NCBI GenBank assembly: GCA_964645905.1 | Contig: CAZYBR010000001.1 | Span: forward strand, 1 to 58,430 | Reading direction: 5' to 3' | Source of the DNA: an uncultured archaeon | GTDB taxonomy: Archaea > Aenigmatarchaeota > Aenigmatarchaeia > CG10238-14 > SCSR01 | Length of the DNA: 58,430 bases | Shown: in pieces, positions 1-58,430 of the stretch | How the letters are laid out: each line of letters opens with the position of its first letter | Position numbering within the stretch: position 1 is the first letter of the stretch | Position numbers and translations under genes: made by a program | The notes under the pieces: model-generated | Seen by the model: only the letters and a program-made list of their open reading frames with translations | The model's database searches: none | What the model was told of the DNA's origin: nothing

Positions 1-1185
1 GAATGAACCTGACCCACATGCAATGTCTATTATTTTTACATTGAGTATTTCATCAAAAGTCAATTTTTTAGTGTATTCCCTAACGGTATTAGCAACAATG
101 TAATTGACTATGTATTCTGGAGTGTAGTATATACCTTCTTTCTTTCTTTTCCCCAAATCTTCTTTTTCAGATTTGTAATGTATAATGTGTCCTATGAAAT
201 TTTCATAGGTTTTTCCAAGAATATCTATCGGTATTATGCTGAAATCGTAAGGCAATTTATCAGTTGGTCGTCTTAAACCAGACAATACAAATAGAATTTC
301 TGATTCTCCTATTAAAAATTTATCACATAGACCAAATCTGAAAAGGTCGCTGTTATATTGCTTCCTATAATATTCGAATAATGATTTTATTTTATTTAGC
401 AAAAATCCCTGTTTCCCAAATCCTCTTTCCATCTTATCTTCAATGAATGCCTTTAGTTGCGGTTCTTCGAGTTCTTTATCCTCACAGTAGCATATGAATA
501 TTAATCTATCCAAGAATCTCTGGATTTCCTCTTCAATTGAATATAAATCTTTATCGAAACTTATGCCGTTTTCTTTCTCACGTTTCTTCAGATTATTTCT
601 TAATTCGTTTCTCCATTCTATCATATCGTCAAGAAGCTGGTCTCCTATGGCGTTTTTCCTTTTAAGGTCAAGTTTTGAATAAAGTTCGTTGTCTTTACCT
701 TTGTTTATCCAATACTGTTTCTGGAAGTTTGCAAGTAGTCCAAGTTCTCCCTTCTCTATGTCTGCCAATGTTATGTTAGCTATCTGAGATTTCAAAGGGT
801 TATCAACCTGAATATCACAACGAAGTATTATAAAGTTCCTAAAGTTCGTAAGTATGGCAAATGACTTTTCTTTATAGTGTGCGTATCGTATTGCCTGTTG
901 ATAAAATACGACATTGTCAACTATATCTTTTGAGAGTGATTTACATTCAATTACGAATTGGCTTAATCCATTTATGAAAGTTAAACCGTCCATACGTTTC
1001 CCGTTTTGGGATATTTCTCGCCTGAACTCATATGGGTCTTGTGTATTCCAGCCAAGAATATCATTGAAGAAACGAAATATCAGGTTCTCGGCAACTTCTC
1101 TTTCATTACTTTCCAATTCTTTGTTGTCTTTAAATCTTTTATAAATTTCTAGAATCGACTTTAGTCTTATGATATCTGGTTGCAT
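1..1185 (-). CDS. Type IIG/IIL-like restriction-modification protein, N-terminal 395 codons. It has a PD-(D/E)xK nuclease module and the start of an N6-adenine methyltransferase domain, and continues beyond the window edge.
   Basis: Not in the ORF track because it never reaches a stop. ATG at 1185-1183 (minus) opens a stop-free frame to base 1. Own translation: MQPDIIRLKSILEIYKRF...MDGLTFINGLSQFVIECKS (D...ExK)...KKEGIYYTPEYIVNYIV...VKIIDIACGSGSF (AdoMet motif I at the very edge). Confidence 0.6.
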   Translation of the reverse strand, partial: MQPDIIRLKSILEIYKRFKDNKELESNEREVAENLIFRFFNDILGWNTQDPYEFRREISQNGKRMDGLTFINGLSQFVIECKSLSKDIVDNVVFYQQAIRYAHYKEKSFAILTNFRNFIILRCDIQVDNPLKSQIANITLADIEKGELGLLANFQKQYWINKGKDNELYSKLDLKRKNAIGDQLLDDMIEWRNELRNNLKKREKENGISFDKDLYSIEEEIQRFLDRLIFICYCEDKELEEPQLKAFIEDKMERGFGKQGFLLNKIKSLFEYYRKQYNSDLFRFGLCDKFLIGESEILFVLSGLRRPTDKLPYDFSIIPIDILGKTYENFIGHIIHYKSEKEDLGKRKKEGIYYTPEYIVNYIVANTVREYTKKLTFDEILNVKIIDIACGSGSF

Positions 1186-1311
1186 TTAATTCCTAATTCG
1201 AGCGTTATGCTTATTAGCCTTACACACATCATGGTGATGTCTAAGTAATAAGGCTCAAAAGGCACTACTTAAACAAAGCTAGAAAAAGAGGAAAGAAGGG
1301 ATTACTTCTTT

Positions 1312-1494
1312 TCATCCCATCTTACACATTTTGTCATGCCACAAACCTGCGACTAGGAATGTTATTACTCCTGTCAATATCCAGTTGAGTCTAGGATCTA
1401 GGCTTGTATAGCCCAGCGCACCCAATGATATGGCCGCAACTGCTATTGTTAACGGGAATGTGTGCTTATGATGCATGACTGCTTTCTCTGCCAT
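1312..1494 (-). CDS. Small hypothetical membrane protein (60 aa)
   Basis: ORF track. Two hydrophobic stretches (TIAVAAISLGALGY, ILTGVITFLVAGLW). No recognisable motif. Confidence 0.3.
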   Translation of the reverse strand: MAEKAVMHHKHTFPLTIAVAAISLGALGYTSLDPRLNWILTGVITFLVAGLWHDKMCKMG

Positions 1495-1583
1495 TAGACA
1501 ATCACCTTAGAAAGTAATTGCAAGTCTGAGAATATATGGGCATGGAATGAGAGATAAATAGATTATAGTTGTAATATTGTATA

Positions 1584-1916
1584 ATGAAAATAGATTATAT
1601 GGGACGACATCCTATAGGAATAGTAGAAACATATGACATCGTATACGGAGAAGGTCGGCATTTAGAAGGACGGGTACGGGGTATAGTAGAAGAAGGCTTT
1701 GATGAAGCTAACTGGTATCAAGTAGAAGTGGTATATCCAGCAAGACATCCTGAACGTCTTCATGCTATTGAAATTGGTGGTAACCTTAATAATTATAAAG
1801 AATTGAAAAGAGCTGTTCCAACATTAAAAAAAGCTCGGGCTAAATTAATGAAATGGTGTGAGGGAGTGAGTTTTCAAAGTTTTAGACAAACTAAATTATT
1901 TCCTAACCTTCTTTGA
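1584..1916 (+). CDS. Hypothetical protein (110 aa)
   Basis: ORF track. Non-repetitive composition. Convergent with atpD and overlaps its 3' end by 21 nt. No motif recognised. Confidence 0.35.
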   Translation: MKIDYMGRHPIGIVETYDIVYGEGRHLEGRVRGIVEEGFDEANWYQVEVVYPARHPERLHAIEIGGNLNNYKELKRAVPTLKKARAKLMKWCEGVSFQSFRQTKLFPNLL

Positions 1917-2522
1917 TTTCAATCTCTTCAACCTGAATAGGTTTTCCCTTTCCATCTCTTCCAATCGTTGCCTGACATACTTTATCGAAGATTTAATTTC
2001 AGGGATGACTTTGAACTCAAGTGCATTGACTTTTCTTTTTGTCTTGTCGATTTCAACAAGTAATTTCCTCATAGCAATTTCGGTTTCAGCTATCTCCAAA
2101 ACATCAGTTATGACATTTTCATAGGACTCGTAGGCATCGTCAATGTAGCCTGAAGTTCCGATAAGGCCATATCCACGATCATTAAAATTTCTTTCGCCCT
2201 TTTCAAATCTTATCTTCGGCACGGTGACATTCATTATCCTGCGCGGCTGTATATCCAAATCGATTTTTTTCTTAGGAGCAAATGAAACCGATCTTACAAT
2301 CTGGGTTCCATCTGCAGCTCTTGCAATATTTATCGCGTCCAATGCGTCCCTATATTTAGCTTCCAGTTCCTTGCTCGAACTGCTCATCTCTTTCAGCAAT
2401 GAAAAGAATTCTCTTATCAGGCTGTCTCGCTTTTTCTTCAGAACATTGTAACCAGAATCGGCTAATTTCAGCCTGGCTCTTAGGCTCAGTAATTCTGACC
2501 GCGATGGGTTTATTACAGGCAT
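1896..2522 (-). CDS. atpD: A-type ATP synthase subunit D
   Basis: N-terminus MPVINPSRSELLSLRARLKLADSGYNVLKKKRDSLIREF is typical of V/A-ATPase subunit D. It is the last gene of the H-I-K-E-C-F-A-B-D operon. Confidence 0.9.
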   Translation of the reverse strand: MPVINPSRSELLSLRARLKLADSGYNVLKKKRDSLIREFFSLLKEMSSSSKELEAKYRDALDAINIARAADGTQIVRSVSFAPKKKIDLDIQPRRIMNVTVPKIRFEKGERNFNDRGYGLIGTSGYIDDAYESYENVITDVLEIAETEIAMRKLLVEIDKTKRKVNALEFKVIPEIKSSIKYVRQRLEEMERENLFRLKRLKSKKVRK

Positions 2523-2524
2523 GT

Positions 2525-3910
2525 TTACTTCCCGAGTTCGGCAAACTTTAGTTCCAACTCGTCTTCATACTTCTTTATGTATTCTTCATCGATTTTTGTC
2601 AATTCATTTCTCGGCAATATGGACAAAAGCTTCCATGCCAGATTCAATGTCTGCACAATATCCCTGTCGTCATATTTCCCTTGCCTGATAAAATTATTTT
2701 CAAACTCGTCAGCGAATTTCAAATATAATCTATCTTTCTCTGTCAATGCTTCCTTTCCTACGATCGCGGCAAGGCTCCTTAGATTTCTTCCTTCAGCATA
2801 ACCAGCATATAACTGATTGCTGACAGCCCTGTGGTCTTCCCTTGTCTTTTCCTTTCCAGTGCCTTTCTGCATCAGCCTGCTCAAGCTCGGCAGGACGTCA
2901 ATCGGCGGATATACTCCTCTTGCATGGAGCTCCTTTGAAAGGACTATCTGGCCTTCTGTGATGTAACCGGTCAGATCAGGTATTGGGTGTGTTATATCGC
3001 CAGCAGGCATAGTTAATATTGAGAATTGTGTTATCGATCCTTTCTTTCCCTTGATTATACCTGCACGCTCAAATATCGATGCGAGGTCTGTATAAGTATA
3101 GCCCGGATATCCTCTTCTCCCAGGGACTTCTTCTCGCGCAGCGCCTATTTCACGTAAAGCTTCAGCATAGCTTGTTATGTCTGTCAGGACAACCAGCACG
3201 TCATATCCCTTTTCAAATGCAAGATATTCGGCAGCTGTAAGAGCGACACGGGGGGTTATCAGCCTTTCTATAGCAGGGTCATTTGCGAGATTTAGAAACA
3301 CAACCGATCTTTCCAGAGCTCCCGTCCTTTCGAATTCCTCCATGAATTGTTTTGCTTCTTCGCTTGTGATTCCGATTGCCGCAAAAACAACTGCAAAATT
3401 CTTGCTGATCTTTGCCTGCCTTGCGACTTGCAACGCAATTTCATTATGAGGCAGTCCAGAAACAGAAAATATCGGAAGCTTCTGGCCGACTGTCAAAGTA
3501 TTCATTCCGTCTATGGAAGATATTCCAGTTTGCAGAAATCTTGTAGGAACGTCACGCGAATAAGGATTTATTGCCAGACCATTCACATCGAGTTTCTTTT
3601 CAGCAGTAATTTCTGCGCCGCCATCAAGCGGCCTGCCCAAGCTATCAAAAACTCTTCCCAGAATATCTGTACTGCAATTGAACTTGATCGTCTTTCCCGT
3701 GAATCTCACAACGCTCTGCTTGCTGATGTTGCTTGTTCCTTCGAAAACCTGCACGACAATAACATCATCGGACGTATCAATCACTTGCCCTGTCTTCCTT
3801 GTACCATTTTCCAATTCTATTTCCACTACTTCGCCGTAGCTGACTTTGTGCGTCTTCTCTACGAAAAGCAATGGCCCCGCAATTTGCCTTATTGTTTTAT
3901 ATTCAATCAT
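2525..3910 (-). CDS. atpB: A-type ATP synthase subunit B (non-catalytic)
   Basis: 461 aa with the typical subunit B sequence ([18 protein letters not shown]..., ...[22 protein letters not shown]...). Follows atpA with an ATGA overlap. Confidence 0.95.
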
Positions 3911-5661
3911 CTTGCAACACCTATTGAATTTTTGAATTCGTCGTGCATGAACTCCATTATTTTTTTCATGTTCAATTCGAAATCTTCTTCTGGGAGGAAG
4001 CCTGATTTTGAAATCGACGTCTTGCTTTTCATATTCGAAATCGTACTTACAGAAACGCCTGCTTCGACCGCCTCATACGACAAATCGTGGAATTTAATTA
4101 TTGCTTTCAGCATTTGATACTGCTTCTTTAAGCTGCAATAAGTATCGACATCATGGAATGCGCTTTGTTGCAAGAATCCTTCACGGATTATTCTTGCGAC
4201 TTCCAAAATTATTCTTTCCTTTTCTGGCAGTGCATCGCTGCCTACAAGCTGCACGATTTCCTGCAATGACGCTTCCCTTTGCAGAATTTCCATTGCCTTC
4301 GCTCGAATAGCTGTCCAATCTGCCGCGACATTTTTAGAAAACCACGGGGCTAGATTTTCTGCATAAAGACTATATGACTCCAGCCAATTGATTGATGGAA
4401 AGTGCCTTCTCTGCGCAAGCTTTGCATCAAGCGCCCAGAAAACTTTTACGAAACGCAATGTGTTTTGCGTGACCGGCTCTGAGAAATCCCCGCCAGGCGG
4501 AGAGACTGCACCTATTGCTGTAACCGATCCTATCCTTCCGCCATCACTGCTCATGCACATTACTCTCCCAGCTCTTTCATAAAATTCAGAAAGTCTTGCG
4601 GCAAGATAAGCAGGATATCCTTCTTCTCCGGGCATCTCTTCCAATCGTGAAGATATCTCTCTCATCGCTTCTGCCCACCTGCTTGTCGAGTCAGCCATCA
4701 ATGCGACATCAAAGCCTTGGTCACGGAAATACTCCGCGATTGTCATTCCTGTATAAACTGATGCTTCTCTTGCGGCTACAGGCATGTTGGATGTGTTCGC
4801 AATAAGAACAGTCCTGTCCATCAACAGTGTGCCGGTCTTTGGATCAGTCAAGTGCGGAAATTCTGTCAGCACATCTGTCATTTCATTTCCACGCTCCCCG
4901 CATCCCACATAAACGACAATCTCTGTATCGCTCCATTTTGCAAGCTGATGCTGCACTACTGTTTTTCCTGAACCGAATGGGCCAGGAACTGCTGACGCAC
5001 CGCCTTTGGCTAATGGGAAAAATACATCAATCACTCTCTGCCCTGTGACCAACGGCACTTCAGGCTTCAATTTTTCTATGCTCGGTCGAGGGACTCTTAC
5101 CGGCCACTTGTGTGCAAGGAAAAGTTCTGTGCCACTATCGAGTTTCCCAATATTTTCGTGAATCGTAAAATTACCTGCATGGATTTCTTTTATTGTTCCT
5201 TTGACATTTGGCGGGACTAGAATCTTATGCTCGATGCTTTTAGTTTCCTGAACTGTACCAAGAATATCCCCGCCACTTACTTCATCGCCAGATTTTACTT
5301 TAGGCGTGAATTTCCATTTCTTCTTGTTATCCAATGGTGCGATATCTATACCGCGCTTGATGAAATCCCCTGTAGTGTTTCTAATTTCGGACAACGGGCG
5401 CTGAATGCCGTCATAAATAGTTGTCAACAATCCCGGACCTAGTTCGACTGAAAGCGGCTCTCCTGTAGGAACAACCTTTTCTCCAGGCTTCACTCCGGTG
5501 GTATCCTCATAAACTTGTATCGTATACTTGTCGCCTCTGATCTGCACCACTTCACCGATAAGCCCCTCCTCGCCTACTTTGACTACTTCATACATCTTCG
5601 CATGCATGCCCATCGCGATTACCACCGGGCCGCTTATTCTGTAGATTTTTCCTTCTGCCAT
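3907..5661 (-). CDS. atpA: A-type ATP synthase catalytic subunit A
   Basis: 584 aa. Walker A GPFGSGKT; conserved ...[13 protein letters not shown]...[10 protein letters not shown].... No intein insertion. Confidence 0.95.
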
Positions 5662-5948
5662 AAGTCAACTCCCAATGTTCTTTTGATATATAATCTTAAA
5701 TCTTCTCCTCTTCCTTCTTTCGACAAGGCTACAACGACTGGTCTTATTGTGTTTTCGAGGAATTCTTTCATCTTCGGGCTCAATGTATTGTATTCTTTCT
5801 CGTCCATTATGACAATTCCTATCTCCTTGTTTTGGATGACCTGATTGATAACTTCATTTGCATTGTCCTTCGTTTCGTATGCGTGCCTCACACCGGCAAG
5901 CATGAATCCAGTTATGAAATCGTCATTGCCGACTACAGCTAGTTCCAT
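5634..5948 (-). CDS. atpF: A-type ATP synthase subunit F
   Basis: 104 aa, [20 protein letters not shown]... typical of subunit F. Operon position is between C and A. Confidence 0.8.
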
Positions 5949-6878
5949 TCACTCACCTAAAATCAACTGCTGCCTTATCTTGGATTCATCCATACCTGAC
6001 TGCTTCCCCCTTACAATCATCCGTATGTTCCCAATTTCATTTTCCTTTGCCAAGAAATAACCTATCACAGGCGTTGCATCACGTGAAAATTTACTTACCA
6101 ATCTCAGAGCTTCTCTGATCAGATCCTTTTTCAACTGCATCCTTAATTCTGCAGAATCCTGCTTTGTTTCATCAAATCTTATTTTTTTAATGCTCCTCAT
6201 TGGATTAAAGCTCAACCCGTATTTCTTAGCCCTGACTTTTATCGCGATGTTCTTCAGGGCTATCTCGTAGCCTATGAATTTTCTGAGAGAGTCGCTTGCT
6301 CCATTCAAAAGCGTCTCGTAATAGAATTTGTCCATCTCATCTTCAAGCTTGGGCATGTTGTCTTGATGCTTCTTGATAAGAGAATAATATTCTGTTTTTC
6401 TTAGATACTCAATTGCTTCTTCGAAAGTCCTAGTCTTCTCCAGCATTTCTTTGAAGAAATTTCTTCCTAGATCACCAGCGGCAATTATTTCTTTAATCGT
6501 CGACTCGTTGCCTATTCTTGAATGCCTGGCCCGTAAAACTGTTTTGATGTTCATTATGTCGAACCTTCTTAGATAAAGATTCAATTCTTTTCTTGCATTC
6601 CTCACTGAGAAATTCAGAACTGATGAGAATTGGTTCTCGACATTTTTATTCAATGCATATTCTATCAGAAGAGCGCCTGAGAGAACTCTGCCGAACTCGT
6701 CGAATTCCTTTTTGTATTCTTTTTCCTGAAGAAATCTTGCTATCTCAGATAGCGACATTTTAAGGAATTTCTCAAAATCGTCTCTGGCTAATAATTTAGA
6801 TTTCATCACCCTTACTCGGGTATTTGTATAAACGTATCCGGTCTTGCCTTTAACTGAAAGTTTTTGTGATATGCTCAT
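5949..6878 (-). CDS. atpC: A-type ATP synthase subunit C
   Basis: 309 aa helical protein. YVYTNTRVRVMKSKLL near the N-terminus is typical of V/A-ATPase subunit C (d). Operon position fits. Confidence 0.8.
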   Translation of the reverse strand: MSISQKLSVKGKTGYVYTNTRVRVMKSKLLARDDFEKFLKMSLSEIARFLQEKEYKKEFDEFGRVLSGALLIEYALNKNVENQFSSVLNFSVRNARKELNLYLRRFDIMNIKTVLRARHSRIGNESTIKEIIAAGDLGRNFFKEMLEKTRTFEEAIEYLRKTEYYSLIKKHQDNMPKLEDEMDKFYYETLLNGASDSLRKFIGYEIALKNIAIKVRAKKYGLSFNPMRSIKKIRFDETKQDSAELRMQLKKDLIREALRLVSKFSRDATPVIGYFLAKENEIGNIRMIVRGKQSGMDESKIRQQLILGE

Positions 6879-7413
6879 TGATATCCTCCTTAAAATCTTC
6901 GAAAAGCCTGTCGAATGTAAGATTTACCCTTACGCTTTTATCAGAATTTTCAACTATGATGCCGCCCAAACAATCAATGGTTCCTGCGAATTCCAGACCC
7001 ATTTTTTCCACAACCCTTTTGTCGGCTGAGTTTGAATATACGTACTTGGCGTCCTTCAATTCCTTTTTGGCTTTCTGGACTAGAGTCTTGGCAAGATCTT
7101 CATTATCCTTCCGGCTAAGTTGTGCAATTTTGCTTTTTATTTCATTGAAAATATTTTCCGTGGCCATTTTTTTTGCAGCCAGTGTCATTCGCTTTTGCTC
7201 AAGTCTTGCAGCTGTAAGCTCGGAATTTTTCTTCTCTTCCGCAATATTCCTGGACTCTTCCTCGAACTTTTCCAGCTTTTGTTTGGCTTCGATATGCGCT
7301 TTCGACAGTAAATGATCAGCCTCTTCTTCTCCTTCTTTGATTAATTCAGTTGCTGAGCCGTTCGCTTGGTTTATTATATCCTCTATCACATTTTCTAGAG
7401 CCAAAATTCCCAC
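6850..7413 (-). CDS. atpE: A-type ATP synthase subunit E
   Basis: 187 aa. Charged coiled-coil N-terminal half plus globular C-terminal part. Operon position is between K and C. Confidence 0.75.
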   Translation of the reverse strand: MGILALENVIEDIINQANGSATELIKEGEEEADHLLSKAHIEAKQKLEKFEEESRNIAEEKKNSELTAARLEQKRMTLAAKKMATENIFNEIKSKIAQLSRKDNEDLAKTLVQKAKKELKDAKYVYSNSADKRVVEKMGLEFAGTIDCLGGIIVENSDKSVRVNLTFDRLFEDFKEDINEHITKTFS

Positions 7414-7432
7414 TCCCGATTAGAATCTCTGC

Positions 7433-7657
7433 CTATGCCTTTCCAAGGATGAGTATAGCAACTACCAGACCGAAGATTACCAGAGTTTCTGGGATGACCG
7501 TCATGATAAGACCTTTTGCGAAAAAGCCTTCCTTTTCGGCACTGGCCCCAACTGCGGCAGCTCCTATCTCTTGTTCTGCGAGTCCGGCGCCTATTGCTGA
7601 AAGACCTATAGCGAGTCCGGCTCCCACTGCTATCAATCCTGTATTAACATCTACCAT
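7433..7657 (-). CDS. atpK: A-type ATP synthase proteolipid subunit K (c)
   Basis: 74-aa two-helix hairpin, Gly/Ala-rich first helix, carboxylate in the second helix (VIPETLVIFGL). Confidence 0.85.
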   Translation of the reverse strand: MVDVNTGLIAVGAGLAIGLSAIGAGLAEQEIGAAAVGASAEKEGFFAKGLIMTVIPETLVIFGLVVAILILGKA

Positions 7658-7665
7658 TTCTCAAT

Positions 7666-9450
7666 CTACCTCCATTTATTTATCATTCCGAAAGGATAAT
7701 AAGGTTTTCCTCCGCCTTCAAAAAACTTTGTGAAGAATTCAAAATAGTGCAAACGCAAAGAATGCAGGAAAGGACCGATCATTCCCAAAAGAAGATTGAT
7801 TGTGTGCCCTAGAAGCAGTATGATTATACCTGGGATGAACCACACAGGTCCGCCTTTGAACATGCCTGTGGCCATGTCGTTTACAACAAGCGCCAAAGAG
7901 ACGGAAGCCAGGCCTACAGCGAACAGCCTCAGGTAAGAAAGTATATTTGACAAAAGACCGGGAAGCTCGATTATGCCTTTCACACCTTCGCCTTTCAGCA
8001 GCATCAAAATTCCCAAACCCATCAGACCTCCGCCTATGAAGTTAAACGTTTTGATGTGCGTGACAGCCCCTAATACGAAAATGATTATTGCTGCTTCCAG
8101 TGCCAACCACGAGCCTTTTTCGAAAATTGCATGCGAAAGGCCGTGTTCCTTATATTTTGTTACGAATCCTAGAATCAGCCCAGTTCCAATATGGATGAAT
8201 CCAAGTACTGCGGAAATGGCTATCATCTTGTTTACTTCGTGGAATCTGCTTATCACAGGATGGATGAATTCGAAGCCGAACACTTCGCCGAACACTATGC
8301 CGAATGCTATCGTAAACAATGATGAAACCCCGATTACATAGAAGAGCGACTTCATGGCGCCGCTGAATTTCTTGTACCCAAAAACTGAAATTAATAAAAG
8401 CGTTATGCCGTATCCTACGTCGCCAAGCATGAAACCAAAAAATAGGGAGAATGTAAAAAGAAGTATCATAGTAGGCTCGAATTCGAATTTTTTTGGGTAA
8501 GAATACATTTCAAGAAACATCTCGAACGGCTTGGCTAACTTTGGATTGTCTGTCTTCACAGGAGGCGCTTCTTCGGTTTCCAAGGCTTCTATGTGCAATT
8601 TTCCTTCGGCTGCATCGGATACCGTATTTCGAAACAAATCCATCCTGCTCTTTGGCACCCATCCTTCTACAAAAAATGCGCGCTTTGATACAGAGAATCT
8701 GAGCGGGGCTTCGCTTTTCTCCAGCAGCTCGGTAAGGCTATACTCTGCATTAAGGATGAACTTGGAGTTTTCCGCTTTGAAACTCTGAAAACGGCTTTCC
8801 AGTTCTTTGATGGATTTTTCTATGGTGCTCAGTTCTTTTGCAGCACTATCGTAATTCGAATCGGGCAGTTGCTTTTCTTCGAACCCGTTCTTGTCAAGGA
8901 ATCCCCTCGCTTCGCTCTCATTGTTGGAAGGTACGGTGAATATTATTGCTATTTTATCACCGACAATTTCCTTGATGAGGTCGTAATTAAATTTGGCGTG
9001 GCTGATATTCTTCAGGAAATTTTTATTTACAATGCCGGTAAAAGTCTTGATGGACTTTAATTGAATGATTTTTCCGGATATAGGAAGCCTTGAAAGCGGA
9101 TTTGAAACAATCTGCAGTAAATTATTTTTTTGATTTGTAAGCTGTTCCAAATCTTTGCTCAGCAACTCAAATTCTTTTTCAATTTTATTTACTTTCTTTT
9201 GATTTTCGTCTATTGAGATTCTTTTACATTTGCCAGATACTTTTAGAAACGATGTCATGGAACGCAGTTTAACCAAGTGTGTAGAATGCGTCTCAGCGTC
9301 CTGGAATGGCTTGCCTATCTCCAATGATTCTTTATGCTCTTGGTCCGCTATGTGAAACAGTTGAAGATTGTAAAGCTCTGTGATGACTTGACGCATCTTG
9401 CTCTTGCTACCGACCATTCTCACTTTCAGCATCGGTTCCGGTCTAAGCAT
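7666..9450 (-). CDS. atpI: A-type ATP synthase subunit I (a)
   Basis: 594 aa. Soluble coiled-coil N-terminal half and polytopic C-terminal half with the conserved ...LSYLRLFAVGLAS...LHSLRLHYFEFF... segment. Confidence 0.85.
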   Translation of the reverse strand: MLRPEPMLKVRMVGSKSKMRQVITELYNLQLFHIADQEHKESLEIGKPFQDAETHSTHLVKLRSMTSFLKVSGKCKRISIDENQKKVNKIEKEFELLSKDLEQLTNQKNNLLQIVSNPLSRLPISGKIIQLKSIKTFTGIVNKNFLKNISHAKFNYDLIKEIVGDKIAIIFTVPSNNESEARGFLDKNGFEEKQLPDSNYDSAAKELSTIEKSIKELESRFQSFKAENSKFILNAEYSLTELLEKSEAPLRFSVSKRAFFVEGWVPKSRMDLFRNTVSDAAEGKLHIEALETEEAPPVKTDNPKLAKPFEMFLEMYSYPKKFEFEPTMILLFTFSLFFGFMLGDVGYGITLLLISVFGYKKFSGAMKSLFYVIGVSSLFTIAFGIVFGEVFGFEFIHPVISRFHEVNKMIAISAVLGFIHIGTGLILGFVTKYKEHGLSHAIFEKGSWLALEAAIIIFVLGAVTHIKTFNFIGGGLMGLGILMLLKGEGVKGIIELPGLLSNILSYLRLFAVGLASVSLALVVNDMATGMFKGGPVWFIPGIIILLLGHTINLLLGMIGPFLHSLRLHYFEFFTKFFEGGGKPYYPFGMINKWR

Positions 9451-9459
9451 AATTAATCC

Positions 9460-9786
9460 TTAAAGTCCCTTGACCCTCTTGAGAAAATCGGTAGCTATAC
9501 TCTCCGCATTCTTTTTTACAAACTCATCAGCCCTGGAAATAATATTTTCAACTTCCTTCTCGGTCTCGCTAGAAATCTTTTCTTTCTCTTTCCTTATCTT
9601 TTCGTCTACATCTTTGAGTTCCTTTTCTCTTTTACTAAGAGACTCTTGCTCGGATCTCTCAATAAGCTGCAATACATTGGCTTTCGATTTGTCTATTATT
9701 TCGATTTTCTTTTTCTCGGCCTGCCTTATAATTTCGTCTGCCTTGTCTTCTGCTTCCTTTACCTTTTGTATTGATTCTATCGGCAT
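9460..9786 (-). CDS. atpH: A-type ATP synthase subunit H
   Basis: About 108-aa Lys/Glu-rich coiled coil, first gene of the operon. The track start at 9789 is TTG. The next codon (9786-9784) is ATG, so I use that. Confidence 0.6.
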   Translation of the reverse strand: MPIESIQKVKEAEDKADEIIRQAEKKKIEIIDKSKANVLQLIERSEQESLSKREKELKDVDEKIRKEKEKISSETEKEVENIISRADEFVKKNAESIATDFLKRVKGL

Positions 9787-9830
9787 CAAATCACGGATAA
9801 TTAGTATTCTAAGGTAAAGATTATAAGCTA

Positions 9831-9916
9831 TGCGCCAATCGGGATTTGAACCCGAACATTGACCTTGGGAAGGTCACATCCTTTCCTGCATTTGAACCAG
9901 GCTAGACTATTGGCGC
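9831..9916 (-). tRNA. tRNA-Gly(CCC) with about 11 extra nt in the D arm (putative non-canonical intron)
   Basis: Reverse complement: GCGCCAA TA GTCT AGCCTGGTTCA[AATGCAGGAAA]GGAT G TGACC TTCCCAA GGTCA ATGT TCGGG TTCAAAT CCCGA TTGGCGC A. Acceptor, anticodon and T arms are perfect. 27 nt lie between position 13 and the anticodon stem, where about 14-16 are expected. Confidence 0.75.
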
Positions 9917-9934
9917 TTAATCCTATCTTTTATA

Positions 9935-10504
9935 TCAACCCTTAAGTTTGTATTCCCAACCTGGTTTCCATTCTTTAGGAGTTTTCAATCTCCAATCTTC
10001 TATAAAAGCTCGTTTCCAAGTTTCACCGTTCAGTAAAACTTCCAAAGCAAGTTGTGGTGCTTGATGCCCAACAATAGCCACGTGTTTACCTGCATAATCT
10101 TTCAATAAATCTTTTAGAAAACTTTGGATTCTTTTTTCAGTATCTTTATAACTTTCTCCATTTGGGAACGGTTTGTTAATGTACTTGAAAATTTTATGAA
10201 TATCTTCGGGTGTATCTGCAAAACATGGTGTTCCAGCTAAATCTCCATAATTACATTCTCTTAGTCTTTTGTCTACCAAAATCTTTCTACCTTTAAACGC
10301 TACTTTCGCTGTATCTAATGCTCTTTTCAAATCAGACGAGAAGACAGCATCGAAATTTGTGTTCTTGACTGACTTTCCCAATTCAACAGATTGCTTCTTT
10401 CCTAATTCTGATAATTCAACATCATACCAACCTGCAAGTAAGCCCTTCTCGTTATAGAAAGAAGTACTATGCACAAAATAAGTAATGTGAACTGTTTTTA
10501 CCAT
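9935..10504 (-). CDS. Histidine phosphatase superfamily (phosphoglycerate-mutase-like) protein
   Basis: MVKTVHITYFVHSTSFYNEKG...SSDLKRALDTA...VAIVGHQAP fits the family, but the RHG triad reads VHS. I trimmed the track start (10543) to the ATG at 10504, because the extension overlaps tRNA-Ser. Confidence 0.6.
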   Translation of the reverse strand: MVKTVHITYFVHSTSFYNEKGLLAGWYDVELSELGKKQSVELGKSVKNTNFDAVFSSDLKRALDTAKVAFKGRKILVDKRLRECNYGDLAGTPCFADTPEDIHKIFKYINKPFPNGESYKDTEKRIQSFLKDLLKDYAGKHVAIVGHQAPQLALEVLLNGETWKRAFIEDWRLKTPKEWKPGWEYKLKG

Positions 10505-10516
10505 CTTCTCACTTAG

Positions 10517-10609
10517 CGCTGAGGATGGGAGTCGAACCCACATAGGCTTGCGCCCGCCAGTTTTCCCGATAAATTCGAGACTGGTGCACTACCATTATGC
10601 GACCCCAGC
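10517..10609 (-). tRNA. tRNA-Ser(CGA) with an 11-nt intron at the canonical 37/38 position
   Basis: Reverse complement: GCTGGGG TC GCAT AATGGTA GTGC A CCAGT CTCGAA[TTTATCGGGAA]A ACTGG CGGGCGCAAGCCTAT GTGGG TTCGACT CCCAT CCTCAGC G. The long variable arm fits class II Ser. Confidence 0.85.
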
Positions 10610-10644
10610 AATTAACAATTTCTCGCAAATATTAAATAGCTTAT

Positions 10645-10851
10645 TTAGATAAGCCTGTAAAACCTCTGTTGGTCATGAGATTTCACTTTATCCTCTTTTA
10701 CTATGTCTAAAATTTCCATTAATTTTAGTGCTCGGTTAGTAGCATGCCAACTCAACCCAGCTTTTTTAGCTATAGTGTTTATTGACCCTTCCTTCAGTTC
10801 TAAAATTGCTTGATAAGCTTTCTTTACGATTTCCTCATGAGTACTTCTCAT
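10645..10851 (-). CDS. Small winged-helix DNA-binding protein (68 aa)
   Basis: INTIAKKAGLSWHATNRALKLMEILDIVKE... looks like an HTH recognition helix followed by a wing. Divergent from the LAGLIDADG-like ORF. Confidence 0.5.
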   Translation of the reverse strand: MRSTHEEIVKKAYQAILELKEGSINTIAKKAGLSWHATNRALKLMEILDIVKEDKVKSHDQQRFYRLI

Positions 10852-10917
10852 AATCAGGTTTAGTAGTTCGCATATATAAGCGAATGCTTAAATATTAGTT
10901 CGCACATATATACTAGT

Positions 10918-12096
10918 ATGAAATCTATGACCATTTGGGAAGATGTAAAGAAAAATTTACCTAGTTTTGAAGCTTATGTAAGGAATTCCCCAGATATAAG
11001 AAAAGTGCATTATTGGGACTTACCAGACCATCTAACAGTTGATATTTCTAATTTCAAGCTTCGCTCACCATCATTAAGCCTGAACAATCCTACAATAAAA
11101 ACAATAAAGAGAATTGTAGGGAAAGACGTTGAAGTAGAAACAAAAATAAGAAGAATCATTAATTGGACGATGAAAAGATTTGATCTGAATGTGAAATTGC
11201 CACTAGATTTAGTTAACGAAAATTACGTTTCGTTATATTCATTAATGTTATCGGAAGGTCATTACAGAAATGCATTCAGATTACAAGTGCCTGAAAAGGA
11301 ATTTCATCAAATATTTCTTAATTCAATTAAAAAGTTATTTTCTGGGAATGATTTCGCTAAATTATATTCAATAAACGAGAATGGTATTCCAAGATCAACA
11401 GGTTCCTCTATCTTGCGGTATTTTATACCGATTCCTGAGATTATACCGAGATTTATCTTAGATAATAAGGATTTTGCTAAACTTTATCTAAAGATAGCCT
11501 TCGAAGCTGAAGGCAGCATTCTGTCAAGAGGTATTATACAACTTTCTAGAAGCATAGAGTTGCCGAAAGAGATTATTTTCGAAGGTAAAATCGGAGAAAG
11601 AATTCCTGTTGGTTCTATAAGACAGAATTATCCTGCTCTTTATTCTAAGATACTCACTCATTTGCCAGCTACCCTAGTTGGAGAACATCTGATACTCAGA
11701 CGCCATTTCGACATAGAAAATAAAATTGTACCAGAAAGCGTTAGGATAAATAAAACTGCATTCAGAAGAGGGAAGTATTCTATTAAATGGAAATTACGAA
11801 TAACGTCCACTAATAAAAATAGATTTGTGAAAGAGATTGGATTTGTAACCAAAGTCAAAGGTGATAAAGCGTTAAAGGCACTGGGCATCCCAACTAGAAA
11901 TAAGAAATTCTTCGTTCTTGGAATAATGAAAGAAATTTCAAGGAGCAATGTGTTCACACGAAAAGATCTCATTGAGAAACTAAAAGACATTTACAAGTAT
12001 CCGCAATCTTTTATACAAAATTATGAAAGTATAGGTTTTATTAAACGAGTTGGAAAAGGTAAATATAGAATAGTCAATTCTTATCCACAAGAATAG
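10918..12096 (+). CDS. Free-standing double-motif LAGLIDADG-like protein with a C-terminal winged-helix module
   Basis: Two degenerate LAGLIDADG-type motifs about 85 aa apart (LYSLMLSEGH and YLKIAFEAEGSI), each keeping the acidic residue and Gly. C-terminus ...SIGFIKRVGKGKYRIV is wHTH-like. Confidence 0.5.
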   Translation: MKSMTIWEDVKKNLPSFEAYVRNSPDIRKVHYWDLPDHLTVDISNFKLRSPSLSLNNPTIKTIKRIVGKDVEVETKIRRIINWTMKRFDLNVKLPLDLVNENYVSLYSLMLSEGHYRNAFRLQVPEKEFHQIFLNSIKKLFSGNDFAKLYSINENGIPRSTGSSILRYFIPIPEIIPRFILDNKDFAKLYLKIAFEAEGSILSRGIIQLSRSIELPKEIIFEGKIGERIPVGSIRQNYPALYSKILTHLPATLVGEHLILRRHFDIENKIVPESVRINKTAFRRGKYSIKWKLRITSTNKNRFVKEIGFVTKVKGDKALKALGIPTRNKKFFVLGIMKEISRSNVFTRKDLIEKLKDIYKYPQSFIQNYESIGFIKRVGKGKYRIVNSYPQE

Positions 12097-12760
12097 CGTC
12101 ATTTACCTGTAAATAACCGCTATTAGTTTTATTATCCCAGATTTTCTCTGCCGATGTGAACTCTATTCTTTTCTTGAAGAATGGTGCATTACAAACGAAC
12201 GTATCGGCATGGCCACCTTCAAAATCTATGTCAAATCCATGCTTTTTGCTAAGTATCTTAAGTTGTTTTAGATTCTCTTCATCAATTCTTTTACCTAACC
12301 ACTCTGGACCCAGCCCGTCTGTAGCCACATTCGTAATTATTATATCAAACCCTGACCTTACTTCTTCGTCTATCAGCTGTTCTGATGTATATCCTTCATA
12401 AGGAACAATCAATTTCATGCCGAATTTTTGCGCGACTCTTCTCCATTCCCTGATTTGTGTTTCCTGTAATCCGACACCTCCAGCAAGAATTGCATCGACT
12501 CTCAGGTCTTTGAAAACTTGTTCTAATTCGTCAGCCTCCTCCTTTGCTCCGATCTTTTCAGACTTGAAATGAATTGCTGGTATGCCCAATGCTTCAGAGG
12601 ATAATTTTGTCCATTCTACTGTGGCATACTGGTATAAGAAAGATTCTGTGCTTTTCGGCTTTACTGAAATCAAAGTGACAACTTCATGTCCGTTATCTAA
12701 AGCCCATTTAAGACTTTGACAGCTGTCTTTGCCTCCGCTGAACATTACCGCGACTTTCAT
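12074..12760 (-). CDS. PP-loop ATP pyrophosphatase, diphthine-ammonia ligase (Dph6/MJ0570)-like
   Basis: MKVAVMFSGGKDSCQSL (SGGKDS PP-loop) at the N-terminus. The track start at 12781 is TTG; I use the ATG at 12760. Confidence 0.7.
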   Translation of the reverse strand: MKVAVMFSGGKDSCQSLKWALDNGHEVVTLISVKPKSTESFLYQYATVEWTKLSSEALGIPAIHFKSEKIGAKEEADELEQVFKDLRVDAILAGGVGLQETQIREWRRVAQKFGMKLIVPYEGYTSEQLIDEEVRSGFDIIITNVATDGLGPEWLGKRIDEENLKQLKILSKKHGFDIDFEGGHADTFVCNAPFFKKRIEFTSAEKIWDNKTNSGYLQVNDAILVDKN

Positions 12761-12798
12761 AACATCCTTTTTAACTTGCAAAGGTTTTAAGTTTAACT

Positions 12799-14334
12799 AT
12801 GCCTGTCCTGAAACTCGATTCCTTCGAGGCTAGAGACTATCAGAAGAACATAGCAAAGACCGCCGCCGAGAACAACACTCTTGTGGTTCTGCCTACTGGC
12901 ATGGGGAAAACTCTGATATCGCTTCTAGTGGCATCGGACAGGTTTGAGAAATTCCCAGAAAGCAAGGCAATGATCCTTTCACCGACTCGTCCATTATCTG
13001 CCCAACATCAAAAAACATTTCAAGATTTTACAACAATTCCAGAAAACGAGATAATACTTTTGACTGGCAAGGTAAGGCCTGAGGATAGGGCAGAACTGTA
13101 CAAAAAAGCTAAAGTGATAATTGCGACTCCACAAACAATAGAGAACGACATAGAGAACAACCGGATTAATTTCAATGATTTTTCATTCATGGTTTTTGAT
13201 GAAGCCCACAGGGCTGTAAAGGAGTATGCTTATCCGAATGTGGCAAAGAAATTCAGGATGCAGTCGCAGCATCCTTTGATACTTGGATTGACAGCTTCAC
13301 CGGGCGCTGCACAAGAAAAAGTTGATGAAATCTGCGACAATCTTTTCATTAAAAGGGTCGAAATAAGAAGTGAGAGTGATTTGGATGTTGAAAGCTATGT
13401 CCAGACTGTCCAGACTGAGACAATCTATGTCGAGATGCCAGAGGAATTCAAAAAAATAAAAGTCTTGTTAGAAGAGGCTCTCAAGGATGATTTGTATTGG
13501 CTGAAAGAACATCATTATACTTTCACTTACAAACCGACAAAGAGAATGCTGCTGGATACACAGAATAGAATTATCGGACGTTACATGAAAGGCTCTAAGA
13601 ATTATGCTGCTTTTTTTGCAGTGATGAGAACTGCGGGTGCAATCAAACTATCTCACGCAATTGAATTGCTGGAGACGCAGGGCGTGGGATTCCTGTATGA
13701 TTTCTTGAAAAGACTTGAAATAAGCAAAAAGAAAACAGATACAAGGTTATTCAAGGATCCAAGAATAAGAGAAGCTGTAAAACTATCCGATGAATTATCG
13801 GCAAAAGACATTGGGCACCCCAAATTGGGAAAGATAGCAGAGATAGTAAAAGATTTACTCTCCAAAAAAAATGATGCAAAGATTATCATATTTGCGAATT
13901 ATCGTGCAACTGTTGATAAAATAAATAAGATATTGACAGAAGCCGGGATTAATTCTGAGACTCTGATTGGCCAGGCTATAAAAGAAGGGAAAGGTCTCAC
14001 CCAACAACAGCAAGTCGATATATTGAACCGCTTTCGTCAAGGAGAATTTCCAGTGCTTCTAGGTACGCAGGTGATTGAGGAAGGCATAGACGTGCCGTCA
14101 ATCGATTACGCGATCTTTTACGAGTCGGTGCCGAGCGAGATAAGGAACATACAAAGAAGAGGGCGGGTTGGCAGACAATCGATTGGCAAGGTTATATTGC
14201 TGATAACAAAGGGCACCCGCGATGAAGTCTATCATTATTCGTCCATGAAGAAGGAGAAGAAAATGAAAGGCATGCTGTACAAAATGAAGGATAAAGGTAT
14301 TAAAAAGAAAGGCAATTTATTAGATTGGATATAA
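12799..14334 (+). CDS. hef: Hef/FANCM-family SF2 helicase (helicase portion only)
   Basis: DYQKNIA...LPTGMGKT (motif I), FDEAH (motif II), ...QRRGRVGR (motif VI). Followed by the ERCC4 nuclease ORF. Confidence 0.8.
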   Translation: MPVLKLDSFEARDYQKNIAKTAAENNTLVVLPTGMGKTLISLLVASDRFEKFPESKAMILSPTRPLSAQHQKTFQDFTTIPENEIILLTGKVRPEDRAELYKKAKVIIATPQTIENDIENNRINFNDFSFMVFDEAHRAVKEYAYPNVAKKFRMQSQHPLILGLTASPGAAQEKVDEICDNLFIKRVEIRSESDLDVESYVQTVQTETIYVEMPEEFKKIKVLLEEALKDDLYWLKEHHYTFTYKPTKRMLLDTQNRIIGRYMKGSKNYAAFFAVMRTAGAIKLSHAIELLETQGVGFLYDFLKRLEISKKKTDTRLFKDPRIREAVKLSDELSAKDIGHPKLGKIAEIVKDLLSKKNDAKIIIFANYRATVDKINKILTEAGINSETLIGQAIKEGKGLTQQQQVDILNRFRQGEFPVLLGTQVIEEGIDVPSIDYAIFYESVPSEIRNIQRRGRVGRQSIGKVILLITKGTRDEVYHYSSMKKEKKMKGMLYKMKDKGIKKKGNLLDWI

Positions 14335-14990
14335 TGGAAACGCAAAAGATTCTAAAGCCTGCAAATAAAGTTGTCATAATAGCAGATTATAGGGAAAAAG
14401 AAGTAATCGGGAATTTGAAGAACATAGGCGCTCATGTAAATGAAATGAGTCTTGAAGTCGGGGATTTTCTTTGCTCTGGAGATGGCATAGCCATTGAAAG
14501 AAAAACCCACTCCGATTTTGTTTCTTCGATAATTGATGGCAGGATATTCGATCAGGTGAAAAATCTGAAAGAAAACTATGGAAAGCCGGTGATAATTGTA
14601 GAAGGGTTTTCGGACAGGAATATTGATGATAATGCATTCAAAGCAACAATCGCAAGCATTATAACAAAGTTTAATGTTTCATTTGTCAATACAAAAAACT
14701 CATTGGATACTGCGAAAATGATTTATTGGCTTGCCAAGAAAGAACAGCAAGATGGTGCAAAAGACTTGGGATATAAGAAAGGCAAGAAACCAAAAGATGC
14801 AAAACGATTGCAAGAATTCATATTATCAGGCATCCCTGGAATATCAAATGTACTCGCAAAAAGATTGCTAGAAAACTTTGGAAGTGTAGAAAAAGCATTC
14901 GCGGCATCTGAAAACGATTTGTCTAAAGTCAAAGGTGTGGGTAAAAAACTCGCACGGAAAATTAAAAATATTTTAACAGGCAGATATTAA
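14334..14990 (+). CDS. XPF/ERCC4-type nuclease with C-terminal (HhH)2 (nuclease portion of Hef)
   Basis: ADYREKE...GDF...IERKT (ERCC4 signature) plus GIPGISNVLAKRLLENFGSVEKAF...VKGVGKKLARKI (HhH2). The ATG at 14334 shares its A with the helicase stop (TAATG). The track start at 14325 is TTG. Confidence 0.8.
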   Translation: METQKILKPANKVVIIADYREKEVIGNLKNIGAHVNEMSLEVGDFLCSGDGIAIERKTHSDFVSSIIDGRIFDQVKNLKENYGKPVIIVEGFSDRNIDDNAFKATIASIITKFNVSFVNTKNSLDTAKMIYWLAKKEQQDGAKDLGYKKGKKPKDAKRLQEFILSGIPGISNVLAKRLLENFGSVEKAFAASENDLSKVKGVGKKLARKIKNILTGRY

Positions 14991-15097
14991 TGGTGTCAAT
15001 CTGAAGAATGCGCTGGAAAAATTGGATGATATTAAAGCAGTAAGAATAGATTATATAGAAAAGAGGCTCGCTGGCGCTAAAAGTCTGGATTGATCGA

Positions 15098-15643
15098 ATG
15101 GCTAAAAGGTTAAAGAAAAAGGAAAGACTGATCAAAAAACTCAAATCTGTATTAATTTTCTTAGCGATTTTCAATTTGCTTGCGATTCCGCTTTATTTTG
15201 CGCTTTACAATGACTTTTCATTCAGGCCGCTGCAAGAACTCAATGCGAATCTGGTCGCCGGCACTCTCAAGACCATAGGATACAATGCTTATGCAGATGG
15301 CATTTCTGTCGTCCTGCAGTCGGACGGAATTACGCGAAATATTGACATATCATGGGATTCGTCTGGATGGAAAAGCATGTATGCCGTTGCTTCATTGATT
15401 CTAGCGACCCCTGTATCGCGACTGGCGAGGAAAATGGGATTTGCTGCAGCTGCGGTGGGTATAATATTCCTGGTCAATTATCTCCGTATATTGACGACGA
15501 TCTGGATATCTGCCAAGTTTGGCTTTGACCTCTTCGATGTAATACATACTATCCTGTGGAGAGAGGGGCTAATCATGGTCGTTGTGGCTGTCTGGCTCGG
15601 CTGGGTCGCGATGGAAAAGTATAATATAGGGAAAATTAAATAA
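15098..15643 (+). CDS. Exosortase/archaeosortase-family-like membrane protein (181 aa) with Ser at the expected nucleophile Cys position
   Basis: Polytopic. ISWDSSGWKSMYAVASL aligns by eye with the family ..ACSG.RS. motif. NYLRI and HTILWREG fit the downstream conserved Arg and His/Arg positions. Confidence 0.45.
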   Translation: MAKRLKKKERLIKKLKSVLIFLAIFNLLAIPLYFALYNDFSFRPLQELNANLVAGTLKTIGYNAYADGISVVLQSDGITRNIDISWDSSGWKSMYAVASLILATPVSRLARKMGFAAAAVGIIFLVNYLRILTTIWISAKFGFDLFDVIHTILWREGLIMVVVAVWLGWVAMEKYNIGKIK

Positions 15644-15657
15644 GATTTAGATAAATA

Positions 15658-17127
15658 ATGCCAGAAGAAACCCCTGTTGTGGCAGAAAACGCTTCTATTG
15701 ACGAACATATTACTGAGCCAAGCGAAAAGCCTAAACATACAAAGGCACAGAAGCCTGACGGCAACCTGTTGAAAAGAGATATCGCATTTTTACAAAAGAA
15801 ACTGGCTGAATTGGAGATTTCTGTTTCTGAAGTGCAGGAAGGCATGCAGAAGATAGACATTGCGCAGCTTGATGATTTCAAGAAACGTGTCGAGGATGTC
15901 GAAGATCTGACGATGGTCGAGAATGCCGCTGTTATCGAATTGAAAAATTTATTTGAAGGAAGTGCCAAGCCCGAACAGCCTCAAGAGAATCCACAGTTGG
16001 AAGAAAGACTGAATTCAATTGAGCAGAAAATCCAGAGCATACCAGCTAACGAGGCACCGACAGCTCCTGTTGACACTTCAAAACTAGACGAAAATATAGC
16101 TGAAATAAAATCCAGCTTTGAGAATTTGAAGTCCGATCTGGAAGCGAAGGTGTTATCGATTGAGCAGAAAACCGCGACAGTGTCGCCAAGTCCAGATATT
16201 GATAGAATAAAGGATGAAGTAAGAAGTTTTGTGATGTCGTCACTGCCTGATTATCAATGGATAAACAATGAATTGCAGTCATTCAAATCATACTTTGACG
16301 CCGAAAAGGCGAGGATTGATGCATTGATGAGCAAAATAGATGCTGAAATGCGAATCCCGCTGCCAGAAAAGGCTTTGGAAGAACTGGAAAAAATCAGAAA
16401 TGACTGGATGATAAATATTGCGAAAATAGATGCAGTCGAGAAATTTACGCAGAGTTTCAGCAATGAAATAAATGTTATCAAGCCGACGCTCAAGAAGCTG
16501 GAGACTTTTGAGAAATTGATGGACTTGCAGAGCGAAATGGCAGAAAAGATGGAGACATTCAAGGAATACAGCGAGCACATCGAAAAGGCGATGTCAAAGA
16601 ACGAAGAAGCAGAGAAAAATATCCAGCAGGAATTCAAAAAGATTAAAAACACAGAGAAAATGTTCTCACAGTTTGATCAGTCGCTATCTAATCTGGCGAA
16701 AGAAATAGAAAAGAGCAAGAAGCAAATCGAAGATATTGCTAGTCCTTTGCAGGATAAAACCGAGACTTTGTCCAAAAGCATAGAAGATGTCCAGGATACT
16801 ATAATGAGTCTAGACAAAAGATTTGACACGGCAGAAAGAACAATTTCGAGCACTCAAGATGACATGTCGGCTTTGCAAGGAAACATGATGGCATTGGAGG
16901 GAAGCATTAAGAAAGAGGCTGGTGCGGGGAATGAAGATATAATTCGCCAAGTTCTGAATAAGTTCAGCAGGCTCGAAGAGCAGGTCGATATGTTGTACGC
17001 ATCTCAAAGTGTAGGAAGCCAAATGTCGCAACTTGTAGAGAGGATTGTATTTCTAGAGTCTAGGCTTGCTGCGATGGAAGGCATGATGCAGGAAATGCCT
17101 AGATATTCGCCTATAGTTGTAGAATAA
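15658..17127 (+). CDS. Acidic coiled-coil protein (489 aa), function unknown
   Basis: Long heptad-like Glu/Lys/Gln-rich sequence. No NTPase motif and no TM segment. Confidence 0.5.
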   Translation: MPEETPVVAENASIDEHITEPSEKPKHTKAQKPDGNLLKRDIAFLQKKLAELEISVSEVQEGMQKIDIAQLDDFKKRVEDVEDLTMVENAAVIELKNLFEGSAKPEQPQENPQLEERLNSIEQKIQSIPANEAPTAPVDTSKLDENIAEIKSSFENLKSDLEAKVLSIEQKTATVSPSPDIDRIKDEVRSFVMSSLPDYQWINNELQSFKSYFDAEKARIDALMSKIDAEMRIPLPEKALEELEKIRNDWMINIAKIDAVEKFTQSFSNEINVIKPTLKKLETFEKLMDLQSEMAEKMETFKEYSEHIEKAMSKNEEAEKNIQQEFKKIKNTEKMFSQFDQSLSNLAKEIEKSKKQIEDIASPLQDKTETLSKSIEDVQDTIMSLDKRFDTAERTISSTQDDMSALQGNMMALEGSIKKEAGAGNEDIIRQVLNKFSRLEEQVDMLYASQSVGSQMSQLVERIVFLESRLAAMEGMMQEMPRYSPIVVE

Positions 17128-17153
17128 TTAAGTTTCACTAACATACTAATTTC

Positions 17154-19217
17154 ATGTCATATACTCTGATAATTTCAGAAAAGCCTGATGCAGCAAGGCG
17201 TATATCAGAATCGATTGCTGATGCAAAACCGACAATCATAAGAAAAAATGGCGTGGATTATTACGAATTCACTGTGAACGGGAACCCCCACATCTGCGTG
17301 CCTGCTGTCGGGCATCTCTTTGTCCTAGACGCGAAGAAGGGTGCTGGGAAAGGCTGGACATATCCTGTTTTTGATTACAATTGGATACCGACTTATGAAA
17401 GGAAGGGGACAGAATGGACTGAAAAATATTTCCGAAATATAGAATATCTGGCCAAAGGTGCCGGGGATTTCATTGACGCCGCCGACGTTGACAATGAAGG
17501 AGAAGTCTTGCTGTATAATATTTTGAGATTTCTTTGCGGCGTCGAAGATGCCAAGAGAATGAAATTCTCCACATTAACAAAAGACGAGCTGATCGAGTCT
17601 TACAAAAAAATGGAAGACCACATAATGTTTCCGATGCTCCAAGCCGGACTTACACGGCATGAGCTCGACTGGCTTTATGGCATCAATGTCACAAGGGCGC
17701 TGACGATTGCATTGAAGGTTGCAAGCAAAGGCTTCACTGTTCTTTCCACAGGGCGTGTCCAGGGCCCGACACTTCAGATGCTGATGGAACGTGAAACTGA
17801 AATTAAAAATTTCAAATCAATGCCGTTTTGGCAACTGGAATTGCATGTAAACATTGATGGACAGGATATTGTAGCGGTTTTCGAACAGGAAAAGATATGG
17901 AAAAAGGAAGACGCTGAGAAAATATTCCAAAACAGCAAAGACAAGGACGCTGTAATAAAAGACATCAAGAAAAAACAGTACCAACAATATCCACCAGTTC
18001 CGTTCAACACGACAGATATGCAGTCTGAAGCATACTCTCATTTTAAATTCTCTCCCACGCAAACTCTGAGCATCGCAGAATCGCTTTACCAGGCTGGATA
18101 CATCTCTTATCCGAGGTCTTCGTCGCAAAAACTTCCGCCAGGAATAGGCTATCAGAAAATTATAAAGGCTCTCGGGAAATTAATTGATTACAAAAAATTT
18201 GCTGAAAAATTGCTGAAGGGCAGATTAAGACCTGTAGAGGGTGCAAGAGACGACCAAGCTCATCCGGCTGTATATGCAACACACGAAGTGCCTGATCCTA
18301 GAAAATTAAATGTCCAACAGAAGAAAATTTACGATATTATCGCCAGGAGAACTCTAGCTGCTTTCGCTGAACCAGCTGCAAGAGAGACAAATACTGTTGC
18401 TTTGGATGTCAACGGCAGCAAATTTTTGCTCGTGGGAAAGAAAACCATTGAACCGGGATGGACTGAAATTTATTCCCCATACACATCAAGAGATGAAATG
18501 CTCCTGCCTGAAATGAAGATCAGGGATGTCTTGAAAGTGAATAGTCTGGAAATGCTCTCCAAGGAGACCCAGCCTCCTGGAAGGTTCTCGCAAGGCTCCA
18601 TTGTGAAAGAACTGGAAAAAAGAGATTTGGGGACGAAAGCTACGCGCGCAGAAATATTGCAAACACTCTATGACAGGGGATATATCATCGGGAAAACCAT
18701 ACAAGTGACGAAATTAGGCGAAGCAGTGGCCCAGGCATTGAAAGAATATTGTCCGAAAATAGTCAGCGAAGAGCTTACAAGACACTTTGACGATGAGATG
18801 GAGCAGGTCTACAACAAGCAGAAAGAAAGGAGCAAGGTTGTCGAAGAAGCCAAGGACGTTCTTGCCGGAATCCTAGAAGAGTTCAAGAAGAATGAAGTGA
18901 GAATAGGGGAAAAACTGCTGGAAGGCTTGAAAGAAGCCAGGGACGCCGCAAGCAGATTAGGCGAATGCCCTAAATGCAGCAATGAGCTTAGGATATTGAG
19001 GTCGAAAACCGGAAAATTTTTCGTAGGATGCAAAGGTTATCCGGCTTGCACAAACACATATCCGCTGCCTGGGATGGCGAAGATACAAGCAACCGGCAAG
19101 GCCTGTGACAAATGCGGAACGCCGATTATCCAGGTGATAAGGCGTGCCAGAAGGCCGTTCAGGATGTGCCTTTACCCGGAATGCCCCACAAAAGCAGGCT
19201 GGAAAAAGAAAAAATAA
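17154..19217 (+). CDS. topA: Type IA DNA topoisomerase with C-terminal zinc ribbons
   Basis: Toprim (LIISEKPDAA...DADVDNEGE), active-site Tyr context GYISYPRSSSQ, and C-terminal CPKC...C..YPAC and CDKC...CLYPEC zinc ribbons. Confidence 0.9.
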   Translation: MSYTLIISEKPDAARRISESIADAKPTIIRKNGVDYYEFTVNGNPHICVPAVGHLFVLDAKKGAGKGWTYPVFDYNWIPTYERKGTEWTEKYFRNIEYLAKGAGDFIDAADVDNEGEVLLYNILRFLCGVEDAKRMKFSTLTKDELIESYKKMEDHIMFPMLQAGLTRHELDWLYGINVTRALTIALKVASKGFTVLSTGRVQGPTLQMLMERETEIKNFKSMPFWQLELHVNIDGQDIVAVFEQEKIWKKEDAEKIFQNSKDKDAVIKDIKKKQYQQYPPVPFNTTDMQSEAYSHFKFSPTQTLSIAESLYQAGYISYPRSSSQKLPPGIGYQKIIKALGKLIDYKKFAEKLLKGRLRPVEGARDDQAHPAVYATHEVPDPRKLNVQQKKIYDIIARRTLAAFAEPAARETNTVALDVNGSKFLLVGKKTIEPGWTEIYSPYTSRDEMLLPEMKIRDVLKVNSLEMLSKETQPPGRFSQGSIVKELEKRDLGTKATRAEILQTLYDRGYIIGKTIQVTKLGEAVAQALKEYCPKIVSEELTRHFDDEMEQVYNKQKERSKVVEEAKDVLAGILEEFKKNEVRIGEKLLEGLKEARDAASRLGECPKCSNELRILRSKTGKFFVGCKGYPACTNTYPLPGMAKIQATGKACDKCGTPIIQVIRRARRPFRMCLYPECPTKAGWKKKK

Positions 19218-19246
19218 GTTTTATACTAGGAAAATATAATTGTCTT

Positions 19247-19480
19247 ATGCCAGTGCAAAGAAAAAGGGCAGCTAAGCATGGGAAATATATCCTGCCTTTG
19301 TTCGTCATCGCATCCGCGCTTGTTTTCGCAGTCCTGTTCGCCATAGTCGTGATGCCTGCCGTGGTCACGAAATTCGGGTTCATTCCGGTGCTGATTTTGC
19401 TGCTGGTTGTATCAGGAGTTACATCGGCCATACTTGCAATCCTGTTCTACCTCTTGCTGAAGAGAGAAATAAGATTTTAA
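19247..19480 (+). CDS. Small membrane protein (77 aa)
   Basis: Track ORF 19112..19480 trimmed to the internal ATG at 19247, because upstream codons overlap topA. MPVQRKRAAKHGKY followed by two hydrophobic helices. Confidence 0.4.
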   Translation: MPVQRKRAAKHGKYILPLFVIASALVFAVLFAIVVMPAVVTKFGFIPVLILLLVVSGVTSAILAILFYLLLKREIRF

Positions 19481-19488
19481 AATTTAAT

Positions 19489-19647
19489 TTAATCGAAGAA
19501 ATCCCATATTGCTGATGCCAGAAGCATTATTACCAGGAATGTTACAAAGCCTGCAGGCACGCCTAGGTCAGCTCTATTGAACAGCATTATGAGCGCTATT
19601 ACTCCTTGTATTCCAGCGAAATACATATCCGCAGGGTTCATTGGCAT
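19489..19647 (-). CDS. Possible small membrane protein (52 aa, below the track threshold)
   Basis: Own translation: MPMNPADMYFAGIQGVIALIMLFNRADLGVPAGFVTFLVIMLLASAIWDFFD*. Two hydrophobic helices. Lies in an otherwise empty gap. Confidence 0.25.
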   Translation of the reverse strand: MPMNPADMYFAGIQGVIALIMLFNRADLGVPAGFVTFLVIMLLASAIWDFFD

Positions 19648-19940
19648 AAATCTATTATGTTTTTTTATATATTTAAATTTTTTGTAATCTTTTTTTTAAA
19701 AAAGAATTTTACGGAAATTTTTTCTTGGGAAAATCTTGGAAAAGATTATTTTTCCGTCATTTTTCAGCATTCTGCACGGTCTGCTTGGCATCATCATGCT
19801 TTTCCTCGGACATCGTGCCCAATTGGGCGCCATAAATAAAGCACAACGCAAAATACTGATAAAATATTGCATGAATACCTTGTCCAGCTTCGACAAGAAA
19901 TTGGTAAGCAAATATAAACTTCAAGGAGAATTTCAATTGA

Positions 19941-20507
19941 ATGAAATCTGCTTTTATTGTGCACGGATGGGGAGGAAACCCGAATGAAGGGTGGTTCCCG
20001 TGGTTGAAAAAGAACCTGCAGCGAAATGGTTTTGTCGTTCAAGTGCCTGTACTGCCGATGCCTGAGATGCCCCAGATAGACAGGTGGGTATCGGCATTGA
20101 GAAGAGCTGTCGGGACTCCGAACGAACAGATGTATTTTGTCGGGCACAGCATGGGATGCCAGACGATTGCCAGATTTCTCGAATCTCTGCCTGCAAATGT
20201 AAAGGTCGGTGGAGCCGTATTTGTTGCCGGATTCTTCAAGAGACTTACAGGTATAGAAACTGACGAAGAAAAGGCAATAGATAACCATTGGCTTGGGACG
20301 CCGATTGACCTTGAAAGGGTCAAGGCGCATTTGAATAAAAGTGTTGCGATTTTTTCCGACAATGATCCATTTGTCCCGCCGGACAACCAAGATGATTTCC
20401 GCCAAAAACTTGGATCTGAAATAATAGTAGAACGCAGAAAAGGGCACTTTAGTGGATTGTTGGAGCTGCCTTCTGCTTTCGAAGCTGTTCTAAGAATATC
20501 TAAATGA
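19941..20507 (+). CDS. Alpha/beta serine hydrolase (YdeN/RBBP9-like)
   Basis: FIVHGWGGNPNEGWFPWLKKNL at the N-terminus and the nucleophile elbow GHSMG. Confidence 0.7.
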   Translation: MKSAFIVHGWGGNPNEGWFPWLKKNLQRNGFVVQVPVLPMPEMPQIDRWVSALRRAVGTPNEQMYFVGHSMGCQTIARFLESLPANVKVGGAVFVAGFFKRLTGIETDEEKAIDNHWLGTPIDLERVKAHLNKSVAIFSDNDPFVPPDNQDDFRQKLGSEIIVERRKGHFSGLLELPSAFEAVLRISK

Positions 20508-20908
20508 CATTAGGCGAAGCTCTATCTTCTTACCCTTAGACTATCGGCGCATCCTCTCACATGTGCTTTGTAGAGTCTTACAGATTTTCTCATATGGCAT
20601 TTCGGGCAATTATGTTTCAATTTAATCACTTACAGAAGAATTAGTTTCCAGTATTTGCAAATTAGTAGAAAATAATTTCGCTGTACAATTCCTTTTTATT
20701 GTAAGGATAAATAGGGCTAAATACGTCTAATTATTTAGTTGAACTTCTAGAAGAAAAAGGGATAATTAAAGAACATGAGTTTGACAAGAAGTTGAAAGAA
20801 AGATTAAAAAAAAGTTCAAAGTTAACTAAATTTGATGATTTATAAATTATCCTGTGCGATTAAAACTCATTTTCAATAAATGGTATTTCAAAAAAATAGA
20901 GCTAATGC

Positions 20909-22441
20909 CTATTTTACCACAGCCTCAAACGGAATACTGATGTCAGGTTTGACGGGATCATTCGATAAAATAAATATTTCGCCTTTGTAAGTTCTGGGTG
21001 GTGCCACCTCTATTGGAAATTCTGCCGTATATATAATTTCGCTCTGCGGATTGAGGAAAAAATGAGAATAATCTCCATCCATTATTTGCCAAGAGCTAAA
21101 ACCGAAAGCCTCCTGCCACCCCTCGTTTGATTTATGATACCACGGATGCAAAAACATATAACCTAGTAATTTTAATGGAGAATTCCCCAAATTTTTAATC
21201 TTTAGATCCATTTTTGGTTGAGTATTTGTAAAATATAGCTTGGTTGGTTCAATACTAATTATTGGGTCATTAGGTTGGTGTGTAGTTGGTCTTTCTATAT
21301 AACGCATTCTTAAAGTTAAATCGCCGAAGGCATTAGAGCCCCCTAAGGGGCTGATTTTTATTGCTTCGTATAACGGTTCCCCAATTGATAATAAGTAATA
21401 CATCGCTGGGTCTGGAATTCCTGTTCCAAAAATTACTACCGGAGCCGCAAAGACCACCAAACCTTCACCGTTAAATAAATAATTACCAGCGATATAATCT
21501 TCTGTTATAAATCTTCCGACAGAGCAAGAGACAAACACCCCTAAAAAGAAACTGACATCAGAAATATCATTCGGGGTGATATTTTTACCATGAAAAGTGG
21601 GGGTACCATGAGCATTTACAAATAAAAGTTCATATTTATGTGGCTTTTTTATTTCGTCTAAATACAGCTGATCTGAATTTTCTTTTCCTGCATCTATAAA
21701 GGTGATACTTTTTTCGTCATACATATTAAAAGCTTTTAAATTGTTTTTAATTCCCGATATGGTATTTCCTCGATATGGTTCAGCTTGTTCCCATATTACT
21801 GGTTCGTACAATAAAATTTTTTGATCATAAGAATATTGACCTGTTCTGTATTCATGATTTCTTTTAAAATAATCCTTTAATAAGGATAATGCGTTTTTTG
21901 TAGAAGAGTTTGGAGTTAATCTAGAAACCCAAAAGGGCGGAATTTGAGTATTCTGGCAATCTGGGTTTGAGTAATCAAAAGCGTCCCACTCATTTGAATA
22001 TTTACAAGCATCGTAAATGTCTTGATAAATATAATCGTATAATGGTAAATCATCTTTTTGATAATACCCAGCAGGGTGATAAAATTTCCCGCTTGGTATA
22101 TCACCGATTAATAGTACCCCATTTAATCGCTGATCATTATAGATTTGTGCGATATACGATTTGATTTCAGAAACACTAGTAGAGGAGGAAAATGTTTTTA
22201 TAATCGTTTGAAAACCAAATTCTTTTTTTACATCATTGCTATAAGTATTAAGTTCTTGAGTAAGCCCATCTCGCAGAGTATCTTCGACTATTAAAAGCAA
22301 GGTATCCTTTTTAATAGTTTGCTGTATATCAGGTACTTGTGTGGGATTTTCTTTAGGTTGAATTAGTATATATGTTATACCAGCACTTACAACAATAGCT
22401 ACGATTATCAGAAGTACAATAAGACTAGAAACACCTTTCAT
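20909..22441 (-). CDS. Membrane-anchored or secreted clan-CD cysteine peptidase-like protein (gingipain/C25-like)
   Basis: N-terminal TM helix. LLLIVEDTL...EIKSYI...VLLIGDIP layout, then a His-Gly / Cys dyad context (FVNAHGTP...VFVSCSVGRF). Confidence 0.5.
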   Translation of the reverse strand: MKGVSSLIVLLIIVAIVVSAGITYILIQPKENPTQVPDIQQTIKKDTLLLIVEDTLRDGLTQELNTYSNDVKKEFGFQTIIKTFSSSTSVSEIKSYIAQIYNDQRLNGVLLIGDIPSGKFYHPAGYYQKDDLPLYDYIYQDIYDACKYSNEWDAFDYSNPDCQNTQIPPFWVSRLTPNSSTKNALSLLKDYFKRNHEYRTGQYSYDQKILLYEPVIWEQAEPYRGNTISGIKNNLKAFNMYDEKSITFIDAGKENSDQLYLDEIKKPHKYELLFVNAHGTPTFHGKNITPNDISDVSFFLGVFVSCSVGRFITEDYIAGNYLFNGEGLVVFAAPVVIFGTGIPDPAMYYLLSIGEPLYEAIKISPLGGSNAFGDLTLRMRYIERPTTHQPNDPIISIEPTKLYFTNTQPKMDLKIKNLGNSPLKLLGYMFLHPWYHKSNEGWQEAFGFSSWQIMDGDYSHFFLNPQSEIIYTAEFPIEVAPPRTYKGEIFILSNDPVKPDISIPFEAVVK

Positions 22442-22480
22442 ATTAAAACTTTGTTAAGATACAAATAAAAAGTACTTTTT

Positions 22481-22535
22481 ACCAACCTTAATTGAGACAA
22501 TGTCCCCCCGCCAAGTTCTGTTAACTTAAGGTTGG
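22481..22535. repeat. Intergenic palindromic element with a C-run core (copy A)
   Basis: ACCAACCTTAATTGAGACAATGTCCCCCCGCCAAGTTCTGTTAACTTAAGGTTGG. The arms CCAACCTTAA/TTAAGGTTGG flank a CCCCCCGCCAAG core. Related copies lie at 24793-24836 and 33162-33185. Confidence 0.7.
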
Positions 22536-22572
22536 CGAAAACTAAAAAAATTAAATCCTGAAAAGCTCGGTT

Positions 22573-23240
22573 TCATCGTCTCCCATCTTCAATCTCAAAC
22601 ATACTTAAAATGGATTCTGTTGTTCTTTGAGCTTCTTGTGGATCAATTTCATCTGTGATTGCGACATCATAAGTAGGAGTTATTTCAGCATGACAATGCT
22701 CGTGTTCTAAATACCATAAAACATCATCATCGGTAACACTAAAAACTGGGATTTCATAAACAAACACTTTCGCTGAACCATCAAATCCTCTTGTTGTATT
22801 TGCAAAAAAGACACCTCCAGAATAAGGTCTGCCACTTCTAATTTCTCTGCGAAACCTTTCTAAAGTAAGTTGAACTTGTCTTTCCTTTTCGATTCGTTGT
22901 CTGATGAATTCTTCTCTTTCAGGGTATCTAATGAATTGTTCTTCCCAGAATTCTATAGTTTTTCTACCGTTTGGATCATAAACAACTTCGGTATGAGCAA
23001 AAGAAACTTTACCTATACTAAGTATTTTATCTAAATACGCTTGAACAACTTTTGGGTCAGAACTTCTTTTAGCATTTTTAGAGTTACCTCTGGTTCTCTA
23101 GTGAGATAATTCCAAAGATAGCTACCTATCCCACCGCTTACAGCTATACCCTCGACTACAAGTAAACTTTTCTTTAAAAAGTTCCTTCTTGTTATTGTTA
23201 GTTCTCTAGATGTTTTTCTTTGTCTTCTGCTTTTGGACAT
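22573..23240 (-). pseudogene. Twin-arginine-signal protein gene split by a frameshift (or sequencing indel)
   Basis: ORF 23240-23031 encodes MSKSRRQRKTSRELTITRRNFLKKSLLVVEGIAVSGG (Tat-like). A second frame is open from 23097 down to 22573 but has no ATG/GTG/TTG until 22767. The frames overlap at 23034-23097, a stretch containing A4-A5 runs. The downstream part carries HEHCH. Confidence 0.45.
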
Positions 23241-23311
23241 AGAAACAATAGAAGAATAATAACTTTATTAACTTTCTTGAATATCTGTCCAGTTTGTTCA
23301 AATATGTGAAA

Positions 23312-23500
23312 TTATTCTGGTGGGCGTGGTGGCTTCTCCTCTGTTACTATAGGAGGTGTAGTTGTTTCGGCTGGAGGTTGCGTTGTAGAAGTTGGTTGTT
23401 CTGATTGTGATAATTTTAAAACATTCCAAAGTACTAATGCACCACCTATAACAATCAGCAAAATTATCAATGCTATTATAATCGTTTTCATATTTTTCAC
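23312..23500 (-). CDS. Small membrane-anchored Pro/Thr-rich protein (62 aa)
   Basis: N-terminal TM helix (IIIALIILLIVIGGALVLW), then a QPTSTTQPPAETTTPPIV...PPRPPE tail. Overlaps the stop of the upstream gene by 4 nt. Confidence 0.45.
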   Translation of the reverse strand: MKNMKTIIIALIILLIVIGGALVLWNVLKLSQSEQPTSTTQPPAETTTPPIVTEEKPPRPPE

Positions 23501-24756
23501 CTATCAGCTAATTCACAATCATTTGTAACTTTTATGAAATAACCTCTAAATAATTTCAAATTGTTATTAAACGGTTTAGAGAATTTATTCTCATCCACAA
23601 TTTCACCCGTCCCCGGATTCATCGATAAAAATTGCCATGGACCTTTTTCTATTTCACAGGTCCCTTTTATATCATTGAAGTTTAGGAGATTAACGGTGGT
23701 ACCACCCTCGAATTTTTCTGTGTACCCAAGCGCAGTAATTGGAGAATTTATGAGATTCCAACCGGTTTTTAATCTTAAGCCCCTCAATGTAACTGATTTC
23801 GTTCCTGATATAAGAATATCACAATCATTACTAGATCTGACATTGTTTTTAGTCTGTACTTCTACCCAAAGTCCTTTTTGTGTTGGTATTTTGGTCCCTT
23901 CTTCAAGTTTTCCAATTTTCGCGTAATCTCCAATATTATTATTCCATGACCAGATTGTTGCCTTGTTACAAGTGCTCTCTAGAACTGTTCCGTATCCATC
24001 ACCATCTTCTATTGGAATAGAAAACAAATTCCATCCAGTACTAAATGTTATTTTTGATGCCTTTTCTACCAGAACATCAATTTTCTTGTTTGTACTATCT
24101 ACGTTTTTGACATTTACATATGATCCGTAAAATCCATTTACAGCATCACCCAATAGTTTATTATTGGTGTCATAAAGGCTGAAATCTGCCGTACCCCATC
24201 TATCGTTAATCTTATCGAAAACAAGGCGATAACCATTGCCTAAAGTTAATTGTTCTCCGATACTTAACGTTGAAATTACACCACCTTTATATGTAAGTTC
24301 CTTTACAACTTCTTCTATTTCTGTTGGTTGCTGCTGTATTGCACCGGGTAATAGTTCATCAATAGATTCAATTGTAATCTGGGCATTTTCGTATCTTGAT
24401 GCAGCTGCTGAAACTGGAGTACTTTCGCCAGAGACACCCAAAATAGATATCTTTAATTTCAGATGTGTGCTATTGCCAAATTTCTTTGGACCCTCCAATT
24501 TAGTAATCGACTCTGTATAAGTACTTGTTATATCTTTTCCACTGTCATCATAAATAATAAAACCAAGTGTTTCACCAGAAGGGGCATAAACAATTGATTT
24601 AATTTCTATTTTCCAATCATCACTAACAGTTACGGTGTCACCCAATTTAACTGTATAAGTTCCATCACCAGAATATTGAGCAGCTATAACAATTGGTATA
24701 ATAAATAAAAATGTAAGTATAATTACTAAACTTAATTTTTCGAGATGTCTATTCAT
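23497..24756 (-). CDS. Secreted or membrane-anchored hypothetical protein (419 aa)
   Basis: N-terminal hydrophobic signal/anchor (LSLVIILTFLFIIPIVIAA). Composition suggests a beta-rich protein. No catalytic motif seen. Confidence 0.55.
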   Translation of the reverse strand: MNRHLEKLSLVIILTFLFIIPIVIAAQYSGDGTYTVKLGDTVTVSDDWKIEIKSIVYAPSGETLGFIIYDDSGKDITSTYTESITKLEGPKKFGNSTHLKLKISILGVSGESTPVSAAASRYENAQITIESIDELLPGAIQQQPTEIEEVVKELTYKGGVISTLSIGEQLTLGNGYRLVFDKINDRWGTADFSLYDTNNKLLGDAVNGFYGSYVNVKNVDSTNKKIDVLVEKASKITFSTGWNLFSIPIEDGDGYGTVLESTCNKATIWSWNNNIGDYAKIGKLEEGTKIPTQKGLWVEVQTKNNVRSSNDCDILISGTKSVTLRGLRLKTGWNLINSPITALGYTEKFEGGTTVNLLNFNDIKGTCEIEKGPWQFLSMNPGTGEIVDENKFSKPFNNNLKLFRGYFIKVTNDCELADR

Positions 24757-24792
24757 AAAAATAATTAGTTTAGATATTAATAAAAAGATTAT

Positions 24793-24836
24793 ACCAACCT
24801 TAAGTTAACAGTGTCCCCCGCCAGGTTCTGGTAAGT
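24793..24836. repeat. Intergenic C-run element (copy B)
   Basis: ACCAACCTTAAGTTAACAGTGTCCCCCGCCAGGTTCTGGTAAGT. Its left arm is the reverse complement of the right arm of copy A. The core CCCCCGCCAGG is shared. Confidence 0.7.
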
Positions 24837-24936
24837 CTTTGACGGTTAGTTAGTGCACAAGTATATTTGTTAAGACTCGATTGGTAGATTTCTTTAAAAG
24901 ATAAGAATTTCAATGTGTTAAAATTCAATTGGTTAT
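24824..24936. repeat. Left arm of the ~113-bp inverted repeat bracketing the 24.9-33.1 kb island
   Basis: GGTTCTGGTAAGT (24824-24836), then 78 nt, then GTGTTAAAATTCAATTGGTTAT (24915-24936), directly followed by the ATG at 24937. It matches the right arm read on the minus strand. Confidence 0.8.
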
Positions 24937-25647
24937 ATGGAAACCTTAAGCCCCTGGATTAATGGACTGATAGACAGTCTTACTGCTACAAGACTTATTT
25001 TAAACACAAATATAGAAAGCAGGAATAGGTTAGCTTTAATTCTATTGGATAGCACATTAGAAGTTTCTTTTAAAAACTACTTAAGCTATGTAAAGGACAT
25101 TAAAAAATTACCAGATAATGTGCTTAAAAATAGAGAAGAACTGCACAAAATTGTTAAGCGCAATACAACCTTTGGAAAAGACATCTGGGACAGTATAGAT
25201 TATTTTTATGATAAAAGAAATGATTTGTATCATGAAGATGTTGGGAAGACTTTGCCAGATCTAAGTATATTAGATTTTTTCAACCTTGTGATATTTATCA
25301 TTGATCAATTATTCTCTATCAATTCACAAGCTTTGATTAAGAACCCTAATGAAGTTTTAGTTAAAATATCTACAAAGAAGATTGGTATAAACAAAACCAA
25401 ATCCAAAATAGAAGCTATAATTGTAGCTGTGGGGTATTCTAACAAAATTGCCTCGAGTTCGGAAATAAAAGACATCCTTAATAGACTAGGTTACAAACAG
25501 ATGCTTACGCCCAGTCAGATTAACACTTTAATGAAGAATAAATATTATAAACATTACTTTTATTACGATAGAAAGGAGAGTACATGGACTTTAAGTGACG
25601 TGGGACAAGATGAGTATTATAGAATGTTAGCTGAATATGGTGAATGA
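24937..25647 (+). CDS. HEPN-like (Rx4H) protein with a C-terminal Mrr_N-like winged-helix module
   Basis: All-helical N-terminal ~130 aa with YDKRNDLYHED (R94-N-x3-H99, the classic RNxxxH HEPN motif). C-terminus ...SSSEIKDILNRLGY...STWTLSDVGQDEY resembles a wH reader domain. Confidence 0.5.
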   Translation: METLSPWINGLIDSLTATRLILNTNIESRNRLALILLDSTLEVSFKNYLSYVKDIKKLPDNVLKNREELHKIVKRNTTFGKDIWDSIDYFYDKRNDLYHEDVGKTLPDLSILDFFNLVIFIIDQLFSINSQALIKNPNEVLVKISTKKIGINKTKSKIEAIIVAVGYSNKIASSSEIKDILNRLGYKQMLTPSQINTLMKNKYYKHYFYYDRKESTWTLSDVGQDEYYRMLAEYGE

Positions 25648-26241
25648 ATGACAGATGAAATAAAAAAGAAAGAAATGAACGTGATTGCCAAAATAGATAC
25701 TCCAAACTTTAAGCTTGAAATTAATACAGTAGTAGACAGAGCAGACTTAGATGATACTCTTTCTTTTATACTATCCACCTTTGAAAAGAATTACAAAAAA
25801 ATAGATAAGATGTACGGATCAACAATAATCCAACCGACTTTACAAAAAGAAACTAAGGTAGAATATCCGTTTAAAGAGTTAAGCGAACCTGTAATAAACA
25901 TCGCTAGAAGAATGGGGGTGAACCCAGAAAAACTGATTGGTAATAATTTATTTGGGTTCAAGAGTGATAAACCGCAAATTTTTGATCCTTCAAGATTCAA
26001 GAGTGCCAATACAGCTGTGCGTGCATTAGTATATCTTTTTGAGATAGGATTAGGAAAGCAATCAGTCCAAAAAGAAGAGTTAGGAGAAGCTTATGAAATT
26101 AGTAAAATAAAGGGTAGAAAAGTTTCTCAATTGCTGCAAGATCTTAGAAAAATAGGTCAATTGGAAAAAAATGAAATAACACTTACAGCAAAAGGAACAA
26201 GTGAAGCTGAAAATGAGTTAAAAGCTTTGTTATCACTTTAG
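25648..26241 (+). CDS. Hypothetical partner protein of the HEPN-like gene (197 aa), possible C-terminal wHTH
   Basis: ATG immediately follows the upstream stop (TGAATG). C-terminus ...KVSQLLQDLRKIGQLEKNEITLTAKG is wHTH-like. No other motif seen. Confidence 0.45.
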   Translation: MTDEIKKKEMNVIAKIDTPNFKLEINTVVDRADLDDTLSFILSTFEKNYKKIDKMYGSTIIQPTLQKETKVEYPFKELSEPVINIARRMGVNPEKLIGNNLFGFKSDKPQIFDPSRFKSANTAVRALVYLFEIGLGKQSVQKEELGEAYEISKIKGRKVSQLLQDLRKIGQLEKNEITLTAKGTSEAENELKALLSL

Positions 26242-27387
26242 ATGTCTTTCTATAATAAATTTATATTTTGAGTGGAATAATTTGTAAAATTCAACCCACT
26301 TCTCAGCCTTCTCTCTAAACTCAAAATCAGTTCTCATACCGAGTTCTCTTTTCGGGTCCTGAAACTCATTTCCTTGCTCGTCAAGTATTTTTACCTTGTA
26401 GATTACGTCTTTCTCAGGTTCTGGAGCAGTATGACCATTGCCCTGATTACCATCAAGTTTAGATTCCATAGCCATTTTTACCAGTTCCATCCATCTGTTA
26501 CCACCGTTCAAATGAATGTTAATTCTGGAAGCCTCTGCAGGAGTCATGCCATTAAGAGACAGATGAGGTCTGATGAAGTTGTAGTAGGTCATAAATCCAT
26601 TCAGTATATCGGACGTGGATTCGGGTTGGTCAAAACCTCTTGTAACTTTTATTCTATCTCTAACAGTCCCATTAAACCTTTCAACAGGATTATTGTTGAT
26701 ACTTCCTCGCAGTCCAGTAGACCATACATGCTTAGTTTGTGGGTGCCTCCAGAATACCTTTCTAATAGCCTTATCGTAAGCTTGCAAACCGTCAGTAATC
26801 ACAACTTTAGGTTTGTTAATCAGTTTAGACTTACTCTCTTTGAATATCGCAACTGCATCAGCTTGATAACGAGCCTTGGATAATTTACAGGCAGTAATGA
26901 ACTTAGTTTCCTTGTCGATGACATTCCATAACCAGTACCATTTGCCTTTCACAGTAACCATCATTTCATCGGCATGAAGAACACCAGAACTTTCTCCTTT
27001 CAGCTTATCAGTAAATTCCTTGAAGATCTTCGAATATTTCCTTATCCAAAATAAGATGGTTACATGGCTTACCTTTACTCCGTATATCTGCCTTAGATGA
27101 TCTTTGACTCCTCTCAATGACATATTCTTGAAGTAGAGGTCTAAGGCAACTGTTATGATTTCTCCTTTATGCTTCATCTTAGGAAAAGTAGTATTGTCTG
27201 AAAATATTTTCTTGCAGGACTTGCATTTGTAAATCTGAATATTACCGATCTTGTTCTTTCTGTTTCCATGTCTGATTACTTCACTCGCTTTACAGTACCT
27301 GCATTTTGTATCTTTACCCATAACGTCACCCATAACTCTATCAATAACTATACACTTACATATATTTAAAGTTATCGGTAACGCCAC
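26233..27387 (-). CDS. DDE transposase (IS6/IS1-like, integrase-core fold) with an N-terminal zinc finger and a ~75-aa C-terminal extension
   Basis: CRYC...CKSC zinc finger. DDE context HADEMMV..., VITDGLQAY..., NNNPVERFNGTVRDRIK. YNFIRPHLSLNGMTPAEA is typical of the integrase core. The true start may be an internal Met (MGKDTKCRYC). Confidence 0.7.
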   Translation of the reverse strand: MALPITLNICKCIVIDRVMGDVMGKDTKCRYCKASEVIRHGNRKNKIGNIQIYKCKSCKKIFSDNTTFPKMKHKGEIITVALDLYFKNMSLRGVKDHLRQIYGVKVSHVTILFWIRKYSKIFKEFTDKLKGESSGVLHADEMMVTVKGKWYWLWNVIDKETKFITACKLSKARYQADAVAIFKESKSKLINKPKVVITDGLQAYDKAIRKVFWRHPQTKHVWSTGLRGSINNNPVERFNGTVRDRIKVTRGFDQPESTSDILNGFMTYYNFIRPHLSLNGMTPAEASRINIHLNGGNRWMELVKMAMESKLDGNQGNGHTAPEPEKDVIYKVKILDEQGNEFQDPKRELGMRTDFEFREKAEKWVEFYKLFHSKYKFIIERHLK

Positions 27388-27432
27388 CGATAGATTTATA
27401 AGTACTCGATGATATTCTTATTTAGTGATATT

Positions 27433-27651
27433 ATGGAACTCGATAAAGAGGCACAAATTATACTAAAGTTAATTGAAGACTCTAAAGAACCTTTGGAAAC
27501 TAGGGAGGTAGAAGAGAAATTTAAAAATCTCTCAAGATCTAAGATTTTGTACAGATTAAATCAACTGAGAGCTGAGGGTATGATTAAAGGTAAATCTATT
27601 GGTGCAGGTAAAGGTAACTGGGTTTGGTGGAGTAAAGAATCGTTTAGGTAA
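27433..27651 (+). CDS. Small winged-helix protein (72 aa), first gene of the type III R-M operon
   Basis: MELDKEAQIILKLIEDSKEPLETREVEEKFKNLSRSKILYRLNQLRAEGMIKGK is wHTH-like. Its stop overlaps the next ATG (TAATG). The track start at 27409 is also possible. Confidence 0.5.
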   Translation: MELDKEAQIILKLIEDSKEPLETREVEEKFKNLSRSKILYRLNQLRAEGMIKGKSIGAGKGNWVWWSKESFR

Positions 27652-27887
27652 TGATTATGGCAGGACAGTATGAAACACTAAGTTGTCCATTTTGTGATAA
27701 AGGCAAGATAACTTGCTTGTATTTCCCTAGTGTTATTAGCGTTAAAAGAGAGAAGTCCGCTACCTTTGGTTCTAAAACATCAAGAAGTAAATCTTCTGAT
27801 ACATGGCTTGTCCAATCTGGGTGCAGCTTTTGTGGTAAATCACAAGAAGAAGTGGAGAAGGAACTAAAAAAGCGAGATATCATTTAA
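27651..27887 (+). CDS. Small zinc-ribbon protein (78 aa)
   Basis: CPFC...(41 aa)...CSFC four-Cys arrangement. Translationally coupled to the upstream wHTH gene. Ends 17 nt before mod. Confidence 0.5.
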   Translation: MIMAGQYETLSCPFCDKGKITCLYFPSVISVKREKSATFGSKTSRSKSSDTWLVQSGCSFCGKSQEEVEKELKKRDII

Positions 27888-27904
27888 CAAAAGTAGGCTA
27901 AATT

Positions 27905-29842
27905 ATGGATGACTTAAAACTGTTATGGAAAAATAAGAAAGAAGAAGTAGATAAGATTGTATTACCTTTTCAGAAAATAGAGACAGTAACTATATCTCGA
28001 ACGGGTAAAGACACACTGAATGTATTAAGAAATACCGATAATAGTTCTTGGAAAAACAAACTTATTTGGGGTGATAATAAGTATATTCTGGCTTCTTTGT
28101 TAAAAGACCCTTCTATTGCCGGAAATATAAAACTAATTTATATAGATCCGCCTTTCTTCACAGGTACGAACATGAATATTCCTATTAAAATAGGTGATAC
28201 TAGTGAAGTCACAAAAGAACCTTCTGCAATTGAAGAAGTTGCTTATAGAAATATGTGGAAAGGAAACAGTAGAGAAGAGCAAGCATCATCTTTTTTGCAA
28301 TACATGTATGAACGAATAAAATTAATGCACGATTTGCTTTCGGAAGATGGTTCGATGTATGTAAGATTCGATTATCATTATTCTCATTATATTAAAATAA
28401 TACTGGATGAAATTTTCGATTATGATAATTTTAGAAATGAAATAATTGTAAATAGGACCAGAAAAAACGTTATGGAATCGCAAACACAAAGAGTTTTTCC
28501 TACTGCTACTGATTCTTTATTTTTTTATTCTAAAAATAATTCAGCATTTTTAAATAAAGTTGTCAAAAAACTTGAGCAAAAACGAGAGGGTTTTTGGAGA
28601 CACATGGATGATTCGGCGGGACAAGGAAGTCCAAAAATATTTTTTGGTAAAAAACTATCACCACCAGTCGGCAAACACTTCAAATATTCTCAAGAAAAAA
28701 TTGACGAAATGATTAAAAATGGAAAAATCAGATTACATTGCAAAAACTGCGGCTATGAACATACAGAAGGCAATTGGAATAAATGCCCCTCATGTAAAAA
28801 GGATAACCCAAGACCAGAATATTGGGTATCTGAACGAGAACACGCTTTACTAGATACAAATTGGACAGATATACCTGGTTATTCATTTAGTACAGGATAT
28901 CCAACCGAAAATTCCGAACATTTATTGGAGAGAGTTATACTCGCTTCTTCTAATCCAAGTGATTTAGTTGCTGACTTTTTTGCAGGATCGGGGACTACAA
29001 ACATAGTTGCCGAAAAGTTGAATCGTAGATGGATAGCTTGCGATATAGGAAGATTTTCAATTCATACAATAAGAAAACGACTTCTTGAAATACCTACATG
29101 CAAACCATTTGAAGTTCTTAATATGGGTAAATATGAAAGAAAATATTGGGCAACTGAGACATTAGGAGAAGATTATAAAAAATATATTGATTTTATTGTA
29201 CAATTATATAACGCCAAACCATTGAATAATTTTGAATATATTCATGGGAAAAAAGGTAGTAAGGCTGTTCATGTCGGATTAGTAGATTCACCTGTTTCAA
29301 AAAAAGAAATATTTGACGCACTCGCTGAATGTAAAAAAGTGGGCTTCGACAGTCTTGATGTGCTTGGCTGGGAATGGGAAATGGGTTTGAATGATTCAAT
29401 AATAAAAGATGCTAAAGATTTATTTACTGTGAATCTAGCTCTTTGGGTTATACCTAGAGAAGTGATGGATAAAAGGGCTGTGGAAGCGGGTGATATAGAC
29501 TTTTATGAACTTGCTCATTTACAAGTGGATGTTTCGAAAGAAGCTAGAGGTGTGAAAATTAAACTTGAAGATTTCATAATTCCTAACCCTGAGCTTATTC
29601 CTGCAGAAGTTCAGAAAAAAATTAAAAAATGGAGCGACTATATAGATTATTGGGCAGTTGACTGGGAATTTAAAGATGTTTTTCATAACGAATGGCAGAC
29701 ATATAGAACCAAAGACTCCTCTAATTTAAAACTTGAGACACCTTCTCATGATTATCGAAAAGGTGAGTACCAAATACTGATTAAAGTTATTGATATTTTC
29801 GGCAATGATACAAGTACGATAAGACGAATTGTGATAAAATGA
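27905..29842 (+). CDS. mod: Type III R-M DNA methyltransferase (Mod), beta-class N6-adenine/N4-cytosine
   Basis: Motif IV IYIDPPF precedes motif I DFFAGSGTT (beta order). The variable region between them has a CKNC...CPSC zinc ribbon. ATGA overlap with res. Confidence 0.85.
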   Translation: MDDLKLLWKNKKEEVDKIVLPFQKIETVTISRTGKDTLNVLRNTDNSSWKNKLIWGDNKYILASLLKDPSIAGNIKLIYIDPPFFTGTNMNIPIKIGDTSEVTKEPSAIEEVAYRNMWKGNSREEQASSFLQYMYERIKLMHDLLSEDGSMYVRFDYHYSHYIKIILDEIFDYDNFRNEIIVNRTRKNVMESQTQRVFPTATDSLFFYSKNNSAFLNKVVKKLEQKREGFWRHMDDSAGQGSPKIFFGKKLSPPVGKHFKYSQEKIDEMIKNGKIRLHCKNCGYEHTEGNWNKCPSCKKDNPRPEYWVSEREHALLDTNWTDIPGYSFSTGYPTENSEHLLERVILASSNPSDLVADFFAGSGTTNIVAEKLNRRWIACDIGRFSIHTIRKRLLEIPTCKPFEVLNMGKYERKYWATETLGEDYKKYIDFIVQLYNAKPLNNFEYIHGKKGSKAVHVGLVDSPVSKKEIFDALAECKKVGFDSLDVLGWEWEMGLNDSIIKDAKDLFTVNLALWVIPREVMDKRAVEAGDIDFYELAHLQVDVSKEARGVKIKLEDFIIPNPELIPAEVQKKIKKWSDYIDYWAVDWEFKDVFHNEWQTYRTKDSSNLKLETPSHDYRKGEYQILIKVIDIFGNDTSTIRRIVIK

Positions 29843-32376
29843 TGGGACCATTCAATAAACCTGATAATAGAATAGAGACATTCTGCCCATTGGTGTTAAA
29901 GATACGAGAAGAAGTCGACAAGTGGAGAGACTCTGGTTATGATGGTGTGTCAGAAACTACAAAAATTCTTCTTAATTTTTGGTTTAACGAAGGTCACATG
30001 TCTAATGGGAAACTATTCAAATATTATTTCTGCCAAAGAGAGGCAATCGAAACATTGGTATTTTTATTTGAAGTAAAACAAATTAGAACTCTCAGAGATC
30101 TTGTAATCAACTATGATATTAGCAAAAAAATTGCTTATAATCCTCATGATGATTTATTCACGAAATTTTGTTTTAAAATGGCTACAGCTTCTGGTAAAAC
30201 AAAAGTTATGGCTTTAGCAATAGTGTGGTCTTTTTTAAACAATGTCATAGAACAAAATAAAGATTTTTCCAAAAGTTTTATTATTATTGCGCCTAATATA
30301 GCTGTTTATGAAAGATTGAGAACAGATTTTTCAGGCGGTGAAATATTCAGAAGTGACCCCCTAATACCAGAAGAGTTTCAAAATTATTGGGATGTCGATG
30401 TTGTTTTAGAAGATGAATTAACAAGTCGGTCGGCAAAAGGTAGAATATATCTTACAAATGTCCAAAAACTTTATGAACGCTCAAATGATACTGAGAGCCT
30501 GAACCCCGTAGAAGCAATAGTTGGAACTAAACCGAGAGAAAAGAACGCATATGAAACTATTTTTGATGATTTAATGAAACTTGATGATATTTCTATAATT
30601 AACGATGAGGCTCACCATGTTTGGGATCCTGAATCGAAATGGAGTGAATTTATATCAAAACTTTTCAAACGATTTAAAAAAGATGGAAAACTATTTGCTT
30701 TCCAGCTTGATTTTTCCGCTACGCCAAAGAAGCAGAATGGCGGACTTTTTGAATGGGTTATAGCAGATTATCCTCTTGCTGATGCTATAAGAAATGGAAT
30801 TGTAAAAAGACCTATTATTGGAGAAGTTGAAAATGCAAAAGAGACTCCATCGGAAAGAGCCGATATTGTTTACAGAGATTACATAGAAGCTGGAATAAGG
30901 AGGTGGAGGAGATACAGAGAAGTCATGATAAACGTAAAGAAGAATCCTATAATATTTTTCATGGCTACTAAAACGAAAGAAGCTGAAGATATAAGAGATT
31001 TTCTAGAAACAAAATCCGATTTCAAAGGTAAGGTTCTTTTGATTCATACGAATTTGAAAGGGGATATAAGTGAAAAGGAATGGACTAAACTTAAAGAAGA
31101 ATCAAGAAATCTAGATTCTGATAGCGACAAATATCGAGCTGTCGTAAGTGTTCTTATGCTTAGAGAAGGATGGGATGTTAAAAATGTAACTATTATAGTA
31201 GGTCTCAGACCGTATACTTCCAAAGCCAACATACTACCAGAACAAACGTTGGGAAGAGGATTGAGATTAATGTTTGGTCCTAAATCTGGGTTTGAAGAAA
31301 CTGTAGATGTTTTCGGTTCTAGTGCATTTATTGACTTTATCGATTCTGAGTTAAAGAAGGAAGGCGTTAGAATTCAGAGACTTAAAGAAAGGGAAATGCC
31401 AGATGTTACTAATATTTTCGTTGACCCAAGGAAAATGAAATTCAATGTAGAAATTCCCAATATAACTCCTAAGTATACAAGAATAAACAGATCATTTGAT
31501 GACATTAAGGTTGAGAATCTTCCCAAAGGTCCATTTGAATTAGATTTGAAATCGTACTCGATAAAGAAAATAGCTAAAGGAAGAGATGCCTTAACGAATA
31601 AAGAAGTTTGGAAAGATCAATGGAACCAAATTATACCTGAAAACTTTGAGTCTATAATAGGTTATTATTCGAATCGTATACTTAGAGAATGTAAAATACC
31701 ATCGCGAAACTATGAATTTATCCCGAAATTAAAGGAGTACATTTTAAAACGTTTATTTGGCAGAGAACTTACCGAAAAAGAAATCAGCAACAAACTTTTC
31801 TTAAGGCAGTTCATAGAATCAAGCATATACTCCTATTTAATGACGCTATTCCCGAGAGTTATAAACACTTTGACCATAACACCGCAAGAAGTTAAACTGA
31901 ATCAAGAACCTAAAATGGCGTCTCATGTAGAGCCATTTCTGACTAGGAAGGAAGTCTACAATTCAAAGAAATGCATATTGAATTTAGTACCTATTGATAA
32001 TGATTTGGAAGGTAGGTTCTGTATTTTTTTGGATTCGGCTAAAGATGTTAAAACATTTATTAAGAACGATGTGAATCTGAACTTCTATATAGAATACGTC
32101 AATGAGAAAAAAGGAATTTCGTATTATGTACCAGATTTTGTTATAGAAACTAACAATGAATTCTTTATTGTAGAAACTAAGGGTGTTGAAACGGAGGATG
32201 TGGAATTCAAGGATAAGAGAGCTACTGAATGGTGTGAAGATGCTTCAAAATTAACAGGTAAAAAATGGGAGTATATCAAAGTAAAACAAATAATTTTTGA
32301 CGAAAACCAGAACATAAAAACATTCAGTAAATTAGTGGAGTTGATAAAGGCATATCAACTAGCGACGAATTATTAA
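29839..32376 (+). CDS. res: Type III restriction enzyme Res subunit (SF2 helicase + PD-(D/E)xK nuclease)
   Basis: MATASGKTKV (Walker A), NDEAHH (DEAH box), LMLREGWDV, and a C-terminal nuclease motif YVPDFVIE...FFIVETKG. Confidence 0.85.
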   Translation: MMGPFNKPDNRIETFCPLVLKIREEVDKWRDSGYDGVSETTKILLNFWFNEGHMSNGKLFKYYFCQREAIETLVFLFEVKQIRTLRDLVINYDISKKIAYNPHDDLFTKFCFKMATASGKTKVMALAIVWSFLNNVIEQNKDFSKSFIIIAPNIAVYERLRTDFSGGEIFRSDPLIPEEFQNYWDVDVVLEDELTSRSAKGRIYLTNVQKLYERSNDTESLNPVEAIVGTKPREKNAYETIFDDLMKLDDISIINDEAHHVWDPESKWSEFISKLFKRFKKDGKLFAFQLDFSATPKKQNGGLFEWVIADYPLADAIRNGIVKRPIIGEVENAKETPSERADIVYRDYIEAGIRRWRRYREVMINVKKNPIIFFMATKTKEAEDIRDFLETKSDFKGKVLLIHTNLKGDISEKEWTKLKEESRNLDSDSDKYRAVVSVLMLREGWDVKNVTIIVGLRPYTSKANILPEQTLGRGLRLMFGPKSGFEETVDVFGSSAFIDFIDSELKKEGVRIQRLKEREMPDVTNIFVDPRKMKFNVEIPNITPKYTRINRSFDDIKVENLPKGPFELDLKSYSIKKIAKGRDALTNKEVWKDQWNQIIPENFESIIGYYSNRILRECKIPSRNYEFIPKLKEYILKRLFGRELTEKEISNKLFLRQFIESSIYSYLMTLFPRVINTLTITPQEVKLNQEPKMASHVEPFLTRKEVYNSKKCILNLVPIDNDLEGRFCIFLDSAKDVKTFIKNDVNLNFYIEYVNEKKGISYYVPDFVIETNNEFFIVETKGVETEDVEFKDKRATEWCEDASKLTGKKWEYIKVKQIIFDENQNIKTFSKLVELIKAYQLATNY

Positions 32377-32407
32377 TCGTTTTAAATAATATGTGAACTA
32401 ATGTCAA

Positions 32408-33064
32408 CTAATTCTCTTGTAGAATAGAAGGATACGATCTTTTAATTTCTGTAATTAATTTATTAATACCAGTCTCTATATCATCGGTGCGAATTTTAAT
32501 GCCTTGTTTTTGTTCTGCCAGACCAGTTATGTTAGTTTCGTCGAAAATAAGTGGAACTACTATTTTATCTTTAGCCATAGCATATCCAGTCTCTTGATTT
32601 GCCCAAGCCGATAAATTAAAATTATCTGTAATTAACGGGAGGAATAAATCACAAGAGTCCAAGTGTTTTTCTATTTCGTCTCTCCATTCAGATGATATCT
32701 CGACTTCTTCATGAGCTAAAAAAGATTTTATGTTGAATTTTCCTAGTTCTTCTTTAACTTTACCTGCAATATTTTTATCTTTAGTGTTATAACTCAAGAA
32801 TGCTTCTCTTGACATCTCGTCTAGTGTTATGATAGTCTCAGAGCCGTGTCTTTCAAGCTTTTCCACACGTCCAATTATAGGAGGGTTGAGTTTTTGAAGT
32901 GGTATAGTCATCATGGGTCTATCAAAGGAACCTACTTCTCCTGTTGATGAGTTTTCTATAGCAGGTGTTCTAATTGAGGTTTGACTGTAGAAATACGCCT
33001 CAGTAATCTTGATCATGTCACCTCTTCTTGCATTAAATGTGCCACTAATAGCTACAGTTATCAT
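32408..33064 (-). CDS. TIR-like domain protein with an uncharacterised ~90-aa N-terminal domain
   Basis: C-terminal half AFLSYNTKDKNIAGKVKEEL...FLAHEEV...SCDLFLPLITDNFNLSAWANQETGYA follows the TIR pattern (FxSYxxxD ... S.W...E). The track start at 33070 is TTG; I use the ATG at 33064. Confidence 0.55.
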   Translation of the reverse strand: MITVAISGTFNARRGDMIKITEAYFYSQTSIRTPAIENSSTGEVGSFDRPMMTIPLQKLNPPIIGRVEKLERHGSETIITLDEMSREAFLSYNTKDKNIAGKVKEELGKFNIKSFLAHEEVEISSEWRDEIEKHLDSCDLFLPLITDNFNLSAWANQETGYAMAKDKIVVPLIFDETNITGLAEQKQGIKIRTDDIETGINKLITEIKRSYPSILQEN

Positions 33065-33174
33065 AACCAATTGAAATTTAACACTAGATGTATTTATTTA
33101 ATTCATAACTAAGAAACAACCGAAACTTAACACAAAATTTCTTTATAAGCACCAATCAACAACTTACCAGAACC
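33063..33174. repeat. Right arm of the ~113-bp inverted repeat bracketing the island
   Basis: Read on the minus strand: GGTTCTGGTAAGT (rc of 33162-33174), then 77 nt, then GTGTTAAATTTCAATTGGTTAT (rc of 33063-33084). This is 21/22 identical to 24915-24936, and its last bases overlap the ATG at 33064. Confidence 0.8.
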
Positions 33175-33185
33175 CCCCCCGCCAG
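33162..33185. repeat. Intergenic C-run element (copy C)
   Basis: ACTTACCAGAACCCCCCCCGCCAG. A C8 run plus GCCAG, as in copies A and B. On the minus strand it reads CTGGCGGGGGGGG. Confidence 0.6.
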
Positions 33186-33257
33186 AAGCTTTATATACTT
33201 TTATGTTATAGTTAATACTAAATTTAGTATTCGTTGTAACATAAACAAGGTGTAAAA

Positions 33258-33599
33258 ATGGCAGAAAAAAAGGGGATCATATTCGCATTCTCCATGAAGA
33301 CCGAGAAGATCTCGCCTTCGGAGAAGACAGTATTTTTCAGGAAGCTTTACGGATGGAAGCAGGTGGTCTCGAATGAGAACAAGAAATACGAGTACGAAAG
33401 GCATGGCATCCTCGACGAGATGCCTCACGCCAAAGTCGACCAGTCGTCCTTCATCATCCCGGAGGACAATTTTGAGCAGATAATGAATTTTTTTGACGAG
33501 TGGCACAGCAAGGTCTTGCTAAAGACTTTCAAAGTGCTATTAGATAGAGAGACTGAAGACATGTTCGATGACTTTGAAGTATTGGAAGAGGATGAATAA
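33258..33599 (+). CDS. Hypothetical protein (113 aa) with an acidic C-terminal tail
   Basis: ORF track. Ends ...DDFEVLEEDE. Its stop overlaps the next ATG (TAATG). No motif assigned with confidence. Confidence 0.45.
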   Translation: MAEKKGIIFAFSMKTEKISPSEKTVFFRKLYGWKQVVSNENKKYEYERHGILDEMPHAKVDQSSFIIPEDNFEQIMNFFDEWHSKVLLKTFKVLLDRETEDMFDDFEVLEEDE

Positions 33600-33817
33600 T
33601 GGATATAAAAATAGTTTACTGCGTGCCGTGCGGGTATATCCAAAAAGCAGAATGGATGAAGAAGGAATTGGAAAAATCTATAAAGGATGCGAAAGTGAAA
33701 CTCGAGCCTGGAGACAAGGGCATCTTCGATGTTTATGCTGATAAGAACCTGCTCTTTTCCAAGCACAAAGAGGGAAGGTTCCCAGATTCTAAGGAAATAA
33801 TAAGACTGGTGAAATAA
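33599..33817 (+). CDS. Rdx-family (SelW/SelT/SelH-like) thioredoxin-fold protein with CxxC
   Basis: MDIKIVYCVPCGYIQKAEWMKKELEK...PGDKGIFDVYADKNLLFSKHKEGRFP matches the Rdx pattern (IxYCxxC/U ... G.FEV ... SK...g.FP). Confidence 0.65.
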   Translation: MDIKIVYCVPCGYIQKAEWMKKELEKSIKDAKVKLEPGDKGIFDVYADKNLLFSKHKEGRFPDSKEIIRLVK

Positions 33818-36800
33818 TGGCTGAACAAACAAACGAAGTCAGATTGAAAGTCGGAGAGCTCACCGCACGAGAGGAAGCAGGCAGGGGGATTGTCAGGATA
33901 GATTCTAATACGATGAGCAAGCTGCAAGTCAAGGAAGGCGATGTGATAGAAATCGAGGGGTCAAAGATCAGCGCCGCCATAGCTGTCCGCTCTTATCCTG
34001 CAGATGTAGGATTGAACATCATTAGAATGGACGGCATAACAAGAAGGAATGTCGGCAGCGGCGTGGGAGAATACGTGAAACTGAGAAAAGCAGAAGTCAA
34101 GGAAGCCAAGTCTGTCACATTGGCGCCGGCACAAAAAGGCATCATGATCCATATATCGCCGAATTTGATAAAACAAAACATTTTTATGCGCCCGATGGTC
34201 AAGGGTGACATAATCTCGCCGTCTCCTGTCGGAAGAAGAAGAAGTTCAGGCCTGTTCGAGGATTTCTTTGGAATGGACATAGAAGAATTTTTCCCGTCAT
34301 TCACTCCATTTTCAGGAGATATAAAATTCATTGTTGTCAATACGAGCCCTGCGGGTGTTGTAAAGATCGGCGAGATAACGGAATTGGAAATATTGCCGCA
34401 GCTGCCAGAATCGATGAAGCTCGAAGACAGGGCAGTCCCTACTGTGACATATGAAGACGTCGGCGGAATCAGGGAGATCATTCACAAAGTAAGGGAAATG
34501 ATCGAATTGCCATTGAGGCATCCGGAACTGTTCGAAAGACTGGGAATCGAGCCACCGAAAGGAGTCTTGTTGTACGGGCCGCCTGGGACTGGCAAGACAT
34601 TATTGGCGAAGGCTGTGGCGAACGAATCAGGCGCATATTTCATTTCTATCAGCGCTCCTGAAATTATGAGCAAGTGGTATGGCGAAAGCCTGCCTTATGA
34701 CGAGAAAATCTTGGTTTCAGAAAAGGGTATGGTTAAACGAAAACCCATAGGTGAAGTCGTGGAAAGCGGGAACAAAGATATACAGGTTCTTTCTTTTGAC
34801 GAGCAAGGCAAAATAAGATTTGCGAAAGTCACGGACTTGATTAAGCATAAGAACACAGGAAAATTGCTGGAGGTCGTGACAAAAAGCGGAAGAAAGATAA
34901 AAGTTACCGACTATCACAGCCTGTTCACTCTGGACGGTGGCAAAATAAAAAGCATCAGGACATCTGAATTAATTCCGAAGAAATCTTTCATCGCAGTACC
35001 GAGATTCATCCCTCAAGCGGGGACCAATCTGGAAGAGATAAATATTTTGGATTCGTTGAAAGAGAATGACCTAGGTTTGGTCACTAGAAACGTGCAAGGA
35101 TATGTAAAACGCGCCATTGAGAAAATCGGCGCGGACAGGGTTGCCGGAATTCTAAAATGCAATAAGAATTATATCTGGTTCATACTCAACAAGAACATTG
35201 GGATAAGAATTTCCAAATTCATGAAGCTTATGGAAGCTGGAAATGTTACAATCAATGATGATGTGCGAATTTACAGTAGAACAAAATCTTTGCCAGCAAA
35301 AATCAAGCTTACAGACGATTTCCTTACATTCCTAGGATTGTGGGTGGCGGAAGGGTCATACACTAAGAATGGCAATGTCAGGCTTACTGTCCATAGGAAA
35401 GAAGCCAGTGATGTCAAGGCCCTCTGCGAGAGGCTTTTTGGAAAAGTGGCTGAATATGAATATAAAGAAAACGCTACAGACATTTATATTTCGTCGACGG
35501 TTTTGTACAAAGTGATGAAGGATGTCCTGGGTTTGATGGGTGGCGCGAGAAACAAGCATGCACCTGATATTGTCTTCAATTTAAGCAAAGAGAAGGTTGC
35601 GGCTTTTCTTACAGGCTATCTGAGCGGCGATGGTTCCATCTACGCCAACCAGCACGGAGTCCCGCAGATAGAAGCGTCCACAGCCAGTGAAAAATTGGCC
35701 GATGATTTGATGCATCTTTTCCTCTATTTCGGCATCATTGCGAAAACATATGACAGGAAAAACGAAGACGCAAAGAGAGTAGTGCTCACAGGAGTGGACA
35801 ATCTCCTGAAATTCAAGCAGATAGGGTTCATCGACTGGAAAAAGAATTCCATGGTAACAGACTATCTTACGAATGTTGCATGGAAGAGAAGCGATCAAAT
35901 ACCTTCAGGCGGGCTTGACCCGATAATAAGCCACATTCCTCAAATCAAGCAATGGGCAAACTCTGAGACTATCGGAAGGGGCATTCTAGGGCAGGTGGCT
36001 GATATGGACACGGCAATCGAGTACGGGTTGGATGAGGATTTGATGCAGGATGCGATAAGATTGGTGTCAAATGACATTTATTGGGACAGAGTCGAGGAAA
36101 TAAAGGAGATTAATAACGAGAAATATGTCTATGATATATCCGTTTCTCCTAGTGAAAACTTTCTCGCTGGATTTGGCGGTATATTTGCACATAACAGCGA
36201 ACAGAATATAAAAAGGATTTTCGAAGAGGCTGAGAAAAACGCTCCTGCGATTATTTTCATTGATGAGATCGATGCAATCGCGCCGAAGAGAGAGGAAGTA
36301 AGCGGCGAAGTTGAAAGAAGAGTCGTGTCCACATTACTGACGCAGATGGACGGATTGAAGAAAAGAGGGAAAGTAATTGTCATTGCTGCGACCAACAGAC
36401 CGAACAGTCTGGATTCTGCAATCAGAAGAGCAGGAAGGTTCGATAGGGAGATTGAATTTCCTGTGCCGGACAGGGAGGGAAGACTGGATATTTTCAAGAT
36501 CCACACGAGGAACATGCCGATGGCAAAAGACGTTGATTTGAACCACCTTTCTGAAATCACTTATGGTTTTGTTGGCTCTGACATATGGGCAGTAGGAAAA
36601 GAGGCAGCCATGTCCGCATTGAGAAGGGTCCTTCCAGAAATAAAATGGAAAGAAGATGAGGAGCTGCCGAAAGAAATCATAGAGAAGCTCATTGTCACTA
36701 AAGACGATTTCGAGGATGCACTGCGCATAGTCGAGCCTTCGGCGATGAGGGAAGTCATGGTCGAGATACCGAATGTTAAATGGGAGGACATAGGCGGACT

Positions 36801-37620
36801 CGATGAAGTGAAAGAACAATTGCAAGAAATGGTAGAATGGCCTCTGAAGAGTCCTGATTCGTTCGAAAGATTGGGCATATCGCCACCGAGGGGAATATTA
36901 TTGTACGGGCCGCCTGGGACTGGCAAGACATTATTGGCGAAGGCTGTGGCGAACGAGGCCGGAGCGAATTTCATTTCTATAAAAGGCCCAGAAATGTTTT
37001 CCAAATGGGTCGGCGAATCAGAAAAAGCGATAAGGGACGTGTTCAGAAGAGCGAGGCAAGTCGCGCCTGCTATAATTTTTCTGGACGAGATCGATGCGAT
37101 CGCGCCGAGAAGAGGAATGTACAGCGGAAGCGGCGTAACAGAAACTGTTGTCGCGCAATTATTGTCAGAGATTTCCGGATTGGAGGAATTGAAAGGTGTG
37201 GTCGTGATGGCTGCGACGAACCGTCCCGACATTGTCGATTCTGCATTATTGCGGCCTGGAAGGTTTGACAGGATGGTCTTGGTCCCTGCGCCGGATATTA
37301 AATCACGATTGGAAATTTTCAAGGTGCATACTAAAAAGATGCCGCTTACAAAGGACGTTGACCTGAAAGAATTGGCAAGGAAGACTGAAGGGTTCTCTGG
37401 GGCAGACATAGAGTCATTGTGCAGGGAAGCTGGAATGGAATCCTTGAGGGAAGACAAGAAGAGCAAGGAAGTCAAGATGAAGCATTTCGATAAAATGCTT
37501 GCGGGTATCACACCTAGTGTGACAAGAGACGTGGTAAACTATTATGAAAAATTCTCGGAAAGGAAAAAAAAGACGGACAGGGGAGAAGAAAAGGACGCCA
37601 CACCTAGATACATCGGATAG
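33817..37620 (+). CDS. cdc48: Cdc48/VCP-type double AAA+ ATPase, intein-containing precursor (1267 aa; 764 aa after splicing)
   Basis: Cdc48 N-domain ([21 protein letters not shown]...), two GPPGTGKT Walker A sites, two DEID Walker B sites. The D1 sequence ...MSKWYGE | intein | [12 protein letters not shown]... is restored by removing residues 291-793. Confidence 0.9.
34687..36195 (+). mobile_element. Intein (503 aa) with a LAGLIDADG homing-endonuclease domain, inserted in Cdc48 D1
   Basis: Starts [10 protein letters not shown] (Ser1). Block [11 protein letters not shown] (TxxH). LAGLIDADG motifs [10 protein letters not shown] and [11 protein letters not shown]. Ends ...GIFAHN, followed by Ser+1. 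Excision recreates the canonical YGESEQ. Confidence 0.85.
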
Positions 37621-37654
37621 ATATTTTTAATATAAGGAAACGCCAAATACTTGT

Positions 37655-40504
37655 ATGCGGAATCTCGCTGCCATAATGGCGATTTCAATCTTGCTCATAT
37701 CATCATTTTATTCTCCGATTGTCTTGGCACAGGAAACGCCTCCTCCGTCAGCAACAACTTCAGGAACTGGCGGGGCAACAAGCACCAGTGGAACAACTAC
37801 AACAACTTCCTCAACGGCGACACCCAGTACATCTGAAACAAGCTCAGGATCCACACAAACAACTTCTTCAGGAACTGGAACTACATCAGGATCAACTGGC
37901 CAGACAAGTGGAACACAAACAAGTGGAACTACAGGGACAAAATCCTCATCGGAAGGCACTGTGCCTCCAGCAACTCAACCGCTGGTAGGCACACCTCTAA
38001 ATGAGCCACCTAGGACTGAAACAAAACCTCCAATAGAAGGTCAGAATGTATGTCCGCCTTCGCCGCAACCGCCGGCATGCGGAGAAAATCAAGGAGTGAT
38101 ACCACGTTTTGACGCCAATAAATGCATATCGGGCTATGATTGCAAAGAAATACCAAAAGCGACTGGCGGAGAAGGATCAGTGTGCCCGCAGATTCCACCG
38201 CCAAGCATATCATGCCAGCCCAATGAAAGACTGAATAAAGCCACTGACGACAAAGGATGTGTCATTGGTTTCAATTGTGTGTCATCATCGGCAACAAGTG
38301 CGACCACGACTCCGCAATCTCAACAATGTCCGGCTGCCCCAGAAAAACCAGCATGCCAAGGAAGTGTAGCACCGGTTTTTGATAGAGGATGTTTGATTTC
38401 TTATACATGCGTGCCTGAAGGGTGCAGACAAGAGACTGATGCTTCAGGATTCGTTCGTGTTGTTTGTTCACAAGAAAAAGTTTGTCCGGCTGGTGACCAG
38501 CAGAAGCAGCTAGTCGACAATTGTAAAGCTCAAGGCGGTAATCCTCTTGCATCGCATGATGCTAATGGATGTACATTTTATGATTGCAGGTTCGACAATA
38601 GAGAGTCAAATCCAAATCCGATATCTGGCCATAGGTCGTGTCCGACACCAGAAAAAATAAACGAGGAAGGGACGCTATGCAGGCAATCAGGTTTAAATCC
38701 TGGAATCTCATATGAAGGCGGATGTAAAGTTGTCAGGTGCTCGCAGGAAAGCGGACCGAGATGCGAATATATCCCAGAGTCGCAGAAAGCCAGGATAGAA
38801 AGCGAATGCTCCGCAAAAGGATTGCCGACCGTAAACTGGGTTGATAATAAGGGATGCGCCCTTTACAGATGCGGCGGTGAAGAAGGATCTGAATTTTCAT
38901 CATGCCAGAAAAATATCCCGTCAGAAGCGTATAAAGCTTGCAACGGCAAAGGGGGAGAGATGATAGTCAAAAATGACGCCCAAGGTTGCATCGTATTTTC
39001 ACAATGTGTTGCGCCTGGAAATAAAAATGATGCTTATGTATCACAAGTGGAGGAAGTCCCTGACACGACGGTTCTTCTCAGCCTGGCGTTGAAGCTGGAG
39101 AAGTTGAAAATCGAGCTGCAGAAGCTTGCATCTGAATCCAAGGAAATAGCCAAGTTTTACGAATCATCGGGATCGCTTGATGAAGAGAGATATACGAGAG
39201 TCTCTTCGATGTTCAGTGATGCGGCAGAAAGAGTTGATGAAATTAAAATAAAAATAAGGGGCAGTGCTGAAACTATCACTCCAGATGACTTGACAGAAAT
39301 AAAGCATGATATAAAGTACATCAAGGATGTCACGTTGAAAGATATTCTTTATCTGATGTTGAGCAACAGCGACGATGTGAAAGAGACTCTGGAAGCGAGT
39401 AGGAATATCAATGTGAACGAGCGTTCGATCGAAAAATTGGAAGCGAGCGTGAAGAGCTGTGCTACCGATGGTTCATGCTTTGATAAGGCGATAAGATCGT
39501 GCAAGCCTGTGTCGTTCCAGCCAGAAGGCAGAAACGGACCAAGCCTGACAATCAAGGGAATAAAGGATGGCGCATGTTTATTGCACGTTGTGATGCAGTC
39601 GGAAAACATGATACCGCCTGGATTTACGAAAGATGAATTCTATATGGAATGTGCGATCAAGAATTATGCGCTCGGTGTGAGGGGACCAGAAGATATCATC
39701 CCTAACTGTGAAGGTCCTATGGCTAAATTCGCAAAACAGTTTGGCGGCGGCGCACAGATTAGCGGAGGAGATGATGAATTCCAGAATATTCTAGAAACAG
39801 AAGGAGGACCGGGAGGATGCACAAATGAGAAAGAATGTGCGACTTATTGCATCGACAATTATGAAGAATGTAGAAGCTGGGTAAAAGAACATCCAGCAGT
39901 CGGGTCAATGCCGTCACGTGAAGAACTGCAGGACATCGCATCGGGCAAAGGACAGCAGTTGGAACGAAGACAAGGGCAACAATCGGGCGGCTTCGCAGGA
40001 CCTGGGGGATGTAAAGGGCCGCAAGAATGCGATAACTTTTGTAGAGATAATCCTGAAGAGTGCACTGAATGGTGTGAAGAAAATCCAGATATTTGTAAAG
40101 GCGCCCCGCCACAAAGCATACCGCAACAAGGAGGTCCTGGAGAATTCGGTTCGCGGGCAGCGTCGGGATCTCAGCCACAAGAATTTGGAGGACAAGGTTC
40201 CCGGTCTTCTGGAAGTGCGCAAGCGTGTGTAGGCTGTCTGAACAATGGCGTGTGTGATATCGGAGAATGTAGCGAATGTGGTGATTGCAGGTCTGGAACT
40301 GGTTTCACCGGACCTTCATCGAATATACGGCAAGGCCCTCAACAAGGATTCAATCAACCACAGCAGCAGGAATCCAACAGACAGCCTCAAGGAAACCAGC
40401 CGGGATTCCAGGAAGAGTTTAGACCTCCGCAGCAAACAAATCAACCGCCTCAAGGGTCTAGCCCGCAAGCACAACCAGTACCACAAACTAATTTACCACA
40501 ATAA
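37655..40504 (+). CDS. Large secreted Cys-rich modular protein (949 aa)
   Basis: Signal peptide (MRNLAAIMAISILLISSFYSPIVLAQE). Thr/Ser/Gly low-complexity spacer. Seven tandem 4-Cys modules, a coiled-coil middle, two GPGGC..EC...C....EEC..W modules, and a Gln/Pro-rich tail. Confidence 0.7.
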   Translation: MRNLAAIMAISILLISSFYSPIVLAQETPPPSATTSGTGGATSTSGTTTTTSSTATPSTSETSSGSTQTTSSGTGTTSGSTGQTSGTQTSGTTGTKSSSEGTVPPATQPLVGTPLNEPPRTETKPPIEGQNVCPPSPQPPACGENQGVIPRFDANKCISGYDCKEIPKATGGEGSVCPQIPPPSISCQPNERLNKATDDKGCVIGFNCVSSSATSATTTPQSQQCPAAPEKPACQGSVAPVFDRGCLISYTCVPEGCRQETDASGFVRVVCSQEKVCPAGDQQKQLVDNCKAQGGNPLASHDANGCTFYDCRFDNRESNPNPISGHRSCPTPEKINEEGTLCRQSGLNPGISYEGGCKVVRCSQESGPRCEYIPESQKARIESECSAKGLPTVNWVDNKGCALYRCGGEEGSEFSSCQKNIPSEAYKACNGKGGEMIVKNDAQGCIVFSQCVAPGNKNDAYVSQVEEVPDTTVLLSLALKLEKLKIELQKLASESKEIAKFYESSGSLDEERYTRVSSMFSDAAERVDEIKIKIRGSAETITPDDLTEIKHDIKYIKDVTLKDILYLMLSNSDDVKETLEASRNINVNERSIEKLEASVKSCATDGSCFDKAIRSCKPVSFQPEGRNGPSLTIKGIKDGACLLHVVMQSENMIPPGFTKDEFYMECAIKNYALGVRGPEDIIPNCEGPMAKFAKQFGGGAQISGGDDEFQNILETEGGPGGCTNEKECATYCIDNYEECRSWVKEHPAVGSMPSREELQDIASGKGQQLERRQGQQSGGFAGPGGCKGPQECDNFCRDNPEECTEWCEENPDICKGAPPQSIPQQGGPGEFGSRAASGSQPQEFGGQGSRSSGSAQACVGCLNNGVCDIGECSECGDCRSGTGFTGPSSNIRQGPQQGFNQPQQQESNRQPQGNQPGFQEEFRPPQQTNQPPQGSSPQAQPVPQTNLPQ

Positions 40505-40517
40505 CCAATGATAACAT

Positions 40518-40727
40518 ATGGCAAATAAAAATTTGATAATAATCGGACTTGTAGCAGTAATAATTGCCCTAGTTGTAGCTTTTGCTTTCTCCAATGAATT
40601 TGTAAATTTACCGGAGAGCTCCAAATACAAAAGCACTGAAGAAGTCTCAGGCGCGACAGTGGACATAGGAAGCGGCGTGGAAAACGTCGGGTCGACGCTC
40701 GAGGATATTGATAACGCGCTCAAATGA
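40518..40727 (+). CDS. Small membrane-anchored protein (69 aa)
   Basis: N-terminal TM helix (LIIIGLVAVIIALVVAFAF), then an acidic tail. Lies 13 nt downstream of the 949-aa gene. Confidence 0.4.
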   Translation: MANKNLIIIGLVAVIIALVVAFAFSNEFVNLPESSKYKSTEEVSGATVDIGSGVENVGSTLEDIDNALK

Positions 40728-40956
40728 ATTTAATTATCCTAGTATCCGTCCTGCGACATTTCTCTCTCGGTTCTTTTATTTTCCAATCCTTGTTCAACTG
40801 ATTGACAATGAGCTGGCTATCCGAGATTATTATGATATTTTTTTCTTGTATCTAAAGTCATATTTATAAGGAATGTGAAACTTTGTCCATTTTCATTTAG
40901 TTAATTATATTTATTACACTTTTTAATGTTGCTGTATCTACAGCAATAATAAAGCT

Positions 40957-41403
40957 TTACAGCAGTTTGTCTAACTCCTTATTAACTAATTTATCTACTT
41001 GAGCTATTTTAGAATGTGATCTGGGTAGATTTGAATACTTTATACTTTTATACATTTTTTCTTTATTTTTTACTTCTAAGAACAATTTTTTTAGATGCTT
41101 TTTCTTGATTTTAAATAAACCGTTTATTTGTTTAATTACCAATTGGCTATCAGAGAAGCATGAAATTTTATTTCTAGAGTATTTGACAGCTTCTTCTAGT
41201 GCCAGAATGATTGCTTTATACTCTGCAACATTATTTGTAGCTATACCTATATTTTTTGATTTCTCTATCAGGAGTTTTCTTTCGGCATCATAAATTGCAA
41301 ATCCTATTGCAGCATCACCAGGATTTCCTCTAGATCCACCATCTGTATAAATAAACAAAGATCTGACTTCAGAATGCATCTTATCAACCATATCAATCGT
41401 CAC
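40957..41403 (-). CDS. rnhA: Ribonuclease HI
   Basis: IYTDGGSRGNPGDAAIGF...NNVAEYKAIILALE...FSDSQLVIKQI gives the DEDD-type RNase H signature. Confidence 0.8.
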   Translation of the reverse strand: MTIDMVDKMHSEVRSLFIYTDGGSRGNPGDAAIGFAIYDAERKLLIEKSKNIGIATNNVAEYKAIILALEEAVKYSRNKISCFSDSQLVIKQINGLFKIKKKHLKKLFLEVKNKEKMYKSIKYSNLPRSHSKIAQVDKLVNKELDKLL

Positions 41404-41484
41404 ATAATACTTGGTTCTCTAAACAAAAATACAAAACTATATTTAAAGGAAAATTCAATTAGATTAAAGAAGGCTGAAAGAAAA

Positions 41485-42318
41485 ATGACGAGGATAATAG
41501 GGATAATTTCTGGTAAGGGTGGAGTAGGCAAGTCCACTGTCGCAATGAACCTTGCGCTGGCGCTGAAAAGATTCAAGAAGAACGTTGCTTTGGTCGATTG
41601 CAACCTTTCAACGCCGCATCTCAGCTATTATCTTGGCGCTACAGATTACATAGGCACTGTGAATGATGTGCTGAAAGACAAGATGGACATACAATCTGCA
41701 ATGTACAACTACAACGGCGTCAAATACCTGCCTGCCTCAGTGAAATTTGAAGACTTGGTCGGCGTAGACCTTATGAAATTCAAGAAGCACCTTACAAAAC
41801 TGGAGAAGAACATGGACTTTATACTTTTGGATGCTGCGCCTGGGCTGGGAAAGGAGGCTTTATTCGTCATGGACGCCAGCAAGGAGATTCTTTTTGTCAC
41901 ACTGCCGCACGTGCCGATGATATCAGACGTGATAAGATGCAGCGAGGTGTTGAAACAGTTCGGTGAGAAGAAAATAAGCATACTGCTCAACATGGTCACT
42001 TATGGGACACATGAATTGAAGAAGGATGTCATAGAAGAGGTCACTGGGCTGCCCGTGGTCGGCGAGATACCGCATGACAAGAATGTGATGCAGAGCATGA
42101 TACTGCGATACCCGTCGCTCGAATACAAGCCTGACAGCCTGTCAAGCATCAATTTTATGAGGATCGCCTCATTGATGACGGAGAAGGATTATGAAATCCC
42201 GATGAAGGTCAAGTGGCACAGGATGATGATGAACGTAAGGAATTTCGTGATGCCGAATCCTATCAAAATGTCCACAGACCCCGAAGAAATCAAGAAAGAG
42301 CTTTTGAGCAATTTTTAA
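41485..42318 (+). CDS. minD: MinD/ParA-family P-loop ATPase
   Basis: Deviant Walker A GKGGVGKST. The track start (41374) overlaps rnhA, so I trimmed to the ATG at 41485 (MTRIIGIISGKGGVGKST). Confidence 0.75.
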   Translation: MTRIIGIISGKGGVGKSTVAMNLALALKRFKKNVALVDCNLSTPHLSYYLGATDYIGTVNDVLKDKMDIQSAMYNYNGVKYLPASVKFEDLVGVDLMKFKKHLTKLEKNMDFILLDAAPGLGKEALFVMDASKEILFVTLPHVPMISDVIRCSEVLKQFGEKKISILLNMVTYGTHELKKDVIEEVTGLPVVGEIPHDKNVMQSMILRYPSLEYKPDSLSSINFMRIASLMTEKDYEIPMKVKWHRMMMNVRNFVMPNPIKMSTDPEEIKKELLSNF

Positions 42319-42334
42319 CTTAAAATCTGATTAT

Positions 42335-43105
42335 ATGCAAATCCTGAGAGGCGTGGGTAAATTCTTCGGCAGCTTTTTGTTCACAACATTCCTTGTACTC
42401 GCTATTATGATGGTGCAGCTTGTGGGCTTTACAAGCTATAGCAATTTCAATTCATTTGCCGGAGGAATTCTAGAGCAGCAAATATTTTCTCAAGCTAGTG
42501 AGAACAGTCTCTCTGATTTAAGAAATTACCTGATGTCACAATGCCATAATACCGACAGGGTTCAAGTGCCAATGGGCGGCAGTTTACCGATAGTTTTAAA
42601 ATGTGATGACGTCAATAATTCTGATAATGAAAAATTAAAGTCGTTGATAACTTCCACGATTACCGAAGGCATATATAACAAGCAGTACGACTGCTCATTC
42701 ATAAGCTGCATTCAAAGCAGTAACAAAGAGGACTTGTTATTTTTGGTCTCCAATCAAGGCAACCAGTTCTACGAGAATCTGCAATTATACATGTGGCTAG
42801 GAACGGCTGCCGGTCTGGCATTGCTGCTGGTTTCAACTGAAAAATGGCCCGGGAGGCTGAAAGGTGTGGGCATCAATCTTGTTGCAACTGGCGTGCCATT
42901 TCTATTGTTCGGGCTCGTACAGTCCAACATTTTAAGTGTCATACCGTCAGAATCGCTGTCGACGGTAGAGCCGATAATCAATAAACTGGCTTCGGATCTA
43001 AAAAATATTTTCTTGATAGTACTTGTTGTTGGAGCCGTTCTGCTGATCGCCGGCTATGCTTTAGGGTATTATCAATCTAAGAAGAATAAAGATAAGGACA
43101 AGTAA
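42335..43105 (+). CDS. Hypothetical polytopic membrane protein (256 aa)
   Basis: N-terminal and three C-terminal hydrophobic helices around a Cys-containing loop domain. Directly downstream of minD. Confidence 0.5.
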   Translation: MQILRGVGKFFGSFLFTTFLVLAIMMVQLVGFTSYSNFNSFAGGILEQQIFSQASENSLSDLRNYLMSQCHNTDRVQVPMGGSLPIVLKCDDVNNSDNEKLKSLITSTITEGIYNKQYDCSFISCIQSSNKEDLLFLVSNQGNQFYENLQLYMWLGTAAGLALLLVSTEKWPGRLKGVGINLVATGVPFLLFGLVQSNILSVIPSESLSTVEPIINKLASDLKNIFLIVLVVGAVLLIAGYALGYYQSKKNKDKDK

Positions 43106-43296
43106 TTTAACCTATGTAATTTATTTCCTTCTCGTGCTGTTTATGGATCTTGACGTACTTTTCTATCTGCTGTTCGACAAACTCCTCGAGTCTTTTCAGC
43201 CTTCGTATTCTCTGTATGTTCGGGTTCTGCCGTTTTATTTTGTGGATAGGATGAGAGTGCATGATATTATTTATACGTTAAAAGTAAAATACTAGT

Positions 43297-43722
43297 ATGA
43301 TAGTCAACGAAGTCATGAACAAGAATGTAGTTGTCGTAAAGAAGGACGCTACATTAAAACAGGCTTCTGAGGTCATGGCTAAGACAAGGATCGGCAGCTT
43401 GGTTGTTGTTGAAGGTACAAAGATATCAGGAATCATAACAAGCAGCGACATTATCAAGTCGATTGCTCAAGACAAGGTTCCTTCAAACACTTTAATCGGG
43501 GAAGTAATGTCAAAAAGAGTTTTCACAGTAGAGCCGGACACTAGCATAGAAGATGCGGTTGAAAAGATGGTTGACAACAAGATAAGGGAATTGCCTGTAG
43601 TTGAAAACAACAAAATAAAAGGCATCCTTACTGTGACTGACATTGCTGTTATCGAGCCGAAGTTGATTGCAAGCATTGCTCAGCTCTTATCGATGCAGTT
43701 TCCTGGATACAAGGGCGGATAA
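43297..43722 (+). CDS. CBS-domain pair protein
   Basis: Two CBS repeats (VMNKNVVVVKKDATL...GSLVVVE; VMSKRVFTVEPDTSI...RELPVVE). Confidence 0.8.
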   Translation: MIVNEVMNKNVVVVKKDATLKQASEVMAKTRIGSLVVVEGTKISGIITSSDIIKSIAQDKVPSNTLIGEVMSKRVFTVEPDTSIEDAVEKMVDNKIRELPVVENNKIKGILTVTDIAVIEPKLIASIAQLLSMQFPGYKGG

Positions 43723-43777
43723 GTTACAACTGCTCTAAATCAAAACTAAGTTTTATTTTATTTCCACAAATAAAAAT

Positions 43778-44674
43778 TTAAGACATGCCAGATCTTACTA
43801 TCTCGTCCCTCCACGTTCTGAATTCTTCGGCGGCTTTAACAGGATCGCGGGAGTTGTATACAGCTGAGCCGACTATAGCTGCTGATTTTGCGCCGCATAT
43901 TCTATAAAATTGCTCCAGTTGCTGCCGTGGACTAATATCGCTCGCGGCCTGCCTCCCAATTCCCACACCATATATAGGGTCTATTGTAAGCTCTCTATAC
44001 CGCTTTAATATGCTGGGCTTATTCGCTGGTCCTATAAAACCGTAAACGTCATAATATTTTCCAACCTCCATTGCCAAATCTGAGACAGTAGCCAGACGGG
44101 ATAAATCTAATTCTATATCCAACAACCTAAGAATTCTTTGGGTGTATTGTTTATCGATTGGCTGCGCAAAAAATAATTCCGCACCCACCCCGGACATGTA
44201 AGAAATAGCTAAGACCTCCCCACCTGTAATCTGGGCTACCTCGACACACTCCTGAAGACTTGATGTGCCGGGGAAAACATGGCAAGTTACATAGTCTGCT
44301 CCTGCTTTTATGAATTTCCGAATTATTTTAGCATTAGTTCCTTCCCACGATAACCTTTCATCGTTCCAAAATCCTATGTCAGCTACTTTAAGGTCAGCTA
44401 TTACTGGCTTACCGGTTATGTCCTTTACAGTTGAAACAAGATTCAAATCTCCTGACATATTAGCAACAGACAGTTTTGTAGCGTCGAAATACCTGTTAAC
44501 TTTTCTTACTGTAGTCAGGATTTGTTCGTACTCTTCGTCTTCCGCTAGCATCAGACCGTAATCTAGAATTTCTTCCGGTATTAACGGTAATAAGAGAAGA
44601 AAAGAATAAATATCTTCGGGTAAGCATGCAATGTCCGCAATGCAAACGAAAGGGTACTTTGAATTTATTACCAT
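43778..44674 (-). CDS. Orotidine-5'-phosphate decarboxylase family (PyrF-like) protein with an N-terminal extension
   Basis: KPVIADLKVADIG (DxKxxDI signature), ADYVTCHVFPG, and a C-terminal GVGIGRQ. The first ~60 codons may not be translated. Confidence 0.55.
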   Translation of the reverse strand: MVINSKYPFVCIADIACLPEDIYSFLLLLPLIPEEILDYGLMLAEDEEYEQILTTVRKVNRYFDATKLSVANMSGDLNLVSTVKDITGKPVIADLKVADIGFWNDERLSWEGTNAKIIRKFIKAGADYVTCHVFPGTSSLQECVEVAQITGGEVLAISYMSGVGAELFFAQPIDKQYTQRILRLLDIELDLSRLATVSDLAMEVGKYYDVYGFIGPANKPSILKRYRELTIDPIYGVGIGRQAASDISPRQQLEQFYRICGAKSAAIVGSAVYNSRDPVKAAEEFRTWRDEIVRSGMS

Positions 44675-44756
44675 GGTTGGGAATCATATATCGTTGCCGC
44701 AAATGCGACTATCAAGGTCCGATCGCCTTGAAGGAAGCCAAGAAAACGATAAAAAT

Positions 44757-45563
44757 CTAAGGATAGCTGCGGCTGAGAACGAGATTCCCATTACCGTCCC
44801 ATAAGAACAGTATATCGCCGCTGTTTGTCCAGACGCTTTTCTTATTTTTCCAGTACAGGTTGCTCGAGGTGTCCTTTCCATCGCCCGAAAACAGCGAGAG
44901 CGTGTCGTTTGATTTTATGCTGAGTTTTCCGAAAGTGTACTTGGTACGTCCGCTGTCTCTCACAACCCACCCGTTCAGGTTGACTGCGACATCACATGTG
45001 TTTGTGAAAGAGACGTACTCGTCATTCAGATTCTTATCGTCATTGCCTGCCGCATCATAATGGAAATTGGAAATAATCATGCAGCTTGTCATGTTCGCCA
45101 CATTCCAGATGCCTAGCTTGCTGTCTTTGGCATATTTCTGCGCCTTCATCAAATCAAGGTAATGCTCATCGTCTTCATTCAGTATGAAAGTGTTTGCATT
45201 TCCCTGTTTTATCATTTCGACATTGATGAGGGTGTCGTCAAGAAATACGTACCTTAATGAGCGGTTGTACTTGTCCCTGTCCTCAGGCCCTGATTCAAGT
45301 CTGACGTGCTTGCCTTGGATCAATTGCGCAAGGCTGTCCTTAGCATCATGATAATAATATTCACCCTTGTCTGGGGCATTTATTCCCAACAGCCGGACTG
45401 TCTCGCCGTTTGACAGGTCGATGGTGTCGCCGTCGATAACGCGCGTTACATTGAAAATCTCATCTTCTGTGTGTACGCCTGCTAATATGAAATATCCGGA
45501 AAAACTTGAGAAAGAAGTAAGAATAACCAAGCCGAGTATCAGCAGGATTTCTTTGAACTTCAC
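44757..45563 (-). CDS. Secreted staphylococcal-nuclease (SNase) domain protein fused to a lamin-tail domain
   Basis: Signal/anchor, then VTRVIDGDTIDLSNGETVRLLGINAPDKGE...RDKYNRSLRYVF (thermonuclease). C-terminus NDEYVSFTNTCDVAVNLNGWVVRDSG (LTD-like). Confidence 0.75.
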   Translation of the reverse strand: MKFKEILLILGLVILTSFSSFSGYFILAGVHTEDEIFNVTRVIDGDTIDLSNGETVRLLGINAPDKGEYYYHDAKDSLAQLIQGKHVRLESGPEDRDKYNRSLRYVFLDDTLINVEMIKQGNANTFILNEDDEHYLDLMKAQKYAKDSKLGIWNVANMTSCMIISNFHYDAAGNDDKNLNDEYVSFTNTCDVAVNLNGWVVRDSGRTKYTFGKLSIKSNDTLSLFSGDGKDTSSNLYWKNKKSVWTNSGDILFLWDGNGNLVLSRSYP

Positions 45564-45596
45564 ATATGAAATTGTTTTTTTGGGACAAAAGCTTGC

Positions 45597-45830
45597 TTAA
45601 CCAGCTTTGCCTTTCCCTGAAATTTTCACGCCTTCCTTGAAAGGCTCGTCGTCCTTTTTGCCGTACTGCTCTATGACATCGGAAAGAGGCTTGCTCCCCA
45701 TGTTATCCGCGCAGCTCTTGCAAACTGAGACTGCATTGTGAGAATCTTCGTCGCCGGCGGTGAAAACAGTCGATTTCTTCTTGCAGACAGAACATTTTCC
45801 TTCGAAAGTCCCGGAAATTTTCAATTTCAT
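45597..45830 (-). CDS. Small zinc-ribbon protein (77 aa)
   Basis: CSVC...(19 aa)...CKSC arrangement. No other motif. Confidence 0.45.
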   Translation of the reverse strand: MKLKISGTFEGKCSVCKKKSTVFTAGDEDSHNAVSVCKSCADNMGSKPLSDVIEQYGKKDDEPFKEGVKISGKGKAG

Positions 45831-46011
45831 AAGAATATTTTATTTTAAGCGCATAAATGCATTTGAAATTCGGCAAATTTTTCTTGATAACATTTATATG
45901 TAAGGAATGCGAAGTAATAATATAATTAAATGAGGTGTAAACTTTGGCAAAGAAAAAGAAAAAGCGATAATTTAAACTGAAATTTTTTAGTTTTTTTATT
46001 TTATTTTTTTC

Positions 46012-46425
46012 CTAAATCCTAAACTCAAACCATCTTACTTTCTTGTTGCCAATCAATTCCTTGATCTCACTCTGGACTTTGCTTAATTTGCCGTCGCCGG
46101 ATTTCACTTCGCAGAAAACAATTTCTTTGGGCGATTTCTCAGACGAATAGCCATTGAATATTATAAAATCTACTGGGTCTCCAAGCCATCTCATGTCATG
46201 GGCGTCATATGGGAACTTGTCTAAGAATGGAATTAATTTTTCCAGAGTCTTTCCCGACAATGTCCTTGCGCTTCTGCCGATGGCGTCTTTTCTTATTCTA
46301 GCCTCCTCTTTTCCCAGCCATTCTTCGATTCTCCTGTCAAAATTAGCTTTCAGGTAGATGTACTTCATAGCAAGAAATATCACTGCCAGAGAAAGCGCAG
46401 CTACAAGAACTTCCAGCACAACCAT
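46012..46425 (-). CDS. Membrane-anchored PD-(D/E)xK endonuclease distantly related to archaeal Holliday-junction resolvase (COG4741-like)
   Basis: N-terminal TM helix, then GDPVDFIIF...IVFCEVKSG (D...ExK). Confidence 0.55.
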   Translation of the reverse strand: MVVLEVLVAALSLAVIFLAMKYIYLKANFDRRIEEWLGKEEARIRKDAIGRSARTLSGKTLEKLIPFLDKFPYDAHDMRWLGDPVDFIIFNGYSSEKSPKEIVFCEVKSGDGKLSKVQSEIKELIGNKKVRWFEFRI

Positions 46426-46476
46426 TAAACCACGATATTCAATTAGATAATTAAACTTACAAGATTAATTCTGTTC

Positions 46477-47076
46477 ATGGTGCTGGTGGAGCTGCTGTCG
46501 GGCTTTGTCACAGACTTTATTTCGAGTGTCGGGTATCCCGGCGTGTTCATCTTGATGCTATTGGAGAGTGCATTGATACCTATACCGAGCGAGATCATAA
46601 TGCCTTTCTCCGGTTTTCTGGTCGCGACTGGAGAATTCAACATGTTCTATGCGCTTTTGGCAGGGACGCTCGGGAATCTTATAGGATCGCTGATATTGTA
46701 CTACATCGGCATGCATTTCGGCAGGAACATGGTGCTCAAGTATGGGAGATACATCTTGGTCGACAAAGACCACTTGGATATGGCTGACAGGTGGTTCAGC
46801 AAGTTCGGTGAAAAGATAATCTTTGTGAGCAGGAACCTGCCTGCTGTAAGGACTTTGATCGCGTTGCCTGCGGGCATCAGCAGGATGAATCTTATGAGAT
46901 TCTCGATTTACACTCTAATCGGGTCCGTCCCATGGAACTTTGCATTGCTATATGCTGGAGTTGTGATGGGCAAAAACTGGGAGACGATTCTGAAATATAC
47001 AAACATTTTGGACGTATTCATAATAATTGGCGCTATAGTCTTCGTCATATGGTGGGTAAAAATAAGGACAAAATAG
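46477..47076 (+). CDS. DedA-family (VTT domain) membrane protein
   Basis: GYPGVFILMLLESALIPIPSEIIMPFSGFL...GNLIGSLILYYIG..GR is the DedA signature. Confidence 0.8.
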   Translation: MVLVELLSGFVTDFISSVGYPGVFILMLLESALIPIPSEIIMPFSGFLVATGEFNMFYALLAGTLGNLIGSLILYYIGMHFGRNMVLKYGRYILVDKDHLDMADRWFSKFGEKIIFVSRNLPAVRTLIALPAGISRMNLMRFSIYTLIGSVPWNFALLYAGVVMGKNWETILKYTNILDVFIIIGAIVFVIWWVKIRTK

Positions 47077-47199
47077 CCCCGGGCGGATTCGAACCGCCGT
47101 TCCGAGGGTTCTTCCTTCATCTTTGCATCAGTGCTTTGTGTAAAGTCCAAAGCCTTCCACTTTTTTAATTCGTGTGCTTGTCCACTACACTACAGGGCT
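47074..47199 (-). tRNA. tRNA-Gln(UUG) interrupted by two introns (15 nt near 29/30; 38 nt at or near 37/38)
   Basis: Reverse complement: AGCCCTG TA GTGT AGTGGACAA GCAC A CGA[ATTAAAAAAGTGGAA]GG CTTTGG[ACTTTACACAAAGCACTGATGCAAAGATGAAGGAAGAA]C CCTCG GAAC GGCGG TTCGAAT CCGCC CGGGGCT A. The A1:U72 pair and GTAGTGG D loop are typical of archaeal tRNA-Gln. The mature form is 73 nt. Confidence 0.75.
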
Positions 47200-47813
47200 A
47201 TCTTTAATCTATTACTACCTATCTCTTTAAAATATTTCTGTATTTCAGCTTTACGAGTCAAAACAACCCTATTTCCAAATATTTTGGATGGTATGAATCC
47301 TAAGGCAATTAACGACTCTCTAAAATCATTCAATAATATGCTATTGTTGTTTTTAAACGATATTTGCAATAAATTAGGCCAATGTGGTTTTAGCCGAGAG
47401 ATGGATCCGTCTGTATCGACAAGACCACGTATACACGATGCTAATAGCTTGTTATCGCTTTTAATCCAAGCAGGAATGCCTAATTTATTTCTGATTTTGT
47501 CTCCGCTTTTCAAACCAATAGATCGTAGAAACTCTACTAAATTTTTGCTATCGGAGTATACAATTACTGCATTCTTACCCTTAGGAAAACGTATATGCGG
47601 CACTATTCCGAATAACTCGGACATAAGATTCTTAACGAATCTAGTCACATAATCTGCTTCTGTGATAGAATTGCCAGTTATTCTGACCTGATTATCATTA
47701 GGACCAACGAAAATGCTTCCGTCTCCAAGCATAATACCTACAAATTCCGCCAACTCTTCTGTAAACTCGGGTGACTTAATCTTAATTAAGCTAGACATAA
47801 ACTGACTATTCAC
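47190..47813 (-). CDS. Free-standing LAGLIDADG homing endonuclease (207 aa)
   Basis: Two canonical motifs, FVGIMLGDGSI and IRGLVDTDGSI. Its last 10 nt, including the stop, overlap the 5' end of tRNA-Gln. Confidence 0.8.
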   Translation of the reverse strand: MNSQFMSSLIKIKSPEFTEELAEFVGIMLGDGSIFVGPNDNQVRITGNSITEADYVTRFVKNLMSELFGIVPHIRFPKGKNAVIVYSDSKNLVEFLRSIGLKSGDKIRNKLGIPAWIKSDNKLLASCIRGLVDTDGSISRLKPHWPNLLQISFKNNNSILLNDFRESLIALGFIPSKIFGNRVVLTRKAEIQKYFKEIGSNRLKIAL

Positions 47814-47897
47814 TTTTAGTGAGAATCATGTATAAAGTTAACTAGGGTTCATTTCCCTTTGAGTTAGGTATATAATTAGCAATAATGATTTAAAATA

Positions 47898-48395
47898 ATG
47901 GTCCTGGATGTTTTTCTTGGTCTAGTGAGTCAAGGCAATTATCTAGGATTATTCATCGTGAGTTTCATCAGCAGCTCGTCCATTTTAATTCCAATACTTC
48001 CAGTCCCTTCCTACTTGCCCGTAATCGTGGCGATCACGATCGGAATGAACCCATTATTGGTATGGATAATAGCCGGCATGGGATCTGCATTGGGAGACAC
48101 AATAGGCTATCTGGTTGGAATGGGCAGCAGTGCTACGATAGAAAAATTTGAGAAAAGGACTCCAAGATTCTTGAAAAGATTCGAGAGATTTTATTCCAAC
48201 ATCGGGTTCTGGGCTGTCTTGCTGTTCGCTTTCCTGCCTCTTCCGTTCGATATAGTTGGTATATTGAGCGGCGCATCAAAATATGATTTCAAAAGATTCC
48301 TGCTGGCACTGCTTATAGGCAGAATCGGAAGGACAGTGATCATAACCTACAGCACCACCCTTGCAGGACATTTTATATCTGATTTATTTTCCTAA
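47898..48395 (+). CDS. YqaA/DedA-like (VTT domain) membrane protein
   Basis: Polytopic. GSALGDTIGYLVG and FLPLPFDIVGILSG fit the VTT/YqaA pattern. Confidence 0.6.
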   Translation: MVLDVFLGLVSQGNYLGLFIVSFISSSSILIPILPVPSYLPVIVAITIGMNPLLVWIIAGMGSALGDTIGYLVGMGSSATIEKFEKRTPRFLKRFERFYSNIGFWAVLLFAFLPLPFDIVGILSGASKYDFKRFLLALLIGRIGRTVIITYSTTLAGHFISDLFS

Positions 48396-48409
48396 ATCAA
48401 ATTACTGTT

Positions 48410-48751
48410 ATGTACAAGCAGGTAATAATTCTCAGAAAAGACATCGACCTCGGCAAAGGAAAACTTGTTTCTCAGGCACTGCATGCGGCAATCGGCGCGA
48501 TGAGGAAAGTCGACAACGAGGTTCTTGCCAAATGGGAAAGCGAAGGCAGCAAAAAAATTGTTCTTAAAATAAAGGACATCGGTGAGATGAAGGACATCGA
48601 AAACAAGCTTAAGAAAGCTAAGATGCCTTATTTTCTTGTGAAGGATGCGGGCCGCACTCAAGTAAAATCAGGGACGATAACCGCATTGGGAATCGGGCCT
48701 GTCGAGGAAAATAAAATAGACAAGATAACAGGCAAATTGAAGCTATTGTGA
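48410..48751 (+). CDS. pth2: Peptidyl-tRNA hydrolase, archaeal type (Pth2)
   Basis: KQVIILRKDIDLGKGKLVSQALHAA...VKDAGRTQVKSGTITALGIGP is the Pth2 signature. Confidence 0.9.
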   Translation: MYKQVIILRKDIDLGKGKLVSQALHAAIGAMRKVDNEVLAKWESEGSKKIVLKIKDIGEMKDIENKLKKAKMPYFLVKDAGRTQVKSGTITALGIGPVEENKIDKITGKLKLL

Positions 48752-48757
48752 TTTGAA

Positions 48758-49984
48758 ATGGAATTATTCAAGATCGTTTACATAATCATACTCGTTTCGC
48801 TGAGTTATTTCACTTTTTTCCATCTGATACTCTGGTTCGAGAGCAAAGGCAAACTCCGGAGAGCGCCGCCTGCAGACAGCCAGCTGCCTAAGCTGAGTAT
48901 AATCATGCCTGCATACAATGAAGAACGACTGATAGCAGGCAGTCTGGAAAAACTTTTGTTGACAGATTATCCCAAAAACAAATACGAGGTCATCGTCGTT
49001 GATGACGGCAGCAAAGACGGCACATATAAAATAGCGAAACGCTACGAGTCGGCAAATGTGCAAGTCCTGAAAAAAAAGAACACTGGAAAAGCAGATTCGA
49101 TAAATTTTGCGATCAAGCGTTCAAAATATCCTTTTGTAGCAGTAATTGATGCTGACAGTTTTCTTGATGCTAATTCTTTACGGCAATGCATGGGTTATTT
49201 TGATGGAAAAGATGTAGCCGCTGTGACATCGCATGTAATGGTAAAGAGGAAAAAAACATTATGGGAAAAACTCCAGCACATCGAGCATATGATCGTCTCG
49301 CTGATGAGAAAGGCACAGGAACATGCAAATGTGATAAATGCGACTCCCGGGCCTTTGAGCGTCTACAGAAAAGATGTCTTGGTAAAGATCGGCGGGTTCG
49401 ATACGAAGAATCTTGTGGAGGACGTCGAGATCGCGTGGAGGATATTGAAGCATGGCTACAAAATAAAAATGGCTTTTGATGCGATGGTGCACAGCATGTA
49501 TCCGGACACCTTCGGACTGTGGTGGAAACAGAGGAGAAGATGGAACATAGGCGGCATACAGACATTCATCAAGTACCGCTGGTCCATATTCGACAGGAAA
49601 TCGCACGGCGTCGGTAATTTCTTGGTGCCGACCTGGCTGATAGGATACTCGTTCTCGCTCATAGGGACGAGCATGTTCGCGTATCTCATGATATCAAAGG
49701 CACTCAATTATATTTTATATGTAGTCGCCGCATTTTCAGCCGGGACCAACCCGTTTGCCCGTTTTGATTTCTCATACAATGTAGACTTGCTTCTGGTCTA
49801 TGGCATGATCGCATTCTTGGTATCTCTGTTTGTCATGAGGCTCGGCATCCGGGTGCATAAGGACAGGCCGGGCATCCTGCTTCTGGCGGTTTTCATCACG
49901 GTGTACCCAATGCTTTTAACCATTAATGTCTTAGTTTCTTTGTACAAGTTCCTAAGAGGAGAAAAAGGCTGGTTGACGAAATGA
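48758..49984 (+). CDS. Membrane-integrated processive family-2 glycosyltransferase
   Basis: PAYNEE, VVDDGSKDGT, IDADS (DxD) and QRRRW (QxxRW), with TM helices at both ends. Confidence 0.8.
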   Translation: MELFKIVYIIILVSLSYFTFFHLILWFESKGKLRRAPPADSQLPKLSIIMPAYNEERLIAGSLEKLLLTDYPKNKYEVIVVDDGSKDGTYKIAKRYESANVQVLKKKNTGKADSINFAIKRSKYPFVAVIDADSFLDANSLRQCMGYFDGKDVAAVTSHVMVKRKKTLWEKLQHIEHMIVSLMRKAQEHANVINATPGPLSVYRKDVLVKIGGFDTKNLVEDVEIAWRILKHGYKIKMAFDAMVHSMYPDTFGLWWKQRRRWNIGGIQTFIKYRWSIFDRKSHGVGNFLVPTWLIGYSFSLIGTSMFAYLMISKALNYILYVVAAFSAGTNPFARFDFSYNVDLLLVYGMIAFLVSLFVMRLGIRVHKDRPGILLLAVFITVYPMLLTINVLVSLYKFLRGEKGWLTK

Positions 49985-50631
49985 AGAGAGTGTATGTGCA
50001 AGCTGGTGTTCTTTCACTGCTTGTATTTTTCATTGGGATAATGGCCGGCATTTGGATAGACAACCAGAGGCTCGGCGGCATAAGAGATGCCCTCTCTGAA
50101 GCTGACATCAATTCATACGACGCCAGGCTTCTCAACAGCTATCTGCAGAGATTCGGGGAACACTACTGCAATATTGCTCTAGAGCAAAATTTGGCTTACA
50201 ACGAGAAGATATATGGAGAAGGCAAGAAGATAGAGGACAAGATAAACGCAAACATATTCACGCCGGAAGTCGAGCAGGAATGGAGGAGGTATACGCTTCT
50301 GCAGACGCAGTTCTGGCTCAACAGCATCGAACTGAAAGAGAAATGCGGATTTGACTATCATACTGTCGTGCATCTGTTCAGGCTGAAAGACACGCCGTTA
50401 GAAGAGGACAGAAACAATAATGTGCAGGCGTCTATACTTCTTGATATTAAGGAAAAATGCGGGAGCAAGATAATGCTGATACCCATCACCGCGGACACCG
50501 ATCTGGTCGTCGTTGATGCGATAGCCAAGCAGTTCAGCATTACAGAATACCCTGCGGTGGTTATAAACGAGAGCTTTGTTTTTCAAGGCGTGACTGGAAA
50601 GGACAAGTTGAATTCATTGTTGAATTGTTAA
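49981..50631 (+). CDS. Membrane-anchored hypothetical protein coupled to the GT2 gene
   Basis: ATGA overlap with the GT2 stop. N-terminal TM helix. No motif assigned. Confidence 0.5.
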   Translation: MKRVYVQAGVLSLLVFFIGIMAGIWIDNQRLGGIRDALSEADINSYDARLLNSYLQRFGEHYCNIALEQNLAYNEKIYGEGKKIEDKINANIFTPEVEQEWRRYTLLQTQFWLNSIELKEKCGFDYHTVVHLFRLKDTPLEEDRNNNVQASILLDIKEKCGSKIMLIPITADTDLVVVDAIAKQFSITEYPAVVINESFVFQGVTGKDKLNSLLNC

Positions 50632-50636
50632 ATTAG

Positions 50637-51077
50637 TCATGAGTCTATTTTGCCTAAATCCTTTATTTTAACAATTTGTTCTCTTTCATTTACAGTGACT
50701 TCAAATCTGTCGAAAAATCCTTTCCTTCCTATAAGGAGTGGTATGTCATCTGTATCGACAACAAGTATACGAATTATAATCGAAATCGTTTGATATTCAT
50801 ATTTGACAGATAACGTGACATCTGACAGACTGCTATCAACACGACCGCCTATACCAATTACCTTTTCAGTTGCAGATTGAGTGAGGTCTATTTTTAGAAT
50901 GTCTGCTATGCTCTTAGGAACAATAGTAAAATCCGATCCGGAGTCAACCATCGCTACTATTTTTATTTGTCCTTTATCACTTGCGAGAGTAACAGGTATT
51001 GTAGGTAATTTCACTGGCTTTAACGGAGGTTTTCTGGGTATCTCCCTGTAATGAAACGTTTCGGGCAGAAGAACCAC
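50637..51077 (-). CDS. Retropepsin-like (clan AA) aspartic protease, AF_0612-type
   Basis: AMVDSGSDFTIVP (DSG active-site motif) and LLIGRKGFFDRFEVTV near the C-terminus. Confidence 0.65.
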   Translation of the reverse strand: MVLLPETFHYREIPRKPPLKPVKLPTIPVTLASDKGQIKIVAMVDSGSDFTIVPKSIADILKIDLTQSATEKVIGIGGRVDSSLSDVTLSVKYEYQTISIIIRILVVDTDDIPLLIGRKGFFDRFEVTVNEREQIVKIKDLGKIDS

Positions 51078-51269
51078 CTAAACAATTAATAATTCATTTC
51101 CAGGTATTTTTGCGAGCATAGGTATTTTGTTTTTAGCTCTTTTTTGCGCTTCACTATACGCTATTCTTGGATCCTTATTATGGGCAACTACTTTATCATC
51201 GACGATAGCTATCCATTCTCCAGCAAATTGCTTGGTGTCAAGTTGCAAATATGTATTATACTCATTCAT
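51078..51269 (-). CDS. Small DUF5678-like protein (63 aa)
   Basis: FAGEWIAIVDDKVVAHNKDPRIAYSEAQKR...IPMLAKIP pattern. Its stop abuts the protease ATG with no gap. Confidence 0.5.
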   Translation of the reverse strand: MNEYNTYLQLDTKQFAGEWIAIVDDKVVAHNKDPRIAYSEAQKRAKNKIPMLAKIPGNELLIV

Positions 51270-51439
51270 GCACTAACACCTAGACAGTTTCATTAAAAAA
51301 TGAATTTTAAATACTTGAGCAAAAGAGTGCTCATTTTCCATAATCAATATTGAATTTTGCTTAATAAAGCATATGCTTCATCAGAAACAATCAGTGTTTG
51401 TAAGGCCTTTTATGCTTTTCAAAAGCAGCAATACCATTG

Positions 51440-51982
51440 TTAGACGGTGATGTTCATCGCTATCATCAGGAATTTCATCGTAGCCAAGTCCAGGTCCTTC
51501 TGCGTCATACCCTTGATATAAACTATGTTTCCGTTTTGCTCTATGCCGTTTTTGTCTGACAGCGATGGGCGCACAAGTGCTATGATCAAAGTGTCATTTG
51601 CGGAGCTCAGATTTTCGAACGACTTTAATTCGAGCGTAGAAAACTCATTGCCCCATTGCTGCCTTCCATATGCTAGGTCCAGCTTGAATCTTATTTCAAA
51701 CATGTTTGTGGCGAGTGCGCCATTGTCCGCCGAGGACTCTTCTGTGGGAACATACGCGATTTTCACCCTGTAGACATCCGGATGCCATATCCAACTATAC
51801 ACACTATTTTCATCAGGATACACAGAAACGTTCTTAGCCAGCCTCAAGTCATCCCTGAACACGATTTCAGTTCCGTCCCAGTCGTATCTAGTGATGGGCC
51901 TGCCGCTTGTATAATATGAGATCCCTATTATTGCTATGACTGCGATAGCTGCGAATATGACTAGGTTTTTGTTTAATTTCAT
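51440..51982 (-). CDS. Membrane-anchored or secreted hypothetical protein (180 aa)
   Basis: N-terminal TM/signal (LVIFAAIAVIAIIGISYY). No motif assigned. Confidence 0.5.
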   Translation of the reverse strand: MKLNKNLVIFAAIAVIAIIGISYYTSGRPITRYDWDGTEIVFRDDLRLAKNVSVYPDENSVYSWIWHPDVYRVKIAYVPTEESSADNGALATNMFEIRFKLDLAYGRQQWGNEFSTLELKSFENLSSANDTLIIALVRPSLSDKNGIEQNGNIVYIKGMTQKDLDLATMKFLMIAMNITV

Positions 51983-52102
51983 ACAATAAAGAATTGGGAA
52001 TAAACTTTATAAAATAATTTTCGAGAGAGATTTCTCATGTAAGATTAAAGGAAAAAAGAAAAGAAGGGGAAATTAAAACATTTCCTTCTTGGTAAACAGC
52101 TC

Positions 52103-54511
52103 TTACGGTGTGCTATTCACTGCAGATATTGTTGCTGTTGCTAATGCAGCGCCTGTGACATCGACTGTCTGACCTGTTTGGCCGGACAATTTGAATGCCG
52201 TAGTGCCGTCAGCTGTCAACAATACTTGAGTTCCTAGTCTCGTATCTGATCCATCAGCTCTTGTACCTGCAACTATTACTGTCTGATGACCTGTGCTTGG
52301 GTAATCATCAATTACCTGGATTCTAGCGAAATTGCTTGCTGGCCATGTTGTACAGCTGTAAGCGAACTTACCTGCTGTCTTGGCGTCAGCTACCATGCTA
52401 TTCTTACATGGTCCGCCGACTAAGACAAAGTCTTTGCCTGTCTTGTCTGCTGTTGTAACTTCACTATCAAGCTTGGCTACAGATGTTGTAACTGGTACGA
52501 CTACATTGACTGTTGATCCTGCTGCTGCTGTTGTGCTTGCTGTTGTCTTTCCGAACTTGACCAAACCATAGACTGTTTCAGGCGGAACGCCTAGAACAAC
52601 CTTGTTGCTTTCAACATTTGATTTGACTGAGTATACTTGTATACCTTCGTCAGTAATCAAATCTCCAATCTGCGTTTCGACGTTCTGCAGAGATGATTCT
52701 ACTCTCGCTCTGACGTCGCTCGCATCTGCTGTACCAGAGTTAGCACCTAATACCAATTCTGGTGCTGTTGTTGTTGAAGCTTGTGATCTGTTTTGGAAAG
52801 CAAAGCTGATCGATTCCACTTGTGTAGCACCTGTCACATTGTACACTCCTGAAATGGTTGTGTTTAACAATGTACTACCGGAGAATAGGAAGCCCAAAAC
52901 GTATGTTATTTGAGCTCCTGGTCCACCGTAGGACAATGTTATATTTTCAACTGGGGTGCCCGTAGCTGACGACGCAATTGACGCATTTGATTCACCAGCA
53001 GTGTTCCTGCTGAGGTCATATGTCGTTACCGTCGCTCCGGATGTGTTGAAGAATGCTGGGTATCTTGTGTTGTTGAAGTTTACTATTCTACTAGTTGACG
53101 TATCTTTGTATGCCATCCAGTAGTTAGTGTTGTTGAAGTTTGCTGTACTAGCCGAACCGTTGAAGAGTAAGTAAATTTCAGTGTATCCTGTACTTGATCC
53201 CGTAGCTGAGCTAACGAGAGTACCGGCTACATCTGAAGATATCTTCAGACCGTTCAAGCTTGTGTTTGTGCTGTAACCTGTAGCTGCTGTAGAGCTATAT
53301 ACTGTCTGACCTGTAACTGGTTCCAATGTTACCTTTGCGAAGCTACCTGTGTAATATCCAGCGTAGTTGATCTCAAAGTAGCTGTTTGGTCCCTTGAATG
53401 AGTTACCAGCTGTAAAGTATCTTGTCGCATCTGTTAAGGATTGCGGGTTGTACTTGACACTGATGTAGTCATTTGTTTGGACTCTACCAGCTGCGGCGAA
53501 TGAACCGGATATTGTCCAGTCACTGCCGAATTCTGAAACCGTTGCTGTCACAGAGTTATCGAATACTTTTTCGACGTCACCCTTACCGAACACAACTTGT
53601 CCGTAACCTAGAACACCAGAAGCTGTTGCTCCTGAGCTAAGCACTTTATAGTTGTATGTTGTTCCGCCGTAAGAGACTGACTCTGTACTTCCAGTGTTAA
53701 TGCCTGATTTGAGGACATTTCCACTAGGGTCAGTAACTTCAATCTTAGCTGTTGATGTTGCGAATGATTGAACAACCTTCAACTTCAAGTCACCGACTGT
53801 CATAGAGTCACCATCACTTAGTGTCTTGACAGTCCCGACTAGAGCCTTGAAAGATGTTGCATCAGGCACTGCTACGATTTGAAATTCTCTACCTGCTACT
53901 GTTACTTTTAGAGGATCACTGTAGTGAGTTGAGTTCGCTGCTGTACCTACGAAGTCGTTGGCTGTTATGGAATCATCAAAGATGAATCTCAGCTCGGCTG
54001 CGTTTGAATCGGCTCTCATCTTCAAAGTACCGTTTATTGGACTACCTAACGAGTGTGTCAACGATAATGTCGACCCTGTTTGTGGTAGTATCACAGATTC
54101 ATGGAAGCTGTGGTCAGTACCTTTGAATGAGAACTTGGACTCCTTGAGTCCGCTAAAGTGGAAGTTTCTCAGAGTTCCTGGGAACTGGCTTGTACCAGTA
54201 CCAGCTATCTGACCTCCGCTAGAACTTGGCGAGACACCAACTTTTCTATCAGTTGTACCTGCTGATGTAGTTGTTGTTCCTCCACCCACGGCTGTTGGAG
54301 TATTCGATAGCTGGGCAAGGTTAGCTGCTATATCTGCAGCGCCAGCGACATCACTTGCCGCTGCGTCCTTACCGAAGACTATGTAGAAATCTCCGACTTT
54401 ACCGAGGAATGTTGGATAGTCTTTAAGAGCTGTTGCGCCCAATGCTGGGCTTACGAGAGTCATGGCTGCCATTAAGGCTGTCATGAAACCTGCAACAAAC
54501 TTTTTATTCAT
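52103..54511 (-). CDS. S-layer protein (Thr/Ser/Gly-rich)
   Basis: Signal peptide (FVAGFMTALMAAMTLVSPALGA). DYPTFLGKVGDFYIVFGKDAAASDVAGAADIAANL and C-terminal DFVLVGGPCKN are typical of archaeal S-layer proteins. Start moved from GTG 54526 to ATG 54511, which is preceded by GTGAGG. Confidence 0.7.
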   Translation of the reverse strand: MNKKFVAGFMTALMAAMTLVSPALGATALKDYPTFLGKVGDFYIVFGKDAAASDVAGAADIAANLAQLSNTPTAVGGGTTTTSAGTTDRKVGVSPSSSGGQIAGTGTSQFPGTLRNFHFSGLKESKFSFKGTDHSFHESVILPQTGSTLSLTHSLGSPINGTLKMRADSNAAELRFIFDDSITANDFVGTAANSTHYSDPLKVTVAGREFQIVAVPDATSFKALVGTVKTLSDGDSMTVGDLKLKVVQSFATSTAKIEVTDPSGNVLKSGINTGSTESVSYGGTTYNYKVLSSGATASGVLGYGQVVFGKGDVEKVFDNSVTATVSEFGSDWTISGSFAAAGRVQTNDYISVKYNPQSLTDATRYFTAGNSFKGPNSYFEINYAGYYTGSFAKVTLEPVTGQTVYSSTAATGYSTNTSLNGLKISSDVAGTLVSSATGSSTGYTEIYLLFNGSASTANFNNTNYWMAYKDTSTSRIVNFNNTRYPAFFNTSGATVTTYDLSRNTAGESNASIASSATGTPVENITLSYGGPGAQITYVLGFLFSGSTLLNTTISGVYNVTGATQVESISFAFQNRSQASTTTAPELVLGANSGTADASDVRARVESSLQNVETQIGDLITDEGIQVYSVKSNVESNKVVLGVPPETVYGLVKFGKTTASTTAAAGSTVNVVVPVTTSVAKLDSEVTTADKTGKDFVLVGGPCKNSMVADAKTAGKFAYSCTTWPASNFARIQVIDDYPSTGHQTVIVAGTRADGSDTRLGTQVLLTADGTTAFKLSGQTGQTVDVTGAALATATISAVNSTP

Positions 54512-54742
54512 ATTGTTTTTCCTCACTTAATTTATTACTATCCACTACGTTTTGCGTAGTAGACAGTACCTTGGGATTATTACTATCTAATAAGCATTTC
54601 AGACCATATATAGGTTGCCTGAAACAATTGATAGGAAAGTTTCTAAGCTAAAAATACATACTAAATATACCCTAATATCGTGTTCTAATGCTGTTAATTG
54701 TTTCTAAAGCCAGAATAACCCATATCAGCTAAAAATAAAGTT

Positions 54743-55672
54743 TTAACTACCTTCAAATTTCTTATGAGCTAATTTGAGCTTGTTAGTCCTTCCAAGCCTA
54801 GTAACCTCGATAAGACCCCGCTCTTGCAGCCTTTTCACAACCCTGGAAACCTTGGCTTTAGAGAGATTCGTCTCAGCGACAACCTTTCTCTGGTTCAGTT
54901 CACCGCCTGCAGCAGTTATCACTTCTACAACTTTCCTTTCAAAGTCGTCCAAGACCGAAAGTATGACCTCTTTAGGCTTCTTTATCCGCCTGTAGAAGAA
55001 GAAACCCAACCCACCTAGCACTAGGGCCGATATGATTATTACTGATATCACTAACATCGAAGACTGTTTTTGAACAGGCTCGTACAGGACTTGCAACTTG
55101 AAAGGCTGCTCTGCAGTGATATTGGCGATATTCCAGTTTACAATAATCCTTCTTCCGTCGCTTAGGATGCTATCAGTAGGTGGATATATAGCAGGCACAA
55201 CCGAATTGTTCGCAAGGGCATATCCTTCTGGCAACTTTACTGCCGCAGATGCCTGGGCAATGCTCTGGCTGATCGAAAGGTCTACGCTAAACAGTTTTTT
55301 TGTATCCAACGACTTGATTAAATCAACTGTCTCGAACTTGAGCTCCAATGTCCTTTTTTCACCGGTCAGATTCATCCTGCAATCGATTATGCTAGCACCG
55401 CCGGATTTCACTTCACAGTCTACCGGGCCTGAATTACTTGTACCTTCAACATTTGCGACTGCACCAAAGACAGCCAGCTGAAATTGTTTTGTCGGCTGCT
55501 CAAATGTGATTGTAAGCTTGATCTTTGCATTATCATTGTCACTAAGATCGGTGTCGACAGCATAGAATTGTATATCCGCATACGATATCGATACAAATGA
55601 CAAAAATGAAACAATTGACACCATGACTGAAACAATCTGAAACAGTTTCACATTATTAAGGTGTTTTGCCAC
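54743..55672 (-). CDS. Single-pass membrane protein: extracytoplasmic domain, TM helix, cytoplasmic MarR-like winged helix
   Basis: Signal-like N-terminus, TM helix MLVISVIIISALVLGGLGFFFY followed by RRIKKPK. Then FERKVVEVITAAGGELNQRKVVAETNLSKAKVSRVVKRLQERGLIEV (wHTH). The track start is GTG. Confidence 0.6.
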   Translation of the reverse strand: MAKHLNNVKLFQIVSVMVSIVSFLSFVSISYADIQFYAVDTDLSDNDNAKIKLTITFEQPTKQFQLAVFGAVANVEGTSNSGPVDCEVKSGGASIIDCRMNLTGEKRTLELKFETVDLIKSLDTKKLFSVDLSISQSIAQASAAVKLPEGYALANNSVVPAIYPPTDSILSDGRRIIVNWNIANITAEQPFKLQVLYEPVQKQSSMLVISVIIISALVLGGLGFFFYRRIKKPKEVILSVLDDFERKVVEVITAAGGELNQRKVVAETNLSKAKVSRVVKRLQERGLIEVTRLGRTNKLKLAHKKFEGS

Positions 55673-55675
55673 TAT

Positions 55676-56764
55676 TTATGTCTTGCCATCAGAGACAAAA
55701 TTCAACCTAAACCCGCAAGACGGGCACCTATTCTCGATGATTTTGCTCTTCTTTACAAGCCCGTTCTTCCTTTCCACGACAAGCTCCCTGCAATTGTGGC
55801 AAAATGTGTTCTCCTCTTCATGTGGAGGCGTGGAATGAATATAAACATATCTCAGGCCCTCCCTCTTGCATTCCTCAGCAAACCTCTCCAAAACAGCTGT
55901 AGGCGTAGGCGGTATGGCATCCAATTCACCGCCCTGATATTGGATCAGGTGTAGAGGTGTCTCTGCCCCGAGCTCGTGGCTTATCCACGCTGCCAGCTTC
56001 CTACAGTCTTCCAGATTGTCCCCTATCTGAGGCACTATGAGATTTGTTATCTCGATGAAGAGCTTCTGCTTGTGCATCTGCTTCAATGTAGCTAAAATTG
56101 CCGACACGTTCTTGATTGACATGTATTTCTCATATAAGGACTGGTTCAGGGAGCCGAATATCTTCACTGTCACAGCGTCCAGAAACTTGCCCAATTTCTT
56201 GATAGGCTCTTCGGTAGTATATCCGTTGGTGACCAGCGTGGTTTGGACATTCCCCCTGTGCGCATATCTGGCTGTCTTGAATGCGAACTCGAACCATACC
56301 ATGGGCTCTGTATAATTGAAGGTTATGGACTTGCAGTCCTTCTTTTCAGCCATCCCTACCACCTGCTCGGGGGTGTAATATTGGTACTTGGCGTCCAGGG
56401 GAAAGTCGTGCAATACCTTGTGATTAAGCTCGAAATCAGAGCAAAACGGGCTTTTGAAATTGCAGCCTGGCAGACCTACAAACAATGTATTTGAATTCGG
56501 ATTGAAGTGGAACAAATTGCTCTTTTCTATCTTTTCGACGTTCATGCCGATCACTCTGCCGAAATTAAGAGCGGCGAGCTTGCCGTCACGGTTCTCTCTC
56601 GTACCTGAAAAATCAGTCTTTCCCCTGGCTATGAAATCTTCACGGGCAGAGACAGAATCGCGTATCCCATGCCTGTCCTTGCGCCAGAATTGTGCTTCTT
56701 CTATTTCTTCCTTTATTTTGGCTATAGAATCCCCTTGAATAAGACTATTATATATGAACGCCAA
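55676..56764 (-). CDS. AmmeMemoRadiSam/PflA-like radical-SAM-fold protein with a degenerate cluster motif
   Basis: ...IEKSNLFHFNPNSNTLFVGLPGCNFKSPFCSDFEL aligns with the family GCN..C..C region but reads C-x3-S-x2-C. C-terminal CHNC...CPSC ribbon is present. TTG start in the track. Confidence 0.55.
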   Translation of the reverse strand: MAFIYNSLIQGDSIAKIKEEIEEAQFWRKDRHGIRDSVSAREDFIARGKTDFSGTRENRDGKLAALNFGRVIGMNVEKIEKSNLFHFNPNSNTLFVGLPGCNFKSPFCSDFELNHKVLHDFPLDAKYQYYTPEQVVGMAEKKDCKSITFNYTEPMVWFEFAFKTARYAHRGNVQTTLVTNGYTTEEPIKKLGKFLDAVTVKIFGSLNQSLYEKYMSIKNVSAILATLKQMHKQKLFIEITNLIVPQIGDNLEDCRKLAAWISHELGAETPLHLIQYQGGELDAIPPTPTAVLERFAEECKREGLRYVYIHSTPPHEEENTFCHNCRELVVERKNGLVKKSKIIENRCPSCGFRLNFVSDGKT

Positions 56765-56779
56765 AAGTAATAAAACGAT

Positions 56780-56867
56780 GCCTCAGTAGCTCAGTCGGCA
56801 GAGCATACCATTAGGGCTCAATCGCTTCGTAAGCGAGAGGTCATGGGTTCAAGTCCCATCTGAGGCT
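56780..56867 (+). tRNA. tRNA-Thr(CGU) with a 15-nt intron at non-canonical position 27/28
   Basis: GCCTCAG TA GCTC AGTCGGCA GAGC A T[ACCATTAGGGCTCAA]TCGC TTCGTAA GCGAG AGGTC ATGGG TTCAAGT CCCAT CTGAGGC T. Removing 15 nt restores a 73-nt cloverleaf. Confidence 0.8.
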
Positions 56868-56953
56868 CTGTACCTAGAATGACACTTTGTGGGCTCACAC
56901 GCACCTTGCGTCCTGCGCATAAATTTTTTATATCGCAACACAACTGGAAATTA

Positions 56954-57358
56954 TCAATGTCTTAGAGGAACTACTTTCAATTGTGAAATTTTGAAGTCCT
57001 TAACATTGTCTGTAAGGATTGGTATCCTGAGGTCTGCGGCTTGTGCGGCAATAAGTGCGTCATTGATTCTCATCATGTGGCTGGCACCGAGGCTTACTGC
57101 AGTCTTGGCTATTGCCTCCTCGATGGGAACATATGTCAAGAATTCAGACTCGAGCATCTTGCTCACTCTTAGTTCCGCTTCTTTGGCACCAAGCAACATG
57201 CTGAGTTTGTGGTACACCTCCGAAATAATGATGATATTTGTGGCCAGGCCTTCTTCTCGCCTTTTTGCGATTGCCTCTTTTGCCAGCACATGCTCAGGAT
57301 AGTTGACCATGTTCAGGAATATCCAAACGTTCGAATCGACCATGATCAAGGCAACCAC
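56954..57358 (-). CDS. vapC: PIN-domain toxin (VapC)
   Basis: MVDSNVWIF..., ...IIIISEVYHKL..., ...NDALIAAQAADLRIPILTDNVKDF give the PIN acidic residues in the usual order. Confidence 0.75.
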   Translation of the reverse strand: MVALIMVDSNVWIFLNMVNYPEHVLAKEAIAKRREEGLATNIIIISEVYHKLSMLLGAKEAELRVSKMLESEFLTYVPIEEAIAKTAVSLGASHMMRINDALIAAQAADLRIPILTDNVKDFKISQLKVVPLRH

Positions 57359-57699
57359 ATTTCATCTTCAACTTTTTCCAGATCCACCTTTTTGATCCTT
57401 TTAGGGTCGGCTCTTGCCGGGTGCATCATGAGCCATTCCAGAGAATCTTTTTCTCGTCTCCGCAAGCTTTTTCGAAGCGACTGAATAACCAGCGAGTGCT
57501 TTTTCAGTTTCACGGTGACTGGCACCCTCCTAGAAAGACGCATCGCTCTCCTTGCTTCCTTCGGAATTGTCACTCTCCATTTATCATCGATGGTTGTTAT
57601 AGACAAGGAATCACAATAGATGTTAGTTTCCGAGACATATAAATATTGACCCACATTCTGTGGGTCGAACTCCTGGTAGGATGCAAGGTCAGCGTACAC
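57346..57699 (-). CDS. vapB: AbrB/SpoVT-type antitoxin (VapB)
   Basis: DDKWRVTIPKEARRAMRL is an AbrB-type swapped-hairpin motif. Overlaps vapC by 13 nt. The track start is GTG. A TTG at 57606 (LSITTIDDKW) would give a more typical length. Confidence 0.6.
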   Translation of the reverse strand: MYADLASYQEFDPQNVGQYLYVSETNIYCDSLSITTIDDKWRVTIPKEARRAMRLSRRVPVTVKLKKHSLVIQSLRKSLRRREKDSLEWLMMHPARADPKRIKKVDLEKVEDEMWLP

Positions 57700-57719
57700 G
57701 GGCTCCCGTGGCTGTCGCC

Positions 57720-58406
57720 CTAGGCGTCTCGCTCATCTGAGGCTTTCAATTCATAAGCTCTATAAACTCTTCTATCATCTCGTTTGCTTGTTAATCTGGC
57801 AATACTCGTATATGTAAAATTATGTTCACCGAATATTCTTTCTATTTCACCTAAAGGTTCCCATTCAGCTACACTAATCAAGACCTTCCCTGATTTACTT
57901 AAATATTGTGTGCACCCATCTAGAAACTCAGGAAGTATTCTGCCACTAGGATCAGAAAACCCGTATTCTGCTAGACTTTCCATCTTTTTGCCTCCATAGT
58001 CATCACGAAATGGAGGATTAAAAATAATCAAATCGAAAAGTTCTCTTTTAGGAACCTCTGAAAACAGATCACTTCTTATTGCCGTTATATTGGATACACC
58101 ATATTTGTCCAAGTTTAATCTTGCATTTTTTACGGCATCTGGATTCATATCTACCGCATAACCAACTCCACCTTGTAAACCTCCGATGAGTGCTAATACG
58201 CCAGTTCCTGTTCCCATGTCGATTATGTTGGTTCCTTTCTGGATACGAATCAATTCCGCCAGCAATTCAGATGGTGTGCTGGGCGGGAATACTTTTGGAA
58301 GGACAGTTATCTCATAGCCTAGAAAATCTAGGTTATAAGGATCTGTAGTCAACATCTTTTTTAAGAGTACCTCTCTGTCCTGACTCACAAAATCCGGCGT
58401 CGTCAT
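57720..58406 (-). CDS. Class I SAM-dependent methyltransferase (HemK/PrmC/Mtq2-like, NPPF)
   Basis: Motif I IIDMGTGTGVLAL and motif IV IIFNPPF. Confidence 0.7.
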   Translation of the reverse strand: MTTPDFVSQDREVLLKKMLTTDPYNLDFLGYEITVLPKVFPPSTPSELLAELIRIQKGTNIIDMGTGTGVLALIGGLQGGVGYAVDMNPDAVKNARLNLDKYGVSNITAIRSDLFSEVPKRELFDLIIFNPPFRDDYGGKKMESLAEYGFSDPSGRILPEFLDGCTQYLSKSGKVLISVAEWEPLGEIERIFGEHNFTYTSIARLTSKRDDRRVYRAYELKASDERDA

Positions 58407-58430
58407 TAATCTCCTTTAGATGTTACCAAT

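Follow-up and report, generated by a model that had tools for sequence, protein, structure and literature searches.

We asked what a group of defence-like genes bracketed by two inverted arms represents in the genome of an uncultured archaeon. The stretch of DNA analysed, 58,430 nucleotides in all, is referred to here as the window. The original prediction had left two readings side by side, the ends of a mobile or invertible cassette, or a duplicated regulatory region that places the two end genes under one control. The mobile reading gained support from an empty site, a 9-bp target duplication and homologous arms around other cargo. We conclude that the island is very probably a unit transposon that encodes the IS6/IS1-like DDE transposase mobilising it, has the arms as its ends, selects its target by reference to a TATA box and stacks with other elements at one promoter.

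The island spans 24824-33175 (8,352 bp, ~8.35 kb), with a GC content of 32-35% against 38-47% in the flanks. Its left (L-type) arm is at 24824-24936 on the forward strand and its right (R-type) arm at 33063-33175 on the minus strand. Both arms were present and collinear over their full length as predicted, except that the right arm extends to 33175 and not to 33174. Local alignment of the intergenic sequences scored 37 under strict scoring (19.9 ± 2.9 in dinucleotide shuffles) and 35 under loose scoring (14.2 ± 2.3), with z values of ~6-9 against the shuffles. Other details of the prediction held as well: the identical outer 13-mer GGTTCTGGTAAGT (24824-24836 and the reverse complement of 33162-33174), the 21/22 match between the inner 22-mer at 24915-24936 and the reverse complement of 33063-33084, and the contact of the arms with two start codons, touching the ATG at 24937 and overlapping the ATG at 33064. 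No copies of the inner 22-mer beyond those two occurred in the window at ≤3 mismatches (0.02 expected).

The middle of the arms had been described as weakly similar only. It proved not to be filler, as the motif TGTTAAnnTTCrATTG has its second copy there, and the predicted inner block is the third motif site of each arm. Each arm carries a GGTTCTG tip (GGnnnTG type) and two subterminal copies of a motif of ~16-20 nt. The tip site is at 24824-24849 (GGTTCTGGTAAGTCTTTGACGGTTAG) in the left arm and at 33175-33150 in the right arm, the second repeat at 24868-24883 and 33132-33117, and the third at 24916-24931 and 33083-33068, respectively. Judged by their conservation, the three sites in each arm are most likely transposase-binding sites. 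Overall, the two arms are ~60-70% identical to each other, and the right junction contains an extra C relative to what a symmetric tip followed by a 9-bp duplication would give (C8 versus C5). We also considered the arms as a structured RNA or riboswitch-like leader and rejected this, as they folded no better than shuffled sequences (z = +1.47 and +0.28). An Rfam search of the arms returned no match. The lack of stable folding is neutral for the transposon model.

Seven genes other than the transposase gene lie in the island. The predicted identities of the DDE transposase, winged-HTH (wHTH), Zn-ribbon, type III Mod/Res and TIR genes were backed by Pfam, PADLOC and NCBIfam. The wHTH gene (27409-27651, forward strand) and the Zn-ribbon gene (27651-27887, forward strand) open, in this order, the restriction-modification (RM) operon, and this pair is also linked to the transposase in L004 and L023 and partly in L003, three of the related contigs described below. 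They are followed on the forward strand by type III Mod (27905-29842; PADLOC MTase_III 1.1e-96, Pfam N6_N4_Mtase) and type III Res (29839-32376; PADLOC REase_III 9.5e-31, Pfam ResIII), whose reading frames overlap at 29839-29842, in keeping with the adjacency expected of type III restriction-modification. At the right end, a solo TIR-domain protein is encoded on the minus strand (32408-33064; Pfam TIR_2 1.3e-16). Its similarity to ThsB/ThcB4 was weak and below cut-offs (46 bits versus 220), and no ThsA-like gene was found in the island, so it was not assigned to Thoeris.

At the left end, the call of the HEPN-like gene (24937-25647, forward strand) is supported indirectly, by motif and predicted fold. 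Its product combines an N-terminal HEPN-like domain (R94-x4-H99) with a C-terminal winged helix, and the R-x4-H motif was invariant across 11 homologues. The best PDB matches of the AlphaFold model (pLDDT 88) were HEPN domains, at weak E-values (≥0.3), and no family was matched in Pfam, PADLOC or NCBIfam. The next gene (25648-26241, forward strand) is start-stop coupled to the HEPN-like gene and encodes a 197-aa protein without an assigned function, also without a family in Pfam, PADLOC or NCBIfam. Exact-sequence look-ups of the Mod and HEPN-like proteins returned no record.

The only transposase gene of the island (26233-27333, minus strand) encodes a 366-aa DDE protein with an N-terminal Zn finger. 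It matched Pfam DDE_Tnp_IS240 (2e-18; 67 bits, cut-off 27) and passed the NCBIfam IS6 equivalog NF033587 transpos_IS6 (150.3 bits, cut-off 125). Scores fell below the cut-off for NF033558 transpos_IS1 (70.2 bits, cut-off 100) and, with the Zn-binding domain, for NF050000 (IS1/IS1595; 23.6, cut-off 28). The gene has a consensus TATA box, TTTAAATA, at 27370-27363, 37 nt 5' of its ATG. A small insertion sequence with its own inverted repeats around this gene was considered and dropped, as no such repeats were found beside it.

Further copies of the arms, which the original prediction had proposed to look for, were found around other cargo in four Aenigmarchaeota contigs. The arms enclose only Res-Mod-Zn-wHTH-transposase, a type III RM system, in L004, where they are present at both ends; type IIG RM in L003; RHH and AAA_14 genes in L018; and type III RM with GmrSD and HEPN_RiboL-PSP in L023. 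Since arm copies flank different cargo elsewhere, the arms are best read as transposon ends. The nine arms aligned into two groups, L-type and R-type: the left arm of the window is homologous to L018R, L004b and L003R, and the right arm to L023R, L018L, L004a and L003L. In every case the transposase gene reads toward the L-type arm, and arm type follows this orientation, not the neighbouring gene. When the double subterminal motif was searched for, genome_contigs gave 0 hits and metagenome_contigs only CRISPR or tandem-repeat false positives (L005-L015). Because these pattern scans of public contigs gave no further copies of the exact arm type, the close subfamily is represented by only five loci.

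These comparisons bear on the alternative that the arms are primarily a duplicated promoter or leader placing the HEPN-like and TIR genes under one regulator, such as the wHTH protein of the island, with mobility incidental. In the window, and at the left ends of L018 and L003, the arms run directly into a start codon. They contain AT-rich TATA-like strings between sites 1 and 2 (GTATATTTG in the L-type, CTTATAAAG in the R-type), and the conserved core includes a wHTH gene. However, the arms in L004 adjoin the 3' ends of the Res and transposase genes, and the arms are conserved as left and right transposon ends whose type tracks transposase orientation. Neither TATA-like string matches the genome consensus TTTAWATA, the distance of 76-85 nt from string to ATG fits neither host promoter class, and outside the arms the 58-kb contig contains no copy of the repeats. 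We therefore consider this explanation unlikely as the primary one; the arms may have a promoter role as a second function.

Contrary to the original prediction, which had seen no direct-repeat target duplication, the 9-bp sequence CCCCCGCCA is present on the forward strand on both sides of the island, at 24815-24823 on the left (copy B) and at 33176-33184 on the right (copy C). The empty site that the prediction had suggested looking for was also found. Contig L016 from a sister sample joins 24824 directly to 33176, carries copy B as a single 9-mer and reads CAACCTTAAGTTAACAGTGT-CCCCCGCCAG-AAGCTTTATATAC, with 99.8% identity to the window across 1.4 kb. Another contig, L017, represents the filled junction and is 100% identical at the right arm, and sister-sample contig L024 ends exactly at 24824. 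The island is still polymorphic in the groundwater Aenigmarchaeota population. In principle, precise deletion between the 9-bp repeats, instead of recent insertion, could produce the same presence/absence polymorphism.

Duplications of the same length flank the relatives: AAGCGACAG in L004, where it directly adjoins both tips, CCCCGCACC in L018 and CAAAAAAGC in L026. Together with 36 more elements with 9-bp repeats, this gave 40 elements of 2.0-9.7 kb, in about half of which the point where inverted-repeat complementarity ends was the sole criterion for placing the tips. The 40 sites include several that are orthologous and therefore not independent events, and at least 35 of the duplications differ in sequence.

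What most of these sites share is a promoter. In the window, copy C is followed by a BRE-like spacer, GAAGC (5 nt), and by the consensus TATA box TTTATATA at 33190-33197, which together form a landmark at 33185-33197 on the forward strand. This promoter drives a conserved 113-aa/Rdx/CDC48 operon that reads away from the island, and its first gene (113 aa, 33258-33599, forward strand), conserved in Aenigmarchaeota, served as an anchor for finding the orthologous site elsewhere. Among the 80 flanks of the 40 elements, TTTAWATA with ≤1 mismatch started exactly 5 nt past the duplication in 31, of which 16 were exact, against a background per position of 0.5% (≤1 mismatch) and 0.05% (exact). At an offset of 4-6 nt, the box was found on at least one flank of 34/40 elements; the other six had no clear TATA box at this distance. 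At positions +2 and +3, counted from the end of the duplication, BRE-like AA occurred in 27-29 of 30, and the 9-bp duplication itself carried almost no information in the target logo. Outward start codons clustered 29-34 nt and 63-68 nt past the TATA box. The promoter orthologous to that of the window was targeted independently and in the opposite orientation in L018, and again in L023 and L029. Targeting of the 9-mer itself or of the tip of a resident element was rejected, as L018 has no resident tip, the 9-mers elsewhere are unrelated and the logo is uninformative.

Older insertions lie directly to the left of the island. A solo terminal inverted repeat, tip-inward ACATTGTCTCAATTAAGGTTGG, lies at 22482-22503 on the minus strand and forms the left half of a hairpin at this junction (junction A). 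This repeat is probably all that remains of an oldest element, E0, whose left partner end was not found in the window. It is followed by CCCCCGCCA at 22505-22513 on the forward strand (copy A, preceded by one extra C) and by E1, a 2.3-kb element without a transposase gene (22514-24814) that has inverted repeats of 21-22 bp at 22514-22535 and 24794-24814. These repeats share the perfect 18-mer CTGTTAACTTAAGGTTGG (2 perfect copies, 0.06 expected). The reading frames of E1 (419, 62, 69 and 64 aa) are all on the minus strand and encode only small secreted or membrane proteins, and E1 was 100% identical in L024. The order in the window is therefore solo repeat, CCCCCGCCA, E1, CCCCCGCCA, island, CCCCCGCCA and TATA box, and tandem elements parted by duplication copies were also found in L029 and L085. 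The island is the youngest member of this stack.

Such an arrangement resembles an integron array. Integrons are defined by an IntI tyrosine recombinase or by attC sites of R''-L''...L'-R' structure, with cassette boundaries in GTTRRRY and a variable palindrome centre. We considered an integrative or integron-like cassette in which a site-specific recombinase acts at CCCCCGCCA as core and the palindromic junctions (hairpin A and junction B) serve as att/attC sites. Three direct copies of CCCCCGCCA do separate the units in tandem, cassette-like order, and junction A, a 54-bp palindrome, folds as a hairpin (z = -2.4). However, no integrase or IntI-type recombinase was found, the 9-mer is uninformative in the target logo, and the supposed core differs at every other insertion of the family and yet is always 9 bp. 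Because its sequence varies while its length stays at 9 bp, it behaves as a staggered-cut duplication and not as an att core. The palindrome consists of two abutting transposon tips around this duplication, and the junctions were accordingly dropped as attC/att sites, each half being a transposon tip. A tRNA 3' end as an att site at CCCCCGCCA was also rejected, as ARAGORN and Rfam detected no tRNA there. An integron-like origin is thus very improbable. Least probable of all is an invertible cassette flipped by site-specific recombination between the arms: inverted repeats do bracket inward-facing genes, but the arms are only ~60-70% identical, no serine or tyrosine recombinase, invertase or integrase lies in the island and no such recombinase beside it, the sister contigs showed filled or empty alleles and never a flipped order, and a flanking direct repeat, as present here, is the signature of insertion, not inversion.

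Cargo lies on both sides of a conserved core comprising the transposase, wHTH, Zn-ribbon and RM genes. Under the unit-transposon model, insertion would duplicate 9 bp by a staggered cut. The target would be a promoter and not a specific 9-mer, so that the duplication stops 5 bp short of the TATA box, just before the BRE-like AA, and the insertion point lies 14 bases upstream of the box. The host promoter would be left intact and reading away from the element. Because the ruler would be set from the TATA box, the next insertion at the same promoter would land in the promoter-proximal copy of the duplication, moving older elements outward and adding one copy of the 9-mer, which would explain the series of solo repeat, E1 and island in the window. 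We infer two equally possible ways of reading the ruler, from BRE/TATA DNA directly or by way of TBP/TFB. In a more specific and tentative version, which we favour less than not, the pre-initiation complex would recruit the transpososome, which would dock on promoter-bound TBP/TFB and integrate at a fixed 14 bp upstream of the TATA box.

Among known systems, the IS6/IS26 family (IS26, IS257, archaeal ISPfu/ISH) is similar in its single DDE transposase, which here passes the IS6 equivalog, in tips of the GGnnnTG type and in a tendency to accumulate beside resident copies. Described IS6 elements are ~0.7-0.9 kb long, with a few up to 1.7 kb, and have 14-bp inverted repeats (archaeal up to ~34 bp), 8-bp duplications and transposases of 213-254 aa, with a passenger gene only in ISDsp3 (PMC7986276, PMC6807381). 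In contrast to these one-ORF simple elements, the island has 8,352 bp, seven cargo genes, a 9-bp duplication and a Zn-finger transposase of 366 aa. Compared with IS6 repeats (~14-20 bp, near-perfect, starting with GG), the GG tip is perfect, but the conserved end is ~113 bp long, three-site and asymmetric. Stacking would follow from promoter-referenced targeting and not, as in IS26, from conservative recombination with a resident copy. IS6 elements move through cointegrates, in a replicative or a targeted conservative way; for the island, the contigs show the end states, filled and empty alleles. Unlike a pseudo-compound, IS-flanked transposon, the island has one transposase gene and 113-bp arms without an ORF.

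According to PMC6807381, IS1 elements have ends of the GGnnnTG type and duplications of 8-9 bp. The island resembles this family in its GGTTCTG tips, 9-bp duplication and a Zn finger at the N-terminus ahead of the DDE domain, and differs in an IS1 equivalog score below the cut-off, the lack of a programmed-frameshift ORFAB and the large cargo. ISfinder tables list the same ends and duplication lengths for IS1, and to our knowledge promoter-referenced targeting is undescribed for this family.

Tn7-like elements, including those with defence cargo at attTn7, share asymmetric ends with several subterminal repeats (binding sites in Tn7, putative ones here), a safe site set by a neighbouring landmark and not by the bases that are duplicated, a variable cargo rich in defence genes and tandem accumulation at one site. 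They differ in that no TnsA/B/C/D homologues are among the island ORFs, which include one IS6-like transposase instead, in a 5-bp versus a 9-bp duplication, in that both orientations occur here, and in their landmark, one conserved gene end as opposed to a generic BRE/TATA promoter with many sites. Ty3 (Pol III start sites via TFIIIB/TBP), Ty1 and Tf1 (Pol II promoters) likewise integrate at a fixed short distance from a site of the initiation machinery and spare coding sequence in a compact genome. Archaeal TBP and TFB are homologous to TBP and TFIIB/Brf. Unlike the island, those elements are LTR retrotransposons with retroviral-type integrases, and TBP/TFB tethering is, for the island, a hypothesis.

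In the full-text literature searched, mostly outside subscription journals and ISfinder/TnPedia, neither TATA/BRE-referenced transposition nor IS6-type cargo transposons in DPANN archaea were described; within this literature, a rule by which the 9-bp duplication of a prokaryotic DNA transposon ends 5 bp upstream of BRE/TATA is new. The rule parallels eukaryotic retroelements tethered to Pol II and Pol III promoters, provides a simple mechanism for the ordered stacking of accessory DNA with the youngest nearest the promoter, and flags genuine promoters in the genomes of uncultured archaea. The defence island would owe its origin to a mobile element and not to assembly in place, and the element would belong to a branch of the IS6/IS1 superfamily that turned into a true cargo transposon with Tn7-like, multi-site, asymmetric ends. 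RM and CRISPR are reported to be scarce in DPANN lineages (PMC12988326), and this family would shuttle RM, TIR, HEPN, GmrSD and AAA_14 modules among DPANN archaea. If recruitment by TBP/TFB is true, it would be the archaeal DNA-transposon counterpart of Ty3/TFIIIB tethering, and defence islands would assemble themselves at strong promoters in the tiny, gene-dense genomes of DPANN archaea.

We aligned the two intergenic regions at the ends of the island (24824-33175, 8,352 bp), which contain its left arm (24824-24936) and right arm (33063-33175). The results of local alignment showed that they are collinear from the tip, the outermost arm sequence, to the start codon, and none of 1,000 dinucleotide shuffles scored as high (37 against 19.9 ± 2.9, and 35 against 14.2 ± 2.3). 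Both repeat blocks lie where the original prediction had placed them: the outer 13-mer matches perfectly in both arms, and the inner 22-mer has two copies in the window and no others even at 3 mismatches (0.02 expected). Besides its tip, each arm has TGTTAAnnTTCrATTG at two subterminal positions, 47-49 nt apart; by reading, the tip sequence is similar to this motif, and the inner 22-mer is the third site of the arm. The gene content named from the sequence alone was also borne out, comprising an IS240/IS6-type DDE transposase, a wHTH protein, a Zn ribbon, type III Mod and Res, and a TIR_2 protein. The first island gene had no family match; an R-x4-H motif is invariant across its 11 known homologues, and the best PDB neighbours of its confident AlphaFold model (pLDDT 88) were HEPN domains, followed by a winged helix, with weak E-values. 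Inside the island, no separate inverted repeats enclose the transposase gene, and the only GGTTCTG-type tips near it are those of the island arms.

A target duplication, reported absent in the original prediction, is present: CCCCCGCCA lies directly outside the arms at 24815-24823 and 33176-33184. A third copy (22505-22513) sits between two more tip-like sequences. Directly left of the island lies a second element, E1 (22514-24814, 2.3 kb), whose ends form a perfect 18-bp inverted repeat (CTGTTAACTTAAGGTTGG); it contains only small secreted/membrane ORFs and no transposase, and may be mobilised in trans. With a solo inverted repeat (22482-22503) left of E1, the order in the window is solo inverted repeat, 9-mer, E1, 9-mer, island, 9-mer, and the GC content of the whole tract is 32-35%, against 38-47% in the surroundings. 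The low-GC tract also reaches left past E1 (20909-22503), where it holds a 510-aa ORF without family match and the solo inverted repeat, for which no partner end was found; this stretch may be what is left of an older element.

A look-up of the exact 113-aa protein of the right flank, which is conserved in Aenigmarchaeota MAGs, in public assemblies gave two short contigs, both from sister samples in the same project. The results showed that one of them (L016, SRR12113383) is 99.8% identical to window 33176-34599, while its first 30 nt are 100% identical to 24795-24824, with a single shared copy of CCCCCGCCAG. This junction is an empty site of the kind that the original prediction had suggested looking for. 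In the other contig (L017, SRR12113431), the right junction is filled and 100% identical to that of the window. A contig from SRR12113424 matches E1 at 100% identity and stops at precisely 24824, the final base that the filled and empty alleles share. The island is polymorphic in the population. The right tip adjoins a run of 8 C (33173-33180), and the empty site has 5 C; the run is one base above the prediction from a 9-bp duplication and a symmetric tip, and the surplus C could reflect homopolymer slippage or an additional tip base.

Several other features of the contig were recorded. The CDC48/VCP AAA ATPase gene that follows the 113-aa gene (33817-37620) contains an intein, which carries a LAGLIDADG homing-endonuclease domain; the related locus L025 shows the same arrangement. 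An archaeal topoisomerase I is encoded at 17154-19217. Together with the conservation of the 113-aa protein, the intein-bearing CDC48 gene and this topoisomerase support assigning the window, which is a complete contig of 58,430 bp, to a DPANN archaeon of the Aenigmarchaeota group. Rfam models detected three tRNA genes missed by ARAGORN, all on the minus strand (9831-9916, 10517-10609 and 47074-47199). Many archaeal tRNAs have introns, and these three genes probably contain them too, because they are 86-126 nt long.

Further contigs were reached via the closest transposase homologues (84-91% identity) and compared with the window. Additional arm copies, another check raised by the original prediction, were found in loci L004, L003, L018 and L023, with differing content between the arms. 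In L004 (5.8 kb), arm copies at both ends enclose only Res-Mod-Zn-wHTH and the transposase, and the 9-bp duplication AAGCGACAG abuts GGTTYTG tips. The element in L003, whose left tip is degenerate, contains an MmeI-like type IIG enzyme, a split transposase and three unknown ORFs. The other two occupy the orthologous site. That in L018, upstream of a 111-aa gene, has the opposite orientation and its own duplication (CCCCGCACC), and encloses a 2-hydroxyacid dehydrogenase, a transposase remnant, RHH+AAA_14 and a 307-aa ORF; that in L023, upstream of a 114-aa gene, encloses the transposase, two small ORFs, Mod, Res, GmrSD_N and HEPN_RiboL-PSP. The nine aligned arms fell into two types, left (L-type) and right (R-type), with one of each per element, and the transposase gene was oriented toward the L-type arm in every case.

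Contact between arms and start codons holds in the window but is not constant, because the L004 arms abut the 3' ends of genes. If the arms were a shared regulatory leader, as one earlier reading proposed, arms beside gene 3' ends and the polarity between arm type and transposase would be left unexplained; a putative promoter inside the arms is possible. An invertible cassette, in which the segment between the arms would flip, is not supported, with neither a recombinase in the island nor a flipped allele in the sister contigs. Junctions formed at an att or attC site are excluded, as the 9-mer varies and there is no integrase. The mobile-element reading was right, given the empty site, the 9-bp duplication, the arm homology and the variable cargo.

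The transposase scored above the NCBI IS6 equivalog cut-off (150 against 125) and below that of IS1 (70 against 100). IS6 elements are about 0.8 kb long, their inverted repeats measure 14 bp and their duplications 8 bp, and a single member has a passenger gene (PMC7986276); archaeal IS6 transposases have 215-237 aa, and GGnnnTG ends are common to IS6 and IS1 (PMC6807381). The island resembles IS6 in its transposase but differs in size, ends and duplication, and, unlike an IS-flanked compound transposon, it is a unit transposon. It is a defence transposon that carries several genes, has complex ends and is driven by an IS6/IS1-superfamily transposase.

Additional gene associations were seen in related loci. 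A pair of RHH_1 and ~550-aa AAA_14 genes occurs in L001 (1419-3331), beside a 91%-identical transposase, and inside the L018 element (6885-8827), and looks like a recurrent cargo module. In the more distant relatives L025 (1-338) and L026 (9496-10011), a PolB-exonuclease-like ORF (DNA_pol_B_exo2/RNase_H_2) overlaps the transposase gene start and could be a conserved accessory gene of this subclade. This archaeal-type transposase is also carried by two bacterial-binned contigs, L091 (9878-13742) and L031 (Staskawiczbacteria, Ignavibacteriae), which suggests mis-binning or cross-domain transfer; the L091 element has a TTTAAATA box 14 bp away, then an ORF 29 nt on.

The aligned flanks from seven close elements all showed the same order: the 9-bp duplication, 5 nt, and a consensus archaeal TATA box. 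The window target reads CCCCCGCCA, spacer GAAGC and TATA box TTTATATA, and the L026 target, upstream of a TFIIB gene, reads CAAAAAAGC, spacer AAAGA and TATA box TTTAAATA. TTTAWATA is rare, with 10 occurrences in the whole window (~1-3 x 10^-4 per position). We then fetched 79 loci encoding transposase relatives from GTDB species genomes and searched them automatically for inverted repeats with 9-bp direct repeats on either side. This yielded 40 credible elements, 2.0-9.7 kb in length and for the most part from Woese-, Pace-, Nano- and Aenigmarchaeota. Some have quite different tips (e.g. TACATTGTAACG), and both element orientations occur. The results showed TTTAWATA (≤1 mismatch, either strand) starting exactly 5 nt past the duplication in 31 of the 80 flanks (16 exact), against a background of 0.5% (≤1 mismatch) and 0.05% (exact) per position at offsets 30-189 of the same flanks; at offset 4-6, it was present on at least one side of 34 of the 40 elements.

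In the target logo, the duplicated 9-mer is almost without information, whereas A occupies +2 and +3 past the duplication in 27-29 of 30 sites, giving R-W-A-A-n-m-TTTAWAWA, which has the shape of a BRE and TATA box as they stand in archaeal promoters. Measured from the first T of the TATA box, the ORF pointing away from the element begins 29-34 nt downstream in the main class of sites, a distance that fits leaderless mRNAs, and 63-68 nt downstream in a second class (68 in the window); at a few sites tRNA-like genes lie there instead. The TATA offset, the logo and the outward gene starts together indicate that the targets are real promoters. The element inserts directly upstream of the promoter and leaves BRE and TATA box intact.

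In the elements of L071 and L047, a TATA box lies at the ruler distance beyond each end, corresponding to divergent promoters 19 bp apart; in L047 the two flanks also form an inverted repeat. Such arrangements may point to a symmetric target complex. In the window, a 46-bp palindrome (33200-33245; TTTATGTTATAGTTAATACTAAA / TTTAGTATTCGTTGTAACATAAA) lies downstream of the targeted TATA box and ahead of the 113-aa gene; it is conserved in L018 and L023 and could act as an operator for the 113aa-Rdx-CDC48 operon.

With a ruler set from the TATA box, a second insertion at one promoter would land in whichever copy of the first duplication lies nearer the promoter, and stacked elements would have the youngest innermost, with the same 9-mer between each. 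The window structure matches this prediction, and its age order fits, running from the solo inverted repeat through E1, without transposase, to the intact polymorphic island. Stacking junctions were also found in L029, at the same CDC48-operon promoter (3435-3464 and 6145-6174), and in L085 the 9-mer GAAATAAGG occurs three times (919, 1990 and 3992). The promoter-distal flank in L018 and L026 also resembles a degraded tip.

The three repeats in each arm would be transposase-binding sites, as at the ends of Tn7 and Mu. Strand transfer would proceed with a 9-bp stagger. The 5-bp ruler could arise from direct reading of BRE/TATA by the Zn-finger/HTH transposase or from docking on TBP/TFB; we regard tethering to TBP/TFB as a tentative proposal. 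In the literature that could be searched, neither the BRE/TATA-referenced targeting seen across the family nor the stacking that results from it has been described. Both promoter-referenced targeting and stacking are directly testable.

What the first reader, a model, noticed from the sequence alone, without database searches (positions are those of the whole stretch)
24937..26241. Two-gene module: HEPN-like (RNxxxH) + wH protein with an abutting partner of unknown fold
The 236-aa protein has an all-helical N-terminal domain containing KRNDLYHED (R94..H99, 25216-25233). This is the Rx4-6H signature of HEPN RNases, including the Asn after the Arg. It is followed by a C-terminal module resembling Mrr_N-type winged helices. 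The 197-aa partner starts on the base after its stop (TGAATG) and also ends in a wHTH-like segment. There is no MNT, AbiE or other known HEPN partner motif. Toxin-plus-regulator or sensor pairs of this kind next to R-M genes are typical of abortive-infection or TA-type defence, but I cannot place this pair in a named system.
Basis: partly seen in the sequence, partly recalled or inferred. Interest (0 to 1): 0.7.

Follow-up and report, generated by a model that had tools for sequence, protein, structure and literature searches.

The report
Unannotated HEPN RNase with obligate partner
Two abutting genes in a low-GC defence island of an archaeal genome encode a predicted RNA-cutting HEPN toxin fused to a winged-helix domain, plus a previously undescribed partner protein that always travels with it, which makes the pair a good but untested candidate for a new toxin-antitoxin or abortive-infection module.

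Summary

**A is a HEPN protein.**
- No Pfam, NCBIfam, PADLOC or PHROGs model matches A or B.
- R94/H99 and an upstream E42-x3-K46 motif are present in all 25 A-type lineages.
- An R-x4-H is present in 107 of 109 wider domain relatives.
- The confident AF2 model (pLDDT 88) shows the HEPN topology, with Rx4H at the end of helix 3, followed by a winged helix.
- Foldseek's best matches are HEPN proteins, with weak E-values.
- A relative found with the A profile passes Pfam's HEPN threshold.

**A and B are co-inherited.**
- All 23 evaluable lineages have an abutting B: 17 tandem, 6 convergent.
- The two proteins diverge together (r = 0.92).
- Flanking genes differ everywhere and are often defence genes.

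**Not supported or unresolved.**
- The 'Mrr_N-type' label for the winged helix is not supported.
- B's fold is unresolved. Its C-terminus looks like a wHTH.

**Best reading (confidence 0.55).** A is a HEPN RNase toxin or effector, restrained or controlled by B. This is a new variant of HEPN-based TA/Abi modules. Its nearest mechanistic analogue is the HEPN + WH effector pair of type IX retrons. RNase activity, toxicity and neutralisation are untested.

The parts
24937..25647 (+). Gene A: 236-aa HEPN + winged-helix protein
   Evidence: ORF. 11 close homologues and 25 lineages. AF2 pLDDT 88.
24952..25314 (+). HEPN-like domain of A (residues ~6-126): helix 1 6-22, helix 2 29-52, helical insert 60-75, helix 3 81-99, helix 4 108-126
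   Evidence: AF2 secondary structure. Foldseek HEPN matches. This is a mobile domain found in 342 representative proteins. Transitive Pfam HEPN hits.
25060..25074 (+). E42-V-S-F-K46, the Ex3[KR] motif in helix 2. With R31 and D38 it forms a conserved polar stripe.
   Evidence: E42 and K46 are invariant in A1. Ex3[KR] is present in 25/25 lineages. R31, D38 and E42 are at least 90% conserved in A3. The motif is defined in PMC3710099.
25216..25233 (+). R94-N-D-L-Y-H99, the Rx4H predicted catalytic motif at the C-terminal end of helix 3
25405..25638 (+). C-terminal winged-helix domain of A (residues ~157-234: three helices, a beta-hairpin and a terminal helix)
   Evidence: AF2. Foldseek matches to FOXN1/3, MarR, STIV F93 and Z-beta. 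No Pfam winged-helix family, Mrr_N included, among the hits.
25645..25650 (+). TGAATG junction: A's stop is followed immediately by B's start
   Evidence: In other tandem lineages the spacing runs from a 29-nt overlap to a 57-nt gap as called by my own ORF caller, which over-extended some B starts.
25648..26241 (+). Gene B: 197-aa obligate partner, a family with no annotation
   Evidence: ORF. Homologues. Adjacent to A in 23/23 evaluable lineages.
25882..26052 (+). Most conserved block of B (residues 79-135: SEPxxNIAR..PEKLIGNNLFGFKxDKPQIFD..FKS..R.L.YLFE.GL)
   Evidence: Alignments A2 and A4.
26005..26235 (+). wHTH-like C-terminal region of B (residues ~120-196)
   Evidence: Sub-threshold Pfam hits, all to wHTH families: MCM_C, Rrf2, TrmB, Crp, PadR and DUF7636. 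H-H-H-strand-H pattern in a low-confidence model.
24757..24936 (+). Upstream intergenic region, including a TTTAAAA (24893-24899) 38-44 nt before the ATG. This could be an archaeal TATA box (inference only, in 70% A+T DNA).
   Evidence: Sequence. No significant repeats or bacterial-type signals.

Best explanation
A and B form a self-contained, horizontally mobile two-gene toxin/effector module of the HEPN class.

- **A** is a metal-independent HEPN endoribonuclease. Its predicted active site is R94/H99 at the end of helix 3, backed by E42/K46, and probably also R31/D38, on helix 2. Like other HEPN RNases it presumably acts as a dimer. It carries its own C-terminal winged-helix domain.
- **B** is a dedicated partner with a wHTH-like C-terminus. 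It binds A and keeps the RNase silent, or otherwise gates it. It may also bind nucleic acid.
- When B is lost, titrated or displaced, for example during virus infection, A cleaves cellular and/or viral RNA and arrests growth.

**Shown computationally:** the HEPN fold and motifs, the domain organisation, strict co-inheritance and co-divergence of A and B, and the variable, defence-rich genomic contexts.

**Inferred:** RNase activity, toxicity, direct A-B binding, the direction of control (B inhibits A), and the trigger.
For: **HEPN identity**
- Rx4H sits at the end of model helix 81-99, running into the loop before helix 108-126.
- Ex3K lies in helix 29-52, and there is a helical insert at 60-75. 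These are the features PMC3710099 uses to define HEPN.
- Foldseek's top N-domain hits are HEPN proteins, including HEPN-MNT toxins and Csm6'.
- The bridge protein P0148 links the A profile to Pfam HEPN. Five of 50 relatives hit HEPN_RiboL-PSP.
- Only R31, D38, E42, R94 and H99 are at least 90% conserved across the superfamily sample.

**Conflict-system character of the domain**
- The same domain is fused to paraMORC-like GHKL ATPases, TPR arrays, RelA/SpoT, and DUF4268 (PADLOC PDC-S11).

**Pairing**
- 23 of 23 evaluable lineages have B abutting A. The pairing persists through an inversion, with 17 tandem and 6 convergent arrangements.
- Mirror-tree r = 0.92, with 0 of 2000 permutations as high.
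- B evolves faster than A: mean pairwise identity is 30% against 43%.
- B never accompanies the other architectures.

**Mobility and defence context**
- The flanking genes differ in every locus.
- Neighbours include Type III R-M plus TIR (window), an MvaI/BcnI REase (L006), a type II REase plus three TIR-like genes (L043), BrxP/SspD-like and IetA-like genes (L038), and an integrase fragment (L007).
- The pair lies in a ~13-kb low-GC island.

**Direction of toxicity (hint only)**
- Three lineages carry a damaged A beside an intact B. One is an in-frame deletion that removes the Rx4H motif. None shows the converse.

**Precedent**
- In retron-Kva2, a WH protein wraps a HEPN nuclease and occludes its active site until a phage trigger arrives.
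Against: - No experiment supports any of this. RNase activity and toxicity are inferred from motifs.
- A itself matches no Pfam HEPN model. Foldseek E-values are weak (0.3-2), and profile searches against PDB sequences found nothing.
- B's structure could not be predicted (pLDDT 43), so nothing shows that B binds A or occludes its active site.
- The toxin-first gene order, and the convergent arrangement in 6 lineages, are atypical for a classical co-transcribed type II TA operon.
- A carries its own winged helix, so B's wHTH is not obviously needed for autoregulation.
- The asymmetric decay rests on 3 cases. Two are frameshifts in metagenome assemblies and could be assembly errors.
Confidence: 0.55

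Rival explanations
1. Sensor-effector defence pair in which B activates rather than inhibits. B, and/or the two winged-helix domains together, recognises an invader nucleic acid or protein and switches on the otherwise latent HEPN RNase of A. In this reading A alone is not toxic and there is no addiction logic.
For: - Both proteins carry winged-helix-type modules.
- B evolves faster than A, as expected for a component facing an arms race.
- The convergent arrangement in 6 lineages shows that co-transcription and fixed stoichiometry are not needed.
- The contexts are defence islands.
Against: - Decayed A beside intact B, with no converse case, fits a toxic A better, although the numbers are small.
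- The only mechanistic precedent for a HEPN + WH pair is inhibitory occlusion.
- The very tight abutment and overlap of the genes in 17 lineages resembles TA-type coupling.
Confidence: 0.22
2. Housekeeping or regulatory RNA-processing pair. A is a site-specific RNase, or a non-lytic RNA-binding protein, for a cellular RNA, and B is its specificity or regulatory subunit. There is no role in conflict.
For: [quoted passage not shown]
- In the Nanoarchaeota SAG the pair sits between a histidine-biosynthesis operon and ordinary genes.
Against: - The distribution is extremely patchy. Among one genome from each of 185,579 species, full-length A was found only in one Nanoarchaeota SAG.
- The flanks differ in every locus.
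- The pair lies in a low-GC island, next to R-M, TIR, IS and integrase genes.
- Host GC ranges from 30% to 59%, which indicates horizontal transfer.
Confidence: 0.1
3. A is a non-catalytic HEPN-fold regulator, like MtlR or the substrate-binding HEPN domains. It works with B purely as a DNA-binding transcription-factor pair.
For: - Both proteins end in winged-helix-like modules.
- Some HEPN families have lost catalysis and act as regulators (PMC3710099).
Against: Non-catalytic HEPN families characteristically lose the Rx4-6H motif. Here R94, H99 and E42 are the most conserved positions in the whole superfamily sample.
Confidence: 0.05

Closest known systems
HEPN-MNT type II/VII toxin-antitoxin modules (HEPN-T, Pfam PF05168; e.g. 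PDB 7bxo, 8xeh, 7ae6)
   Same: - A small HEPN RNase with Rx4H, encoded as a mobile two-gene module with a dedicated partner.
- They are among the best structural matches to A's N-domain.
- A relative of A (P0148) scores above threshold for PF05168.
   Different: - The partner is not a nucleotidyltransferase: B has no NTP_transf_2/MNT hit.
- A lacks the Tyr two residues after the His (RX4HXY, recalled from the HEPN-MNT literature rather than tested here) that MNT AMPylates. A reads R-N-D-L-Y-H-E-D.
- The gene order is HEPN first.
- A has an extra winged-helix domain.
Type IX retron (Retron-Kva2) HEPN + WH dual effectors (bioRxiv 10.64898/2026.07.14.738597)
   Same: - A HEPN nuclease is paired with a separate protein of similar size (245 aa against 197 aa) that ends in an HTH or winged-helix domain.
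- There the partner wraps the HEPN and occludes its active site until a phage trigger arrives. This is the mechanism proposed here for B.
   Different: - No reverse transcriptase and no retron ncRNA lie near the pair.
- The Kva2 HEPN lacks the canonical Rx4-6H, whereas A has it.
- There is no detectable sequence similarity: neither A nor B hits any PADLOC model, apart from weak viperin noise for B.
- Here the HEPN protein has a winged helix of its own.
paraMORC (GHKL ATPase)-HEPN fusions, described for the Ymh family in R-M neighbourhoods (PMC3710099)
   Same: The closest sequence relatives of A's HEPN domain are the C-terminal domains of ~525-aa HATPase_c_3 proteins, which are widespread in bacteria.
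   Different: - In A the ATPase is replaced by a C-terminal winged helix plus the separate protein B.
- B never accompanies the GHKL fusions.
- PF09509 (Ymh) is not among the Pfam hits of these proteins.
EC042_2821/DUF3644 and RiboL-PSP HEPN families (PMC3710099 Table 1)
   Same: - These are HEPN families with a conserved Rx4-6H.
- EC042_2821 is fused to wHTH and REase domains in R-M operons.
- Some relatives of A's domain give weak hits to DUF3644 (2 of 50) and HEPN_RiboL-PSP (5 of 50, best E 3.7e-6).
   Different: - A itself hits neither model.
- It has no REase, Zn-ribbon or L-PSP domain.
- The defining feature here is the separate partner B.
RnlA-RnlB / LsoA-LsoB (HEPN toxin followed by a small antitoxin)
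   Same: A toxin-first gene order, with a HEPN RNase toxin and a direct-binding protein antitoxin (from general knowledge of these systems and PMC3710099).
   Different: There is no sequence or architectural similarity. RnlA is a three-domain protein, and RnlB has no wHTH. This comparison was not tested beyond the negative family searches.

Membership tests
HEPN superfamily | [quoted passage not shown] | tested here: met
   The AF2 model (pLDDT 88) has helices 6-22, 29-52, an insert at 60-75, then 81-99 and 108-126. Foldseek's best N-domain matches are HEPN structures with TMt 0.5-0.67, although E-values are only 0.3-2. Definition from PMC3710099.
HEPN superfamily | [quoted passage not shown] | tested here: met
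   R94-x4-H99 lies at the C-terminal end of model helix 81-99. It is invariant in 25/25 A-type lineages, and an R-x4-H is present in 107/109 domain relatives.
HEPN superfamily | Polar residue (mostly N, D or H) immediately after the R | tested here: met
   It is N95 in the window protein. Across the family it is N, C or S, and rarely I, T or R, so the position is variable rather than fixed.
HEPN superfamily | Upstream conserved acidic residue in helix 2, typically as Ex3[KR] | tested here: met
   E42-V-S-F-K46 lies in model helix 29-52. Ex3[KR] is present in 25/25 lineages, and E42 is at least 90% conserved in A3.
HEPN superfamily | Significant match to a curated HEPN-clan sequence model | tested here: inconclusive
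   A itself has no Pfam hit. The link is indirect. P0148, found by the A-only profile at E 4e-10, scores 31.3 bits against the cut-off of 22 for PF05168. Five of 50 relatives hit HEPN_RiboL-PSP.
HEPN superfamily | Metal-independent endoribonuclease activity dependent on the R and H | not testable with these tools
   Needs an in vitro RNase assay with R94A/H99A controls.
Type II toxin-antitoxin system | Two small adjacent genes that are co-transcribed | tested here: inconclusive
   17 lineages are tandem, mostly abutting or overlapping. Six are convergent with a 4-nt overlap of the 3' ends, so they cannot be co-transcribed.
Type II toxin-antitoxin system | The toxin arrests growth, and the antitoxin protein neutralises it by direct binding | not testable with these tools
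   The only hint is indirect: three decayed A genes lie beside an intact B, with no converse case.
HEPN-MNT TA | A minimal nucleotidyltransferase (MNT) partner | tested here: not met
   B has no NTP_transf_2/Polbeta hit. No MNT gene is adjacent in the window.
Type IX retron | A reverse transcriptase and an msr/msd ncRNA adjacent to the HEPN and WH genes | tested here: not met
   No RT is found among the neighbouring ORFs. There is no Rfam match other than tRNAs in the whole window.
   Mrr_N is not among the Pfam hits of any of 11 A homologues, even at E <= 10. The structural matches are generic winged helices: FOXN, MarR, F93 and Z-beta.
Catalogued anti-phage defence systems (PADLOC-DB v2) | Match of either protein to a system model | tested here: not met
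   A has 0 hits. B has only weak viperin noise (E 0.003-0.025).

The most novel reading that the evidence does not exclude
A-B is a free-standing archaeal abortive-infection system. A partner protein (B) physically cages a canonical Rx4H HEPN RNase, and the two winged-helix modules, one on each protein, jointly read an invader-derived nucleic acid that releases the nuclease. On this reading it is the minimal 'HEPN + WH' core. Type IX retrons would have elaborated that core with an RT and msDNA, and bacteria would have replaced it with a fused paraMORC ATPase.
Probability: 0.2. Interest if true: 0.7.

Novelty: new variant of a known kind. Interest (0 to 1): 0.55.

Why it matters
HEPN RNases are among the commonest effectors of prokaryotic immunity and TA systems, but each family is controlled differently: by MNT AMPylation, RnlB binding, cOA/CARF, or msDNA plus a WH protein.

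- This pair adds a HEPN family that is missing from Pfam, NCBIfam, PADLOC and PHROGs. Its partner also has no annotated relatives.
- The named genomes that carry it are archaeal, including a DPANN member (Nanoarchaeota).
- A 2026 survey of 7,747 archaeal genomes reports that nearly one-third have no detected defence systems beyond CRISPR-Cas and R-M (PMC12988326).
- The same HEPN domain ties together a large unannotated set of bacterial GHKL-HEPN, TPR-HEPN and RelA/SpoT-HEPN proteins. Characterising A would therefore annotate several hundred protein clusters.
- If B proves to be an occluding inhibitor, that would show the retron-IX HEPN-WH control logic operating without a retron.

Tried and rejected
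- **Direct family searches.** A and B gave nothing significant against Pfam, NCBIfam, PADLOC or PHROGs.
- **Searches against PDB sequences.** Profiles A1, A2 and A3, and the single protein P0148, gave nothing meaningful.
- **AF2 model of B.** With only 6 sequences the model reached pLDDT 43 and is unusable, so no fold search was attempted on it.
- **Are A's and B's C-terminal winged helices specifically related?** hhalign gave E 0.02 in winged-helix register, against 0.27-0.57 for control domain pairs. This is inconclusive and is not claimed.
- **Retron hypothesis.** Rejected. There is no RT and no ncRNA.
- **HEPN-MNT membership.** Rejected. There is no MNT, and no Tyr at H+2.
- **Mrr_N label.** Rejected.
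- **Virus-borne module.** One scan of viral contigs returned a single locus, matching only the HEPN domain. The BFVD fold search was uninformative.
- **Regulatory repeats or operators** upstream of A, and bacterial-type promoters or terminators. Nothing rose above shuffled expectation.
- **Terminal inverted repeats of the IS.** None were found.
- **One search is circular.** It compared P0148 with A3, but P0148 is a member of A3, so it is not used as evidence.
Full report
**1. The observation**

- The window contains ORF A (24937-25647, +, 236 aa) and ORF B (25648-26241, +, 197 aa).
- A's TGA is followed directly by B's ATG.
- The peptide KRNDLYHED is present, with R94 at 25216-25218 and H99 at 25231-25233.
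- Neither protein has a significant hit in Pfam, NCBIfam, PADLOC or PHROGs.
- The neighbours are:
  - a divergent secreted Ig-like protein upstream;
  - an IS240-type DDE transposase (26233-27387, minus strand), whose stop overlaps B's last 9 nt;
  - a small wHTH gene and a Zn-ribbon gene;
  - a Type III Mod/Res pair;
  - a TIR/ThsB-like gene.

**2. Protein A is a HEPN-superfamily protein with a C-terminal winged helix**

*Close homologues.* There are few of them: 11 in 5.8 billion clusters. Down to 40% identity, R94, L97, Y98, H99 and E100 are invariant, as is the stretch N30-R31...D38-S39...E42..F45-K46.

*Structure.* An AF2 model built on that alignment is confident (pLDDT 88).
- It has helices at 6-22, 29-52, 60-75, 81-99 and 108-126.
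- These are followed by a three-helix, beta-hairpin, helix module at 157-234.

*Match to the published definition.* The 2013 census of the superfamily (PMC3710099) defines HEPN by four features:
- a four-helix bundle, often with an insert between helices 2 and 3;
- Rx4-6H at the end of helix 3, running into the loop before helix 4;
- a polar residue after the R;
- an upstream acidic residue in helix 2, 'typically as part of an Ex3[KR] motif'.

A matches each point. Helix 2 carries E42-x3-K46, the insert is 60-75, R94-H99 closes helix 3, and N95 follows the Arg.

*Fold search.* Foldseek against the PDB puts HEPN proteins at the top for the N-terminal half: 1wwp, 1wol, 4nqf, the HEPN-MNT toxins 7bxo and 8xeh, 1o3u, 2hsb, 2q00 and Csm6'. 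It puts generic winged helices at the top for the C-terminal half: FOXN1/3, MarR, STIV F93 and Z-beta. E-values are only 0.3-2.

*Sequence support is indirect but real.*
- An exhaustive hmmsearch with the A-only profile found 342 representative proteins.
- One of them, P0148 (E 4e-10), scores 31.3 bits against Pfam HEPN PF05168, whose cut-off is 22, over model positions 3-112 of 117.
- In a 50-sequence sample of the domain, 5 members hit HEPN_RiboL-PSP (best E 3.7e-6). Others weakly hit NTase_sub_bind, DUF4145 and DUF3644.
- In that sample only five columns are at least 90% conserved: R31, D38, E42, R94 and H99.
- 107 of 109 full-length domain hits contain an R-x4-H, nearly all of them of the form R-[N/C/S]-x-x-x-H.

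**3. The domain's wider family**

Residues ~4-130 of A form a mobile module.
- Most often it is the C-terminal domain of ~525-aa HATPase_c_3 (GHKL, paraMORC-like) proteins, found in many bacterial phyla and some archaea.
- It also occurs alone (135-170 aa).
- It occurs N-terminal to TPR arrays, to a RelA/SpoT domain, and to DUF4268 (PADLOC candidate PDC-S11).
- These partners are typical of conflict systems.
- PMC3710099 already described paraMORC-HEPN fusions for the Ymh family in R-M neighbourhoods. PF09509 is not among the Pfam hits of the proteins found here.

**4. Protein B**

- B has 6 close relatives. With a broader profile it has 15, reaching ~21% identity and including a protein from a Methanomethylicaceae MAG.
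- Its most conserved part is a central block: SEPxxNIAR...PEKLIGNNLFGFKxDKPQIFD...FKS.
- The C-terminal ~75 residues give only sub-threshold Pfam hits, but all of them are to wHTH families: MCM_C, Rrf2, TrmB, Crp, PadR and DUF7636.
- AF2 failed on B (pLDDT 43), so the fold is unresolved.

**5. Co-inheritance**

I combined contig look-ups with genome and metagenome scans and my own HMM searches of the fetched loci.

| Measure | Result |
|---|---|
| Distinct A-type (HEPN + wH) lineages, below 90% identity | 25 |
| Lineages with a B gene abutting A | 23 |
| Lineages that cannot be scored (contig ends 6 and 133 nt after A) | 2 |
| Tandem A->B | 17 |
| Convergent, 3' ends overlapping by 4 nt | 6 |

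- My ORF caller puts the tandem spacing between a 29-nt overlap and a 57-nt gap. It over-extended some B starts.
- The pairing has therefore survived an inversion, and it does not depend on co-transcription.
- Pairwise identities of A and B are strongly correlated (r = 0.92; 0 of 2000 permutations reach that value).
- B diverges faster than A: mean identity is 30% against 43%.
- None of the 92 hits not classed as A-type, mostly GHKL-HEPN proteins, has a B neighbour, apart from four that proved to be A-type genes (with an over-called N-terminal extension) or fragments of A.

**6. Context**

- The flanking genes differ in every locus.
- Recognisable defence or mobility genes recur:

| Locus | Neighbouring genes |
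|---|---|
| Window | Type III R-M, TIR, IS |
| L006 | MvaI/BcnI REase |
| L043 | Type II REase and three TIR-like genes |
| L038 | BrxP/SspD-like and IetA-like genes |
| L007 | Integrase fragment |
| L001, L004 | Fic, MNT and MazE genes |

- In the window the pair (~30% GC) lies inside a ~13-kb low-GC island, at 20.5-33.5 kb. The island is 32-37% GC against a 40-46% background.
- The host is an archaeon: three of the four tRNA genes carry introns.
- The named genomes with the pair are a Nanoarchaeota SAG and a Methanomethylicaceae MAG.
- Loci carrying A-type genes range from 30% to 59% GC, which indicates wide horizontal spread.
- The pair is essentially absent from viral contigs.

**7. Mechanism**

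The best-supported reading is a HEPN RNase toxin or effector (A) controlled by a dedicated partner (B).

- *Shown computationally:* fold, motifs, obligate linkage, co-divergence, and mobile, defence-rich contexts.
- *Inferred:* catalysis, toxicity, direct binding, and the direction of control.

Two observations lean towards 'B restrains a toxic A'.
- Three lineages have a damaged A next to an intact B, and none shows the reverse. L041 and L066 carry frameshifts. L069 carries an in-frame deletion that removes the Rx4H motif, helix 4 and most of the winged helix.
- In the type IX retron Kva2, a WH protein wraps a HEPN nuclease and blocks its active site until a phage exonuclease triggers release.

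Against a textbook type II TA are the toxin-first order and the six convergent lineages.

The main rival is that B acts as a sensor or activator rather than an inhibitor. Housekeeping or purely regulatory roles are unlikely, given the patchy distribution and the conservation of the catalytic residues.

**8. Comparison with known systems, and novelty**

- The pair works like HEPN-based TA/Abi modules.
- It fails the defining tests for HEPN-MNT: it has no MNT, and no Tyr after the His.
- It fails the defining tests for type IX retrons: it has no RT and no ncRNA.
- It matches no catalogued defence system.
- It is therefore best filed as a new variant of a known kind: a canonical-motif HEPN domain in a new family, fused to a winged helix, with a new obligate partner.

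Interest is moderate. HEPN toxins with assorted partners are expected by specialists. The partner family is nonetheless new, the linkage evidence is unusually clean, the named hosts are archaeal (one of them DPANN), and the same HEPN family links several hundred unannotated bacterial proteins.

Noticed in passing
L011-L037 and L071-L125 (e.g. L011:4822-6390); proteins P0036, P0043: [quoted passage not shown] It is spread over many bacterial phyla and some archaea. It has no PADLOC hit, and PF09509 (Ymh) is not among its Pfam hits. The architecture parallels the paraMORC-HEPN fusions and sacsin (Hsp90-like + HEPN) noted in PMC3710099.
   Followed up: partly
proteins P0116, P0120, P0158, P0154: The same HEPN domain also occurs N-terminal to TPR arrays (~575 aa), to a RelA/SpoT synthetase domain (452 aa), to DUF4268 (PADLOC candidate PDC-S11; 511 aa), and to a weak Mrr_cat-like region (399 aa). 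These may be further uncharacterised conflict-system architectures.
   Followed up: partly
window 20500-33500: A ~13-kb low-GC island (32-37% GC against 40-46% elsewhere; the A-B pair is lowest at ~30%). It carries two secreted/Ig-like genes, A-B, an IS transposase, a Type III R-M system and a TIR gene, and was probably acquired horizontally.
   Followed up: partly
window 26233-27387 (-): An IS240-type DDE transposase (384 aa, with an N-terminal Zn-ribbon) whose stop codon lies inside the last 9 nt of gene B. B's C-terminus is nevertheless intact and conserved. No terminal inverted repeats were found, so the element's boundaries are undefined.
   Followed up: partly
window 27409-32376 (+): A Type III R-M operon (Mod 27905-29842, Res 29839-32376) is preceded by an 80-aa wHTH gene (27409-27651) and a 78-aa Zn-ribbon gene (27651-27887) in the same orientation. 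These may be a controller pair. Mod carries weak zinc-ribbon-type Pfam hits around residues 270-300.
   Followed up: no
window 32408-33070 (-); L043:3148-7182: A TIR_2/ThsB-like gene flanks the island in the window. Three TIR-like genes (PDC-S35, a TIR effector and a ThsB-like gene) lie within 5 kb of the A-B pair in the unrelated locus L043. TIR genes thus neighbour the pair in two loci; the significance is unknown.
   Followed up: no
window 9831-9916, 10517-10609, 47074-47199: Three tRNA genes of 86-126 nt (intron-containing) were found by Rfam but missed by ARAGORN in bacterial mode. This indicates an archaeal host.
   Followed up: no
L041:2522-3291, L066:2314-3071, L069:906-1280: Gene A is damaged next to an intact gene B in three lineages. 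Two are frameshifts. One is an in-frame deletion that removes the Rx4H motif, helix 4 and most of the winged helix. No case of a damaged B beside an intact A was seen.
   Followed up: partly
L052:2895-4040, L053:1639-2784, L056:1071-2186: In one soil-metagenome lineage the A-type ORF appears to carry an extra ~145 residues at the N-terminus (371-381 aa in total). This may be a real fusion or an over-called start. It was not examined.
   Followed up: no

Follow-up and report, generated by a model that had tools for sequence, protein, structure and literature searches.

TIR-domain NADases are a central immune effector common to bacteria, plants and animals, and how an individual TIR NADase senses infection is usually not known. 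Archaeal TIR immunity has, to our knowledge, seen almost no experimental work, least of all in DPANN lineages whose genomes are below 1 Mb, in which every accessory gene is costly. A TIR-domain gene in the 780-kb genome (89.6% complete) of an uncultured, DPANN-type archaeon raises the question of what its product might respond to, and whether it acts alone or together with the genes around it.

Gene structure and TIR domain

The locus lies in a window of 58,430 nucleotides, the whole stretch of DNA that was analysed. The features of the gene, its product and the adjacent restriction-modification (R-M) system are as follows.

27905-29842, plus strand: type III R-M mod gene (PADLOC MTase_III, E 1.1e-96; Pfam N6_N4_Mtase)
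29839-32376, plus strand: type III R-M res gene (PADLOC REase_III, E 9.5e-31; Pfam ResIII)
32408..33064, minus strand: TIR-domain gene, complete, 218 aa (ORF and translation)
32804..33064, minus strand: N-terminal beta domain, residues 1-87, about 85 residues (AF2, 18-sequence alignment)
32456..32800, minus strand: TIR_2 domain, residues 89-203 (Pfam PF13676, E 1.2e-16; identical coordinates in the genome search)
32591..32593, minus strand: codon of Glu158, the predicted catalytic Glu of an S-x-W-x-N-Q-E motif (CTC on the plus strand, GAG on the minus strand)

ORF analysis of the minus strand places the start codon, ATG, at 33064 and the stop codon, TAA, at 32410-32408. Full-length homologues of the 218-residue protein (84, 68, 65 and 43% identity) share this starting point, at the MIT/MIS residues, so that the ATG is a better candidate than a TTG two codons upstream. 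The gene is monocistronic and, as had been read from the sequence alone, converges on the type III res gene; the res stop lies at 32376, leaving a spacer of 31 bp. The protein maps into two domains, an orphan beta domain (1-87) and a TIR_2 domain (89-203). AF2 predictions of the full-length protein and of the N-domain were made as monomers only, and the full-length model (pLDDT 84, pTM 0.63) leaves the mutual orientation of the two domains uncertain.

Residues ~90-200, described as TIR-like in the sequence-only reading, matched Pfam TIR_2 with 61.7 bits against a gathering cut-off of 28 bits, over profile positions 2-121 of 122. In the AF2 model, strands and helices alternate between residues 87 and 210 in a flavodoxin-like TIR fold. 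The top Foldseek matches in the PDB were TIR domains (SPARTA TIR-APAZ, SpbK, RPP1, SARM1 and L6, all with probability 1.00), the SpbK TIR being the third best, and nucleoside 2-deoxyribosyltransferase-like enzymes (DNPH1/Rcl) and LarB/PurE were found at lower ranks.

The S.W...E segment is S152-A-W154-A-N-Q-E158. E158 aligned with the Glu of 'WCLDEL' in AtTIR and of 'WTEYEL' in BtTir, both TIRs of solved structure, and E158 and the SxWxNQE motif are kept in all full-length N-domain/TIR relatives. Motifs particular to this TIR clade are VFLSYxxxD, FLAHE(E/D) and SxWxNQETGY. The sequence-only reading had placed the catalytic Glu in this segment and had named Pfam TIR models and conservation of the Glu among homologues as checks; both came out in its favour. 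We infer that the TIR domain can act catalytically, as an NAD+ glycohydrolase. Among TIR proteins with a catalytic Glu, some do not deplete NAD+ but synthesise nucleotides that signal to a separate effector.

Like the TIR_2 NADases AbTir, BtTir (7uxr) and SPARTA TIR-APAZ (8qlp/8oz6), the protein scores above the HMM cut-off, has a TIR fold and carries the Glu of a W-x3-E motif, in helix alphaC. Unlike them, it has no APAZ/pAgo, coiled coil, SAVED, STING or STAND domain. The features of SPARTA, CBASS and Pycsar systems (APAZ with pAgo; SAVED, STING or cNMP-binding domains with a cyclase) were found neither in the protein nor among its neighbours. Within the phylum, TIR_2 is present in 17 of 371 genomes and in none of 10 congeners, and the gene is missing from 96% of the phylum. 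A third TIR_2 match in the genome, on contig 5, proved to be a histidyl-tRNA synthetase.

The N-terminal beta domain and its fusion partners

The first ~90 residues had been called unrecognisable, and structure prediction had been suggested for them. AF2 gave a confident model of seven beta strands for the N-domain (pLDDT 92, pTM 0.79), and residues 1-~87 indeed remained unmatched. No family match was found in Pfam (best E 0.035), NCBIfam, PADLOC or PHROGs, and a profile of the domain gave nothing below E 0.39 against PDB sequences. Foldseek, which is weak for small beta domains, gave best matches of 0.51 (TM 0.39) in the PDB and 0.087 in BFVD; the absence of a fold match refers to these two databases only. 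A relationship to the Cdc48-N double-psi barrel or to cradle-loop barrels was considered and rejected, as hhalign covered only a 16-column GD-box segment with a probability of 8%.

An alignment of 18 sequences showed three conserved motifs: a GD-box-like (R/K)xGDxI(K/R)I, IENxT/SxG with an invariant N38, and PPIxG(R/K)V with an invariant V67. The N-domains are neutral to slightly acidic, with net charges mostly between -3 and +1 and one member at +4, which fits protein binding better than nucleic-acid binding. The domain is a candidate trigger-binding sensor.

The N-domain is very rare: 1.84 billion representatives yielded 16 real clusters, and the sequences number 28 in total. It is N-terminal, and is fused to effector domains of three classes: TIR_2/TIR (14 of the 28 sequences), a PLD-like, MIT_C-like domain (13) and DUF4062 (one). 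The PLD-like assignment is based on sub-threshold MIT_C matches (E 0.003-0.13 in six of eight proteins) together with an H-x-R...GHSLKD motif, and a profile search of the PDB with this alternative C-domain gave no match. The same TIR clade and the PLD-like domain are also joined to other N-terminal modules, namely AbiJ_NTD5, helical domains and wHTH-like regions. Sensor and effector modules of conflict systems are typically shuffled in this way. The N-domain is an exchangeable module whose fold is autonomous and confidently predicted.

No N-domain was found in the 370 other genomes of the phylum, and pattern scans of genome contigs added no genome to the one uncultured-archaeon MAG already found. 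Two sets of candidates were discarded. P0013, a protein of 4303 aa from the representative search, is a cadherin-like repeat adhesin in which weak 'NDPVIAKADKVE' repeats sum to a spurious score, and the three metagenome loci that a pattern scan had returned (L012-L014) lie on a eukaryote-like contig and match by chance.

The transposon that carries the gene

The TIR gene is the terminal cargo of an IS6-type transposon of 8.35 kb (24824-33174). In addition to the genes listed above, the element and its flanks comprise the following features.

24815..24824, plus strand: CCCCCGCCAG, left flanking direct repeat, a candidate target-site duplication at the outer tip of the inverted repeat
24824..24936, plus strand: left terminal inverted repeat, also a leader homologous to that of the TIR gene; it abuts the ATG (24937) of the HEPN-like gene
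24937..26241, plus strand: two-gene module at the opposite end, a putative HEPN-like/wH gene and its partner (ORFs)
26233..27387, minus strand: DDE transposase of the IS6 family, with a Zn ribbon at its N-terminus (NCBIfam transpos_IS6, 150 bits, cut-off 125 bits; Pfam DDE_Tnp_IS240)
33065..33174, minus strand: right terminal inverted repeat, which is the upstream leader of the TIR gene and is homologous to the left end
33176..33185, plus strand: CCCCCGCCAG, right flanking direct repeat, with 1-2 additional C of a homopolymer run between it and the tip of the inverted repeat

The element carries seven passengers, including the type III R-M system and the putative HEPN-like module. Its transposase is the sole one between the two inverted repeats, and no inverted repeats were found directly beside the transposase itself. 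The terminal inverted repeats, GGTTCTGGTAAGTYKTTGA, are GG-tipped and occupy 24824-24842 and 33156-33174; this sequence has exactly two exact matches in the genome and one more site, on contig 30, with 3 differences. Homology between the ends extends over ~110 nt and reaches the start codons of both end genes. On the TIR-gene side it includes an outer block, GGTTCTGGTAAGTTGTTGA, a TATA-like sequence, CTTATAAA, and an inner block, GTGTTAAATTTCAATTGGTTAT, which abuts the ATG. The homologous leaders of the TIR and HEPN-like genes occur nowhere else in the genome, and a 22-nt leader motif gave only background-level matches, with 2-3 mismatches, in 371 genomes of the phylum. Judged from this arrangement of the sequence, the TIR gene would be transcribed from the transposon-end leader, and the homologous leader would drive the HEPN-like module.

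The 10-nt sequence CCCCCGCCAG is present in exactly two exact copies in the window, where 0.03 are expected, and both are at the outer repeat tips. An 8-bp duplication, CCCCGCCA, fits only with an assumed slip of 2 C. The whole block is absent from the syntenic topA..cdc48 site in four congeners, and no empty insertion site was found among the congeners. The TATA box (TTTATATA, 33190-33197) of the operon encoding a 113-aa protein, SelW and Cdc48 is located 4 bp beyond the right copy of CCCCCGCCAG, so that the element is inserted 4 bp upstream of a TATA box. The context of the TIR gene is thus accessory and mobile.

A GG tip is a hallmark of the IS6 family, for which ISfinder has only one member with a passenger gene (PMC7986276). 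The element resembles archaeal IS6 cargo transposons in its Zn-ribbon transposase, GG-tipped repeats, flanking direct repeat, R-M and toxin-like passengers, and position relative to the TATA box. It differs from IS6 members in the number of passengers (seven, against the one listed member with a passenger gene), in a flanking repeat of 10 nt with a poly-C offset instead of a clean 8-bp duplication, and in homology between its two ends that runs for ~110 nt, as far as the start codon of each end gene.

Neighbouring genes and probable mode of action

The sequence-only reading had seen no ThsA-like, SIR2, STING or CBASS partner, and had left open whether the protein is a self-contained sensor-effector or works with its neighbours. 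None of the nine neighbouring proteins is a ThsA, SIR2, STING, CBASS, Macro or SLOG partner, in agreement with that reading, and SIR2_2 has no match anywhere in the genome. The survey of homologous neighbourhoods that it had proposed found no neighbour conserved over ~10 loci. In an all-against-all BLAST of neighbours at 12 loci, supplemented by a comparison of upstream genes, only R-M methyltransferases recurred. The family comprises 28 sequences and the contigs of most relatives are 1-5 kb long, so this survey could have missed a partner lying a few kb from the gene. The relatives adjoin R-M genes, recombinases, MNT (NTP_transf_2), MazG and another TIR-like gene. Of the two alternatives the self-contained one is favoured, because the N-domain recurs on three effector types, no neighbour is conserved, and in one relative (loci L020/L021) the 10 kb to either side of the gene contain no R-M or other defence neighbour.

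The recurring methyltransferases could nevertheless mean that the protein guards the R-M system, following a PrrC-like logic in which the N-domain docks on or monitors the adjacent N6/N4-methyltransferase R-M complex and the TIR or PLD-like effector fires upon viral inhibition of restriction. Three of ~10 N-domain loci abut such genes. Besides the window, where the TIR gene is separated from res by the 31-bp spacer, these are L009, in which an N-domain/PLD-like gene lies 71 bp upstream of a co-directional type III mod (E 2.7e-96) and a res-like helicase, and L007, in which an N-domain/TIR gene lies 258 bp downstream of an MTase-Mrr_cat fusion. The three methyltransferases are mutually homologous (24-26% identity) and are the sole recurring neighbour. 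However, orientation and spacing vary among these three loci, the Mod/Res types show no co-variation with the N-domain, no adjacent methyltransferase was seen at L005, L010, L011, L015, L018 or L019, and L020 and L021 lack R-M genes altogether within their flanks. R-M genes are also the commonest passengers of defence islands and cargo transposons, and co-location is therefore expected without any coupling. We consider such cooperation with the neighbouring R-M system, a form of the other alternative of the sequence-only reading, unlikely.

A Thoeris-like division of labour, in which the TIR makes a cADPR-type or other nucleotide signal for a separate effector, possibly the HEPN/wH module at the other transposon end, appears less likely still. 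The protein resembles ThsB of Thoeris types I-III as a short stand-alone TIR in a defence context with weak matches to ThsB models (PADLOC ThsB1, E 8e-7, partial; NCBIfam ThcB4, E 2.6e-12), the HEPN-like and TIR genes share leaders found only here in the genome, and SpbK, for which no local receptor is known, also makes N1-cADPR (PMC12847820). Against this, the scores are far under the cut-offs (46 bits for ThcB4 against 220), the protein has an extra N-terminal sensor-like domain, SIR2_2 is absent from the genome and ThsA, Macro, SLOG and STING from the neighbours, and a HEPN neighbour is present at no other N-domain locus. Moreover, the N-domain has PLD-like and DUF4062 fusion partners as well, and these domains act as terminal effectors and not as signal generators. 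It is similarly improbable that the gene is an addiction or stabilisation toxin of the transposon, that is, a TIR NADase without antiviral sensing that the N-domain or an unrecognised antitoxin restrains. Its terminal position in an IS6-type element alongside a putative HEPN toxin-like module would fit, as would the MNT, MazG and recombinase genes beside its relatives; but no small adjacent antitoxin gene was found in the window and none is conserved in the relatives, the gene is monocistronic, and L020 and L021 have no mobile-element genes nearby. Least probable of all is a non-immune or non-catalytic TIR, serving as a scaffold or as a housekeeping nucleotide or nucleoside enzyme of a reduced symbiont. 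The lower-ranked resemblance of the fold to DNPH1/Rcl and LarB/PurE and the reliance of DPANN archaea on salvage are consistent with such a role, but the best fold matches are immune TIRs and the catalytic WxxxE motif is conserved. In addition, all 10 congeners and 96% of the phylum lack the gene, and it is located on a mobile element, which argues against a housekeeping function.

The reading that we prefer, and regard as reasonably probable, is a self-contained NADase that is both sensor and effector, as in SpbK: the beta domain would bind a trigger and cluster the TIR domains. In SpbK, from ICEBs1 of B. subtilis, the phage portal is recognised by a small domain at the N-terminus, and this binding leads to TIR self-association and NADase activity (PMC12847820). 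The archaeal protein is of the same size class, with an N-terminal domain of ~90 residues, a linker and a C-terminal TIR, and it too is encoded by a single gene on a mobile element without a local receptor. The two differ in host, here a DPANN-type archaeon, and in the N-domain, which is alpha-helical in SpbK (PMC12847820) and all-beta in the archaeal protein. As the SpbK structure 9phb covers the TIR only, PDB searches are blind to a match between the N-terminal domains, and their non-homology rests on the contrast between helical and all-beta structure.

In an SpbK-like mechanism the N-domain would be the specificity module, and its trigger would most likely be a multimeric viral protein. 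Binding would concentrate and oligomerise the TIR domains, and the NADase would become active only once they are brought together, because the active site of TIR domains forms across the TIR-TIR interface. The clustered TIR domains would then deplete NAD+, and the infected cell would arrest or die (abortive infection). The gene is probably a one-gene virus alarm-and-suicide switch, and would move as end cargo, expressed from the end leader, together with the type III R-M system and the HEPN-like module.

A broader proposal is more tentative. The beta domain may be an unrecognised, possibly new-fold, exchangeable trigger sensor of archaeal single-gene effectors (TIR, PLD-like and DUF4062), and the N-domain/TIR and HEPN effectors, placed on the two end-promoters of an IS6 element with a type III R-M system, may form a complete mobile cassette of layered restriction and abortive infection. 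A tiny genome could in this way acquire several layers of defence at once: R-M and a pair of suicide effectors whose end-leaders are shared. A compact, unannotated domain found on three effector chassis is a candidate sensor with a testable function, and expression, assay and crystallisation of a two-domain protein of 218 residues should be straightforward.

The type of effector and the SpbK-like logic are known; what appears to be new, from the sequence comparisons, is an unrelated beta, sensor-like domain on an archaeal TIR. Close parallels to this architecture are AbiJ_NTD5-TIR and other fusions (P0007, P0036, P0043 and P0039). Their TIR domains are 32-48% identical to the one described here, FLAHE(E/D) and WxNQE are common to all, and each protein likewise carries one accessory module, which is AbiJ_NTD5 or helical and unrelated to the beta N-domain.

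A TIR domain joined to an orphan beta domain

The TIR gene is an intact open reading frame that converges on the type III res gene across a spacer of 31 bp. An earlier reading from the sequence alone had proposed this arrangement, and its coordinates for the gene proved exact.

32408-33064, minus strand: TIR gene, 218 codons, with ATG at 33064 and TAA at 32410-32408
29839-32376: type III res gene, convergent with the TIR gene

A TTG codon also lies in frame two codons upstream of the ATG. Because M-I-T/S-V is also where the closest homologues begin, the ATG at 33064 was taken as the start rather than the upstream TTG.

The C-terminal part of the protein, previously assigned to TIR at residues ~90-200, belongs to the TIR_2 family. 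Residues 89-203 match Pfam TIR_2 (E 1.2e-16, 61.7 bits against a cut-off of 28) over 120 of the 122 profile positions. A full-length AlphaFold2 model made with six homologues as input (mean pLDDT 84) has the alternating strand/helix topology of TIR domains across residues 87 to 210. The top PDB matches that Foldseek gave for this model are TIR domains without exception, with probability 1.00: SPARTA TIR-APAZ (8qlp, 8oz6), the SpbK filament (9phb), RPP1, SARM1, L6 and RPS4. In a profile search against PDB sequences, S152-A-W-A-N-Q-E158 aligned with 'SSWCLDEL' of AtTIR (3jrn) and 'KNWTEYEL' of BtTir (7uxr), whose glutamate is established in the literature as the catalytic residue of TIR NADases. 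E158 therefore stands at the catalytic glutamate position, as had been supposed from the S.W...E segment. The S-x-W-x-N-Q-E motif is kept in every full-length relative having the same TIR clade, and in the two relatives whose TIR is classical its place is taken by the equivalent W-T-[ED]-Y-E. By the tests applied, the protein falls outside the Thoeris, SPARTA, CBASS, Pycsar and SpbK families.

The first 87 residues are a real, autonomous and unannotated domain. A profile of five such N-domains, run against 1.84 billion cluster representatives, gave 17 matches; one, to a repeat adhesin, was dismissed as spurious. Structure prediction, which the sequence-only reading had suggested for this region, gave a high-confidence model of seven beta strands from an 18-sequence alignment (pLDDT 92, pTM 0.79). 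Conservation is concentrated in a GD-box-like (R/K)xGDxI(K/R)I motif, an IENxT/SxG loop in which N38 is invariant, and a PPIxG(R/K)V strand in which V67 is invariant. The domain is neutral to slightly acidic, a charge that does not point to nucleic-acid binding.

This N-terminus had matched nothing recognisable, and library searches gave the same outcome. No match was found in Pfam (best E 0.035), PHROGs or PDB sequences (best E 0.39), and NCBIfam and PADLOC models hit nothing on the N-terminal part. Foldseek, which is weak for small beta domains, gave at best E 0.51 and TM 0.39 against the PDB, and E 0.087 against BFVD. Kinship with the Cdc48 N-domain was considered and rejected, as profile-profile comparison aligned only the 16-column GD-box, with a probability of 8%. 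It is well supported that the N-domain lies outside any family described in these six collections, and no library searched has an entry for its combination with TIR.

Domain shuffling and distribution

Counting 90%-identity clusters retrieved with full-length profiles, 28 distinct sequences carry the N-domain, always at the N-terminus barring a few extensions.

Domains fused to the N-domain
TIR_2 clade of the window protein: 12 sequences, fragments included
Classical TIR: 2 sequences
PLD-like domain of ~140 residues: 13 sequences, one a fragment
DUF4062: 1 sequence

The ~140-residue domain, with the motifs YxKICDPY(I) ... H-x-R-[YF]-I ... G-H-S-L-K-D, repeatedly matches the PLD-like MIT_C family at sub-threshold scores and probably represents an uncatalogued family of PLD-type effectors. 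Its carriers (P0012, P0014-16, P0018 and P0022-31, at loci L009, L015, L016, L018 and L019) have either the N-domain or wHTH-like N-termini. The TIR clade of the window protein is likewise found with AbiJ_NTD5, with helical N-terminal domains or with C-terminal helical domains, and has a paralogue beside an Mrr-like gene in the window's own genome. Two-way shuffling of this kind is the usual signature of sensor or adaptor modules placed on interchangeable effectors in conflict systems.

The paralogue (contig 8, L002 1453-2154, plus strand) is 36% identical over the TIR domain, which is N-terminal and followed by a helical region. It is flanked by a divergent Mrr_cat-like gene of 364 aa and, on the other side, by a Cys-rich gene of >348 aa; the region may be another small defence locus.

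Carriers of the N-domain are archaea wherever taxonomy is legible: an uncultured-archaeon MAG, contigs with TFIIB, and the window's DPANN-type genome. Among the phylum's 370 other species-level genomes, none has the domain. Seventeen of 371 genomes in the phylum, and none of the 10 congeners, encode a TIR_2 domain of whatever kind.

A probable IS6-type cargo transposon in a variable interval

The leaders of the TIR gene and of the HEPN-like gene are inverted copies of one ~110-nt sequence that reaches both start codons.

24824-24936, plus strand: left copy, ~110 nt upstream of the HEPN-like gene
~33065-33174, minus strand: right copy, ~110 nt upstream of the TIR gene
24824-24842 and 33156-33174: outer block, GG-tipped inverted repeat GGTTCTGGTAAGTYKTTGA
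24815-24824 and 33176-33185: flanking 10-mer CCCCCGCCAG, in direct orientation just outside both tips
26233-27387: IS6 transposase, the only one between the repeats
24824-33174: seven passenger genes (HEPN module, wHTH, Zn ribbon, type III mod/res, N-domain/TIR gene)

An inner 22-nt block, GTGTTAAAWTTCAATTGGTTAT, directly precedes each start codon and is identical at 21 of 22 positions between the ends; neither block occurs elsewhere in the genome. The 10-mer occurs at these two sites and nowhere else in the window, where 0.03 copies would be expected; a homopolymer run displaces the right one by one or two C. The transposase (NCBIfam IS6, 150 bits against a cut-off of 125) begins with a Zn ribbon and lacks inverted repeats of its own. 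The IS6 family is typified by GG-tipped inverted repeats of 15-20 bp and by 8-bp duplications; in ISfinder only one of its members carries a passenger gene (PMC7986276). The TATA box of the 113-aa/SelW/Cdc48 operon begins 4 bp past the right copy of the 10-mer. Given the shared inverted ends, the flanking repeat and the single transposase, the 8.35 kb of 24824-33174 is most simply read as one cargo transposon inserted 4 bp upstream of that TATA box, with putative end-leaders driving two suicide-type genes, HEPN-like and TIR, inward. G+C rises from ~33% to ~45% immediately upstream of the TIR gene.

The inverted repeat and leader recur in congener G100 (L051 10682-10782) before a different gene, of 252 aa, and the repeat alone recurs in G104. 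In four congeners (L051-L054, from G100, G101, G105 and G103) the syntenic interval from topA to the Cdc48 operon varies from 2.7 to 15 kb and has none of mod, res, the TIR gene or the HEPN module. It retains IS6 transposase remnants up to 89% identical in amino acids to the window's; the interval is a variable hot spot across the genus. Other cargo there comprises an MFS transporter, a 2-hydroxyacid dehydrogenase, an AAA_14 ATPase and many unknown genes.

Proposed action and neighbours of the relatives

The best-supported reading, which we favour with modest confidence, is that the TIR protein is a self-contained sensor-effector resembling SpbK. SpbK binds the phage portal through a small N-terminal domain, and the resulting local concentration creates a composite TIR active site that destroys NAD+ (PMC12847820). 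The window protein likewise joins a small N-terminal domain to TIR, and the same logic is proposed for it: the N-domain would bind a trigger, the TIR domains would then cluster and form a composite active site, and their destruction of NAD+ would serve an antiviral function. Single-gene TIR sensor-effectors are a known kind, of which this pairing with an orphan beta domain would be a variant. Its moderate interest lies in a compact candidate sensor that lends itself to testing, and in a likely instance of archaeal TIR immunity borne on an IS6 cargo transposon.

A guard linked to restriction-modification is a rival reading. Among ~10 independent readable loci, a survey that had been envisaged earlier, all-against-all comparison of neighbouring ORFs found no conserved partner; the sole recurring neighbour is an N6/N4 methyltransferase of such systems, at three loci: type III mod/res in the window; L009, where an N-domain/PLD-like gene lies 71 bp upstream of type III mod and a res-like helicase; and L007, with an N-domain/TIR gene found downstream of an MTase-Mrr_cat fusion and recombinases close by. 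Elsewhere the neighbours include an MNT-type nucleotidyltransferase, MazG with another TIR-like protein, and an integrase/D5-primase element. At L020/L021, on an archaeal contig (TFIIB, HflX) with 10 kb of flank on each side, the gene stands alone amid housekeeping genes, the only exception being a small ParB_N gene ~1 kb upstream. The protein can therefore exist without restriction-modification or any fixed partner, and we regard the guard as unlikely.

A Thoeris-like role, generating a signal for an effector encoded at a distance (perhaps the putatively co-regulated HEPN module), is improbable. End homology up to both ATGs suggests a shared promoter and 5' leader for two otherwise unrelated genes, and so co-regulation of two suicide-type effectors. 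ThsB-type models match the protein weakly (PADLOC E 8e-7; NCBIfam ThcB4 46 bits against a cut-off of 220). No SIR2_2 domain was found in the window's genome (780 kb, 89.6% complete), in keeping with the earlier impression that a SIR2 partner was absent from the island. An addiction toxin of the transposon is just as improbable, and a role outside immunity is given the least weight.

At L019 8990-10705, a Cys-rich gene of 328 aa precedes an N-domain/PLD-like gene with a 24-bp gap. It is retained in a second contig (345 aa) and adjoins the integrase/D5-primase element; absent from the other loci seen, it is a possible lineage-specific partner. Two divergent N-domain/TIR genes, at L007 10001-16100 (42% identity to the window protein) and L020 10001-14151 (36%), are found within a few kb of HflX-type GTPase and TFIIB genes on different archaeal contigs. 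This setting may mark an insertion region common to a related lineage.

Follow-up and report, generated by a model that had tools for sequence, protein, structure and literature searches.

Do the four over-long tRNA genes in a stretch of archaeal DNA of 58,430 nt (the window) represent functional genes with archaeal introns, and what else does the most heavily interrupted of them, tRNA-Gln, carry? Our analysis indicates that the window is very probably a DPANN-type contig with four functional tRNA genes and five archaeal introns, in which the tRNA-Gln gene has an antisense/K-loop element and a LAGLIDADG module.

Source of the DNA

The gene content of the window is archaeal, with an A-type ATPase operon, an intein-containing Cdc48, and an S-layer protein, and it rules out a nucleomorph or eukaryote as the source. 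Among named lineages, the ATPase A subunit has its nearest relatives in Aenigm- and Micrarchaeota and Diapherotrites (about 71%); a look-up of the exact protein gave no record. An initial reading made from the sequence alone (the sequence-only reading) had noted that multiple introns at non-canonical positions are known mainly from Thermoproteales, Nanoarchaeum, and ARMAN-type lineages, and the host does group with DPANN lineages, including the ARMAN-type Micrarchaeota. In a scan of genome contigs, the ATPase I subunit matched only distant bacterial V-ATPases (23-26%) and was uninformative on lineage. Intron-bearing tRNAs are also found on the contig of the nearest relative; no orthologues of the window's Thr, Gly, and Ser tRNAs were present among the related loci compared.

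Four interrupted tRNA genes

The Rfam tRNA model gave four over-long matches in the window, of 86, 93, 126, and 88 nt, in agreement with the initial reading that all four genes are interrupted, and no further tRNA gene at E ≤ 1. These are tRNA-Gly(CCC) (9831..9916, minus strand, 53.1 bits), the type II tRNA-Ser(CGA) (10517..10609, minus strand, 45.3 bits), tRNA-Gln(UUG) (47074..47199, minus strand, 38.2 bits), and tRNA-Thr(CGU) (56780..56867, plus strand, 47.1 bits). After excision of the introns described below, all stems are intact and ARAGORN reads all four products as intron-free tRNAs: Gly(ccc), Gln(ttg), and Thr(cgt) of 73 nt each and Ser(cga) of 82 nt. Identity elements can be read from the sequence for Gln (A1:U72 and A73), Ser (long variable arm and G73), and Thr (U73), and each gene is preceded, at a distance of about 25-35 nt, by a TATA-like AT-rich box.

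In a scan of the window, ARAGORN found one of the four genes, the tRNA-Thr, which it mis-called Ala(GGC), and missed the other three. The Ala identity was rejected, as the C3:G70 pair (there is no G3:U70) and a poor anticodon loop argue against it. Rfam overlooked a 158-nt tRNA-Gln at another locus. Since standard tools overlook interrupted tRNA genes, the tRNA sets of DPANN archaea are probably under-annotated.

Intron boundaries and bulge-helix-bulge motifs

Setting the boundaries by trying all single excisions and filtering them with ARAGORN failed, as hundreds of alternatives were accepted; intron boundaries thus cannot be fixed by that program. The bulge-helix-bulge (BHB) criterion was a 4-bp central helix (H) with cuts after the second nucleotide of each flanking 3-nt bulge (3-4-3 hBHBh'), and the relaxed forms HBh', hBH, and BHL were allowed, as these motifs are defined in PMC3239211 and PMC5829648. 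Over the five introns, the exact register yields 19 of the 20 possible central-helix pairs, the boundaries of the Gly intron and of Gln intron 2 having been set by the BHB rule itself. BHB motifs can be drawn at the junctions, and the inserts behave as archaeal BHB-type introns, in line with the proposal from sequence inspection. Shuffled sequences in the exact register gave a mean of 7.4 and a maximum of 17 pairs, with none of 20,000 reaching 19. Under an over-generous null that allowed sliding by ±2 nt, 17 of 5,000 shuffles reached 19 pairs, and none of the five introns was significant singly. Four introns have a complete H helix (4/4); that of Gln intron 1 is 3/4. The strict hBHBh' form occurs only in Gln intron 2; the other four are relaxed, lacking h or h' or having one mismatch.

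Three of the five introns are at non-canonical positions. The Ser intron (11 nt, 10563-10573, minus strand) is at 37/38 and forms a bulge-helix-loop, with H CUCG/CGGG 4/4, an h helix of 5 bp, and no h'. The Thr intron (15 nt, 56807-56821, plus strand) is at 27/28 and forms an HBh' motif to which the D stem contributes its 3' strand, with H GAGC/GCUC 4/4, an h' of 2 bp, and no outer h. Both are as originally read, as is Gln intron 1. The insert in the D arm of tRNA-Gly had been estimated at about 11 nt, and is instead 13 nt long, in the D loop at 20/21 (9883-9895, minus strand), with a relaxed motif (H CCUG/CAGG 4/4, h' 1 bp, 3' bulge cut AA/A).

In the proposed pathway the precursor would fold locally, placing each exon-intron junction in a bulge beside the 4-bp helix; EndA would cut both junctions and the RtcB ligase would join the exons, as is expected for this intron family. 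Neither endA nor rtcB occurs in the 58-kb window, so the splicing enzyme is assumed. The suggestion that these introns imply a heterotetrameric or epsilon2 endonuclease was too narrow. DPANN alpha4 enzymes with an L3 loop also accompany heavy tRNA disruption (Kaneta et al. 2018, PMC5829648), so the enzyme type cannot be inferred from the introns. Four interrupted genes out of four had seemed striking. Disrupted tRNAs are known in DPANN archaea (56% in ARMAN-2), and the proportion is therefore unremarkable.

It is very improbable that these genes are pseudogenes in decay or products of mis-assembly, with the functional tRNAs encoded elsewhere in the genome. The failure of ARAGORN to find three of the four genes in the window scan would fit such decay, but the stems restored by excision, the BHB register of the inserts, and the recurrence of these intron classes across many independent metagenomes all argue against it. 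Independent Logan assemblies from four runs also have the same UptA gene, on short contigs that stop within the 3' exon of the tRNA-Gln next to it.

Two introns and competing folds in tRNA-Gln

The tRNA-Gln gene contains two introns, as first read, and three exons (47170-47199, 47147-47154, and 47074-47108, minus strand). One large intron is ruled out, as its removal would leave neither U33 nor a 7-nt anticodon loop. Intron 1 (15 nt, AUUAAAAAAGUGGAA, 47155..47169, minus strand) interrupts the 5' strand of the anticodon stem at 29/30 and has a relaxed BHB. Three of the four central-helix positions are paired (C25-A26-C27 with G-U-G, plus an A24.G mismatch), with an h of 4 bp, an h' of 2 bp, and a 3' bulge cut AA/G. 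When enforced, this fold lies 3.6 kcal/mol above the minimum free energy (MFE) fold. Introns at 29/30 also occur in other tRNA-Gln genes (the L026/L070 class of loci and L132).

Intron 2 (47109..47146, minus strand) has an H helix CUUU/GAAG (4/4), an h' of 5 bp, and bulges cut GG/A and AA/C. Its length of 38 nt had been read correctly; its site, left imprecise at first, falls in the BHB register at the canonical 37/38, which leaves C38, and not at 38/39. The 6-bp hairpin GCTTTG...CAAAGC noticed earlier is real and belongs to the MFE fold of pre-tRNA-Gln, but that reading overlooked that the intron strand of the hairpin is part of a conserved antisense beside a K-loop. The antisense ACAAAGC (47133..47139, minus strand) pairs with nucleotides 31-36 (GCUUUG) of its own anticodon stem-loop. 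The K-loop-like motif (47117..47131, minus strand) consists of a box D'-like CUGA (47128-47131), UGCAAA, and a box C'-like GAUGA (47117-47121), and begins 1 nt downstream of the antisense, so that U34 is opposite the fifth nucleotide upstream of CUGA.

The GAAG strand of the intron-2 central helix (47111..47114, minus strand) pairs with C32-U35, so the BHB helix and the antisense helix are mutually exclusive. The two BHB folds of tRNA-Gln share nucleotides 31-35 and cannot coexist, and splicing must therefore be stepwise. The intron-2 BHB would become competitive in energy only once intron 1 has left the anticodon stem.

A conserved intron family with a K-loop and an antisense

The 3' exon of the window's tRNA-Gln is shared by 98 unique environmental genes for this tRNA; 55 of them bear introns (42 with one and 12 with two), and the H helix is 4/4 in 27 of the 31 environmental tRNA-Gln genes with a 37/38 intron. 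Judged by its sequence, Gln intron 2 belongs to an intron family that is conserved in tRNAs for Gln, Glu, and Ser. These introns are 33-41 nt long and share one layout, in which an antisense of 6-7 nt to the anticodon loop of the same tRNA is followed after 1 nt by NUGA, then by a short loop (or a stem-loop) and GAUGA. In an alignment of 14 introns (A1), NUGA and GAUGA are invariant, each of the 14 members has exactly 1 nt between antisense and NUGA, and the K-loop N1:G6 pair is U.G or C-G in 13. The antisense is 98% paired across the family, with three of its seven pairs changing on both sides, in a set whose members were chosen partly for complementarity. A regular-expression match to the K-loop in tRNA-Lys(CUU) at locus L083 proved spurious, as its GAUGAA belongs to a 30/31 intron, where it makes up the H strand and the bulge of the BHB. 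Weak covariance-model matches (L127, L071:7899, L103:1173, and L045) were rejected, having no tRNA context. The presence of U34 is not sufficient for such an intron, as the introns of tRNA-Leu(UAG) and tRNA-Arg(UCG) (loci L008 and L127) do not have the antisense/K-loop layout.

From this layout and register we infer that intron 2 may function as a guide, its arrangement corresponding to the box D'/C' half of a methylation guide that points at the wobble nucleotide. In archaeal C/D guides the modified nucleotide is opposite the fifth nucleotide upstream of box D or D' (the N+5 rule), and such guides are known to methylate the wobble ribose (PMC7994747). As an addition to our main model, intron 2 could be a cis-acting minimal box C'/D' (K-loop) guide for 2'-O-methylation of nucleotide 34, a possibility that we take seriously while placing it somewhat on the doubtful side. 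L7Ae would bind the CUGA...GAUGA K-loop while the adjacent antisense pairs with nucleotides 31-37 of the same precursor; Nop5-fibrillarin would then methylate wobble nucleotide 34, after which the RNA would refold into the BHB and be spliced. With approximate M. jannaschii queries, tBLASTn gave no match to L7Ae, fibrillarin, or EndA in the window and related loci, a result that carries no information.

Several observations point toward a guide. The layout is common to introns of 14 tRNA-Gln(UUG), three tRNA-Ser(UGA), and one tRNA-Glu(UUC), NUGA and GAUGA being separated either by 5-6 nt or by a stem-loop. In an unbiased scan there were 17 matches (versus one on reversed sequences), with U34 at N+5 in 15, and a long form of tRNA-Gln(CUG) has CCAGAG, which places C34 at N+5. 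Changes in the antisense go with changes in the anticodon loop at positions 31, 35, and 36 (covariation score 0.295 versus 0.110 for shuffled sequences, 0 of 500), the Y of YUGA can pair with the G of GAUGA as in a K-loop, a covariance model finds members outside its training set, and the antisense helix belongs to the MFE fold. A guide here would parallel the euryarchaeal tRNA-Trp intron. Against this, there is a single K-turn element, no RUGAUGA...CUGA pair that would form a terminal C/D K-turn being present in or around intron 2, and RNPs with a single site, although active, lose their site specificity in vitro (PMC1635284). At 6-7 nt, the antisense is shorter than the usual 10-12 nt, nothing in the Rfam C/D families matches, and the bare K-loop motif occurs eight times in the window, about the estimated chance level. 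Selection of the family partly by complementarity also weakens the case, and the common register may stem from shared intron ancestry. No canonical C/D sRNA was found by pattern in the window or in locus L008. Alternatively, the K-loop might bind L7Ae merely for folding or protection, or as a timer that delays the BHB, with no methylation. The conserved GA-GA motif, the absence of a second K-turn, and the competition of guide helix plus K-loop against the H and h' helices of the BHB would all suit that role. We regard it as distinctly unlikely, however, as it leaves unexplained both the fixed 1-nt spacing between antisense and NUGA in every member and the way in which the antisense tracks the anticodon loop of each tRNA.

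A LAGLIDADG gene joined to tRNA-Gln

Upstream of tRNA-Gln is a free-standing ORF of 207 aa resembling LAGLIDADG homing endonucleases (47190..47813, minus strand; Pfam LAGLIDADG_3, E 1.4e-11), which does not figure in the sequence-only reading. Its last 10 nt, stop codon included, overlap the 5' end of the tRNA gene. It encodes a two-motif monomer of about 200 aa, as is characteristic of LAGLIDADG homing endonucleases, and both motifs, LAEFVGIMLGDG and CIRGLVDTDG, are invariant among eight homologues. The ORF has a site-specific association with one conserved locus, tRNA-Gln, and shows a presence/absence polymorphism, with 91 tRNA-Gln genes with enough upstream sequence lacking it. On sequence grounds, the tRNA-Gln gene is physically fused to the LAGLIDADG gene, and the pair forms a module that is conserved among DPANN archaea.

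We propose that non-canonical introns at positions 10-30 interrupt the endonuclease target, so that endonuclease and intron would spread or persist together. In this second addition to the main model, which is possible but doubtful, the LAGLIDADG protein would target the 5' half of the tRNA-Gln DNA and the introns would shield the carrier allele. All ten archaeal homologues examined (the window ORF counted) are directly upstream of a tRNA-Gln with two or three introns; they share 45-54% identity, have different flanking genes, and end a few nucleotides from, or overlap, tRNA position +1. One intron is always between 10/11 and 29/30 in these loci, at differing sites. By contrast, 40 tRNA-Gln genes without introns, each with 650 nt or more of sequence upstream, all lack such a neighbour. 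Both motifs keep their catalytic Asp in all eight homologues, one bacterial homologue is located between tRNA-Ser genes, and collaborative homing provides a precedent (PMC3984707). The origin of non-canonical tRNA introns is debated (PMC3239211). On the other hand, 51 intron-bearing tRNA-Gln genes have no ORF, the intron sites are spread over about 20 bp, which is wide for one recognition site, and the ten loci are not phylogenetically independent. The overlap makes ORF and tRNA inseparable, so they could be linked simply because both were inherited vertically within a clade rich in introns.

Both additions can be combined by viewing tRNA-Gln as a composite selfish and functional module, a proposal that we consider fairly unlikely. 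A tRNA-Gln-targeting endonuclease would repeatedly have selected, as immunity, for BHB introns at one place or another in the 5' half of the gene, and the canonical intron would have been reduced to half of a C/D guide, a single K-loop directed at its own wobble ribose, with Glu and Ser tRNAs likewise.

Comparison with known systems

The introns themselves are of a known kind and are ordinary for DPANN-type lineages. In ARMAN-2/Micrarchaeota and further DPANN archaea (Fujishima et al. 2011, PMC3239211; Kaneta et al. 2018, PMC5829648), as in the window, short introns at canonical and non-canonical positions occur with relaxed BHB motifs and multiple introns per gene in a DPANN host. Multi-intron DPANN tRNA genes alone would thus be one more example of a known pattern. 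The parts of these two papers available to us contain no mention of the K-loop/antisense family or of the fusion of LAGLIDADG and tRNA-Gln genes found here, and the module of endonuclease, tRNA, and introns has apparently not been described before. If real, it would offer a testable mechanism for how non-canonical tRNA introns arose in archaea, a question long debated. The Thermoproteales (Sugahara 2008 and Fujishima 2010, cited by PMC3239211) also have multi-intron genes, with up to three introns, and introns in the D arm and anticodon stem that need alternative precursor folds for each BHB. They belong to another superphylum; their intron gain is ascribed to transposition of intron sequences between tRNAs and, unlike for tRNA-Gln here, no linkage to an endonuclease gene is reported.

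The nearest parallel to the putative guide is in a tRNA for another amino acid. The intron of euryarchaeal pre-tRNA-Trp is about 100 nt long and has complete C/D and C'/D' motifs with two guides, for C34 and U39. Like Gln intron 2, it is at 37/38, a guide upstream of D' pairs with its own anticodon loop and places nucleotide 34 at N+5, and the guide fold competes with the BHB (Clouet-d'Orval 2001 and Singh 2004, reviewed in PMC11408192 and PMC7994747). The family of Gln intron 2 differs in having 33-41 nt, one K-loop, and one 6-7-nt antisense, and in occurring in Gln, Glu, and Ser tRNAs of DPANN-like archaea. If its guide function is real, a 33-41-nt intron would be the smallest natural methylation-guide-like element, would extend intron-encoded guides past tRNA-Trp and the Euryarchaeota, and would bear on whether single-site C/D RNPs function in vivo.

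In phage collaborative homing (PMC3984707), as here, the endonuclease gene is beside rather than inside the intron-containing gene, and in both cases the intron could interrupt the target of the enzyme. The phage system involves self-splicing group I introns in protein genes, whereas the tRNA-Gln locus combines protein-spliced BHB introns with an archaeal tRNA gene.

Interrupted tRNA genes in the window

The Rfam tRNA model matched four genes, at 38-53 bits and with a large unaligned insert in each: tRNA-Gly (9831-9916, minus strand, 86 nt), tRNA-Ser (10517-10609, minus strand, 93 nt), tRNA-Gln (47074-47199, minus strand, 126 nt) and tRNA-Thr (56780-56867, plus strand, 88 nt). A permissive search of the window (E<=1) yielded no fifth tRNA, which bears out the sequence-only reading that every detectable tRNA gene here is over-length. 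ARAGORN scanning of the window detected one of the four and labelled it Ala(GGC). The longest histidine-phosphatase ORF (9935-10543, minus strand) runs 27 nt into the 3' end of the tRNA-Ser gene, and the real start codon of this gene is probably further downstream.

Introns were placed on the four genes, read in tRNA orientation, by the archaeal bulge-helix-bulge (BHB) rule, with the register taken from the canonical 37/38 case. The 4-bp central helix (H) pairs four exon nucleotides immediately ahead of the 5' bulge with four intron nucleotides immediately ahead of the 3' bulge, and cuts fall after the second nucleotide of each 3-nt bulge. The "3-4-3 hBHBh'" motif, with outer helix h and inner helix h', and its relaxed forms are defined in PMC3239211 and PMC5829648. 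Five introns resulted. In tRNA-Gln(UUG), intron 1 (15 nt at 29/30) has three of four H pairs, a 4-bp outer helix and a 2-bp inner helix, and intron 2 (38 nt at 37/38) is a strict hBHBh' with H CUUU/GAAG (4/4) and a 5-bp inner helix. All four H pairs form in the remaining three: Ser (11 nt at 37/38, its 5' site in a loop), Thr (15 nt at 27/28, H GAGC/GCUC, via the 3' strand of the D stem) and Gly (13 nt at 20/21 in the D loop, H CCUG/CAGG). Once the inserts are excised, ARAGORN identifies intron-free tRNAs: Gln(ttg), Gly(ccc) and Thr(cgt) of 73 nt each, and Ser(cga) of 82 nt.

Altogether 19 of 20 H pairs are present; shuffled introns gave a mean of 7.4 and a maximum of 17, and none of 20,000 reached at least 19. 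Under a null that slides each boundary by up to 2 nt, looser than the freedom actually used, 17 of 5,000 shuffles reached 19, and none of the five introns was individually significant. The register and these controls therefore confirm the interruption of all four genes, after correction of the size and site proposed for the Gly intron (about 11 nt in the D arm) and of the site of Gln intron 2, whose excision leaves C38, not A38. The 3' bulges of all five introns begin with AA (AA|G, AA|C, AA|A, AA|A and AA|T), which may reflect a sequence preference of the endonuclease of this lineage. AA at the 3' bulge is also frequent in metagenomic tRNA-Gln introns.

In the intron-1 BHB the outer helix occupies G31-U34, and in the intron-2 BHB the central helix occupies C32-U35; since these stretches overlap, the two BHBs are mutually exclusive. 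The predicted minimum free energy (MFE) fold of the full pre-tRNA-Gln (-36.6 kcal/mol) includes the GCTTTG...CAAAGC hairpin noticed earlier by eye of a model. With a BHB enforced, the full precursor folds at -29.1 kcal/mol for intron 2 and -33.0 kcal/mol for intron 1. Once intron 1 is removed the MFE is -36.3 kcal/mol, and the fold is BHB-like with an intact anticodon stem. These predicted energies suggest that intron 1 leaves before intron 2.

The host and the rest of the window

Besides an A-type ATPase operon, the window has genes for an S-layer protein, a topoisomerase, a diphthamide synthase and an ERCC4 nuclease with an adjoining helicase, and its G+C content is 33-46%. The two closest relatives of the ATPase A subunit are 82% and 78% identical, and the closest named ones (about 71%) are from Aenigmarchaeota, Micrarchaeota and Diapherotrites. 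This gene content and these relatives mark the host as a DPANN-type archaeon. In the 78% relative, GCA_964373665.1, introns interrupt tRNA-Glu(UUC) (38 nt) and tRNA-Leu(UAG) (41 nt), and one further tRNA-Leu is uninterrupted. Neither endA nor rtcB is among the genes of the 58-kb window.

A low-G+C stretch (20000-33100, 33-36%) holds a DDE transposase (26233-27387), an N6/N4 DNA methylase (27905-29842), a ResIII helicase/restriction subunit (29839-32376) and a TIR-domain protein (32408-33070), and looks like a mobile or defence island. Three ORFs, 37655-40504 (plus strand, 949 aa), 20909-22441 (minus strand, 510 aa) and 23497-24756 (minus strand, 419 aa), had no Pfam match at the thresholds used. 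All four independent Logan contigs with a UptA-like gene identical to that of the window end 23 nt past its stop, in the 3' exon of tRNA-Gln (window 47054-47076), probably at a de Bruijn graph branch from a second tRNA-Gln isoacceptor with the same T arm and acceptor strand.

Interrupted tRNA-Gln genes in environmental archaea

A metagenome scan with the exact 3' exon of the window tRNA-Gln returned 120 loci. Among 98 unique tRNA-Gln genes, including that of the window, 43 have no intron, 42 have one, 12 have two and one was called with three, at sites from 8/9 to 44/45. More than one intron per tRNA-Gln gene is thus a common state among environmental archaea. One class has a 12-nt intron at 29/30 with an H of 3 bp plus a mismatch, as in Gln intron 1. 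The proposal that four interrupted genes out of four is striking did not hold up, interrupted tRNAs being real and ordinary in DPANN-type archaea. The accompanying inference of a heterotetrameric or epsilon2 splicing endonuclease was too narrow, because disrupted DPANN tRNAs co-occur alike with alpha4 enzymes bearing an "L3" loop, (alpha-beta)2 enzymes and epsilon2 enzymes, according to PMC5829648.

The gene closest to that of the window is a 158-nt tRNA-Gln on the 840-kb contig Ga0315279_10000004 (locus L038, 1175-1332, minus strand), which shares its ACAAAGC antisense, CUGA box, C38 and LAGLIDADG neighbor. Even with a threshold of E<=0.01 Rfam did not detect this gene, so tRNAs with this much interruption elude standard searches. 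At another locus (L083, 554-650, plus strand), ARAGORN misplaced the 20-nt intron of a tRNA-Lys(CUU), which lies at 30/31 in a perfect HBh' (H CAUC/GAUG, h' CAGC/GCUG).

An intron family with antisense and K-loop elements

Gln intron 2 shares a common layout with the 37/38 introns of other tRNA-Gln(UUG) genes, 14 in all: a complement (6-7 of 7) to nucleotides 31-37 of its own tRNA, a spacer of exactly 1 nt, NUGA, 5-6 nt or, in long forms, a stem-loop, GAUGA, and the H strand of the BHB followed by the AA bulge. The close relative's tRNA-Glu(UUC) and three tRNA-Ser(UGA) genes have the same layout, with the antisense fitted to their own anticodon loops (GAAAGG in Glu, CUCAAGG in Ser). In the 14-sequence alignment NUGA and GAUGA are invariant blocks, and the antisense helix is 98% paired, with two-sided changes at three of seven pairs (31, G:C to C:G; 35, U:A to G:C; 36, G:C to C:G or A:U). 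Covariation scores 0.295 in the alignment and 0.110 ± 0.024 in shuffled data (0/500), and sliding the partner strand lowers antisense pairing to 27-65%. The competing BHB fold is 96% paired in the same alignment. The family shows both conservation and covariation.

The CUGA-loop-GAUGA segment fits a K-loop of boxes D' and C' as defined in PMC7994747; in 13 of 14 sequences the box opens with a C or U that is able to pair with the G of GAUGA. [quoted passage not shown] A long-form tRNA-Gln(CUG) has CCAGAG, which puts C34 opposite that position. The canonical tRNA-Gln intron thus belongs to a family apparently directed at the wobble position. A covariance model of the guide fold finds members outside its training set and gave no convincing match outside tRNAs.

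From these features we infer that Gln intron 2 may be half of a box C/D guide that would bind L7Ae and form 2'-O-methylated nucleotide 34. Trans-acting guides to the wobble position are known, including one for U34 of tRNA-Leu(UAA) (PMC7994747), and the only intron-embedded guide in reviews is the euryarchaeal tRNA-Trp intron (PMC11408192, PMC4090602, PMC7994747). Against a guide function, there is only a single K-turn element, the antisense is 6-7 nt rather than 10-12, and RNPs with a single site are no longer site-specific in vitro (PMC1635284). Moreover, the bare motif is about as frequent in the window as we expect by chance, and complementarity was partly used to pick family members.

The LAGLIDADG gene abutting tRNA-Gln

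An ORF with a LAGLIDADG_3 domain (47190-47813, minus strand) ends in a TAG that forms positions 8-10 of tRNA-Gln, so the two overlap by 10 nt. Local tBLASTn found homologues 47-48% identical directly upstream of two-intron tRNA-Gln genes at L038 and a second metagenomic locus, L091. Of 354 homologues found by database search, many are from DPANN archaea, and some belong to CPR/Omnitrophica bacteria. We retrieved seven more archaeal homologues, from assemblies labelled Micrarchaeota, Aenigmarchaeota and Aenigmatarchaeota and from metagenomes. Their flanking genes vary (ThrRS/S12-S7, PyrI, DJ-1/dUTPase, RIO kinase, AlaRS), and all seven either run into, or stop a few nucleotides short of, a downstream tRNA-Gln that is 116-167 nt long and has two or three introns. 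The 5'-half introns lie at 10/11, 17/17a, 19/20, 21/22, 22/23, 23/24, 25/26 or 29/30, with H 4/4 wherever the boundary could be placed, partly by hand. Both LAGLIDADG motifs and the catalytic aspartates are invariant among eight proteins with 46-49% identity. Among 121 tRNA-Gln genes, the 40 intron-less ones with sufficient sequence upstream all lack a LAGLIDADG neighbor, as do 51 intron-bearing genes. The tRNA-Gln gene is thus part of a conserved endonuclease-tRNA-intron module, of which we found no description in the open-access literature.

At two loci with three-intron tRNA-Gln genes, L133 (about 2165-2318; 10/11, 25/26 and 37/38) and L132 (about 2121-2236; 17/17a, 29/30 and 37/38), the LAGLIDADG ORF extends 20-40 nt into the tRNA and first intron. 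At L029 and L107, tRNA-Gln genes with an intron near 10/11 adjoin weak tBLASTn matches of LAGLIDADG type (28-35% identity, 41-68 bits), which may be decayed endonuclease genes. In an Omnitrophica bacterium (L137, 1088-2473) a 341-aa homologue lies between uninterrupted tRNA-Ser(UGA) and tRNA-Ser(CGA)/(GGA), which suggests that this protein clade is tied to tRNA genes beyond the archaea. The Cdc48/VCP AAA ATPase of the window (33817-37620, plus strand) contains an intein (Intein_splicing, residues 306-793) with its own LAGLIDADG_3 domain, a second LAGLIDADG element within the same 58 kb.

The simplest mechanistic reading of the linkage between ORF and tRNA-Gln is collaborative persistence, in which the ORF would be a free-standing homing endonuclease that recognizes the tRNA-Gln gene, the 5'-half intron would disrupt its site, and the two would be kept together, much as in the "collaborative homing" of phages (PMC3984707). 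Alternatively, ORF and tRNA-Gln may have been passed down vertically, as a pair that cannot be physically separated, within a clade rich in introns. The module and the K-loop/antisense intron family, both open to direct testing, look like new forms of known things.
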